Position numbers and translations under genes: made by a program
The notes under the pieces: generated by a model
The model's input: only the letters and a program-made list of their open reading frames with translations
Told to the model about the DNA's origin: nothing
Database searches by the model: none
IMG/VR virus record: IMGVR_UViG_2585427752_000010
Length of the DNA stretch: 19,561 nucleotides
Direction: 5' to 3' (one strand)
From: a virus
Taxonomy: Duplodnaviria; Heunggongvirae; Uroviricota; Caudoviricetes
Part shown: piece after piece, positions 1 to 19,561 of the stretch
How the letters are laid out: every line of letters begins with the position of its first letter
Position numbering within the stretch: position 1 is the first letter of the stretch

Positions 1-1260
1 ATGCCAAAACTCACAGATATGCAGATCCGCGCATGGATAAAGGCGGGAGACAGATTTGATGGCAAGGCAGACGGCAACGGCCTTTATATTTGCTACCCCA
101 AAAACTACACAGCCCCGTTCTGGCGATTCCGCTATAAGCTCGCAGGAAAGCAGCGGGCTATGGTTATAGGCTCTTACTCCGAACTGTCACTATCAAAAGC
201 CAGAGAAACAGCAAAAGAGCTGTCAGCCAGAGTTGCTCTTGGCTATGACGTAGCAGCAGAGAAACAGGAACGAAAAGCTGAAGCACTGGCAAAAATGGAG
301 GCTGAGAAAAACGCCATGCGTGTTTCAGATCTGGCCTCCGAATACTTCGAGCGCCAGATACTTCCGAGATGGAAACATCCCGATATCCTTCGCCGGAGAA
401 TTGATAAGGATATTAACCCCTGCATTGGGCATATGAAGGTAGAGGACGTTAAGCCACGCCACATTGACGACATGTTGAAAGGTATCGTTGACCGAGGAGC
501 ACCAACGATAGCAACAGATGTATTACGCTGGACACGCCGTATCTTTGACTACGGGATAAAACGCCACGCTCTGGAGATAAACCCTTGTTCAGCGTTTGAA
601 GTATCTGATGCTGGTGGTAAAGAGGTTTCCCGCGACCGTTGGCTAACTCGCGATGAGCTTATCAGGCTATTCGAGGCTATGCGCACCGCAAAAGGATTCA
701 GCCGCCAGAACGAACTGACATTTAAGCTATTGCTGGCACTATGCGTTCGTAAGATGGAGTTATGCGCCGCACGATGGGAAGAGTTTGATTTAGATGGTGC
801 GGTATGGCATTTGCCGGAAGAACGCAGCAAAAACGGAGACCCTATTGATATACCTCTACCTTCTCCAGCCGTTGAATGGTTGAGAGAGCTACACACCTTT
901 TCATGTAATAGCGCATGGGTGCTTCCAGCCAGGAAGATGCAAAACAGAATGATCCCACATATTCAGGAAAGCACTTTGCCCGTAGCACTGGCTAAGGTTC
1001 GCGCCGAAATGCCGGATGTGCCTAATTTCACGATTCACGACTTCCGACGCACCGCACGTACTCATTTAGCAGCGTTGGGTGTTGATCCTGTCGTGGCGGA
1101 ACGATGCCTCAATCATCGCATTAAGGGCGTAGAGGGGATTTATAACCGCCATCAGTATTTTGATGAGCGTAAAGCAGCACTGGCACAGTGGGCTGATCTG
1201 CTGGTGGCACTGGAAAGCGGAAAAGACTACAACGTAACGCCTCTCAGAAGGGCGAACTAA
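1..1260 (+). CDS. int: P4-family tyrosine integrase (site-specific recombinase)
   Basis: 419-aa ORF with N-terminal arm-binding-like region and C-terminal catalytic region containing HDFRRTARTHL (H-x-x-R) and a downstream Tyr (GIYNRHQY); overall layout typical of tRNA/tmRNA-targeting P4-like integrases. Gene begins at window position 1, so the att site and any target tRNA lie upstream, outside the window. Confidence 0.9.
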   Translation: MPKLTDMQIRAWIKAGDRFDGKADGNGLYICYPKNYTAPFWRFRYKLAGKQRAMVIGSYSELSLSKARETAKELSARVALGYDVAAEKQERKAEALAKMEAEKNAMRVSDLASEYFERQILPRWKHPDILRRRIDKDINPCIGHMKVEDVKPRHIDDMLKGIVDRGAPTIATDVLRWTRRIFDYGIKRHALEINPCSAFEVSDAGGKEVSRDRWLTRDELIRLFEAMRTAKGFSRQNELTFKLLLALCVRKMELCAARWEEFDLDGAVWHLPEERSKNGDPIDIPLPSPAVEWLRELHTFSCNSAWVLPARKMQNRMIPHIQESTLPVALAKVRAEMPDVPNFTIHDFRRTARTHLAALGVDPVVAERCLNHRIKGVEGIYNRHQYFDERKAALAQWADLLVALESGKDYNVTPLRRAN

Positions 1261-1355
1261 CTGAATAGATTGAGCCTAGCTCGACGGGGCGAAAAGCGGG
1301 AAGCCTTACCGCCTGGCTCAATCACAAAATAAGGCGCAGCGTAAAAGGTGACGCA

Positions 1356-2321
1356 ATGAACGACTCTCATGAAACAACGGTGGTGCATAGAAATTTATGG
1401 CAGGAATCAGGTATTCCACCTTTGGACTACTGCACGATAGAGCGAGCATCAAAATTATTAAATTGTGAAATTGATGATATATGGCATTGGAAAGATAGAC
1501 TACATATAGACTTTTATGTCTATGCTGACTTTCTTGATTTCATTGAATCTGATGCCACCATCCACTTCAAAAAAGATGCTAATTTTATAACTGATTTATT
1601 ACTTATGTACCCAGAAGAAGTAAGGTTTACATTTCCTTTTCTTATTACCAGCGCAAGCAACGAAGTTTATATCCCAGCATCTGAAAGCGGTGCTTATGAG
1701 CTATTTTATGCACATAAACCACTGACAGTTGAAGACAGCGACAATAAAAATGTTTTTGAACAAATTGGCAAAAACTCTTTTATCGTAAGAAAATCAATCG
1801 CATGTGGATTGTTGCGTGTATGCGGTAGAACAACACGACATTATCATTCACAAGAATGTGGAGAACCATATGTGCGACTTGAAGCAACATTTGATTGTGA
1901 TCTATATAAATTCAAAATGCAAAGTTCCCAAATTCACCTGAGTAGCCTGTCAGATAAAAACATTTATATAACAAAGGCTGATTTAGAATACCTTCATGAC
2001 GCAAAGGTTAATGGAAGTTTTGACGCAGCTAAGAGCAAAAAACGATACGAAATGGCGGTAGAACAGGAACTAATACCTGAAATAAAAAATAGCAACCATA
2101 ATGCCGAGAGACATGCTGAAAACAGGGAAAAACTTTTCAAATCTGCAATATATCTTTTGTCAAAGTATCCTGATGAATGCCGTGGCAAAAAGAAAGAAAT
2201 AAGCCCTGAGAAGTGGCGGGATTGCATAGTGGCTCATAAAGACGAAATTCCACCGTTAGCAATCACAAATGAAGATGTGATTTTGAGACACTTACGTGCT
2301 GCCGCCAACGGTAAGGGGTAG
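1356..2321 (+). CDS. hypothetical protein, AT-rich orphan gene between int and alpA
   Basis: 321-aa ORF, ATG at 1356 preceded by AAAAGGTGA RBS; markedly AT-richer than its neighbours; no motif recognisable by eye; followed by a terminator-like hairpin. Confidence 0.75.
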   Translation: MNDSHETTVVHRNLWQESGIPPLDYCTIERASKLLNCEIDDIWHWKDRLHIDFYVYADFLDFIESDATIHFKKDANFITDLLLMYPEEVRFTFPFLITSASNEVYIPASESGAYELFYAHKPLTVEDSDNKNVFEQIGKNSFIVRKSIACGLLRVCGRTTRHYHSQECGEPYVRLEATFDCDLYKFKMQSSQIHLSSLSDKNIYITKADLEYLHDAKVNGSFDAAKSKKRYEMAVEQELIPEIKNSNHNAERHAENREKLFKSAIYLLSKYPDECRGKKKEISPEKWRDCIVAHKDEIPPLAITNEDVILRHLRAAANGKG

Positions 2322-2337
2322 AGTAGCTAACTATTCA

Positions 2338-2366
2338 GGCACAGTATCATTACTGCGCCTTTTTAT
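2338..2366 (+). terminator. putative intrinsic terminator after the 321-aa gene
   Basis: GGCACAG / CTGCGCC imperfect stem (6 of 7 pairs), 8-nt loop, followed by TTTTTATT. Confidence 0.4.
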
Positions 2367-2386
2367 TGTTCATATATGTACAGATA

Positions 2387-2435
2387 CTTCCTCCCGTAAC
2401 GAAGCAACAACTATCGCTAAGAGGTTACGGGAAGC
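2387..2435 (+). promoter_or_regulatory. inverted repeat overlapping the alpA ribosome-binding site
   Basis: CTTCCTCCCGTAAC (2387-2400) and GTTACGGGAAG (2425-2435) are near-perfect inverted complements separated by ~24 nt; the right arm ends immediately before the alpA ATG. Confidence 0.3.
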
Positions 2436-2639
2436 ATGAACACCGACACTATTCCTACAAAAGGCTATATCAGACGCTTCCGCCTGGCTGAATTGCTGGG
2501 CGTTAGTGTATCCACCATCGACCGTAAAGTAAGAAACGGTTCACTACCACGTCCGGTAAAGCTGGGAGAAAAAATAACTGCGTTTGATGCGGTTGAGATT
2601 CACAACTGGCTGGCAGAACGCCGCGGGAAGGTGGCCTGA
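2436..2639 (+). CDS. alpA: AlpA-family helix-turn-helix regulator / excisionase-like protein
   Basis: 67 aa; HTH segment LAELLGVSVSTIDRKVRNGSLPRPVKLG...W matches the AlpA/prophage regulatory protein pattern; stop overlaps the next start (TGATG). Confidence 0.8.
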   Translation: MNTDTIPTKGYIRRFRLAELLGVSVSTIDRKVRNGSLPRPVKLGEKITAFDAVEIHNWLAERRGKVA

Positions 2640-3070
2640 TGGAAAAGAAAAACCGCCCATTACAGGCGGCTAATTCAGATATTCGCGTATCTGATGTTAC
2701 GCCCCTGACAAAATCCCTTCAAGCACCAAAGCGCACACCGAAAAAGCATCGTGCCAGAGTCTATATGCTGCGTACTGGTATAGAGGGATGGACAGAAAAT
2801 GACATTCTTCGCTACTGCCGTCTGTCTTCTGGTCGTAACTATGCAACAGAGTTAGAACGCCAGCTTGGAATCACTCTGGAGCGTATCGACGAAAAGAATC
2901 CTGATGGTATCGGAACACACCTTCGCTACCGTTTCTCCTGCCGTGGTGATGTTCTGAAAGTGATCACTCATATTAACCATCTTGCGAACATAAATGATCA
3001 CAACGGACTTTCTCAGCAGGAAATTGCCGACATTCTGAAACTCTACCCGGACGCGTTTAACGCCGCCTAA
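2639..3070 (+). CDS. hypothetical protein
   Basis: 143-aa ORF translationally coupled to alpA; basic N-terminus; no recognisable motif. Confidence 0.7.
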   Translation: MEKKNRPLQAANSDIRVSDVTPLTKSLQAPKRTPKKHRARVYMLRTGIEGWTENDILRYCRLSSGRNYATELERQLGITLERIDEKNPDGIGTHLRYRFSCRGDVLKVITHINHLANINDHNGLSQQEIADILKLYPDAFNAA

Positions 3071-3082
3071 CGGAGACTGAAA

Positions 3083-3916
3083 ATGAACATCGAAAAAAGC
3101 AGATTAATTTCTGAGGCTGCCCCTCATCTGAACGCCTCTCTGAGCACAATTAACGGTAATGAATTTGCCGCAATTGTCCCGGTTATTCCTGGTCATATCG
3201 GTGGGCGTGAAACCAATATTGTTAGCGCAAAAGCGTTACACAAAGCGTTGGGCGTGGGAAAAGACTTCTCTACATGGATCACTGATCGCATCTCTGAATA
3301 TGACTTCACCATTGGGCACGATTACTCAGTCCATAAAACAATTTCCCCAAATTTGGGGAAAAGCCCGAATGGCGCGGCTTACAGCAAGATAAAGCACTCT
3401 GGCAGACCCGGCAAAGACTATCTGTTAAGTGTCGGAATGGCGAAAGAACTGGCAATGATCGAACGCAATGATCAGGGTCGCGCTATCCGCCGTTATTTCA
3501 TCCAGTGCGAGGAAGAATTACAGCGTAGCGTGCCTGAAATCGCCGCCCGCTATCGTCGCCAGCTAAAAGCCCGTCTCAGTGCCGCAAACAACTTTAAGCC
3601 AATGTGCGATGCGCTGAATATGGCCCGTGCCGAGATGGGTAAAACGACGCAGCAACACCACTACACAAACGAGAGCAATATGATTTCTCGTATCGTTCTT
3701 GGTGGGCTAACTGCTAAGCAGTGGGCGCGGATAAATGGCTATTCTGGCGAACCTCGCGACCATATGAACGCAGAACAGCTTGAGCACCTCTCATATCTCG
3801 AAAGCACCAATATCACGTTAATTGATATGGGCATGGAATATGAGCAGCGCAAAGGAGACCTCCCCCGCCTGTCGCAACGCTGGCTCGCCAAGCGTCTGGA
3901 GGTGGTCAATGTCTAA
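3083..3916 (+). CDS. phage antirepressor-like protein (Ant/KilAC-type, tentative)
   Basis: 277 aa; GGAG RBS 7 nt upstream; segment AKALHKALGVGKDFSTWITDRI resembles antirepressor N-terminal domains; assignment is from recall, not a search. Confidence 0.6.
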   Translation: MNIEKSRLISEAAPHLNASLSTINGNEFAAIVPVIPGHIGGRETNIVSAKALHKALGVGKDFSTWITDRISEYDFTIGHDYSVHKTISPNLGKSPNGAAYSKIKHSGRPGKDYLLSVGMAKELAMIERNDQGRAIRRYFIQCEEELQRSVPEIAARYRRQLKARLSAANNFKPMCDALNMARAEMGKTTQQHHYTNESNMISRIVLGGLTAKQWARINGYSGEPRDHMNAEQLEHLSYLESTNITLIDMGMEYEQRKGDLPRLSQRWLAKRLEVVNV

Positions 3917-4091
3917 GCCAACAGGAACACCACAACCACAAAAACGCTACAAAGATGCCCACGGAGCACTCGTTACTGTCGAAAGCGTGTCTCACAACCG
4001 AGTGACGTTTTATCGCGACGGGTATCAATCGCCATGCGTACAACCGCTGGCGCGTTTCATGAAGGAGTTCGCGGAGGTTAACAAATGCTAA
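3909..4091 (+). CDS. small hypothetical protein (60 aa)
   Basis: ATG at 3909 overlaps the stop of the upstream gene; sequence MSKPTGTPQPQKRYKDAHGALVTVESVSHNRVTFYRDGYQSPCVQP... looks protein-like. The ORF track's 3822 start lies inside the upstream gene and was not used. Confidence 0.5.
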   Translation: MSKPTGTPQPQKRYKDAHGALVTVESVSHNRVTFYRDGYQSPCVQPLARFMKEFAEVNKC

Positions 4092-4522
4092 CCGTCCAGA
4101 AGAAGACATTTTCACTGGCTGGTATGTCGCCAAAATCCAGCAATATGACGGCAAAGTCAGGCATTAATACAGCAGATACAAGCAAAGTTTATCATTTGCT
4201 GGTGGTCGGAACGGATGCCTTAACCATATCAGAAATCTCGGGCGATGATATTAGCATTGAGAAGGTCAGCGGCTGCGCCAGAGAATTTCTGGTCGTAGAT
4301 GACCTGTTCTGCTCGCGTAGTGACTCCACAAAAACATTCGTCCACGCGCGTGACGTTAACGAAATGAGCGCGATGTACTGTGCTTCTGGTTCTTCCAATA
4401 GTGAGTTTTCGGAGTCCATAAAAAAGAGCTTGCCGTTATGCGGCAACACGGTTTATGGTTATAAGGCACCTCATAAAACGGGTGCCGGGTTTCGCAGCCC
4501 GGAAATGTACGAGGCGACACAT

Positions 4523-4544
4523 GACGCGCCGAGCGTCTTTTTTT
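4523..4544 (+). terminator. putative intrinsic terminator inside the ambiguous 4085-4746 region
   Basis: GACGC-gccga-GCGTC hairpin followed by TTTTTTT. Confidence 0.35.
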
Positions 4545-4746
4545 GTGCCGTTAGCCAGACTCACACTTTTTTCAGTGATGTGGTTATAATCCGCGTCGCT
4601 TGCAAAATTATGGTGGGCTGGACAGGGCAGCCGAAAGGCTGGCCGGTTTCCTTGTACGCCGGTACTGCGAACTCTGTTCAGTCCACCACCAGCGAGTTTC
4701 GCAGCTCCGGTGGTGGGAAGAATTCCCAGTACAAGGAGGCTGCCAC

Positions 4747-4941
4747 ATGCTGGCTACTACCCCTACCCAAAAACCGCAATTTATCTGGATTATCGCCGCA
4801 GTTCGCCGCGATTGCCCGACAATTACCGCCAAAATTCATCATATTGCTGCCGAGTCTGAACGCGATGCTCGCCGTTCTCTGGTGCGCGATCACGTCTGCT
4901 TTTTTGCTGGTCGTATCCGCATGGAGGTGGCACATGATTAA
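4747..4941 (+). CDS. small hypothetical protein (64 aa)
   Basis: ATG at 4747 preceded by AGGAGG with 7-nt spacing; product MLATTPTQKPQFIWIIAAVRRD... is charged and protein-like; stop overlaps the next start. Confidence 0.5.
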   Translation: MLATTPTQKPQFIWIIAAVRRDCPTITAKIHHIAAESERDARRSLVRDHVCFFAGRIRMEVAHD

Positions 4942-5152
4942 AACCTACGATGTGCATATGGATCCCCTCGAACGCACAAGCCAGATCATCACACTGACAG
5001 AAGTGATTAATGACATTCTGGTGAGCAACTCTCCCTCACGAGACGAAAAACTGAAGGCGTTACTCGCGATATTGGATCTCGCCGTTCGTGACGTTCATTT
5101 CCTGCTGGAAGGTGGACAAATGCCATGCAAAACGGGGGCAACCAATGAATAA
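4934..5152 (+). CDS. small hypothetical protein (72 aa)
   Basis: ATG at 4934 preceded by GGAGG; product MIKTYDVHMDPLERTSQIITLTEV... is protein-like; it is the in-frame 3' portion of the long 4085..5152 ORF. Confidence 0.55.
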   Translation: MIKTYDVHMDPLERTSQIITLTEVINDILVSNSPSRDEKLKALLAILDLAVRDVHFLLEGGQMPCKTGATNE

Positions 5153-5339
5153 CTCAATTAATGCCCCTCGCCTTACGTCCGCACTTCAATTAATCGAGCA
5201 AGCAGCGGCTGTCCTGGTTGCTGTCAGTCTTTCGGCTGAAGAAATGGACGCTGCTGATGTCGTGGATGCGATTAAAGCGTGCTCATCTTTGGTTAACGAT
5301 GCCCGTGCAGAGCTGGTAATTCTTGGTGGTGAAAAATGA
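5145..5339 (+). CDS. small hypothetical protein (64 aa)
   Basis: ATG at 5145 in frame within the 5088 ORF; overlaps the upstream stop; downstream stop overlaps the next start (ATGA). Confidence 0.5.
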   Translation: MNNSINAPRLTSALQLIEQAAAVLVAVSLSAEEMDAADVVDAIKACSSLVNDARAELVILGGEK

Positions 5340-5599
5340 ATATCAACTTAATTTATCGTCATCCGTGTGAGCTGGAAATTGAATCATTGCTGGGGCGCGA
5401 AGAGCCATATCCAGACACATTCACTCCCGCAGATTGCGCGACTGAACGGCTTACCAGAGCGCGCACAGGTCTGGTTCATGTGATGAATGAGATTGTTCCC
5501 TCGGTGGGAGGGGAACAGGCGACAGTAATCAATAGCTGGCTACAAAAAGTTACCTCCCTGATAGATATCGGTTTAATCGATGTGGAGAGTGCGAAATGA
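5336..5599 (+). CDS. small hypothetical protein (87 aa)
   Basis: ORF with ATGA start/stop overlap on both sides, indicating translational coupling in an operon. Confidence 0.65.
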   Translation: MNINLIYRHPCELEIESLLGREEPYPDTFTPADCATERLTRARTGLVHVMNEIVPSVGGEQATVINSWLQKVTSLIDIGLIDVESAK

Positions 5600-5817
5600 C
5601 CAACATCCAGCTCATTGAAGCGCAATGTCGCATCGAACAGGTTCAGACTGTTTTAGGGTTCTGGCTTGAAGGGGCCAGCCCCAGCAACAGAGACAAGTTA
5701 ATGATTGGCGCGGTTATGTCACTGCTCAATGGCGTACCAGAAGCTATTCAGGAAGCGGACGAATTGTTGGGCAAATATGAGTTACAGAATCATTCAGGCG
5801 AGGCGAAACATGAATAA
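5596..5817 (+). CDS. small hypothetical protein (73 aa)
   Basis: ORF coupled to its neighbours by overlapping stop/start codons. Confidence 0.65.
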   Translation: MTNIQLIEAQCRIEQVQTVLGFWLEGASPSNRDKLMIGAVMSLLNGVPEAIQEADELLGKYELQNHSGEAKHE

Positions 5818-6412
5818 TTTCTTAACTTTCCATGCAGAAGCAACGCCTGACGGCGTAAACATCATGTACCGCAGCAACGATGGCATGACAGAACGCGTTG
5901 AGGCCATCTCATATATTGATGCCGTAAATCGTCTGGATGCCGGGGATTATGACGATAAACCAGATGAAGGTATGTCAATACATCTCGCTATTGCCGATGG
6001 CGGCAACCAGGGATATTTCGATTACACATCACAGCATAACGTCATTATGTGGAGATGGCTGATCGCAACAGTATTCATGCTGGAAATGAGAGAGGAAAAC
6101 GGCACTGTCAGCATCATTGATGATACTGGCAATCCTTCCGAAGTGGCTGTTTATTCCAACGGCATCGTCGCCATGCCGCTGTATCCAGTAGCAGAGCGCC
6201 TCGCTATGGCAAACAACATTGAGGGCGCGATGATAGAACGTTTTGGCATCGAGTCTGGCACAGAACGCGCCATCATTTTCTACAGAGCCATGATGGATGT
6301 GGAACAAGGAGCACTGACTCCATTTGGGCGTGAAACGCTTGCTGAACTTCACAACAGCTTTATAGCTGAACTGAATGAAAACGGCATGCCAGCGGAACCA
6401 GTGACGCACTGA
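5810..6412 (+). CDS. hypothetical protein (200 aa)
   Basis: ATG at 5810 overlaps the upstream stop; acidic product MNNFLTFHAEATPDGVNIMY...; the ORF track's earlier 5705 start would overlap the upstream gene extensively. Confidence 0.7.
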   Translation: MNNFLTFHAEATPDGVNIMYRSNDGMTERVEAISYIDAVNRLDAGDYDDKPDEGMSIHLAIADGGNQGYFDYTSQHNVIMWRWLIATVFMLEMREENGTVSIIDDTGNPSEVAVYSNGIVAMPLYPVAERLAMANNIEGAMIERFGIESGTERAIIFYRAMMDVEQGALTPFGRETLAELHNSFIAELNENGMPAEPVTH

Positions 6413-6422
6413 GGATGGAGCC

Positions 6423-6764
6423 ATGATTACTAAAAATTTCCGACTGAATGCGCTGGCAAATAAGTATGCGTCGGCACTGTATAACCACATTACCTCCACC
6501 AGCGGCGGGGACTATTTCATGGTTGATGCGGACGGCGAGGCCGTCCGTGTGGAAATCGTCAATGGAGTAAAAGGCGTTCGCAGCCTGATCGATAGCTACA
6601 CACTGGCAGCCATGAAAGTGTTCTACCCGCAGTGGGAAACCGTGGGGATCGAGCTTCTTGAACGTTGCGTCACTAAGGACGGATTGACTGACGTCGGGCG
6701 TGAGATATGGCAAAGCATGGTTAATGACATGGGCGCAACTGTAGCGGGAGGTTCTCATGCGTGA
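6423..6764 (+). CDS. hypothetical protein (113 aa)
   Basis: ATG at 6423 with GAGGA RBS; stop overlaps the next start. Confidence 0.7.
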   Translation: MITKNFRLNALANKYASALYNHITSTSGGDYFMVDADGEAVRVEIVNGVKGVRSLIDSYTLAAMKVFYPQWETVGIELLERCVTKDGLTDVGREIWQSMVNDMGATVAGGSHA

Positions 6765-7128
6765 AAATGCAGAAATGGCGCTTAGCTCCGCAATCGGAGA
6801 GCAGGTGGCAAAGATTGCTGGTGCTGTGTGGATTCATAACCTTCATTCTACTGGTGAAGAGAAAATGGCAATTCAGACGCCAGAGGGACGCACCATTACT
6901 ACATCTCTGAAGCCGTCAGATGTTTGTGATCTGATTTGCGCATTCATGTACCCAGCAATGAGGACTGTCCACGGCGATAAGTGGAAACTTGCGACAACCG
7001 CTGAATTTGATATGTGGCTAAACAATGATGGCATGCTGACTGATTACGGAATAACCAAGTGGCAGATGCTGGTTAGCCATATCGCAAACGCTATAGACCA
7101 CGTGGGGTACGGTGATGCGAAACATTGA
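6757..7128 (+). CDS. hypothetical protein (123 aa)
   Basis: ATG at 6757 with GGAGG RBS; 3' end overlaps the primase start. Confidence 0.7.
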   Translation: MRENAEMALSSAIGEQVAKIAGAVWIHNLHSTGEEKMAIQTPEGRTITTSLKPSDVCDLICAFMYPAMRTVHGDKWKLATTAEFDMWLNNDGMLTDYGITKWQMLVSHIANAIDHVGYGDAKH

Positions 7129-9466
7129 TCTTATCCGTCAGGTTATCAGTGCGTCTGAAAACAACTGGCCTCATGTGCTGGGCTGCCTGAACATAAATGT
7201 CCCTGACTCTCCGCGCCGTCATGCTCCCTGCCCTGCATGTGGGGGCAAAGATCGATTCCGGTTCGATGACAACGGGCGCGGTAGCTTCATCTGTAATCAG
7301 TGCGGCGCTGGTGATGGGCTGGATTTAATTAAACGCGTAAATAACTGCGACACAACAGAGGCGGCGCTTCTTGCCGCTGATGTTCTGGGTATTGATTACC
7401 GGACAACGGAAACACCAGAAGCCACCAGCCAGAAACGGGAACAACTGGAAACCGAGCGCCAGCGACGCGAACAGGAGCGCCTGAAAAGGGCAGAGAAGGA
7501 CGAACAACAAAGACGGGATACGTTTTCCCGTCAGTTTGATGACATGCGCAGAAAGGCTGTAAACGGCAAATCTGATTATCTGGTTGCGAAAGGGGTAGGT
7601 GATTTTACATTCCCCGTGTTGCCCGATGGATCTCTGTTGCTGGCGCTGGTGGATAAATCCGGCGCAGTCACAGCAGCACAGACTATTACCTCACATGGTG
7701 AAAAAAGACTCCTGACAGGTTCGGCAAAGCGGGGGGCATATCACGCCATAAACGCACAGAAACGACCTCACAGCATCATAATTGCTGAGGGGGTGGCTAC
7801 CGCCCTGTCGTGCCATTTAATTCGCCCTGACGCAATGACAGTGGCAGCAATCGACGCTGGCAACCTGTTGCCAGTAGCGGAAGTCATGCGCAGAACATAT
7901 CCGCAGGCACAAATAATCATTGCTGCAGATAACGATCACCAGCAAGGAGACTCAGAAAGTGGAGGGATCAACACGGGGAAAGATGCCGCAGAGAGGGCCG
8001 CTATTTCCGTAGCTGGCAGGGTGTCTCTGCCACCGACTGACTATAAAGCCGACTGGAACGACTATCACCAACAACACGGGCTGGCGGCAGCCACAGCAGC
8101 ATTTAAAGATTCGATGTACCAGCCACGGGGGAAAGGGGCGCAGGTGAAAAATCACAAACAGTCAGTCGGGGCGCTGAATGAGATCAGTTCTGGCGAGGTG
8201 TTAAGCGATGATGAAATTGCTGTCCTCGAAGAAATCAACCGGACGTTTACGCATGTCACCATCGGCGGGAAACACAAGGTGGGGTCGCTAAAGCCTTCTC
8301 AAACCGGCGGTGTATCGCACGTTTTCGAGGATTTATCACAATTTCAGCATTATTTTCATCATAAACCGAGAGTCGCCAGAAAGCTGGCGGGATCGGCGTG
8401 GCTGTCATGGAGTGGGAAGAACTACAAGCCAGGAGGCGTAGGATTTTATCCAGTACCAGACAAATGCCCTGACGATGTTTTTAATCTGTATGAGGGGCTG
8501 GCACTGGAACCAATTGAAGGAGATTGCACGGTATACCTTAATCACCTGTTGCAGGTTGTCTGTGCCGGTAATGAAGAGGCATACCAATATCTTATCCAGT
8601 GGATGGCGCACATTATCCAAAAGCCTGATGAAAAACCGTCCGTGGCAATCGTGATGAAATCTGTCCCGGGCACAGGGAAAGGCACAACGGTTAAACCGCT
8701 GCTGCAAATACTGGGGCAGTACGCCGCCCACATTAACGGGGCGGGACATATTTCAGGGCGCTTCAATTCAATACTTGCTAACAAGCTACTGGTATTTGCT
8801 GACGAAGTGACGATCCACAAGCCGTCTGAAGCTGACAGACTTAAAGCGATTATTAGCGAACCGACGTTTAACCTTGAGCGCAAGGGAATTGATGCTGAAC
8901 CAATGCCGAATTTTGCCCGGTTGATATTTGCCAGTAACAGCACACAGGTATTACAGGCAGGGATAAGAGAGCGTCGCTATCTCGTGCTTGAGCCATCTCC
9001 TGAAAAAGCACAGAGCCGGGAGTATTTTGATCGGCTGTACAGTTGGCTTAATGATGGCGGTGCCGCAAAGTTGCTTTGGCATCTTAAAGGGGTGGATCTC
9101 TCAGGTTTTGACCCTCAACGAGCGCCACAGACCGATGCCTTACGTGAAGAAATCTTGCTGGGGCTGTCTGGCGTTGAATTGTTTCTTTATGGCGAGCTAA
9201 TCAATGAACCTCCGTTTAATGGCGAAGTCCGTTTGTTTGCAAAGGATATGGTTAGTCGGTTTGTAGCGTGGTCGCTTGAGCGTGGGGAAAAGCTTAAAGA
9301 ACCAGCTGCCAGATCACTACTGGGTAAATCACTTGCACAAATGGGGCTGGTGAAGCATGGAAGACCAGACCGAGGGAATGGCGTGTTCTACGAACTACCA
9401 GAGGTCGGAGTTCTACAGGCTGCGTTTGCCCGTCTGATCGGTATGGGGGGTTATGATGTTTTTTAA
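7112..9466 (+). CDS. P4-alpha-like bifunctional primase-helicase
   Basis: 784 aa; N-terminal zinc ribbon CPACGG...CNQCG; TOPRIM-like motifs IIIAEGVATA and IIAADNDH; C-terminal P-loop NTPase region with Walker A-like PGTGKGTT and Walker B-like LLVFADEV. Start may be GTG 7112 or ATG 7115. Confidence 0.9.
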   Translation: MMRNIDLIRQVISASENNWPHVLGCLNINVPDSPRRHAPCPACGGKDRFRFDDNGRGSFICNQCGAGDGLDLIKRVNNCDTTEAALLAADVLGIDYRTTETPEATSQKREQLETERQRREQERLKRAEKDEQQRRDTFSRQFDDMRRKAVNGKSDYLVAKGVGDFTFPVLPDGSLLLALVDKSGAVTAAQTITSHGEKRLLTGSAKRGAYHAINAQKRPHSIIIAEGVATALSCHLIRPDAMTVAAIDAGNLLPVAEVMRRTYPQAQIIIAADNDHQQGDSESGGINTGKDAAERAAISVAGRVSLPPTDYKADWNDYHQQHGLAAATAAFKDSMYQPRGKGAQVKNHKQSVGALNEISSGEVLSDDEIAVLEEINRTFTHVTIGGKHKVGSLKPSQTGGVSHVFEDLSQFQHYFHHKPRVARKLAGSAWLSWSGKNYKPGGVGFYPVPDKCPDDVFNLYEGLALEPIEGDCTVYLNHLLQVVCAGNEEAYQYLIQWMAHIIQKPDEKPSVAIVMKSVPGTGKGTTVKPLLQILGQYAAHINGAGHISGRFNSILANKLLVFADEVTIHKPSEADRLKAIISEPTFNLERKGIDAEPMPNFARLIFASNSTQVLQAGIRERRYLVLEPSPEKAQSREYFDRLYSWLNDGGAAKLLWHLKGVDLSGFDPQRAPQTDALREEILLGLSGVELFLYGELINEPPFNGEVRLFAKDMVSRFVAWSLERGEKLKEPAARSLLGKSLAQMGLVKHGRPDRGNGVFYELPEVGVLQAAFARLIGMGGYDVF

Positions 9467-9495
9467 TATAGTCTTTTTACAAGAAGATCGTTTTT

Positions 9496-9600
9496 ACCTG
9501 TACCACCTATACCACTTTGCTAATTCAGCATTAAAAACAATGTGTTATAGTGGTACAGGTCAATATCTTACCTATACCAGACCTGTACCACCTATACCAT
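9496..9600. repeat. iteron cluster 1 (putative origin-type repeats) just downstream of the primase
   Basis: ACCTGTACCACCTATACCA at 9496-9514 and 9581-9599, inverted partial copy GTGGTACAGGT at 9550-9560, and partial copy CCTATACCAG at 9571-9580. Confidence 0.6.
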
Positions 9601-9642
9601 TAACAAACGCATTTCTTCTGGCTGGCTGAGAGGGAACAACCA

Positions 9643-9873
9643 ATGATGAGCACACCATTTTACAAAGTGCGCCAGTTAGCTTCTTCCTCTGGCTGGCAGC
9701 TACGGTTTGAGGGGCGTTCAGACTGGCTACCCATTGCGGCATGGGCGAATGTTGAAATGTGTATTGACGGCGATACCGTTGAAATCATTATTCCCTGCGT
9801 GGCAAGTCGGGACGGCTGTATAGAGCCAACAGATATGGCAGCAGAAATCAGAGAGGTAAAACATGAGCAATAA
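9643..9873 (+). CDS. hypothetical protein (76 aa)
   Basis: ATG at 9643 preceded by GAGAGGGAA; stop overlaps the next gene's start. Confidence 0.6.
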   Translation: MMSTPFYKVRQLASSSGWQLRFEGRSDWLPIAAWANVEMCIDGDTVEIIIPCVASRDGCIEPTDMAAEIREVKHEQ

Positions 9874-10600
9874 CTATTGCATACCGCAGGGAATGACCAG
9901 AACGGAGCGCGAAGAATTAAAAAGTTTCGCTACACAGTGCGGGAATGCTGGCGACATCCAAAGTCTGGAACGCACTTTAATTATGATTGCGCACTGGATG
10001 CGTCAGGGGCAAAGGGTTTCATTTACTGAATATGCCAGCCAGTGGACAGAGGCACAGCGCGAACGGAGCGACGGTAATCACTCAACACCCGAAATGGCGA
10101 AGCAATGGCCTTTCAGTGGTAAACGCTGTATCAGTCCCGGTGGTTCAGATTATTACCCTGCTGGTGTGGGAGATGAGCCATGTTGTGACGAGACTGAAAT
10201 CCGCCACGCAGTGACAGTAATTACCGCTGAATACCCACAATTTAACCTTGACGGACTGGCGCTCCACAACCGGAATGCGGACTGGGAAAACCCGCTTGAT
10301 AACCCGTCATTTATCGTATCGGCGAAAAGCTGCCTGAGATGGATCAGAGACAACGGGATGAGTAATGCCCAGATTGAGAGCTTCCCGCAGGATAACCCCA
10401 CATCTGACACGTTGAAGCATGAAGTGGAGCGATATAACCAGATAAACCACCAGCACAGTGATCACCCGCACTATATCCCCAACGGAGCATTTATTGCGGC
10501 GATGGTGGCAAGCGGCTACAAGGTTAAGCCAGCGGGAAGAATGAACGCATTTTTCAATATTTCAAAAAAGGGATTATGTGCTGCTATGGGTAAAAATTAA
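9863..10600 (+). CDS. hypothetical protein (245 aa)
   Basis: ATG at 9863 preceded by GAGAGG; Cys- and His-containing product with no motif recognisable by eye. Confidence 0.7.
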   Translation: MSNNYCIPQGMTRTEREELKSFATQCGNAGDIQSLERTLIMIAHWMRQGQRVSFTEYASQWTEAQRERSDGNHSTPEMAKQWPFSGKRCISPGGSDYYPAGVGDEPCCDETEIRHAVTVITAEYPQFNLDGLALHNRNADWENPLDNPSFIVSAKSCLRWIRDNGMSNAQIESFPQDNPTSDTLKHEVERYNQINHQHSDHPHYIPNGAFIAAMVASGYKVKPAGRMNAFFNISKKGLCAAMGKN

Positions 10601-10605
10601 ATAAA

Positions 10606-10709
10606 TGGTACAGGTCTGTACAGGTGGGGAGAGGTCATTTTTACCCACCTGTACCACCTGCAGGCCGCGTCACACAAGGGTTTGTGACATGGTGGTACAG
10701 GTGGTACAG
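10606..10709. repeat. iteron cluster 2 (same GGTACAGG/CCTGTACC family)
   Basis: TGGTACAGGTCTGTACAGGTGGG (10606-10628), inverted CCCACCTGTACCACCTG (10644-10660), TGGTGGTACAGGTGGTACAGC (10689-10709), plus a GTCACA-N8-TGTGAC inverted repeat (10669-10688). Confidence 0.6.
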
Positions 10710-11074
10710 CAAAAACAGCGATTTTCTTTATAAGGTATGTTTTGCTCATCTGGCAGACGGAGGTATTCGCTGCGGTTTGGCACATAGCCCAGAACAGCAA
10801 AGAGTTTTACGAGACTTTTGTAAAATCCAGTGTACAAGGGCGTGACGTTTTTGAAGGAGAGACCTACGAAATTTTCGTAGTTCAAAAAATAGCCTCTGAG
10901 ATGTTGTTATGCCTGTTCAGCAAACCATCCGCATAGCTGATCGCGAATCAAATTACCAATGGAGCCAGAAGCAAGGGCAGAACTGGAAAGCGCCTGCCGT
11001 GAAGAGTAATGCGACATCGTAAATATAGTTTTTAGAGTCCATAAAAAAACTGTCAAAACCTGACATACAGAACG

Positions 11075-11108
11075 ATGCCACCAGCTACTGAGCGGTGGCA
11101 TTTTTTTG
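11075..11108 (+). terminator. rho-independent terminator
   Basis: ATGCCACC / GGTGGCAT perfect 8-bp stem with 11-nt loop, followed by TTTTTTT. Confidence 0.65.
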
Positions 11109-11169
11109 TGCTATTTGTTTCATATTTTGCAATTACGATGATGAATATTGCGATTTGTGAAACTATAAT

Positions 11170-11189
11170 AACTGTTGTTTTATACAGTT
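11170..11189 (+). promoter_or_regulatory. LexA-box-like site (CTGT-N8-ACAG) between a TATAAT element and the operon's first RBS
   Basis: AACTGTTGTTTTATACAGTT: CTGT at 11172-11175, 8-nt AT-rich spacer, ACAG at 11184-11187; a consensus -10 TATAAT lies at 11164-11169 and the RBS AAGGGGG at 11192-11198. Confidence 0.4.
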
Positions 11190-11202
11190 CTAAGGGGGCG
11201 TT

Positions 11203-11364
11203 ATGGCTATTTCAGTAAAGCCGGTATTGATAAGTGAGAAGCAAATGGAAGCGATAAAGAAAATTCAGGAAGAGCAGCGTAAAAAATCAGGAATTGGAGT
11301 AGCGCCAACTCTGCATGAAATTGCTCGAGGGTTAATAGATAAGGCGCTGGCAGGCTGTATGTGA
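11203..11364 (+). CDS. small DNA-binding-like protein (possible ribbon-helix-helix), 53 aa
   Basis: Not in the ORF track (below its size cutoff). ATG at 11203 with strong RBS TAAGGGGGCG; product MAISVKPVLISEKQMEAIKKIQEEQRKKSGIGVAPTLHEIARGLIDKALAGCM has a strand-helix-helix-like pattern. Confidence 0.45.
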   Translation: MAISVKPVLISEKQMEAIKKIQEEQRKKSGIGVAPTLHEIARGLIDKALAGCM

Positions 11365-11380
11365 AAATGGATGGCATCGC

Positions 11381-11842
11381 ATGGAACTAAAATTTATTGA
11401 TAACCCTGTGCGATTACAGGCCTTTCTTAACGATCCTGGCAATACCGAAAATATTGTTGAGCCGGGGCACACGTACTACATCAAGCCTGATGCGGTATAT
11501 CTCGGCATCTACGAAGGATTGGTGCTGGCTGGCGTTCATGAAGTGCGTAACTTCTGGCATAGCATTGTTGAATGCCATGCGGTGTACGACCCCGGATTCC
11601 GTGGTGAATATGCACTGCAAGGGCATCGATTATTCTGCAAATGGCTTCTCGAAAACTCACCATTCCTTAACAGCATCACTATGGTTCCTGACACCACGAA
11701 ATACGGACGGGCAATTATCCGTTTGCTTGGCGCTACCCGTGTTGGTCACCTTGATGATGCTTATATCAGATGTGGTAAACCCGTCGGCGTAACGCTTTAT
11801 CAGTTAACTCGGCAACAATATAAGGAATTCAGCGAATGTTAA
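11381..11842 (+). CDS. hypothetical protein (153 aa), second gene of the operon
   Basis: ORF starting 17 nt after the small gene; stop overlaps the next start (ATGTTAA). Confidence 0.75.
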   Translation: MELKFIDNPVRLQAFLNDPGNTENIVEPGHTYYIKPDAVYLGIYEGLVLAGVHEVRNFWHSIVECHAVYDPGFRGEYALQGHRLFCKWLLENSPFLNSITMVPDTTKYGRAIIRLLGATRVGHLDDAYIRCGKPVGVTLYQLTRQQYKEFSEC

Positions 11843-12513
11843 TTACCCATATAGCTCATAAACATCTCAATCGTGCCGTATACGAAAAAGGCGGTGATGG
11901 TGGTGCCTCTAAAGCTCAGGCGAAGGCCCAGCAGCAGGCAATTGATTTGCAGCGCGAGCAGTGGAATACGGTGATGAATAATCTCAAGCCGTATGCAGAA
12001 GTCGGATTGCCTGCTTTACAACAACTACAAGGACTGATGACTCTGGAAGGGCAGAATAAAGCCGCGAATGATTTCTTTGGTTCTGGTTTATATAAAACAC
12101 AGGCAGATCAGGCCCGTTATCAGAACCTTGTCTCAGCAGAAGCTACCGGGGGGCTTGGCTCAACAGCTACCAGTAACCAGTTATCTTCCATTGCGCCCAT
12201 GCTTTATAACAATTGGCTTAGTGGGCAAATGCAAAATTATGGAAACCTGCTAAATGTCGGGATGAATGCGGCATCAGGACAGGCAACGGCAGGGCAAAAC
12301 TACGCCAATAATACCGGACAACTCTTGCAGGGGCTTGGCGCTATTCGTGCAGGTCAGGCGCAGCAGCCATCCAGTCTTGCGCGTGGTATTGGTGGGGCAG
12401 CATCAGGCGCTTTAGCGGGTGCGCAACTTGGTTCCGTTGTTCCTGGAATAGGTACTGCGGCAGGCGCTATTGGTGGTGGGCTTATTGGTCTTGTTGGGGG
12501 GCTTGGATTCTAA
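11836..12513 (+). CDS. Gly/Ala/Gln-rich protein with C-terminal glycine-zipper hydrophobic segment (225 aa)
   Basis: AAGGAA RBS; low-complexity Q/A/G/N-rich body; C-terminus GIGGAASGALAGAQLGSVVPGIGTAAGAIGGGLIGLVGGLGF has repeated GxxxG spacing typical of membrane-inserting glycine zippers. Confidence 0.75.
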   Translation: MLITHIAHKHLNRAVYEKGGDGGASKAQAKAQQQAIDLQREQWNTVMNNLKPYAEVGLPALQQLQGLMTLEGQNKAANDFFGSGLYKTQADQARYQNLVSAEATGGLGSTATSNQLSSIAPMLYNNWLSGQMQNYGNLLNVGMNAASGQATAGQNYANNTGQLLQGLGAIRAGQAQQPSSLARGIGGAASGALAGAQLGSVVPGIGTAAGAIGGGLIGLVGGLGF

Positions 12514-13826
12514 TGGCGACATGGCAACTTGGCGGGCTGCCTAGCATGGCACCGCAAAATGATAATGCTCCTCGTTCTTCCGTTCCTCAGCCTGTGCAGT
12601 ATCAGCAGCAGCCAAACGTAGGTTTAATGGCGCTACAGGGGCTAAGAGGCGTTGCTGAGATTAATCAGCAGGCGCAAATTTCCCAGCAGCTAAAAGAATA
12701 TCAGGCACGGTTGGGTAGTGCGGTAGCTAATAATGATCGTGTTGGCGTGCAGAAGTTAATGGCCCAGTATCCCCAGTTTATGGCTGATTCTCAAAAACAG
12801 ATGGGATTCATTGATGCTGAGCAAAATCGGCAGACCGCTGACGCTGCCATGAATCTGCGTCTTGCGTCACAAACTGGAGATCCACTGACCATGCAGAAGG
12901 CCATTCAGCAGGCAAATCCAGTATTACAGCGATTTGGTCTTCCTGCTGAAGAGGTTTATCAGTCTTGGCAGAATGACCCACAGGAATTCAACAGAATCAC
13001 TGACCTCATCCACCTCCATGCTGATCCAAATAGTTACTTTAGTGTTCAAGAGAAGCAGCAAGGGCAGAGTATTGCACAGCAGAACGCAGATACATCTGCA
13101 TATAATGCTCAGGTTAATGCGGAACAGGGTAATCGGCGTCTCGATATGGAGCAGTTCAAAGCCCTATCCGATAACCAGCTACGCACGAGAGAAATGGTTC
13201 TGAAAGCACGACTTGGACGTGCTCAAAATGACATCGAGAGAGACAAGCTCAATGCTGAACTGAGCAAGGTACAGCAGGCGAAAGTGGAGAAGATGAACGA
13301 TAAAATTAATACTGTTGTAGGTAACATCGACTCCTTGAACTCTGCGCTTGAAGTGGGTCATGAACTGGCGGGAATTGTAGGGAAACATCCTTCGGCCGTT
13401 ACCCGTTCGCAGAACTATAACCCCCTGACGCTGGGGTTTGGATTCCTTCCTGATGTAGCAGAAGACACACGAAGCCTACGCGCCAAAGCTGATGAATACA
13501 ACCTAAAGGTTATTCTGCCTAGCCTCAAAGGGACTTTTGGCTCTAACCCAACCGAAGGGGAAAGGGCTGCCCTTATGCAATCTCAAAATGGCATTAAGTC
13601 AGCAACCAGCAATGAGGCATTTTTGCGAGAGTTGAATAAAGCGCAGGACGTAATTATTCGAATGCAGAAACGACAGATTGCCGGGCTCGGTATTCCTGTA
13701 ACCAAATCTAAGGACGAAGAAACTGATACCAAAATGCTGTTGCAGGATCCTTCTCTGGTTAAGGATTATGTGACCGCACATGGCTATCTGCCGGAAAGTT
13801 ACTATCAGGCAAAACTTAAGGGATAG
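12513..13826 (+). CDS. Gln-rich, probably coiled-coil protein (437 aa)
   Basis: ATG overlaps the upstream stop (TAATG); Q-rich N-terminal half and charged, heptad-like central region. Confidence 0.8.
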   Translation: MATWQLGGLPSMAPQNDNAPRSSVPQPVQYQQQPNVGLMALQGLRGVAEINQQAQISQQLKEYQARLGSAVANNDRVGVQKLMAQYPQFMADSQKQMGFIDAEQNRQTADAAMNLRLASQTGDPLTMQKAIQQANPVLQRFGLPAEEVYQSWQNDPQEFNRITDLIHLHADPNSYFSVQEKQQGQSIAQQNADTSAYNAQVNAEQGNRRLDMEQFKALSDNQLRTREMVLKARLGRAQNDIERDKLNAELSKVQQAKVEKMNDKINTVVGNIDSLNSALEVGHELAGIVGKHPSAVTRSQNYNPLTLGFGFLPDVAEDTRSLRAKADEYNLKVILPSLKGTFGSNPTEGERAALMQSQNGIKSATSNEAFLRELNKAQDVIIRMQKRQIAGLGIPVTKSKDEETDTKMLLQDPSLVKDYVTAHGYLPESYYQAKLKG

Positions 13827-13828
13827 CA

Positions 13829-16549
13829 ATGATGGCACAACTGACAGAAAAACAGAAAGCCTATTCCCGTCATCTCGATGAAAAATATGGTTTCCCATCA
13901 GGGACGATGGAAACATTAGTTGGCAATGAATCTAGTGGTAACGGAAGTGCCGAGTCACCGAAAGGAGCTAGAGGATTTGCTCAACTGATGCCCTCAGTAA
14001 TGAGTGATGCTGGTTATCGTGGAACAGATCCGCGCTCACTGCCATTTGAAAAGCAAATGGATATCGCAGCAAACCATCTCAATAAAGGAATGAAGCGATT
14101 TGGTGATATAGGTATGGCATTGGCTGGGTATAATTCTGGCTATGCTCGTATTAATGCCGTAAGAAACGGTAAATCTACACTGCCAGATGAAACGGCTAAT
14201 TACGTAAGTAAATTTGCAGATGCCGGAATAATCCCTGATGACAGTGAAATCTTGCAGTTTGCACAAACCAGTCAACATCGCAATCTTCAGCAGCCTGACT
14301 ACTCAGAGCTTGATAAAGAAATCTCTCAGGTGGGAGATATTTCTGCATGGGAAGCAAAACGTCAGCAATTTAAGAACATAGAAGCAGGACTACCAACAGC
14401 CAGTTCATGGGAGCAGAAAAGAGCTCAGTTTCTCGCCGATGAAAATGCCGGGGAACCGCAGCAGCAAGTAGCCAAGTCTAACCTTAATCCTGAGATGGAA
14501 TATCTTTCGCCAGGACTGAAAGCTGCGCCAGAGCAGATGGCCAGAGGGATTGCTAATATACCGTTTGATGTAATGGACGCAGGCGTGGGGGTAGTCAATG
14601 CGGCGCAATCAGCCGGAGCATGGGCAGCTCAGAAGCTTGGTGTGGGTGATGGCACATACACGCCCATATCACCTGTCTTTCGCCCAGTAGACCAACCTAC
14701 AGATCCATACGCGCAGGCTGGTGAGCAGCTAGCACCTTACCTTATTACAGGATTAGGTGCAGGAAAGGCAGCTACCGCAGCTTCTTCAGTTGCCAACGCT
14801 CCACGTGCTGAACGTGCGGCCACAAAGGTGGCTAGTATGTTGGCAGAAAACCTGCCAGGTACATTGGTGAACGCCCAAAAGAACGGGCAGATCAGCCCAG
14901 AAGACCTAGCAAAAGAGACAGGTATTGGCCTAGCAGGATCGCTAGGAGCACGCGCTTTAATAAAGAGCGGACAGACAGCCAGTGACGTAATGCGAGATGT
15001 ATTGCGGAGTAATACAAATCAATCAGGCCATGTGTTAGGGGCAGCAAATACTCTGGAAACCGCCAATGATGTATCGAAAGCAGCGCGTTCTGCCGTAGGC
15101 CGAGAGCATATCGCATCGCAGGCATCAAACGTCAGAGATGATGTCGCTAAGGCGGCGAAAATTACTGGTATTAATATCAACACCCTGACGCCTGGAATGC
15201 GCTCAGGTAGTCGTGGAATTGCCCAAGCAGAAGGTGTTCTGGCATCAACTCCTGGGAATGTTCAGGATGCTCACCTTACGGCCTTCAATGAAATATCCTC
15301 AAAGTTGAATAAGCAGTTGTCTGATTTCGGTGCTGAGTCTGGAAGCGCATCAGAAAAAAGCGCAGCAATTAAAGAGCGCATCATCGCGAGCCTCAGTGAT
15401 ATGAAAACAGCAGAGAATATGGCATGGGCAGAACTGCGAAGCACGATGCCACGCGAAAGGATGAAAATGAGTAATGGGATGGCTGTCGTCCAAGCAGAAA
15501 AAGCAGCCAATGTTCCACTCAGCCCGGAGATGAAACAGTTTCAGGCTGCCAACAACCAAGGTGGCGGCATAACCTTCGACGGGATGAAGGCATGGCGTGC
15601 TAAGTTTGCTGATGCTGAACAAGCAAACACCCGGGCAGGTAAGGCCAATGCCGCCCGGATTGCCGGAGAAATGCGCAGAGCTATCACTGATGACATGCGC
15701 ATCATGGCTGAAAAAGGAAACTTCCTCACAGAATGGCAGAAAGCTAACGATCTCTCTAAAAGTTACATTATCGCCAAACAAAATGCCGAATCTGTTTTTG
15801 GTCGAGATCTCGCATCAGACGCTATGGTAAGAAAAGGTGCCGATACGCTTAAGGCATCCGCAAACACTGGAACGGGAGCTTTTCACCGTCTTATCTCCGC
15901 GCTGCCGGAAGCAGAACGCCAACCAGCAATAGCATCTATTCTTCAGCATGCTGTGGCGCAGGGAGAGAAGGGAGGAATCGGTGAAGAATCTGGTATCCAG
16001 TATTTTGCCAAGCTCATGACCCAGCAGAATGTAAACGCCATCAGTCGTCATGCGCCAGATCTCGGTAGAATGATGAAAGAGTTCGGTGTACTCGCTAAAG
16101 CCAGCACCAGACCGCAGCGATACGTAGAGCGCACGGGAAGAACAACTGAGGCTCTCAAAACGCTCGATTCAGGCCTTCCAAAGATCGTCGGCGTGATTAT
16201 GAACGGAGTTCAACAGTCAGGTGCGATCGCTGGAGGCTTTGGCGGTGGTGTAATTGGTTCGATTAGTGGTTTGGTTGCTGGTGGCGCGCTGAGAAATACT
16301 GTGGCTAAGATTGGGGCGACAAGAAGTGGTAGATATGCGATAGAGAAAGCCGTTCAGGAAGCTACAAAAGCAGTGCGCGCAGGGGCATCACCAGCAGCGA
16401 TCGCCGCAGCAGAGAAACGATTTTCGGCCAATAAAATTGCCATGAAAGCAATTCGTGATGCCGTTGGGGCTGAAGAATTCGTGAAACTGACAAGGGCCGG
16501 GATTGTAGCTACCCTCAGTGGCATGAAAGATGTTAGCGAATGGGAATAG
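13829..16549 (+). CDS. large protein with N-terminal lytic transglycosylase (SLT) domain and C-terminal Gly-rich hydrophobic segment (906 aa)
   Basis: N-terminal NESSGNGSAESPKGARGFAQLMP fits the SLT catalytic ES...GA.G..QLMP pattern and ALAGYNSGYARI fits the AYN.G motif; long Ala-rich body; near the C-terminus GGFGGGVIGSISGLVAGGAL. Confidence 0.85.
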   Translation: MMAQLTEKQKAYSRHLDEKYGFPSGTMETLVGNESSGNGSAESPKGARGFAQLMPSVMSDAGYRGTDPRSLPFEKQMDIAANHLNKGMKRFGDIGMALAGYNSGYARINAVRNGKSTLPDETANYVSKFADAGIIPDDSEILQFAQTSQHRNLQQPDYSELDKEISQVGDISAWEAKRQQFKNIEAGLPTASSWEQKRAQFLADENAGEPQQQVAKSNLNPEMEYLSPGLKAAPEQMARGIANIPFDVMDAGVGVVNAAQSAGAWAAQKLGVGDGTYTPISPVFRPVDQPTDPYAQAGEQLAPYLITGLGAGKAATAASSVANAPRAERAATKVASMLAENLPGTLVNAQKNGQISPEDLAKETGIGLAGSLGARALIKSGQTASDVMRDVLRSNTNQSGHVLGAANTLETANDVSKAARSAVGREHIASQASNVRDDVAKAAKITGININTLTPGMRSGSRGIAQAEGVLASTPGNVQDAHLTAFNEISSKLNKQLSDFGAESGSASEKSAAIKERIIASLSDMKTAENMAWAELRSTMPRERMKMSNGMAVVQAEKAANVPLSPEMKQFQAANNQGGGITFDGMKAWRAKFADAEQANTRAGKANAARIAGEMRRAITDDMRIMAEKGNFLTEWQKANDLSKSYIIAKQNAESVFGRDLASDAMVRKGADTLKASANTGTGAFHRLISALPEAERQPAIASILQHAVAQGEKGGIGEESGIQYFAKLMTQQNVNAISRHAPDLGRMMKEFGVLAKASTRPQRYVERTGRTTEALKTLDSGLPKIVGVIMNGVQQSGAIAGGFGGGVIGSISGLVAGGALRNTVAKIGATRSGRYAIEKAVQEATKAVRAGASPAAIAAAEKRFSANKIAMKAIRDAVGAEEFVKLTRAGIVATLSGMKDVSEWE

Positions 16550-16699
16550 ACGCTCTAACTAACAAAACCATAATAGCCAAGGACGGCATACTGATATTGA
16601 GCCAACTATCAAAATTCCATATCACATTACGGGCCTGTGGCTTACATTCGCTTACAGTGATGATAATTTATAACCACGCAATTCTTAGGTGAGATTATC

Positions 16700-17398
16700 A
16701 TGATTAAAAATCTTCTTTTAATATTATCCCTGTCATTATTGGCTGGATGCGTACAAAAACCGTTAGTAACGGTCAATGCTTTATCTTCCGGGCAATCTGT
16801 CGGTAAGAAGTTCTTGATCATCCCCGCAAGCCAAGAACTTTGGAACACCAAACAGATTGAATACACTCAAATAGCTACGGTAGTAGCCGCCAGTTTATCA
16901 AGCCAAGGATATACACAAGTTAAAGATGAAAAATTGGCTGACCAGGTAATTCTCTTGAACTTTTTGAGAAGCGGGGCCATTTCAAATACTCGTAATGTAA
17001 CCATCCCAATATACGGGCAAACTGGTGTGAGCTCAGCAACAACGTACGGAAACTCGAACACCACGTTCAATAGTTATGGTGGTGGCTACGGTACAGCTAA
17101 TATCACTGGAACGGCAACAACAGTTTATACGCCTACTTATGGAATTACTGGCGCGTATAACACAACTGTGACGGACACGTTCTACGGCGCAGGGGTGATA
17201 CTCCAGTCGTTTGATGCCAAGGCTTATCTCAATAATAGGCAGATTAATATGTTATGGAAAGTTGGTAGCTCAGTCGTCTCGCAACAGTCTGATGGAATTG
17301 CTGATTACAAGGGGTTGGCGAGAATAGCCGCTAGCTATGCCGGGAAAAATACAGAAGGTGATATAACTTTTAATGTTGACCCTAAAGCACCAAATTAA
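16700..17398 (+). CDS. lipoprotein, Thr/Gly/Tyr-rich (232 aa)
   Basis: Signal peptide MIKNLLLILSLSLLAGC with lipobox LAGC; AGGTGA RBS; mature part rich in T/G/Y/N repeats; lower GC than the upstream operon. Confidence 0.8.
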   Translation: MIKNLLLILSLSLLAGCVQKPLVTVNALSSGQSVGKKFLIIPASQELWNTKQIEYTQIATVVAASLSSQGYTQVKDEKLADQVILLNFLRSGAISNTRNVTIPIYGQTGVSSATTYGNSNTTFNSYGGGYGTANITGTATTVYTPTYGITGAYNTTVTDTFYGAGVILQSFDAKAYLNNRQINMLWKVGSSVVSQQSDGIADYKGLARIAASYAGKNTEGDITFNVDPKAPN

Positions 17399-17405
17399 CT
17401 AATAA

Positions 17406-17427
17406 GCCCGGTACGCCGGGCATTTAT
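17406..17427 (+). terminator. weak terminator-like hairpin after the lipoprotein gene
   Basis: GCCCGG-tacg-CCGGGC perfect 6-bp stem followed by a T-poor tail (ATTTAT). Confidence 0.35.
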
Positions 17428-17562
17428 GCCCCTATTATTCATGAATCGCTTTTTCTAGAAGGTATGCGACAAACGTTAAGTGACATTGCCTACACATTCG
17501 GGGCGGGATTTCAAATCCGCTCCCAGTTGATGGGGTCGTTACAGTACGCGCATATCCGCTTT

Positions 17563-17633
17563 ATGTGAAACAGGAAGATTTTTCTGATATCACTGCCACA
17601 GCAAAACACCAATTTCGTGACCAGTACGCGCAC
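17563..17633. repeat. copy A of a ~70-bp repeat family (copies B at 17838-17867 and C at 19473-19543)
   Basis: A and C align over ~70 bp (ATGTGA.A..GGA.G.TTTTTC.GA.ATCACT ... CAATTTC..GA.CA.TACGCGC) with small indels; B is a shortened copy (CTGATAT-TTTGCGACAAGTACGCGCGCG); a fourth core CAGTACGCGC lies at 17542-17551. Confidence 0.6.
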
Positions 17634-17895
17634 GATGGAGGGGAGTACCATAAAACTGTTCTCTACATAAGTCAGAGTGGTGGTGATGTGTTGATTATCG
17701 GCGTATATGCGCACAGGACGCGCTATGACGATGTTTTATGCGGGTACACCAATCACATGTATCTGGTGTGATAAATCGCGTTACATGACCTCTCATGTTG
17801 TGCTGGTGGTTATCACGACGTTCTGAATCTGGCCTTTGCCTGATATTTTGCGACAAGTACGCGCGCGTAGCATCGACAGCATACACATTGGATAT

Positions 17896-18117
17896 TCATT
17901 TTGTGACCAATGCGATAAGTAGCGGGATAAGAATTGATAAAATCAACAGGCCGATGATCCACTTTTGATTTTCACTGGCCTTATCTCTATTTTCATCAAT
18001 CTTATCAATAATTCGACGCTCCAAGCCGTGCATATCACCGCGAATGGCAATCATCTCATTGCGAACATCCGAGAAGTGGTTGGCTTGATGTTCAATGTGT
18101 GGCGTTCTGCCTTTCAT
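17896..18117 (-). CDS. small tail-anchored membrane protein (XhlA/holin-like topology, tentative), 73 aa
   Basis: ATG at 18117 (minus strand) with GAGGA RBS; charged N-terminal region followed by a single C-terminal hydrophobic helix WIIGLLILSILIPLLIALV. Confidence 0.6.
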   Translation of the reverse strand: MKGRTPHIEHQANHFSDVRNEMIAIRGDMHGLERRIIDKIDENRDKASENQKWIIGLLILSILIPLLIALVTK

Positions 18118-18196
18118 GCCTGATCCTCACCCATCGTCACCACCTGCTGGTGTATAAAGGTATTGGCGCAAGCGGCTTTCCTATGGGCACTCATGT

Positions 18197-18652
18197 TTAT
18201 ACGCTGACCTTACAATCAATCACCGCTTTTAACTTTTCAGCATTGCTTCCCTGACGCTTCCACGCGCTGTAAATATCTTTATCCCACGCTTTACCAGCTT
18301 TTGTTTGATAGCCTGCTTCATTGATCCGTTCAGCTATCACACGCCCATTATCAAATCCCTGTTGGATGGTATCGGCAATGATCTTTATAACTGCCGTTTC
18401 GTTATATGGCTTTGGTGGGATGTTCGGCTTTCCGGCAATAAGCGACGCAGCGGCTTTTTCCATGCGCTCCACCAGCCCAAGCATTCGTGAATCAATAGAC
18501 TTTTCCGGCTGTCTCAGCTTCATGCGAATCGCATCAACAAGCCAGGAGGTTTTATCCCCTCCAGAAGCGAGAACAGACCGATTAAACTCATCCTGCAATT
18601 CAGATGGGATGCGGAACGCGACCAGATTAGATTTGCTCATTGCAAAGACCAT
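18197..18652 (-). CDS. RHH-like DNA-binding protein (151 aa, or 147 aa from the alternative start at 18640)
   Basis: N-terminus SNLVAFRIPSELQDEFNRSVLASGGDKTSWLVDAIRMKL has a strand-helix-helix pattern; no clear SD for either candidate start. Confidence 0.65.
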   Translation of the reverse strand: MVFAMSKSNLVAFRIPSELQDEFNRSVLASGGDKTSWLVDAIRMKLRQPEKSIDSRMLGLVERMEKAAASLIAGKPNIPPKPYNETAVIKIIADTIQQGFDNGRVIAERINEAGYQTKAGKAWDKDIYSAWKRQGSNAEKLKAVIDCKVSV

Positions 18653-18671
18653 ATCAGTGAGTAATATCCAT

Positions 18672-18701
18672 ACAGTATACCACTGTATAACACTGTTATA
18701 C
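18672..18701. promoter_or_regulatory. paired palindromes upstream of the minus-strand RHH-like gene (putative operator)
   Basis: ACAGT-atacc-ACTGT (18672-18686) overlapping a 17-bp palindrome GTATAACA-C-TGTTATAC (18685-18701). Confidence 0.45.
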
Positions 18702-18753
18702 GCTCAAATATCAGCCAGAAAATAACGGACCAATCACAAAGCTATCGCTGTGT

Positions 18754-18875
18754 TGTTGGTTCAGAGCTGGGCTGTGTTGGTTCAAAATGAGTTGATGTTG
18801 GTTCAATATTTCAGAAAAAACACAATAAAAACAACGATCTTTACAAATTGAACCAACTGAACCAACTGAACCAAC
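18754..18875. repeat. phased iteron array: 3 direct TGTTGGTTCA repeats at 21-bp spacing plus 3 tandem inverted TGAACCAAC repeats
   Basis: TGTTGGTTCA at 18754, 18775 and 18796; AT-rich spacer; TGAACCAAC x3 in tandem at 18849-18875, ending 17 nt before a TATAAT (18893-18898) upstream of the PerC-like gene. Confidence 0.65.
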
Positions 18876-18911
18876 ACCTTTTTGCTTATCTATATAATCT
18901 GAGAGGCAGAA

Positions 18912-19199
18912 ATGATAAGGGACAGGAAAGCTGAAGAGCTGGAGTCAAAAGGGCTATACCGGAGAGCTGCCGCACGATGGGCAGAAGTCATGATGCTGGC
19001 AGATGGCGATAAAGAACGTGAACATGCAGCAAACAGACGTTCTGAATGTATCCGTAAGGCGGCACGCCCACCAGCAACTACAGACAGATTCGGAGATTTA
19101 AGACAGGCAGTTAAGCGGACTCATTCGGCTCTTGGTATGGATGAGGAAGCGAGAGGGTACTTCAGGCGTTATCGCGATAAAGATTGCCAGAGACAGTAA
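18912..19199 (+). CDS. PerC-family transcriptional regulator-like protein (95 aa)
   Basis: GAGAGG RBS; N-terminus MIRDRKAEELESKGLYRRAAARWAEVM resembles PerC/Pch regulators of E. coli prophage-like elements (recalled, not searched). Confidence 0.6.
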   Translation: MIRDRKAEELESKGLYRRAAARWAEVMMLADGDKEREHAANRRSECIRKAARPPATTDRFGDLRQAVKRTHSALGMDEEARGYFRRYRDKDCQRQ

Positions 19200-19272
19200 T
19201 GCTCTCTCTGTTTTGGCAAATTACCCCTCACTTTGAAGGGATCGGAGCTATAAAAATGGTTTTAGGTACATT

Positions 19273-19372
19273 CCTCAAATTGAGGATTGTGGGAAAACCA
19301 ATGGGTTAGGCTTTTCCCCCAATGGGGGTTTTCGAAAGAATCAATGGGTTAGTCCATCGTGCAAATTTGCAC
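19273..19372. repeat. cluster of palindromes and direct repeats downstream of the PerC-like gene
   Basis: CCTCAA-A-TTGAGG (19273-19285); CCAATGGGTTAGG-like direct repeats starting at 19298, 19319 and 19341 (21-22 bp phase); perfect 14-bp palindrome GTGCAAATTTGCAC (19359-19372). Confidence 0.55.
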
Positions 19373-19561
19373 CATGCCAGCCAACGCAATTTCTCGTTGG
19401 CGAAAATATCAGGTATTTACTGAACGAACGGTCTACCAGTCTGTTCAGTTACCAGTTGCATATGGCTGTTTCATGTGAGAACGGAGGTTTTTTCGGACAT
19501 CACTATTGGGTACAGCAATTTCACGAGCAATACGCGCGCGCAGGACAACAAGCCTGAACAT

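Follow-up and report, generated by a model that had tools for sequence, protein, structure and literature searches.

The right end of the DNA analysed here, a stretch of 19,561 nucleotides that we call the window, carries a family of short repeats, and the question that this locus raises is where such repeats come from and what they might do for the element that carries them. The window is a 19-kb E. coli island in the 3' end of yicC. Mapping of the island ends against the empty site of K-12 showed that the 3' end of yicC serves as the att core and that the attR core lies just past the window end, about 180 bp beyond the last repeat (copy B below). The main features of the island are as follows.

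1..1260, plus strand: tyrosine integrase with an arm-binding domain, marking the left end of the island
2436-2639: excisionase-like HTH protein (Pfam/PHROG scan)
4466-4543, plus strand: isrK; 4606-4693, plus strand: C4 antisense RNA; together a P4/P1-type RNA immunity region
7112..9466, plus strand: P4 alpha-like primase with Zn_Ribbon_Prim (zinc ribbon), Toprim_3 and DUF5906 domains
11381..16549, plus strand: homologues of P22 genes 14, 7, 20 and 16 in P22 order, for head morphogenesis and ejection proteins

The hallmarks of P4-like satellites are present, namely a P4-type integrase (Arm-DNA-bind_3 and Phage_integrase domains in the Pfam scan), an alpha-type primase, an AlpA/Vis-like regulator and CI/C4 RNA immunity, with C4, isrK and int-alpA as the RNAs identified. 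The homologues of genes 14, 7, 20 and 16 tie the island to P22-like helper phages. Terminase, portal and capsid families were absent from Pfam and PHROG scans of 24 of the larger ORFs, which include all those of at least 200 aa, and tblastn with three types of small terminase (TerS) found no full-length homologue in this or any of the related island loci; the island has no recognisable terminase gene. The capsid-size and late-control genes psu, delta and sid were not found among the Pfam/PHROG-scanned ORFs, and P22-type ejection genes are there instead. The right-end module contains a 73-aa gene, a 151-aa gene, iterons and perC. The island's own iteron-like repeats, at 18750-18880 and 9492-10715, are unrelated in sequence to the repeats considered here, and a search of genome contigs with PerC gave no match.

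The first-pass annotation had described two long homologous segments, a shortened copy and a core-only copy that bracket this right-end module, and most of that description holds. Local alignment of 17550-17639 with 19458-19545 gave about 70% identity with small indels and a score of 59, against 22.9 ± 2.6 (maximum 33) in 500 shuffles, so that the homology is real, although the left limits lie slightly further out than described, at about 17535 and about 19447. A repeat search united 17612-17637, 17845-17870 and 19518-19543, the second being the shortened copy, in one family at 77% identity, and the core-only copy at 17542-17551 is exact. With up to one mismatch, the AGTACGCGC core occurs at 10 sites in the window (3.3 ± 1.8 expected), half of which fall in 17543-19537, all on the plus strand. 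The module does sit between copies, at 17846-17867 and 19519-19540, and perC modules of thrW-type islands are flanked by copies as well. Both long segments turned out to be composite, each consisting of a unit resembling the pac site of P22 (17574-17595; 19484-19505) followed by a CAGTACGCGC unit (17613-17634; 19519-19540), and related units were found elsewhere in the window. All are listed here.

4233..4339, minus strand: fragment of a P22-type terS (gene 3) with its own pac variant, GAATGTTTTTGTGGAGTCACTA, at 4339-4318
4404..4425, plus strand: third-type unit (M2), AGTTTTCGGAGTCCATAAAAAA, 40 nt upstream of isrK
10870..11048, plus strand: further unit cluster upstream of the ejection-protein operon (M2-like at 10870-10891; P22-pac-like, 15/22, at 11001-11022; M2 at 11027-11048)
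17535..17559, plus strand: degenerate unit A0, GTCGTTAC (identical to P22 pac over the 3' half of that site) joined to a CAGTACGCGC core
17574..17595, plus strand: P22-pac-like unit (M2') of segment A, GAAGATTTTTCTGATATCACTG, 16/22 against P22 pac
17601..17634, plus strand: Sf6/HK620-terS-like unit M1, copy A1, GCAAAACAC CAA TTTCGTGACCAGTACGCGCACG
17640..17658, plus strand: degenerate third-type (M2-like) unit, GGGGAGTACCATAAAACTG, to be compared with GAGTCCATAAAAAAG
17846..17867, plus strand: M1 copy C, TTTTGCGACAAGTACGCGCGCG, 17/18 nt against Sf6/HK620 terS
19484..19505, plus strand: P22-pac-like unit (M2') of segment B, GAGGTTTTTTCGGACATCACTA, 14/22 against P22 pac
19519..19540, plus strand: M1 copy B, TTTCACGAGCAATACGCGCGCG

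In E. coli the 17500-17876 segment (546 records) mostly has a form that exceeds that of the window by about 50 bp, and in the four copies that were read fully (L001, L002, L003 and L005) the surplus consists of another CAGTACGCGC unit together with a 43-bp hairpin; the single hybrid unit of the window looks like the product of a deletion between two CAGTACGCGC units.

The copies are non-coding here, as had been supposed: the frame that would read F-x-D-Q-Y-A-R is mostly closed by a stop directly 5' of the F codon, no other frame is consistently open through the island copies, and the frame of segment B is broken between its halves. Small coding ORFs were considered and rejected, as their peptides had no Pfam/PHROG match and no plasmid tblastn match, and their frames are closed. 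Frame-preserving conservation had been named as a sign of paralogous coding sequences; codon-like conservation does exist, but its source is phage terS and not coding paralogues of the island. The suggestion of a structured small RNA did not survive, with no Rfam match beyond noise in 17000-19561 at E values up to 10 and folding z-scores of 0.0 to 0.85 on both strands. Nor did a crude duplex scan place the repeats among the best target sites of the C4 antisense RNA. A recombination-related function, also suggested previously, is weakly supported by the deletion between copies and by cargo breakpoints that adjoin copies.

Each unit corresponds to a 22- to 30-nt piece of a phage terS gene, and three kinds are present in the island, co-oriented with its genes: an Sf6/HK620 type with the CAGTACGCGC core, a P22 type and a third type, GAGTCCATAAAAAA. 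M1, the CAGTACGCGC unit, corresponds to the codons F-R-D-Q/K-Y-A-R in terS of the Sf6/HK620 type. When its pattern, TTYNNNGANMARTACGCGCRCG, was searched in IMG/VR, at least 123 sites were found, 89 of them inside TerS-like ORFs reading ..STVFRWL....EFRDQYARAREAQAD.., and GATTTTCGCGACAAGTACGCGAAG is present in both Sf6 gp1 and HK620 gp3. Copy A1 additionally keeps the AKH codons that precede the GATTTTCGCGACAAGTACGCGAAG match, its translation AKH-Q-FRDQYAH standing against AKHEDFRDKYAK in Sf6 gp1, and a scan with the Sf6/HK620 24-mer gave 2 matches in the window versus 0.03 in shuffles.

In both long segments M1 is preceded by GAAGATTTTTCTGATATCACT, a unit that matches the annotated and genetically mapped 22-bp pac site of P22, GAAGATTTATCTGAAGTCGTTA, which is an asymmetric sequence within terS (PMC9611059). 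The best match in the whole window is the one at 17574-17595 (16/22), with others at 4339-4318 on the minus strand (15/22, or 21/28 with flank) and 19484 (14/22); taken singly these matches are modest, and about six sites with at least 14/22 are expected by chance, which counts against a packaging function. With the flank counted, P22-pac-like units of related islands attain about 23/28. In unit A0 the next stretch, CGCGCATATCCGC, aligns to CGCACATATCGCC of P22 gene 3, and the 102 nt at 4233-4334 on the minus strand are 92% identical to that gene and overlap its annotated pac site. For the third unit, TTTTCGGAGTCCATAAAAAA, which stands at 4404 and 11027, the match is to a third TerS type found in P22-like phages, ..STINKWKLDYPKFSESIKKGK.., which has the same C-terminus as Sf6 gp1. 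The phage counterpart of this unit codes for FSESIKK, and 96 of the unit's 120 matches in IMG/VR lie inside third-type TerS ORFs. In a MAFFT alignment EDLSEVVTRA of P22, EDFRDKYAKA of Sf6 and PKFSESIKKG of the third type share columns, so that all three units derive from the TerS position that is the P22 pac site. Presumably the pac site of Sf6 also lies at the aligned position of the unit. Leavitt et al. 2013 are reported to have located it only as far as the part of gene 1 that encodes the DNA-binding domain. By these comparisons, the identification of the units as short non-coding copies of the pac-bearing part of phage terS genes is well supported. BLAST of the repeat region against phages was uninformative, the units being too short for it, and a literature search with the repeat sequence strings returned nothing relevant.

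The units are also widely conserved. Across 80 primase-anchored islands (1.38 Mb, from Enterobacterales to Neisseria), 111 units share the strand of the primase gene and 2 lie opposite, the respective counts being 56:2 for M1, 35:0 for M2 and 20:0 for M2', where shuffles predict about 1, 0 and 0 per strand. They are often found in arrays, with 34 of the 55 M2 and M2' units within 300 nt of an M1, and they are non-coding across the related islands. Conservation is limited to the unit of about 25 nt, the flanks being unconserved, and the units are asymmetric in their logo and fixed in orientation; the sole exception in the window is the minus-strand terS fragment at 4233-4339, whose position opposite to all other units counts against a role in packaging. 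The occurrence of the same M1 sequence within the primase gene in some islands of the Morganella type counts against it as well, and one distant relative (L072) has a unit inside the Toprim-coding region. An origin of the units as fragments of the island primase gene was nevertheless rejected, as the copy flanks show no further primase similarity and the terS match covers far more copies.

Arm-type sites of the integrase were likewise dismissed, as the units occur in yicC-type islands, in thrW-type islands, where the P arm diverges (L003), and in Neisseria islands; the thrW-type integrases of L005 and L007 are known from annotation. The repeat that is present in both att arms is GTGTACATA..GGTGTACATAAT and not the CAGTACGCGC unit, and the arm repeats being of the GTGTACATA type, a relic attR of a tandem island was discarded too. 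Between 17520-17760 and the P arm a weak extended similarity appears only under over-lenient scoring.

These observations lead us to propose that the island probably uses the terS-like units for packing into the heads of P22-like helpers, as pac-site mimics that recruit the helper terminase. Binding of TerS to the units and their function in packaging are what we infer from sequence, and even with P22 specific binding has proved difficult to demonstrate, its TerS not having been shown to bind pac oligonucleotides in vitro (PMC9611059). When a P22-like helper grows in a cell that carries the island, the island would excise and replicate by means of its own primase, the TerS ring of the helper would bind the units on island concatemers, and TerL would cut close by, so that headful packaging would load helper capsids with island DNA; the products of the island's gene 14, 7, 20 and 16 homologues would then enter the particle. 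With several TerS specificities on offer, one island could use helpers with different terminases. Part of the appeal of this proposal is that pac-site mimicry by a satellite has a precedent in PLE and its helper phage ICP1.

The same sequence evidence would equally suit units that act as decoys, titrating helper TerS away from the phage genome in an act of interference or defence, and multi-copy arrays would make good sinks. In related islands Abi- and ImmA/IrrE-type cargo adjoins the repeats, while a PerC-family regulator is carried by all of them, and variable cargo of this defence type would fit such a role. We nevertheless regard a decoy function as unlikely, as the island has genes for virion ejection proteins and its own replication module, which are sensible for an element that travels in helper particles, and as the strict co-orientation of the units is relevant to directional packaging and irrelevant to a sink. 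Similarly improbable, in our estimate, is that they are operators or promoter-upstream sites for a regulator of the island (ribbon-helix-helix or AlpA) or of the host, controlling the immunity RNA operon and its neighbours, with the likeness to terS due to a shared regulator acting at helper terS or to descent without shared function. Many arrays do lie directly upstream of the isrK/C4 promoter, where a regulatory role would fit too: in many Enterobacterales islands a succession of M1 and M2 stops about 40-85 nt short of the isrK start, M2 precedes two operon starts in the window (at 4404 and 11027), and in Providencia and Morganella an M1 flanks a small ribbon-helix-helix gene that is followed by an array of about eight units of about 30 nt. 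The copies at 17846 and 19519, however, have no co-directional gene downstream, no sigma-70-like promoter was detected in 17300-19561, the Neisseria units follow the primase gene where there is neither isrK nor C4, and three types that match different TerS families are hard to square with one regulator.

Alternatively, the units could be non-functional scars of terS, left by recombination between islands and P22-like prophages and kept by hitch-hiking. A plain 102-nt terS fragment does exist at 4233-4334, copy A1 of the window would itself be a deletion product between two copies, and conservation of 17500-17876 among E. coli islands is no better than that of the rest of the island. Random decay, however, should leave varied parts of terS, whereas more than 110 copies from Escherichia to Neisseria keep only the same stretch of about 25 nt equivalent to pac, and the 111:2 strand bias and the mixed-type arrays argue for selection; we therefore give the scar explanation little credence. 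Still less probable is that the units exist as short homology boxes that aid exchange of modules between islands or with helper terS. Breakpoints in E. coli genomes do fall at 17876, about 10 bp past copy C, and at 19477, where segment B starts; the cargo between copy C and the 151-aa gene differs, two island types have copies on either side of the perC module, and one deletion between two copies was observed. But about 20 nt is short for RecA-dependent exchange, and the pac-region origin of three terS types would be left unexplained. Such exchange is compatible with packaging and could accompany it as a side effect. The stretch from the end of the 73-aa gene (17896, minus strand) to a terminator-like hairpin at 17421-17406 contains copies C, A1 and A0; there, minus-strand transcripts from the 151-aa/73-aa operon would carry the reverse complement of the units and might act as antisense to helper terS mRNA. 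Of all the explanations we find this one the hardest to believe, given that neither copy B nor the arrays that precede isrK have such a placement, that there is no structure signal and no Rfam family, and that the putative complementarity is 20 nt.

Comparison with known systems brings out what would be particular to packaging by such units. The P22 pac site and the island units share GAAGATTT.TCTGA..TC..TACGCGAG (at 17574-17595 and in better-preserved relatives) and are both asymmetric and oriented, and the other two unit types stem from the aligned position of other TerS genes. The P22 site, however, lies inside terS, whereas the island units lie outside any terS, in several copies and mixed arrays, and the candidate island sites differ from it at 6-8 of 22 positions. 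A parallel for the proposed mechanism is PLE of Vibrio cholerae, in which a 14-bp likeness to the ICP1 pac region is required for transduction (Boyd and Seed, bioRxiv 10.1101/2024.04.22.590561). Like the island, PLE is a satellite without a recognisable TerS that carries a short helper-pac-like stretch, but it has one site, one helper and the dedicated packaging proteins Gpi and GpsA/B (bioRxiv 10.1101/2024.04.22.590561), while the island, known from sequence alone, has units of three TerS families in many copies and arrays and points to the P22-like helper group.

The cos satellites (P4 with P2, SaPIbov5 and the E. coli PICIs) similarly combine the helper's packaging signal with the helper's terminase, whereas packaging of the island would be headful (pac). 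With P4 in particular the island shares the integrase type, the alpha-like primase and C4/CI-type RNA immunity, but psu, delta and sid belong to P4 and the P22-type ejection genes to the island. P4 also has two separate sets of the same iterons (ori and crr), upstream of the immunity region and between the alpha gene and attP, and in the island family sets of units likewise precede the immunity RNAs or sit close to attP towards the right end; the P4 iterons (TGTTCACC) are bound by alpha for replication, however, while the island units are terS-derived and occur with two primase types. Type 1 SaPIs are packaged into helper capsids by a pac-type mechanism, using their own TerS, which switches the specificity, and their own pac site (PMC6893505), whereas the island encodes no TerS and seems instead to imitate the sites of the helpers themselves. 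It is quite possible, though we hold this more tentatively than the packaging proposal itself, that these islands form an undescribed satellite family of P22-like and other headful phages, with their own ejection proteins and with multi-specificity arrays of minimal pac sequences taken from at least three TerS families.

To our knowledge, pac sites have been mapped in very few phages. If our reading is true, the units of 22-30 nt delimit pac for two terminase types in which it is so far unmapped, the Sf6 type (PF20901) and the 'FSESIKKGK' type, and pac sites and helper range could be read from genomes by purely computational means. Should the units work as pac, they would define, for three TerS families together, the smallest sequence that is recognised, make it possible to predict the phages by which a common class of E. 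coli and Enterobacterales islands can be mobilised, and extend mimicry, shown so far for cos and for one pac (that of Vibrio PLE), to multi-helper arrays. The Pfam family 'Ash' and several 'hypothetical proteins' annotated in these islands are translations of the RNA genes or of these DNA signals.

The stretch is almost exactly one genomic island, and E. coli strain 4750 carries the same DNA between yicC and dinD (locus L001). The att core, taken from the K-12 empty site, comprises the final ~21 nt of yicC (CAGATTCAGAAYATYGAATAA), and the window runs from the integrase ATG to ~170 bp short of attR. From left to right it holds the following features.

Left end, first in order: tyrosine integrase with an arm-binding domain
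After the integrase: AlpA/excisionase-like HTH protein
After the HTH protein: AntA/B antirepressor
Listed between antirepressor and primase: RNA genes int-alpA, isrK and C4
After the RNA genes: P4 alpha-like primase
After the primase: homologues of P22 genes 14, 7, 20 and 16, in P22 order
Right of the gene 16 homologue: 500-bp non-coding stretch with most of the repeats inside
Minus strand: two genes, of 73 aa and of 151 aa with a ribbon-helix-helix-like N-terminus
Between the minus-strand genes and perC: iteron/AT-rich region
Right-most: perC

No terminase, portal or capsid genes were found in the island. A total of 546 E. coli records contain segment 17500-17876, their islands being inserted at yicC, thrW or elsewhere, and variable cargo (Abi, ImmA/IrrE, HTH proteins) lies just to the right of this segment. 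This cargo hotspot adjoins a short repeat copy, C (17846-17867), on the right (window 17876-18776; 8430-10700 and 6430-7765 in the related loci L002 and L003), and its content varies among E. coli islands, with Abi, ImmA/IrrE metallopeptidase, HTH regulators and others replacing the 73-aa gene.

The repeat family described in the first-pass annotation is real: segments A (17550-17639) and B (19458-19545) align locally with a score of 59, against 22.9 +/- 2.6 and a maximum of 33 in 500 shuffles, and a 26-nt family unites 17612-17637, 17845-17870 and 19518-19543. Its core, AGTACGCGC, is over-represented in the window (10 sites vs 3.3 expected), five of the ten being clustered on the plus strand in 17543-19537. 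In one frame the core reads F-x-D/E-Q/K-Y-A-R/H and resembles paralogous coding sequence, but segment B requires a frameshift. Conceptual peptides of the repeats matched no protein family. In a set of 55 copies drawn from many genera, the F codon is usually preceded directly by a stop, and none of the frames remains open consistently, which bears out the earlier view that the repeats are non-coding; the suggestion of a small structured RNA did not hold, since the repeats have no Rfam family and no fold stabler than shuffled sequence (z-scores 0 to 0.85).

Sequence comparison makes it close to certain that the units come from terS, the small terminase gene, and three types can be told apart: M1 (Sf6/HK620-like, bearing the core), M2' (P22-pac-like) and M2 (a third TerS type). 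The P22 record annotates the packaging recognition site, pac, as GAAGATTTATCTGAAGTCGTTA within gene 3 (terS); the best island M2' copies match this site and its 3' flank at ~23/28, and the window's best match is 17574-17595 (16/22). On the minus strand, a 102-nt fragment at 4233-4334 is 92% identical to P22 gene 3, overlaps pac and adjoins an M2 unit at 4404. The P22-like coliphages Sf6 and HK620 carry GATTTTCGCGACAAGTACGCGAAG, which copy C matches at 17/18 nt, copy A1 (17601-17634) also retains the preceding AKH codons, and a scan with the Sf6/HK620 24-mer gave two window matches vs 0.03 by chance. When viral contigs were scanned with the M1 pattern, at least 123 sites were returned, 89 of these 123 in TerS-like ORFs reading ..STVFRWL....EFRDQYARAREAQAD..ADEILEIAD; the gene for the 183-aa TerS of phage zth2-2, for example, which sits just ahead of that for the large terminase, contains gag ttt cga gac cag tac gcg cac. 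M2 fell in TerS ORFs reading ..STINKWKLDYPKFSESIKKGK.. at 96 of 120 matches; one such TerS has a C-terminus identical to that of Sf6 gp1 and is therefore the terminase of a P22-like phage in which the DNA-binding domain has been exchanged. In a MAFFT alignment of the TerS types, P22 EDLSEVVTRA, Sf6 EDFRDKYAKA and PKFSESIKKG occupied one set of columns, and all three units thus trace back to a single terS position, which in P22 is the mapped pac site. The Sf6 pac site reportedly lies in the part of gene 1 coding for the DNA-binding domain, as Leavitt et al. are said to have described in 2013. P22 pac is a 22-bp asymmetric site inside terS (PMC9611059).

Across 80 primase-anchored loci from Enterobacterales, Aeromonas and Neisseriaceae, M1, the CAGTACGCGC unit (logo a.aaTTTc..gACCAGTACGCGCGcG), is conserved over only about 25 nt and lies 56:2 on the primase strand vs the other, where chance would give about one on each. 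M2 (TTTTCGGAGTCCATAAAAAAG; 35:0) and M2' (GGAAGATTTTTCTGACATCACTACGCGAGG; 20:0) usually accompany M1, and arrays of 25-35-nt units are frequent. Such arrays end 40-85 nt upstream of isrK in many Enterobacterales islands, follow the primase gene in Neisseria and flank a small ribbon-helix-helix gene in Providencia and Morganella; no locus holds a full-length TerS homologue. In the window both long segments are composite, M2' then M1, and a decayed M2 comes after segment A. Most E. coli islands are ~50 bp longer at L001 20214-20290 (window 17613-17634), and in those longer copies that were read a 43-bp insert bearing a perfect hairpin (CAGTTGCAAAA..TTTTGCAACTG) stands between two M1 units; the window's single hybrid M1 unit looks as if it arose by deletion between two M1 copies.

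These terS-derived units, non-coding, restricted to the ~25 nt equivalent to pac, co-oriented, arrayed and widely conserved in islands without a recognisable terminase gene, are probably pac-site mimics, which is the best-supported reading of their function. We infer TerS binding and packaging of the island as follows: the island would excise, replicate with its own primase and show helper-type pac sequences to the helper, whose TerS and TerL (large terminase) would pack island concatemers by headful into helper capsids, the island's own ejection proteins entering along with the DNA. Several TerS specificities among the units would widen the helper range.

Alternatively, the units might act as a TerS decoy without packaging, which we consider unlikely. 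An operator or promoter-upstream role fits the location upstream of isrK and around the ribbon-helix-helix gene but not the three TerS-specific sequence types or the copies without downstream genes, and is improbable to a like degree. Neutral terS scars, for which we likewise see little chance, would hardly keep a constant 25-nt span, a 111:2 strand bias and such taxonomic breadth. Short homology boxes for module exchange would suit the breakpoints at 17876 and 19477, the apparent deletion between two M1 copies in the window and the bracketing of perC by copies in both of two island types; as the function of the units this has a slim chance, and such exchange probably occurs as a side effect. 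A role as antisense RNA directed at terS mRNA is very improbable.

Satellite mimicry of packaging signals is already known: the Vibrio satellite PLE mimics 14 bp of the pac site of its helper ICP1 and needs the mimic for transduction (bioRxiv 10.1101/2024.04.22.590561). Type 1 SaPIs use a TerS and a pac site of their own (PMC6893505). The searchable literature yielded no account of multi-specificity terS-derived pac arrays in P4-like islands with P22-type ejection genes.

Other repeats accompany these islands. GTGTACATArrGGTGTACATAAT repeats, likely integrase arm-type sites, lie in both att arms (L001 3339-3395 and 22232-22256), just beyond both window ends, and two more TGTACA copies adjoin int in L001. 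At 17820-17831, just before copy C, the first 12 nt of the att core (yicC end) recur as their exact reverse complement, GTTCTGAATCTG; the extended inverted match is 16/18 and also occurs in thrW-type islands. Three direct TGTTGGTTCA and three inverted TGAACCAAC repeats surround an AT-rich stretch at 18750-18880, between the 151-aa gene and perC, likely a replication origin or operator; its homologue in the distant relative L072 (4265-4408) is directly 3' of the primase gene. Downstream of the window's primase, GGTGGTACAGG / CCTGTACCACC repeats (9492-9515, 10605-10715) are similar in form to P4 type-1 iterons (GGTGAACA) and may be ori/crr-like sites of that primase. A hairpin with a T-run (GATGCCACCAGCTACTGAGCGGTGGCATTTTTTT, 11049-11115) immediately 3' of M2 at 11027-11048 could be a terminator, or a small-transcript end ahead of the ejection-protein operon. 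In Providencia/Morganella islands (L162 19430-19640; also L072 8650-8780), an iteron-like ~22-bp repeat, T.CTAACA..T.CTAACGTTTT, occurs in 4-5 copies in AT-rich DNA after the unit array.

An M1 sequence also lies inside the primase gene of Morganella-/Limnobaculum-type islands (L072 2057-2078, L128 10766, L187 10781), encoding FRDQYARA immediately ahead of the Toprim DxD motif, where other primases have LRDKYPSA; either chance or an embedded signal could account for it. An Rfam int-alpA RNA motif (1269-1335, 60.6 bits) follows the integrase, ahead of the next ORF, and also occurs in related islands. ORF 4085-5152, annotated "ash family protein", has a Pfam Phage_ASH domain at aa 124-232 (4454-4781) that coincides exactly with the isrK (4466-4543) and C4 antisense RNA (4606-4693) genes; the Phage_ASH family looks as if it were conserved RNA genes read as protein.

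Follow-up and report, generated by a model that had tools for sequence, protein, structure and literature searches.

Two minus-strand open reading frames in a 19,561-nucleotide stretch of viral DNA (here referred to as the window) are real genes, and they appear, on balance, to provide two separate functions within one transcription unit of an EcCIMP1-type island. The larger would encode an autoregulating DNA-binding protein, and the smaller, coding for a 73-aa protein, would be an accessory cargo gene.

RESULTS

The gene pair lies on an exchangeable cassette of an EcCIMP1-type island

The window represents a phage-inducible chromosomal island of E. coli of the EcCIMP1 type. Its gene order is integrase, AlpA, antirepressor, primase, P22-type DNA-transfer genes and PerC, and blastn showed close identity to EcCIMP1 of E. 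coli MP1 (96% over positions 2629 to 8136 and 98% over 10801 to 17876). The Ash, primase, DUF2824, gp7, gp20-type and SLT genes were called by Pfam on the window's ORFs, and the integrase, AlpA-type HTH and antirepressor genes were assigned by way of the siblings in E. coli UMNK88 and MP1, as annotated in RefSeq. Common to the window and EcCIMP1 are the P22-type "DNA transfer" genes (DUF2824, gp7, gp20 and a 906-aa SLT protein), the gene for a 232-aa lipoprotein and the PerC-family gene at the far end. EcCIMP1 resides at tRNA-Thr, whereas a near-identical sibling of the window is found between yicC and dinD in strain UMNK88. Experiments have established that EcCIMP1 is mobilized by the P22-like phage Kapi1, its excision and transfer being helper dependent (PMC11773190).

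Both genes and their candidate operator fall within a segment that is replaced in EcCIMP1 by unrelated sequence carrying alpA_1; the features of the segment and its surroundings are listed in Table 1. No tblastn match to either protein was found in EcCIMP1, and both genes are absent from the published account of that island (Pick, Stadel & Raivio, ISME J 2025; PMC11773190). Since EcCIMP1 carries neither gene, its superinfection immunity cannot be credited to them, and we have ruled out this assignment. Megablast searches with the region gave no match in the phage collection and, among plasmids, only mis-filed chromosomes.

TABLE 1 Features of the cassette and adjoining DNA (positions in the window)
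Feature	Positions	Strand	Remarks
Exchangeable cassette	17877-18753		Both genes plus operator; 98% homology to EcCIMP1 stops at 17876 and resumes at 18754
73-aa gene	17896-18117	-	From ORF list; predicted tail-anchored inner-membrane protein, accessory (moron-type)
Transmembrane segment (residues 54-72 of 73-aa protein)	17902-17958	-	Predicted from hydropathy
Intergenic spacer, 79 nt	18118-18196	-	Holds ribosome-binding site GAGGA at 18124-18128
Regulator gene	18197-18640 (147 aa), or to 18652 (151 aa, longest ORF)	-	Conserved start is the ATG at 18640
Probable extended -10, TGgTATACT	18674-18682	-	Directly downstream of operator; putative promoter element
Candidate operator, GTATAAC-ACT-GTTATAC	18685-18701		Inverted heptads at 18685-18691 and 18695-18701
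Iteron block	18755-18875		Six exact copies of GTTGGTTCA, three on either side of an AT-rich stretch, between regulator gene and perC
PerC-family gene	18912-19199	+	Pfam PerC, E = 2.6e-33; divergent from regulator gene

The larger gene encodes a conserved, RHH-like protein that is probably a regulator

Both genes are labeled "hypothetical protein" by PGAP. Translation of the larger one was originally placed at the ATG at 18652; we correct this to the ATG 12 nt further in (MSKSN...), which is the start common to all homologues and to RefSeq. The deduced protein is composed of an RHH-like region (residues ∼5 to 41), a helix (49 to 68) and, behind a Pro-rich linker, a highly conserved four-helix HTH-like domain (81 to 145). 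The RHH-like character of the protein, named in the original prediction, finds support at the N terminus below formal thresholds: residues 5 to 50 matched phrog_30270 with an E value of 2e-4, and hhalign against 14 Arc/Mnt proteins gave an E value of 4.8e-4 in the expected register, with a probability of only 32%. YlcI/YnfO_N was matched at E = 0.054, no RHH family of Pfam reached its threshold, and the full model gave no significant Foldseek match in the PDB. In the AlphaFold2 monomer (pLDDT of ∼74 in this part), the N terminus is extended to about residue 12 and continues with helices at 13 to 25 and 30 to 41. This is the strand-helix-helix arrangement of RHH proteins, in which the strand pairs only in the dimer. 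One database source calls a homologue an "Arc-like DNA binding domain protein." Taken at their subthreshold level, these matches and the model suggest an RHH-like N terminus.

The regulator gene is present in 361 of 5,426 complete E. coli genomes, and homologues with 64 to 78% identity occur across the Enterobacterales. Compared with the Salmonella gene, nucleotide differences number 15, 10 and 72 at the first, second and third codon positions. A 124- to 129-aa ORF that precedes the regulator gene in Salmonella and Erwinia has left no trace in the window, and we therefore dismissed the idea of a remnant upstream gene.

Two operator classes covary with the predicted recognition strand

A palindromic operator of its own had been claimed for the gene pair, and such a site indeed exists: GTATAAC-ACT-GTTATAC occurs exactly once in the window. 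The centers of its heptads are 10 bp apart, and the site lies 45 to 61 nt ahead of the conserved start codon. Heptad pairs keep a fixed distance from the start in 46 loci; across loci, the heptad columns are invariant, the spacer is variable and the -10 is conserved. In class A, comprising 27 loci, the first heptad is at -58 to -63 and is exact in all, and the second is one base off in a single locus (L094). Class B, comprising 19 loci, has two direct GTCTTAC heptads, the first at -56 to -60, one of which is replaced by GTCTAAC in two loci (L085 and L086). The class A operator (GTATAAC-N3-GTTATAC) invariably goes with the strand sequence S(N/T)L(V/I)AFR and the class B operator (GTCTTAC-N3-GTCTTAC) with SLSVTFR, without exception in the 46 loci. 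In the viral collection, 47 of 48 occurrences of the operator were directly upstream of a regulator homologue. This comparative evidence points to the heptads as a putative RHH-type binding site at the regulator's own promoter.

The covarying strand and operator are located ∼90 bp apart, and because of this proximity the covariation could also arise by co-inheritance through linkage. A tree of the C-terminal domain suggests that the pairing of strand and operator has switched more than once.

At the -10 position, most of the 46 loci have TGnTATAAT, TGGTATACT or TGGTAAAAT, with departures in the TG or the hexamer in Salmonella, Serratia fonticola, Buttiauxella and a few others. No consensus sigma-70 promoter was detected between 17300 and 19561 by a scan that requires a -35 element, and the extended -10 emerged only from the comparison of relatives. 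From the arrangement of heptads and -10 we infer that the regulator is probably an autorepressor.

Two other interpretations of the site were considered and rejected. The palindromes at 18670 to 18701 do not, by eye, fit the LexA box CTGT-N8-ACAG. As for a master repressor of the alpA/ant operon, a second copy of the operator was sought elsewhere in the island and none was found.

In several respects the regulator resembles RHH repressors whose targets are repeated heptads (omega of pSM19035, CopG, Arc and Mnt). It is predicted to use a short beta-strand element for recognition, and its candidate sites are 7-bp units, direct or inverted, spaced by about one helical turn and overlapping its own promoter. 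Unlike these proteins, it carries a conserved C-terminal HTH-like domain on a Pro-rich linker, and its family has two operator classes that differ in both sequence and orientation. Compared to Mnt, it is twice as long, has the extra HTH-like domain and uses other operators.

The upstream intergenic region is mostly not operator and carries iterons

The 259-bp intergenic region upstream of the regulator gene is mostly not operator; it contains iterons. Three copies of GTTGGTTCA start at 18755, 18776 and 18797 on the plus strand, with a spacing of 21 bp (18755 to 18805), and three inverted copies lie at 18849, 18858 and 18867 on the minus strand, with a spacing of 9 bp (18849 to 18875). The motif occurs nowhere else in the window. 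Iterons upstream of the regulator gene are retained in at least nine genera, and sibling islands have a second iteron copy directly after the primase gene. The block is a neighbor of the regulator and 73-aa genes and not part of them, and it is the probable replication origin of the island. Rfam and tRNA scans of positions 16500 to 19561 revealed nothing real, a miRNA match being the iteron inverted repeat.

The divergent orientation of the PerC-like gene beyond the iterons had been predicted correctly. Its counterpart in EcCIMP1, which represses LEE1 (PMC11773190), is 54% identical to the window's PerC.

The smaller gene encodes a predicted tail-anchored membrane protein

The prediction that the downstream minus-strand ORF codes for a 73-aa protein with one C-terminal transmembrane helix was borne out. 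Residues 54 to 72 (IIGLLILSILIPLLIALVT) have a mean Kyte-Doolittle value of 2.95, only a single K remains after this helix, and AlphaFold2 modeled residues 6 to 72 as one unbroken helix (pLDDT of 88.9). Both hydropathy and model suggest that the protein sits in the inner membrane via a C-terminal anchor. The ATG follows its ribosome-binding site by 6 nt. Since a crude consensus scan detected neither promoter- nor terminator-like sites in the spacer or elsewhere in the flanks of the gene, transcription into it from the upstream promoter is likely, and the two genes may thus be cotranscribed.

An intact ORF is present in 169 of the 5,426 complete E. coli genomes, in two allele groups set apart by a 21-nt in-frame indel. 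The gene shares 81% nucleotide identity with a copy in a P22-like prophage, confined to 17898 to 18155. This homology spans the small gene, enters the spacer for just its final 38 nt and excludes the regulator gene, as is characteristic of a moron exchanged as a discrete unit. The GC content of the gene is 41.9%, versus 47.7% for the window, a compositional difference also expected of a moron; a promoter and terminator of its own, a further moron trait, were not detected in the crude scan. Nucleotide differences between the core and the prophage allele number 4, 1 and 13 by codon position, corresponding to 12 synonymous and 6 nonsynonymous codon changes. The first 16 codons are strongly diverged, with 12 nonsynonymous changes versus 1 synonymous change. 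Alleles are distinguished by in-frame insertions or deletions of 7 and of 5 codons. These indels, and the third-position excess of differences in both genes, support the two as genuine genes.

The protein family is small, with 39 representatives among 1.84 billion proteins. The window's protein matched phrog_6324 (E = 3.2e-11) and, at only E = 0.0037, phrog_689 ("holin"); it had no Pfam match at E ≤ 1. Pfam XhlA (PF10779) was matched at E ≤ 1 by 20 of 24 family members, with a best E value of 1e-5 and with scores of 13 to 26 bits that all fall below the gathering threshold of 34.7 bits. When ten relatives were rescanned singly, six matched XhlA, at 13.5 to 20.3 bits. The alignments take in nearly all of the XhlA model (positions 5 to 62 of 67). 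The PHROG "hemolysin" and "holin" families were likewise matched below threshold, by 19 and 16 of the 24 members, respectively. Sequences that combine a coiled coil with a transmembrane helix draw spurious profile matches. The name "haemolysin" of Pfam XhlA refers to a Xenorhabdus protein that is not related, and it ought not to be carried over. A match to SLATT_1 (E = 0.026) was discarded as an artifact of this kind. For neither the 73-aa nor the larger protein did PADLOC or NCBIfam contain a usable family, and neither reached the threshold of any family of tested function.

The XhlA-type layout that had been proposed for the pair holds for the small protein. Like XhlA of Bacillus PBSX, the 73-aa protein is small (less than ∼100 aa), begins with a coiled-coil-like helix and ends in one transmembrane helix. 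In contrast to PBSX xhlA, its gene lies outside a lysis cassette and in a Gram-negative host, and the homology search suggested in the original prediction produced only subthreshold matches. Neither xhlB (holin) nor xlyA (endolysin) was found beside the gene in the window. No holin or endolysin gene adjoined its relatives in twelve ORF-mapped loci (L008 to L074), where the family scan covered some of the neighbors, or in the annotated records SPN3UB, ST101-KPC2phi6.1 and L125. The charged C-terminal tail of holins is also missing.

Relatives of the small gene occupy positions of superinfection exclusion genes

Relatives of the 73-aa gene are carried by P22-like and siphovirus prophages. Most encode proteins of 100 to 130 aa that are extended at the N terminus and contain a poly-Gly linker, and the usual gene ahead of them codes for a four-cysteine protein of ∼120 aa (phrog_4293). 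The window has neither the extension nor the partner. Short forms of 72 to 79 aa recur in other contexts, also beside an intact four-cysteine partner.

In P22-like E. coli prophages, a close relative occupies the interval between mnt and gene 16, behind a genuine Mnt/Arc-family gene; Mnt of P22 is a maintenance repressor expressed by the prophage. The arrangement in the window resembles that of P22 immI (mnt-orf59a-sieA, between genes 16 and 9): the gene for an RHH repressor (in the window, a probable RHH-like one) is trailed on its strand by small genes, one of which codes for an inner-membrane protein, and the whole group runs toward the ejection-protein genes 14-7-20-16. In P22 itself, the interval from mnt to gene 16 harbors sieA (PMC10883804). 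SieA proteins are inner-membrane proteins of ∼160 to 200 aa with three or four transmembrane helices and the motif FxRYPxEAxxFNK (PMC10883804), the P22 protein having 162 to 164 aa and three predicted helices. The 73-aa protein, with its one helix, lacks the motif and is unrelated in sequence; it shares with SieA the genomic position alone.

In siphovirus prophages, relatives immediately precede the tape-measure gene, the position at which HK97 has its exclusion moron, gene 15 (PMC3594210). [quoted passage not shown] HK97 gp15 has a YebO-like N-terminal region, and its membrane anchor is not placed there (PMC3594210), whereas the 73-aa protein is predicted to be anchored C-terminally; no sequence relationship between the two was found.

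The regulator and the 73-aa gene occur independently of each other

The regulator and the 73-aa gene do not form a conserved dedicated pair. At 47 regulator loci in other genera, no XhlA-like ORF was present, and at 67 prophage loci with the small gene, no regulator homologue was present. Among 48 operator-bearing contigs of the viral collection, 44 had the regulator without the small gene and 4 had both. Roughly half of the regulator-bearing E. coli elements lack the small gene, the genome counts given above being 361 versus 169. This lack of co-occurrence speaks against the proposal that a regulator is paired here with its own small membrane toxin.

The slot downstream of the regulator is variable. 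In other genera it is occupied by genes for RnlA, Fic, Schlafen/AlbA_2, trypsin-like and Abi_2 proteins, and E. coli siblings have an "Abi family protein" there. The suggestion of an abortive-infection module fits loosely, in that the slot carries Abi genes in relatives, but a regulator and effector conserved as a pair were not seen.

DISCUSSION

We propose that the regulator, as RHH-like dimers, recognizes the two heptads located one helical turn apart. Because the heptads abut its own extended -10, it would keep down its own production and, with it, the expression of whatever is transcribed downstream. The nearly invariant C-terminal HTH-like domain may have a second partner, for which the equally invariant GTTGGTTCA iterons are a candidate. 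The 73-aa gene would be a mobile gene that landed in the slot just downstream. There, during quiescence of the island, the regulator's promoter probably drives its expression, weakly and under autoregulation. Its product may expose ∼50 cytoplasmic residues able to oligomerize, and it would most likely protect the cell from incoming phage at the inner membrane. It could interfere with the conduit for DNA entry, in the manner of P22 SieA and HK97 gp15, or permeabilize the membrane prematurely like a holin. Judged solely by its position, the 73-aa gene is most likely an anti-phage accessory whose product works at the inner membrane, a role assigned through guilt by association.

The 73-aa protein could instead be a lysis accessory that acts like XhlA of PBSX, working with a holin, supplied by helper phage or host cell, to speed or time lysis upon induction and silenced by the regulator until then. 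PBSX XhlA is required together with XhlB and XlyA, and its known role is lysis, not exclusion (PMC5589764). Shared architecture and the subthreshold, full-length family matches speak for such a function, and an upstream repressor fits conditional expression. However, the XhlA scores lie well short of the gathering threshold in a type of sequence prone to spurious matches, the tail typical of holins is missing, and the relatives in P22-like prophages lie behind mnt, within the stretch that in P22 carries the lysogen-expressed sieA. Because no endolysin or holin gene adjoins the 73-aa gene in the loci inspected in detail, the lysis-cassette reading is weakened further, and we regard it as unlikely. 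Even less probable, in our estimation, is a toxin-antitoxin or abortive-infection pair, in which the membrane protein would be the toxin and the RHH protein its dedicated antidote or repressor. An RHH gene followed by one for a small hydrophobic protein does resemble RHH antitoxin operons, which typically have autoregulated promoters, and the slot holds Abi genes in relatives. Yet the co-occurrence expected of a dedicated pair was not seen, the regulator is conserved in elements with quite different downstream genes or none, the usual neighbor of the small gene is phrog_4293, and matches to PADLOC and toxin-antitoxin families are absent.

The 73-aa gene, lacking the N-terminal extension as well as the four-cysteine partner, could also be a decaying remnant of a ∼110-aa prophage protein, a truncated passenger without function in the island. 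The excess of nonsynonymous changes in its first 16 codons is in line with decay, but the core is under purifying selection, the annotated ORF is intact in all 169 genomes and both allele groups, forms of similar length exist elsewhere, even beside an intact partner, and the ribosome-binding site is good; we therefore consider decay improbable. A further possibility, which we likewise hold to be doubtful, is a two-headed regulator whose HTH head binds the GTTGGTTCA iterons or primase and keeps the origin silent until a helper arrives, combined with a 73-aa protein that serves as a minimal superinfection exclusion factor jamming the conduit. If so, the RHH head would set the regulator's own level and the island would be controlled by a repressor-type switch. 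To our knowledge, no such switch has been described for Gram-negative PICIs, for which only the activator AlpA is known. The 73-aa protein would be a new factor, exchanged between P22-like phages and the elements that parasitize them, and would block the P22-type ejection-protein conduit at its end in the inner membrane.

Our preferred reading, an autoregulated DNA-binding protein with separate cargo behind it, does not overturn current ideas; its value lies in annotation and in pointers to cheap experiments. The two operator classes offer a testable pair for RHH operator specificity, GTATAAC with LVAFR versus GTCTTAC with SVTFR. The analysis also flags a two-gene prophage module, consisting of the four-cysteine protein and an XhlA-like anchor, that is found repeatedly at the positions of sieA and HK97 gene 15. 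For the islands themselves, one end of the EcCIMP1 type emerges as a swap point, at which regulatory cassettes with either the RHH-HTH gene or alpA_1 are followed by an anti-phage slot that collects Abi_2, RnlA, Fic and Schlafen-like genes. With the heptad operator and the conserved regulator gene as an anchor, new defense genes may be mined in the Enterobacterales.

Two minus-strand genes and their products

Both minus-strand ORFs that the original prediction had claimed within 17896-18652 were present, at exactly the positions listed in the table. The C-terminal transmembrane helix expected of the smaller product was also recovered: residues 54-72 (IIGLLILSILIPLLIALVT), followed by a single K, have a mean Kyte-Doolittle hydropathy of 2.95, and AlphaFold2 modeling with the family alignment yielded an unbroken helix over residues 6-72 (pLDDT 88.9). 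On these grounds, the 73-aa protein is predicted to be tail-anchored, with ∼50 residues on the cytoplasmic side. Of 5426 complete E. coli genomes, 169 contain the small gene and 361 the larger one, and RefSeq labels both products hypothetical protein. Nucleotide differences by codon position were 4/1/13 between the small-gene core and a prophage allele, with in-frame indels between alleles, and 15/10/72 between the larger gene and its Salmonella homologue; both ORFs are under purifying selection. The GC content of the 73-aa gene (41.9%) is lower than that of its surroundings (47.7%). Since a consensus scan detected no promoter-like or terminator-like signal belonging to this gene, the simplest reading is that it is transcribed by read-through from the regulator's promoter.

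The conserved start codon of the larger gene is the ATG at 18640 (MSKSN..., 147 aa), which RefSeq and all homologues share. Its product has 355 homologues across Enterobacterales (64-78% identity), and a Pfam search with it returned no family. The proposed RHH-like character of its N terminus holds at a sub-threshold level only: the N terminus matched phrog_30270 (E 2e-4) and YlcI/YnfO_N (E 0.054), the protein aligned with 14 Arc/Mnt proteins in the expected register (hhalign; E 4.8e-4, probability 32%), and in the model helices 13-25 and 30-41 come after an extended stretch. The neighbor upstream of the regulator gene varies by lineage.

Coordinates of features in the window and in related loci (L numbers)
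Feature	Locus	Position	Strand	Remark
Small gene	window	17896-18117	-	73-aa ORF
GAGGA ribosome-binding site of small gene	window	6 nt before ATG	-	
Larger (regulator) gene	window	18197-18652	-	151 aa as longest ORF
GTTGGTTCA repeat block	window	18755-18875		
GTTGGTTCA repeat block	L001	15157-15277		
GTTGGTTCA repeat block	L126	12296-12403		
GTTGGTTCA repeat block	L077	about 9690-9810		
Upstream of regulator, E. coli				divergent perC
Upstream of regulator, Klebsiella	L002	5452-6426		AlpA-family gene and 67-aa ORF
Upstream of regulator, Salmonella	L077	9223-10432		conserved 124-129-aa ORF (also Erwinia)
Upstream of regulator, Erwinia	L079	9561-10432		conserved 124-129-aa ORF (also Salmonella)
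Four-cysteine phrog_4293 protein	L009	5520-5885		
Four-cysteine phrog_4293 protein	L015	5541-5897		
Four-cysteine phrog_4293 protein	L045	5481-5855		
Four-cysteine phrog_4293 protein	L074	5418-5789		
Four-cysteine phrog_4293 protein	L075	4535-4909		gp24 of SPN3UB

Two operator classes upstream of the regulator gene

We compared the DNA upstream of the regulator gene across about 25 genera (46 loci). It carries two heptads of 7 bp each, their centres spaced by 10 bp, at a constant distance from the start codon. They are directly followed by an extended -10 element (TGnTATAAT, TGGTATACT or TGGTAAAAT) in which the TG or the hexamer deviates in a few loci, Salmonella, Serratia fonticola and Buttiauxella among them. 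The heptads are inverted in class A (GTATAAC-N3-GTTATAC; 27 loci) and direct in class B (GTCTTAC-N3-GTCTTAC; 19 loci), with one heptad reading GTCTAAC in class B loci L085 and L086. The palindromic operator anticipated for the pair is thus a class A copy, at 18685-18701, and it occurs once in the window. The 17 distinct class A sequences agree fully in 13 of the 14 heptad columns and vary freely in the spacer. Class A operators are in every case accompanied by the N-terminal strand S(N/T)L(V/I)AFR and class B operators by SLSVTFR; in an alignment on Arc, the two strand residues that differ between the classes sit at positions which we take to face the DNA in Arc. In the viral-contig collection, 48 exact matches to the operator pattern of the window were found, 47 of them directly upstream of a regulator homologue.

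From the fixed heptads, their pairing with the strand, and their tie to the regulator gene, we conclude that the 147-aa protein probably represses its own promoter by putative binding to the heptads. Only some 90 bp separate operator and recognition strand, a distance over which linkage alone could hold class and strand together. A weak tree of the C-terminal part of the regulator, in which the two operator classes are not cleanly separated, hints at more than one class switch, or at recombination.

An exchangeable cassette in an EcCIMP1-type island

The window represents a ∼19-kb integrative island, and many E. coli chromosomes contain a near-identical element between yicC and dinD. It encodes, in this order, an integrase, an AlpA-type HTH protein, an antirepressor, Ash, a Zn-ribbon/Toprim/DUF5906 primase-helicase, a P22-type block, a lipoprotein of 232 aa, the two genes described here and a PerC-family gene, divergent from them as predicted. 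The P22-type block consists of DUF2824, gp7, a translocase of gp20 type and an SLT protein of 906 aa. Its identity to EcCIMP1 is 96% over 2629-8136 and 98% over 10801-17876; EcCIMP1 is a phage-inducible chromosomal island of E. coli MP1, and experiments have shown its excision and transfer by the P22-like phage Kapi1 (PMC11773190). Homology to EcCIMP1 ends at 17876, which is 20 nt beyond the small gene's stop codon, and restarts at 18754. EcCIMP1 has an unrelated segment with alpA_1 between these limits, and a search of it for the small and the larger protein gave no match for either. This break and the replacement segment indicate that the two genes and their operator constitute an exchangeable cassette (17877-18753). 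EcCIMP1's alpA_1, which has been shown to act as excisionase for the helper phage, is located at the same island end as the lineage-variable gene upstream of the regulator.

The region 17399-17895 (about 500 bp) has no convincing ORF and yet is 98% identical to EcCIMP1. A ∼17-23-nt repeat occurs in three copies (ATTTCGTGACCAGTACGCGCACG at 17612, variants at 17845 and 17898). A perfect palindrome of 12 bp, TACGCGCGCGTA, lies at 17859-17870. These repeat copies and the palindrome may be recombination or termination signals; directly beside them is the cassette boundary (17876). Beside the regulator gene, six exact GTTGGTTCA repeats (three direct at 21-bp and three inverted at 9-bp spacing) surround an AT-rich stretch. 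This block is kept in E. coli, Salmonella, Serratia, Rosenbergiella, Erwinia, Pantoea, Cedecea, Mixta and Chimaeribacter, and a second copy directly after the primase gene in sibling islands is missing from the window; the block looks like a putative island replication origin, P4 ori/crr-like or SaPI-like. Downstream of perC, close to where the island's right end is expected, two tandem ∼40-nt repeats (19271-19352) each contain a small hairpin (CCTCAAATTGAGG and CCCCCAATGGGGG) and end in CAATGGGTTAG.

Neither gene can account for the superinfection immunity reported for EcCIMP1, as both are missing from it. The 232-aa lipoprotein (16700-17398, plus strand) has a weak TraT-like match (E 0.054), TraT being a surface-exclusion lipoprotein, and is a better candidate for this unexplained immunity because it is 99.6% identical in EcCIMP1. 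The island also carries its own P22-type virion-internal "ejection" set (11381-16549; DUF2824/gp14-like, gp7, gp20-type translocase and 906-aa SLT-domain gp16-like proteins), of which sibling islands (UMNK88, 51008369SK1) have other versions. At the corresponding place, Salmonella/Klebsiella relatives encode proteins of 989 aa without a family match and 903 aa with a TMP_3 match, and an Erwinia relative encodes a 366-aa E217_GP41-like protein. It is unusual for a satellite to supply DNA-delivery proteins of its own; in the EcCIMP1 paper, ejection-type genes are named only as possible packaging genes (PMC11773190).

The small protein is XhlA-like in shape

When 1.84 billion representative proteins were searched exhaustively with a profile, only 39 relatives of the small protein were retrieved, most of them 100-130 aa long with a variable N terminus, a poly-Gly linker, a helix and an ...ALVTK anchor. 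Among 24 family members, 20 matched Pfam XhlA full-length but sub-threshold, 19 PHROG "hemolysin," 16 PHROG "holin" and 22 phrog_6324 (function unknown). XhlA matches reached 13.5-20.3 bits in 6 of 10 relatives re-scanned individually, the Pfam cut-off being 34.7 bits, and a Pfam search with the window's own 73-aa protein gave zero matches. The suggested XhlA/holin homology is therefore seen in the relatives, below threshold, but not in the window's protein, which is XhlA-like in shape, possibly remotely related to XhlA, and outside Pfam XhlA by Pfam's own criterion. The PF10779 label "haemolysin XhlA" conflates a small Bacillus PBSX membrane protein with an unrelated large Xenorhabdus haemolysin (PMC4553209), and prophage XhlA-domain proteins are consequently annotated as virulence factors. 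Mannheimia lambdoid phages, too, encode an XhlA-domain 1-TM protein, beside cI and outside the lysis cassette.

In true P22-like prophages, mnt (Arc family) is followed by genes for a four-cysteine protein, the XhlA-like protein and another small protein; the set converges on gene 16 and adjoins arc-ant-tailspike. The XhlA-like gene thereby shares its interval with sieA, which together with orf59a occupies it in P22 itself (PMC10883804). In siphovirus-type prophages, of which Salmonella phage SPN3UB is an example, the module has mnt/arc/ant-type genes and lipoproteins around it and directly precedes the tape-measure gene, the position held in HK97 by the gene 15 exclusion moron (PMC3594210). 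The usual upstream neighbor (∼46 of 67 prophage loci) encodes a soluble ∼120-aa phrog_4293 protein with two CxxC pairs, and the two form an uncharacterised two-gene module, the four-cysteine partner of which is missing from the window. Homology between the window and one E. coli P22-like prophage copy (81% DNA identity) is confined to 17898-18155, so that the unit of exchange is the small gene itself.

A variable cargo slot behind the regulator

The small gene and the regulator are not a conserved pair, contrary to the regulator-plus-membrane-protein module originally proposed. The 147-aa protein was near the small gene's distant relatives in 0 of 67 prophage loci, an XhlA-like ORF was near the 147-aa protein in 0 of 47 loci from other genera, and only 4 of 48 operator-bearing contigs contained the small gene. 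About half of the regulator-carrying elements in E. coli are without it; there, an "Abi family protein" gene takes its position. In other genera, the regulator is immediately followed by a gene for an RnlA-type RNase toxin or a Fic, Schlafen/AlbA_2, trypsin-like peptidase, Sel1-repeat or Abi_2 protein. An abortive-infection layout thus finds a counterpart in the slot of the E. coli siblings.

The most likely function of the 73-aa gene, which we put forward tentatively, is an anti-phage role at the inner membrane, given its recurring position at DNA-entry exclusion slots and the defence genes in the sibling-island slot. It might exclude DNA entry or act by holin-like abortive permeabilisation. 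A lysis-accessory role, to which the "holin" matches might point, seems unlikely; no endolysin or holin adjoins the small gene at any inspected locus. We give no greater weight to a decaying passenger that has lost its usual partner, a reading to be set beside the purifying selection. A dedicated toxin-regulator pair, given the missing co-occurrence, is more doubtful still.

The host element is already published, and RHH autorepressors, like small exclusion or Abi proteins of the membrane, are of known kinds. Neither gene family has been characterised so far, and the EcCIMP1 paper (PMC11773190) contains no description of the operator classes, swap point or cargo slot. In the best-supported interpretation, an EcCIMP1-type island carries at its distal end an RHH-HTH regulator cassette that is autoregulated, with a variable cargo slot behind it; in the window, this slot is filled by a mobile gene for an XhlA-like tail-anchored membrane protein.

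Follow-up and report, generated by a model that had tools for sequence, protein, structure and literature searches.

In Gram-negative phage-inducible chromosomal islands (PICIs) of the EcCICFT073 type, the replication origin consists of two iteron sets that flank an AT-rich region immediately 3' of the rep gene (Fillol-Salom et al. 2018, PMC6092414). In these islands, as in the SaPIs, the iterons are short and specific to the island's own primase or replication initiator. A conserved second iteron set, located at a distance from the first one, is absent from the published descriptions of PICI origins in the literature that we searched. Satellite phage P4 has such a bipartite organization. Its ori and crr are clusters of one and the same type-1 iteron, kilobases apart, with tandem copies at 9-11 bp, and ori lies in a divergent control region. 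The initiator of P4, the alpha protein, is a primase-helicase fusion whose C-terminal domain binds both ori and crr, and crr was shown to be required in cis. Iteron plasmids also possess a second initiator-binding array outside the minimal origin, such as incA of P1 or incC of F, which can titrate the initiator or pair with it. These arrays flank the rep gene and do not contain an AT-rich unwinding element.

The island considered here belongs to the family of EcCIMP1, a PICI of Escherichia coli MP1 that depends on the P22-like phage Kapi1 and whose PerC-like protein silences virulence genes of the LEE, namely LEE1 (Pick et al. 2025, PMC11773190). The EcCIMP1 paper describes neither an origin nor iterons (PMC11773190). 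We analyzed a stretch of 19,561 nucleotides, hereafter called the window, recorded in IMG/VR as a virus of the class Caudoviricetes (IMGVR_UViG_2585427752_000010). The window is an EcCIMP1-like PICI, an integrative island that occupies the yicC-dinD interval of many E. coli chromosomes, and it shares with EcCIMP1 the family and the gene order (int, alpA, antirepressor, Ash, primase, DNA-transfer genes, and PerC at the right end). Its left part carries a P4-type integrase, an AlpA-like regulator, an antirepressor, and an Ash-family gene containing the isrK and C4 RNAs. The remainder comprises a primase-helicase, a P22-like ejection-protein gene set, a leftward gene of 151 codons and, at the right end, a PerC-family gene. 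The related island of strain ABU 83972 is inserted at tRNA-Thr between proA and yagU, which is the published location of EcCIMP1, whereas the window island differs both by its yicC-dinD site and by the C-terminal module of its replicase (Rep). Of the 5,426 complete E. coli genomes searched, 1,477 contain the island family in whole or in part.

Between the leftward gene and perC lies a compact array of repeats, for which the original prediction had proposed an iteron-type origin or a cooperative operator array. In this article, we argue from comparative sequence analysis that the array is likely to be the distal half-origin of a DUF927-type replicon, left in place by a swap of the replicon module and kept together with the perC promoter. 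The features of the window used below are the following.

7112-9466, plus strand: resident primase-helicase of 784 aa, with a zinc-ribbon and Toprim N-terminal half and a DUF5906-type C-terminal half (Pfam)
9496-9599, no strand assigned: candidate resident origin, six ACCTRTACCA iterons around an AT-rich stretch, directly 3' of the replicase gene
10606-10709, no strand assigned: second resident iteron cluster, composed of TGGTACAGGT and its complement, on the other side of orf245
18197-18652, minus strand: divergent gene of 151 aa (annotated as 147 aa, start at 18640), with an N-terminal pattern compatible with a ribbon-helix-helix (RHH) and a confidently predicted C-terminal helical domain
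18670-18701, no strand assigned: two overlapping palindromes with 10-bp CACTGTATAA-like units, a separate element and candidate operator of the divergent gene
18754-18805, plus strand: phased iteron set, three direct copies of TGTTGGTTCA starting at 18754, 18775, and 18796, thus 21 bp apart
18806-18848, no strand assigned: AT-rich spacer of 43 bp (79% AT) containing the conserved AAAACAA and CTTTACAAAT, candidate DNA-unwinding element
18849-18876, minus strand: tandem iteron set, three head-to-tail copies of TGAACCAAC with a 9-bp period, starting at 18849, 18858, and 18867
18877-18911, plus strand: promoter-like segment and leader CCTTTTTGCTTATCTATATAATCTGAGAGGCAGAA, with TATAAT at 18893-18898 and GAGAGG at 18901-18906
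18912-19199, plus strand: PerC-family gene of 95 aa (Pfam PF06069, E = 2.6e-33), whose RefSeq relatives are annotated as PerC family

The geometry that had been predicted for the array is borne out. Three direct repeats stand at an exact 21-bp phasing, an AT-rich tract follows, and then come three tandem inverted copies, TGAACCAAC being the reverse complement of TGTTGGTTCA. All six copies, phased and tandem, have in common the 9-mer core GTTGGTTCA, which is inverted in the tandem set. The six exact copies of this 9-mer are located at 18755-18875, and there is no other exact copy in the 19.5-kb window. The last tandem copy reads TGAACCAACA, which differs from TGAGACAACA at iteron bases 4-5. The significance of the clustering was evaluated by resampling the window 300 times with a first-order Markov model keeping its transition frequencies, the copies being counted per 130 bp. 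In 299 resamples, no 9-mer exceeded four copies, and a single one reached seven clustered copies, as compared with six in the observed array. An Rfam scan gave zero matches in or near the array. BLAST searches with the region returned zero matches in phages and, in plasmids, only a mislabelled chromosome and one 12-kb record. In the literature, the iteron sequence led only to unrelated papers, and the array is not described in what was retrieved on P4 crr or on DUF927 in combination with iterons.

The same iterons form a canonical origin in relatives of the island. In UMNK88, ABU 83972, and PKF11, the replicase is a 920-aa TOPRIM/DUF927 primase-helicase. Directly 3' of its gene, three tandem GTTGGTTCA copies with a 9-bp period are followed by an AT-rich stretch and by three inverted copies spaced by 11 and 21 bp, and a second GTTGGTTCA set is found upstream of perC. 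When the rep-proximal origin of UMNK88 is reverse-complemented, it can be aligned with the perC array of the same island from one end to the other, including some of the AT-rich spacer and the 52-bp distance between the sets. The main difference is one of 10 bp, which converts the 11-bp spacing into a 21-bp spacing. A full-length alignment with the reverse-complemented UMNK88 origin is likewise obtained for the window array.

This organization was then compared in a wider set of loci (designated here by L numbers), for which 14 PerC loci of other species and 80 DUF927-Rep loci from IMG/VR were collected. Among the 100 loci compared, the rep-proximal sets have the orientation +++--- with spacings of 9, 9, 52, 11, and 21 bp in 28 loci, and about 20 loci have contiguous arrays of about 12 sites. 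In compact islands, the order is rep, then the contiguous 12-site array, then ssb-perC. The distal sets, found as mirror images kilobases from rep and near the right end of the island (26 loci), are +++--- with spacings of 21 or 22, 21, 52, 9, and 9 bp in 18 of the 26, the window included. Two separated GTTGGTTCA clusters on one element occur in L001, L004, L020, and 20 other loci, all of which have a DUF927 Rep. The 52-bp distance between the third phased copy and the first tandem copy is kept in rep-proximal origins and distal arrays alike. The 26 distinct distal arrays come from several genera and have in common the iterons, their 21-bp phasing, the 52 bp from set to set, and the 9-bp period of the tandem copies. 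Their alignment shows conservation of the iterons, of a CTTTACAAAT(T)GAACC junction, of the tandem set, and of a TTTT-TGCTTAT(n)TATAT motif; the 11-nt spacers between the iterons and both flanks vary freely. We consider it very probable that the array is an iteron set of the DUF927-type Rep, homologous to the origin. Unlike incA of P1 and incC of F, the distal set mirrors the entire origin and has an AT-rich spacer of its own.

In Pantoea L015, in L071, and in others, the array is present without perC, and that of L071 ends only 225 bp before the host dinD orthologue. This proximity to an island end, as well as the resemblance of abutting tandem repeats to integrase arm sites (the arm repeats of P4 are tandem), would agree with the repeats being integrase arm-type or excisionase sites close to the right attachment site. 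However, the same array accompanies integrases that are only 29% identical and use different attachment sites, and UMNK88 carries another motif, GTGTACATA, with copies both upstream of int and ~750 bp past the array, close to the right end. The identification as arm sites was rejected on the low integrase identity and on this separate motif at the island ends. The same iterons also occupy a mid-island position beside rep, and we regard the arm-site assignment as extremely improbable.

The identity of the protein that reads the iterons is suggested by covariation. In 87 islands, GTTGGTTCA is found with a Rep whose C-terminal tail carries the motif QRKSPRI. Three islands associate GAGACAACA with the tail motif QGRVRE, and one associates CTTGTCCCA with IRTPRLKHMKG. 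The correspondence between tail type and iteron type has zero exceptions in these 91 islands, only four of which are outside the main type. In L009, L012, and L054, the 12-site layout is unchanged and every site is GAGACAACA instead of TGAACCAAC; the iteron of L006 is CTTGTCCCA. In the alignment of the Rep sequences, 16 of the 20 columns that discriminate between the groups are located in the last ~100 residues. The Rep proteins of L009 and L010 are 96.5% identical in the helicase part and 71% identical in the tail. Along the locus, identity amounts to 93-99% through most of the helicase part and to 96% in perC, and between these conserved regions stands a divergent block, only ~62% identical, made up of the Rep tail, the iterons, and ssb. 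The ssb gene is swapped together with the Rep tail, which is a reservation on assigning the iterons to this tail. The comparison points to a joint exchange of replicase, origin, and ssb as a single module.

From the position of the arrays and from this covariation, the simplest interpretation is that the DUF927-type Rep binds the iterons through a C-terminal, origin-binding tail. P4 is the closest precedent. The initiator is likewise a primase-helicase fusion, the N-terminal half of the window Rep being 33% identical to P4 alpha, and the iteron type covaries with the Rep C-terminus. In contrast, the iteron sequence and layout differ from those of P4, and the DUF927 Rep tail has no similarity to the alpha C-terminus. 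A comparison of this tail with PDB sequences likewise gave no similarity and no solved relative.

The neighborhood of perC bears on the other half of the original prediction, the cooperative operator. It had been proposed that the tandem copies abut the promoter of the PerC-like gene. A TATAAT does lie 17 nt after the last tandem copy and 13 nt before the perC ATG (18912), but a consensus sigma-70 scan of 18100-19561 called no promoter, so that the proposal is plausible and unproven. The leader has no recognizable -35 element, and the last iteron sits at the -35 position. Since the consensus scan called no sigma-70 promoter, a perC promoter is proposed here from conservation and from the TATAAT. 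This conservation is marked. The 18877-18911 segment is 100% identical in five E. coli contexts that have different left flanks, and the E. coli stretch from the tandem set to the perC ATG stays identical though the upstream flank, and even the 3' half of perC, differ. The TGCTTAT(n)TATAT motif is also conserved downstream of the tandem set in other genera, and upstream of ssb-perC in the compact islands.

These observations would fit an array acting as operator or activator for divergent perC and RHH promoters, its binder being a regulator other than Rep, for example the RHH-like protein, PerC, AlpA, or a host or helper-phage factor. Indeed, the array is located between divergent genes, its last site is at the -35 position upstream of TATAAT, everything from the tandem set up to the ATG is fully conserved in the five contexts, and an RHH-like gene adjoins the array in E. 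coli, Pantoea, and Lonsdalea. Yet identical arrays are found in the absence of the RHH gene (L003, L004, L021, L025, and L027) and in the absence of perC (L015 and L071). The same sites also form the canonical origin beside rep, where there is no promoter, and all 12 sites switch along with the Rep tail. PerC does not covary with the iteron type. L009 and L010 encode PerC proteins with 91% identity, that of L007 is closely similar by eye, and these loci display three different iteron types; conversely, the window PerC is only 42-45% identical to the PerC of L014-L016, yet the iteron is the same. PerC was rejected as the iteron binder for this lack of covariation, and the RHH-like protein, which has been seen with one iteron type only, is disfavored by the five arrays lacking its gene. 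A cooperative operator array of either protein is consequently unsupported, and the operator reading as a whole is very unlikely.

Another element appears better suited to the RHH-like protein. Two overlapping palindromes had been announced near the start of the divergent gene, and both were found, with arms ATACAGT/ACTGTAT at 18670-18676/18682-18688 for the first and GTATAACA/TGTTATAC at 18685-18692/18694-18701 for the second. They are 18-49 nt upstream of the start of the longest ORF of this gene (18652). The CACTGTATAA-like units differ in copy number, PKF11 having one extra CACTGTATAA, and in Pantoea L015 GTGTAAGACA occurs twice at the same position relative to the divergent gene. The 18670-18701 element is a better candidate operator than the iterons for the 151-aa RHH-like protein, and this also argues against the operator reading of the array. 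As to the protein itself, Pfam gave nothing above threshold, and searches of PHROGs and of PDB sequences were uninformative. AF2 run on the single sequence reached a pLDDT of 41. With an alignment, pLDDT exceeded 90 at residues ~80-140, and the N-terminus, at 50-67, was modeled as an extended segment followed by two helices. A Foldseek search of the model against the PDB returned nothing significant, and one source labels a homologue "Arc-like DNA binding domain protein".

The array remains to be related to the replicon that the island now carries. The resident Rep is 76% identical to the 920-aa Rep of UMNK88 (WP_001244114) over residues 1-344 only, and no similarity is found past residue 344. 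A six-frame search of the window for the DUF927 C-terminal half or its tail found none, the best tail match having E = 1.0. The GTTGGTTCA array has no cognate initiator in cis, because the C-terminal half of the resident Rep is of the DUF5906 type and the DUF927 tail is absent. The resident replicon has its own iterons, ACCTRTACCA; when one mismatch is allowed, 12 of them are found across the window, including 9 exact ones, where chance would give 1.3. They form two clusters, as compared with one for GTTGGTTCA, and the layout of the cluster directly 3' of the replicase gene (9496-9599) is identical in L019 and L101-L103.

With respect to the PICI origins described so far, the array thus presents a mixed picture. 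Two iteron sets (3+3) flank an AT-rich region, and the iterons are identical to those of the canonical origin of relatives, the same 9-mer being found 3' of rep in 87 islands. In contrast to the EcCICFT073-type origin, the window copy is 9.3 kb downstream of the replicase stop (9466) instead of immediately 3' of rep, is located before perC in mirror orientation, next to a putative outward promoter, and has no cognate initiator on the same element. Hence, the proposal of an iteron-type origin was right as to the kind of element, and wrong for this island, which has a different Rep C-terminal module and iterons of its own elsewhere. Because there is no cognate initiator in cis, the array would no longer be the origin of this island, and we lean toward the view that it is non-functional as an origin here.

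If the resident DUF5906-type Rep cross-recognized GTTGGTTCA, the array might still be a working cis element, with a role in copy control or as a distant third cluster. The core of the resident iterons, TGGTACAG, and the core TGGTTCAG are identical at 7 of 8 positions, the window array is perfectly intact, and hybrid islands are common in E. coli. Nevertheless, the two Rep C-terminal halves have no detectable similarity, the extended TGGTTCAG is carried by only three of the six array copies, copies, or even most of the array, are gone from other hybrid islands, and the resident module already has two clusters of its own. Such cross-recognition is, in our opinion, quite unlikely.

The state of the array in hybrid islands is informative for the reading that we prefer, that of a half-origin orphaned by a replicon swap. 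Among the five DUF5906-type islands, only the window retains 3+3 exact copies. L019 and L101 are 3+2, one tandem copy being lost, and L102 has two exact phased copies, a degenerate first one, and four tandem copies. In L103, an 85-bp deletion has removed the third phased site, the spacer, the tandem set, and the TATA, and perC is kept. As compared with these orphan arrays, 16 of 23 are canonical in the loci that also have a DUF927 Rep. The difference is not significant (hypergeometric p ~0.06) and the samples are not independent; the pattern suggests that orphan arrays are under relaxed constraint. The IMG/VR scan for the DUF5906 module yielded three loci, too few for statistics on orphan decay. 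In complete E. coli genomes, the module is present in 140 of 5,426, many of them with the GTTGGTTCA array on the same island, and at least two complete chromosomes (DLL557 and OZ547202) have the hybrid island without any other GTTGGTTCA array. The six perfect copies and the occurrence of the hybrid in many of these 140 genomes could reflect a retained function rather than a recent origin.

The whole can be assembled into a model. In DUF927 islands, the extreme C-terminal tail of Rep would recognize the 9-bp iteron GTTGGTTCA. In the canonical origin, directly 3' of rep, an AT-rich stretch separates the three contiguous sites from the three phased ones, and a second set in the reverse layout is placed either beside the first set or kilobases away near the right end of the island. 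The contiguous sites of the distal set would run into an outward promoter, which would be directed beyond the island, toward perC, or toward ssb-perC. Once bound to the two sets, Rep is proposed to melt the AT-rich spacers and to load its helicase there. By analogy with P4, the distal set would be a cis partner of the origin comparable to crr, and its occupancy would couple the outward promoter to replication or gate it. The distal set may act as a cis enhancer, a second loading site, a copy-control element, or a promoter-control element.

In the window, recombination would have exchanged the C-terminal half of Rep together with the origin, with breakpoints near Rep residue 344 and near 10.72 kb, the window and UMNK88 being homologous again beyond ~10.72 kb. 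The incoming DUF5906-type module would have brought its own iterons, and the GTTGGTTCA array would have stayed behind with perC, to persist mainly as the carrier of the perC promoter. The array is thus probably a stranded half-origin, surviving mainly as the perC promoter region. It could then be bound or fired only by a DUF927-type Rep acting in trans from a co-resident island. A broader proposal is that the distal set lets competing satellites interact in trans: hybrid islands that have changed replicase would retain at their end a foreign half-origin, which could be bound or fired by the Rep of another EcCIMP1-type island, whether co-resident or incoming, or could titrate this Rep. We hold this to be unlikely; if true, it would entail hitch-hiking replication, satellite-to-satellite incompatibility, or Rep-dependent switching of perC.

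In summary, the element is probably an iteron origin of the PICI/P4 type with a conserved distal mirror half, which in this island has been orphaned by a replicon swap. The comparison locates the likely origin of the DUF927-type replicon, as well as the Rep tail that probably reads it, and it reveals a conserved mirror-image second set at the far end of the island, fused to the putative promoter of the terminal gene. A perfect origin architecture need not mark the origin of the element that carries it, which calls for caution in annotation. Several questions are raised for this family of satellites: whether PICI origins are bipartite like ori and crr of P4, whether perC is tied to satellite replication, and whether stranded arrays lead to cross-talk between satellites. 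It is conceivable, though unlikely, that a split, mirror-image origin bracketing variable cargo is a previously unrecognized feature of PICI replicons. If so, it would organize bidirectional helicase loading and would provide recombination anchors for swaps of cargo and replicon modules.

The island carries iterons of a second kind, with the unit ACCTRTACCA, grouped on either side of an ORF next to the resident Rep gene:

9496-9599, ACCTRTACCA iteron cluster 1, directly 3' of the gene for the DUF5906-type primase-helicase
9863-10600, 245-aa ORF flanked by the two clusters
10606-10709, ACCTRTACCA iteron cluster 2

The two clusters constitute a candidate for the island's own origin, and the same two-cluster layout is found in four other islands. 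Each of the two unrelated Rep modules has its own iteron core, TGGTACAG in these clusters (9551-9560, 10606-10615) and TGGTTCAG in the array upstream of perC (18754-18764), and the two cores differ at one of eight positions. This near-match could be due to chance, or it could allow cross-recognition.

Elsewhere in the window, three RNAs are detected with Rfam, all above the gathering threshold:

1269-1335, int-alpA RNA
4466-4543, isrK, inside the Ash-family gene
4606-4693, C4 antisense RNA, inside the Ash-family gene

Together, they form a P4-type RNA immunity module within a PICI-like island. The right half of the window contains the following genes:

11381-16549, P22-like ejection-protein gene set: DUF2824 (Pfam PF11039), gp7, a gp20-like translocase and a 906-aa protein
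16700-17398, 232-aa ORF with a lipoprotein-type signal (LLAGC)
17896-18117, minus strand, 73-aa tail-anchored membrane protein (phrog_6324)

The 906-aa protein contains an SLT lytic transglycosylase domain. The ejection set differs from island to island, and its P22-like character in the window is consistent with the P22-like helper reported for the PICI EcCIMP1. The 232-aa ORF, for which a family match was not found, represents cargo and separates the ejection genes from the right-end module.

The 73-aa gene lies just downstream of the 151-aa gene, in the same orientation; together, the two might make up a small toxin or abortive-infection module plus its regulator. A 10-bp unit, CACTGTATAA, located upstream of the 151-aa gene, varies in copy number, with two copies in the window (18682-18701) and three in PKF11 (L020 12001-12100); at the matching place in the Pantoea island (L015 18770-18795), GTGTAAGACA is present twice. 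The 151-aa protein probably uses the element made of CACTGTATAA units as its operator.

Downstream of perC, before the island end, the following repeats are found:

19271-19352, two 39-nt direct repeats, each with an internal hairpin and CAATGGGTTAG at its end

The 39-nt motif is absent near int in UMNK88. The UMNK88 island (L001) carries GTGTACATA three times upstream of int (5260-5311) and twice near its right end (21527-21547), the latter corresponding to about position 19626, just past the window end; the right boundary of the island is outside the window. The GTGTACATA copies probably serve as arm-type sites for the integrase or are associated with att.

The promoter and the first ~25 codons of perC (18912-19199) are identical between the window and several islands (L003 20159-20440, L021, L023 and L025), and beyond these codons amino-acid identity drops to 54-77%. 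Thus, perC is mosaic, which suggests a recombination breakpoint within the gene, adjoining the conserved iteron/promoter block. In two Enterobacter islands, the block comprising the Rep tail, the iterons and ssb is ~62-79% identical (L009 8600-10000 vs. L010 7100-8480), whereas identity on its flanks is 96% for perC and, over most of the helicase, 93-99%. Divergence of this block between conserved flanks therefore indicates that origin specificity and ssb were swapped as one cassette.

Follow-up and report, generated by a model that had tools for sequence, protein, structure and literature searches.

An array of short palindromes and predicted IHF sites was found in the non-coding DNA at the integrase-distal end of a satellite-like E. 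coli island, and on balance we favour reading it as a cis-acting DNA module of the composite-operator kind, at which IHF and Roi-type proteins would act. The island was analysed in a window of 19,561 nucleotides (IMG/VR record IMGVR_UViG_2585427752_000010); the window means this whole stretch of DNA, and all positions refer to it unless a locus is named. What is new is that a known phage operator grammar has been redeployed as a variable, multi-allelic, non-coding satellite array. The array is unmentioned in the PICI papers that were text-searched, which describe cos sites and att motifs at this place. Little is understood of how Gram-negative phage satellites sense their helpers and make use of them, and the module is common to PICIs, cf-PICIs, helper-embedded PICIs and an ejection-protein island. 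A phage regulatory site used as a building block would offer a concrete, testable link between satellites, Roi and host IHF, and the little-studied Roi/Rha family would gain a defined operator grammar.

Structure of the array

The array is composed of two units, each a palindrome followed by 10 bp and an IHF site, and then of the palindrome GTGCAAATTTGCAC and a degenerate third unit. It is non-coding and lies ~225 bp inside the right junction of the island (225–375 bp from the att repeat). On the plus strand, it is preceded by a leader (19251–19272) that is homologous to the roi codons just upstream of the site in that gene (the AKNGVIR region) and is here out of frame and non-coding. Unit 1 (19273–19308, plus strand) is made of the palindrome CCTCAAATTGAGG (19273–19285), the 10-bp spacer ATTGTGGGAA and the IHF-like site AACCAATGGGTTA (19296–19308), which has one mismatch to the consensus WATCAANNNNTTR, in the core (ACCAA). 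Unit 2 (19316–19351, plus strand) is made of the palindrome CCCCCAATGGGGG (19316–19328), the 10-bp spacer TTTTCGAAAG and the site AATCAATGGGTTA (19339–19351), a perfect IHF consensus and the sole WATCAANNNNTTR match in the window. Both spacers are moderately rich in A/T, judged by eye.

The perfect 14-bp palindrome GTGCAAATTTGCAC (19359–19372, assigned to neither strand) starts 7 bp after the unit-2 IHF site and has no IHF site of its own. It is followed by the remodelled unit 3 (19380–19419, plus strand), in which GCCAACG-N8-CGTTGGC (19380–19401) precedes the IHF-like site TATCAGGTATTTA (19407–19419), a fit to the R variant of the IHF consensus, WATCARNNNNTTR; the equivalent of unit 3 in other satellites is ACGCAATTTTGCGT, 9–10 bp and then TATCAGCAAGTTA. 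The sites of units 2, 3 and 1 are IHF sites predicted by consensus match (perfect, R variant and one mismatch, respectively). The conserved tail of the module (19420–19488, plus strand) includes the inverted repeat CTGAAC-N17-GTTCAG (19420–19448), and the DNA from there toward the att repeat (19489–19561, plus strand) is integrase-specific and outside the module.

The initial annotation had described direct repeats at a phase of ~21–22 bp, of which the repeats are real and the phase is an artefact. The true direct repeat is a 39-nt unit (19271–19309 and 19314–19352, 72% identical) with a spacing of 43 bp. In the whole 19.5 kb, the motif CAATGGGTTAG has just two copies, at 19299 and 19342; what had been taken for a middle copy, CCAATGGGGG (19319), forms the middle of the 13-bp palindrome of unit 2. 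TRF reported no tandem repeat for the array, the identity of the two units being too low at 72%. The inverted repeats named alongside were recovered: GTGCAAATTTGCAC as a perfect palindrome, CCTCAA-A-TTGAGG as the palindrome of unit 1 and GCCAACG/CGTTGGC at 19380–19386 and 19395–19401, the last with a spacer of 8 nt instead of the 9 nt given and an end at 19401.

Across the module, 107 codons of frame 1 run without a stop (19237–19557), with no ATG, GTG or TTG before 19456. A small protein (Rha/Roi peptide) was rejected as a candidate, as ORF ends vary and there is no conserved start. PGAP places no annotation at the module.

The island and its ends

The window holds an integrase-bearing, satellite-like E. 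coli island that is sited between yicC and dinD. The first codon of the window is the ATG of a P4-type tyrosine integrase, whose domains are an Arm-DNA-bind_3, a central and a catalytic one, and the order then runs from int-alpA RNA, isrK and C4 RNAs through AntA-/Ash-type proteins, a Toprim/DUF5906 primase and ejection proteins to a PerC-family gene (18912–19199), the last gene before the array. Matches at the Rfam gathering level were obtained for int-alpA RNA (1269–1335), isrK (4466–4543) and C4 antisense RNA (4606–4693), which together are a P4/PICI-type immunity RNA set.

Homologues of the P22 head-completion/ejection proteins gp14, gp7, gp20 and gp16 are encoded four in a row (11381–16549), and the gp16-like protein has a transglycosylase at its N-terminus. 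Such a P22-type ejection-protein block is unusual satellite cargo; capsid, portal and terminase genes are absent from the island. Identification of the helper via the gp20-like protein was rejected, as it is at best 25–28% identical to any phage copy. Between a 151-aa minus-strand ORF and perC (18740–18880), three direct copies of (G)TGTTGGTTCA are followed by three tandem inverted TGAACCAAC, and this iteron-like arrangement may serve the island primase or PerC as a site of replication or regulation.

An att direct repeat of 24 bp with two mismatches, CGTGTACATA(GA/AG)GGTGTACATAAT, was found at both junctions (locus L002, 6309–6332 on the left and 25298–25321 on the right, the right copy being equivalent to window positions 19625–19648), and at this repeat the island ends, 64–87 bp past the window end. 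Past the right att lie 72 bp without a K-12 counterpart and then the dinD promoter region common to K-12, which lacks both the 107 bp and the 72 bp that flank the island. TGTACA-centred repeats occur at both junctions, four at the integrase-proximal one (GTGTACATA twice, ATGTACAT and ATGTACAC; L002 6300–6380) and two at the distal one (L002 25290–25325), and probably serve the island's integrase as core and arm sites. A 71-aa minus-strand ORF across att has no Pfam match and no similarity to the 93-aa PICI protein that flanks the module. Further off in strain cq9, a gene of the reverse-transcriptase family that K-12 lacks lies between slmA and pyrE (L002 2531–3490).

The proposal in the initial annotation that the repeats serve a gene beyond the window end found no support. 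Rightward there is only the att repeat and then host dinD, the next chromosomal gene, which has its own LexA-box promoter region as in K-12, and no sigma-70-like promoter was found in 18600–19561. Satellites at other insertion sites, beside unrelated host genes, have the module at their ends too, facing either way. Control of a gene beyond the window was rejected, as no island gene is present there.

Comparison with chance

Within the window, the four short inverted repeats in 170 bp are the maximum, a value that was reached by 14.5% of block shuffles, and chance alone would give one perfect IHF consensus in a window of this size. Judged from this one sequence, the cluster is no more than suggestive; comparison settles the feature as real. 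A composite scan was run for a palindrome with at least 5 of 6 pairs, followed by 10 bp and an IHF consensus with at most one mismatch, and in 194 kb on both strands it gave no match outside the modules. All 17 distinct satellite units have the composition that the scan required: the palindrome is 13 bp long and pairs at 5–6 of 6 positions, the gap is 10 bp, and WATCARNNNNTTR is matched with one mismatch at most. Among these 17 units, the IHF consensus positions are held, and the N positions, spacers and palindrome sequences vary.

Distribution and conservation among satellites

Sensitive blastn with 19200–19561 gave matches in ~590 complete E. coli genomes out of 5,426. A minority of the matches are roi genes and not modules; many span 19271–19420 alone, with 77–85% identity and at many chromosomal positions. 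An exact-pattern scan of IMG/VR located the module on 25 contigs. In species-representative genomes, the exact module pattern had no match, and the two-unit pattern had 52 scattered matches, none in Enterobacterales, which are presumably due to chance. The module appears to be confined to E. coli-type genomes.

In every locus examined, the module is sited in non-coding DNA after the last satellite gene. Its carriers are capsid/decoration/terS PICIs beside phoQ, clpS and yejO, a capsid-forming PICI (cf-PICI) at fis, a helper-embedded PICI within a lambdoid portal gene (EC93), a PerC/Q island at dinD, and sister islands of the window island at the pao and vat loci. It is conserved across satellites with different integrases and att sites and in both orientations, the orientation relative to the island genes being reversed in most other satellites as compared with the window.

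The repeats, whose conservation in related elements the initial annotation had left to be checked, are kept there as a type, and unit number and palindrome class vary. The commonest PICI version has all three palindrome classes in tandem. Sister islands with near-identical flanks have 1, 2 or 4 roi-type units, and the palindrome beside the unchanging right half is CCCCCAATGGGGG in some and CCTGCATTGCAGG in others; homology among them fades past ~19488–19520, where integrase-specific DNA begins. The palindrome GTGCAAATTTGCAC is present in all module copies, with A/T variation at its centre. The other palindromes differ yet remain palindromic (CCTCAAATTGAGG, CCCCCAATGGGGG, CCTGCATTGCAGG and CAGCCGTTGGCTG).

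Such covariation with pairing preserved would also be expected of structured RNA, in which the palindromes would form hairpins in the 3' UTR of perC or of the satellite's late operon and so stabilise the message or act as terminators. Two single variants would be G-U wobbles on one strand, and both strands fold somewhat better than shuffles, if weakly so (z = -2.4 and -3.05); the stems, however, are just 5–6 bp with loops of 1–3 nt. Although the module comes after the operon's last gene in most satellites, its orientation to flanking transcription in the window is the opposite of that in the others, and neither a promoter nor a convincing terminator is present. The module had no Rfam match better than E=0.86, and the conserved IHF consensus and the fixed 10-bp gap would be left unexplained. 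A known RNA family or sRNA was rejected on the absence of an Rfam family, promoter or terminator and on the weak fold z-scores, and a role of the module as structured RNA is judged improbable.

The distribution also bears on whether the module is an attP arm, with its repeats as arm-type sites for integrase, excisionase or IHF in a recombination complex. The integrase does have an Arm-DNA-binding domain, but the repeats next to att are different ones, of the GTGTACATA type, with four copies at attL and two at attR, and nothing module-like is found on the int side. In favour of an arm, the module has IHF-like sites and is 225–375 bp from the att repeat; for an intasome of the lambda type, its distance from the core is too great. 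It is common to islands at dinD, pao, vat, phoQ, clpS, yejO, fis and portal, and the DNA between module and att diverges among them. By this comparison of islands at other att sites, an attP arm was rejected, and we assign it only a very small probability.

An equally small probability is given to a packaging signal, in which case terminase would recognise the array in the manner of cosB or pac, with an IHF bend, and the satellite would thereby hijack the packaging machinery of a helper. Lambda cosB likewise joins protein-binding repeats to an IHF site, and the cos sites of PICIs are near the island ends, with a cosB unlike that of the phage (PMC6739421, PMC6092414). The units, however, come from roi, which is no packaging gene. 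The module is near terS in many satellites, but in terS PICIs the exact lambda cosN (GGGCGGCGACCT) is 1.0–1.4 kb off, upstream of terS and beyond two genes, and no cosN was found at up to two mismatches in the window or in the sister islands. A cos site was rejected by this cosN mapping.

As regards cosN itself, the exact lambda sequence was found upstream of their own terS in the capsid/decoration/terS PICIs (L004 ~5126, L006 ~5365 and 15 other loci), and one locus (L009) has two copies, the additional one ~560 bp from the module. Between att and module, terS-type PICIs have a further 250–500 bp dense in short palindromes (L004 3690–3950); those of L004 are of many sequences, for example CTCCAAATTTGGG, GTTGCAGATCTGCAAC and ACCCAAACTACGGGT, and no phage homologues of this hairpin-rich DNA were found.

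Homology to roi

Among phages, the array was matched only within roi, in lambdoid and Stx phages. Its units share homology and grammar with an 18-codon stretch of lambdoid roi (codons ~42–57), and window positions 19251–19313 gave a 63-bp blastn match to the roi of phage JLK-2012 and of Stx phages with 84–86% identity; in the sister island A34, the leader is even closer to roi. The JLK-2012 segment, CCTCAAATTGAGG ATTGTGGAAG AATCAATGGGTTA, has the same palindrome and spacer type as unit 1, and the HK629 segment, CCCCCAATGGTGG TTTTCGAAAA AATCAATAACTTA, is homologous to unit 2. In the roi of HK022 (L034 1656–2381), the segment is CCTGCATTGCAGC ACACTAACAT AATCAATGATTTA; its grammar is CCTGCATTGCAG, 10 bp and then AATCAATGATTTA, the sole IHF consensus in 6 kb of HK022. 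Among 80 IMG/VR roi loci, five allele types with three palindrome classes were distinguished, with identical grammar throughout, and the 10-bp gap is present in all roi alleles and all satellite units. The palindromes are more perfect in the non-coding satellites than in the roi of HK629 or HK022. No phage counterpart was found for GTGCAAATTTGCAC, the remodelled unit 3 or the right half of the module.

The Roi protein of HK022 reportedly binds a site within its own gene that is closely linked to an IHF site, and IHF is said to stabilise this binding. We infer that the segment homologous to the array (in HK022, nt ~36,784–36,820 of NC_002166) coincides with this Roi/IHF footprint in roi. No other description of the Roi site was found in the literature searched. 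With homology to the roi-internal segment and close linkage to IHF sites, the array would, as far as its sequence tells, qualify as a Roi operator.

Roi proteins are near-identical outside residues ~21–64, and this hypervariable block of roi holds both the presumed HTH recognition helix and the palindrome with its IHF site. Roi seems to be a DNA-binding protein with its own operator inside the variable part of its gene. The recognition helix NVKRTIE(T/M)L pairs with the palindrome CCTCAAATTGAGG, NVK(I/V)SI(E/D)RL with CCTGCATTGCAG and KVKQSIERL with CCCCCAATGGTGG; this tracking of helix and palindrome, which was seen over 5 alleles and between physically tightly linked elements, persists despite mosaic spacers between alleles.

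The satellites keep only the equivalent of Roi residues 42–57, repeated 1–4 times, with only the 36–54 bp palindrome-to-IHF span retained. No Rha or Roi domain was found in the module-bearing satellites. The window island has no Rha/Roi-type protein, and roi is absent from the helper prophage of the EC93 helper-embedded PICI, both of which count against the Roi reading; the EC93 case implies that the partner in trans is not always present. The Roi reading frame stays open for 37–125 codons through the arrays without a consistent start codon, and this openness fits a recent coding origin.

The homology could alternatively be that of a neutral relic, in which decayed roi fragments were stacked by recombination between satellites and lambdoid phages and by unequal crossing-over, functionless in the satellite. 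Although ~22 bp of upstream roi coding sequence are kept before the first unit, nothing beyond the palindrome-to-IHF span is ever retained. Both the open roi frame of 37–125 codons lacking a consistent start and the unit number of 1, 2 or 4 among sister islands would agree with decay; the palindromes, however, are perfect, the IHF consensus is kept against a drift of the N positions, and all 17 distinct units have the same 10-bp gap, all this with no coding constraint. The EC93 helper without roi would likewise suit a relic, but the position of the module is constant at the end of unrelated satellite types. A relic is unlikely in our judgement; it would be an ordinary finding and would document only that satellites recombine with the nin region of lambdoid phages.

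Proposed mechanism

The composite operator for IHF and Roi-type proteins is the reading carried further here. The fixed spacing, the IHF consensus and the perfect palindromes without coding constraint, together with the retention of the site segment alone, argue for a nucleoprotein array on double-stranded DNA. The protein-binding array that had been suggested in the initial annotation is the best-supported reading, and three things speak for it: a grammar that does not vary, matches to the IHF consensus, and homology to the Roi/IHF site in roi. The most likely occupants would be IHF and Roi-type dimers.

The units would derive from the roi-internal site and retain its grammar, Roi being a Rha-N/KilAC helix-turn-helix protein. 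Each palindrome would be bound by a Roi-type dimer, and the palindrome classes would serve different Roi alleles. A lambdoid phage, either resident in the same cell or infecting it, would provide the Roi-type protein in trans, and IHF would bind and bend the adjacent site and so stabilise the complex. The result would be a helper-dependent nucleoprotein complex beside the att region of the satellite. Possible roles of this complex for the satellite are the sensing or titration of a helper protein, or that of a roadblock or insulator at the island end.

As a tentative extension, which we hold possible but doubtful, the array may be a multi-allelic antenna or decoy, with satellites gathering the operators of several Roi alleles and, together with IHF, sensing or titrating the helper regulator. 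If so, the fast swapping of unit number and palindrome class would be the signature of an arms race, and roi would be a self-contained specificity cassette with its DNA target inside its own hypervariable coding sequence.

Comparison with known systems

The closest likeness is to the roi-internal Roi/IHF site of HK022 and of lambdoid and Stx phages, which like the array has a 13-bp palindrome, 10 bp and WATCAANNNNTTR; identity is 84–94% over 31–63 bp, and the three palindrome classes are the same. Unlike that site, the array is non-coding, tandem and multi-allelic, is placed at the end of a satellite without a roi gene, and is fused to more conserved palindromes that have no phage counterpart.

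A site for a host bending protein at a fixed distance from those of a specific DNA-binding protein, in repeated form, is also a feature of the lambda cosB R sites with I1, of P1 parS and of the lambda attP arms. The array has no sequence similarity to any of these, and it has the make-up of neither a cos nor an att site. In the RIP/RIB-type BIMEs of E. coli, REP palindromic units flank an IHF site. BIMEs resemble the array in their short palindromic units and IHF sites and in being extragenic and downstream of operons; the array, in contrast, is unrelated to REP, had no Rfam or REP-like match, and is found only in satellites and roi genes and not dispersed over the chromosome.

The terminal zone of Gram-negative PICIs, cf-PICIs and helper-embedded PICIs, from the last gene of the late zone to att, is the same place, and the module there is 77–99% identical. 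As compared with this zone, the module of the window island has the opposite orientation, and P22-type ejection genes replace the capsid and terS genes.
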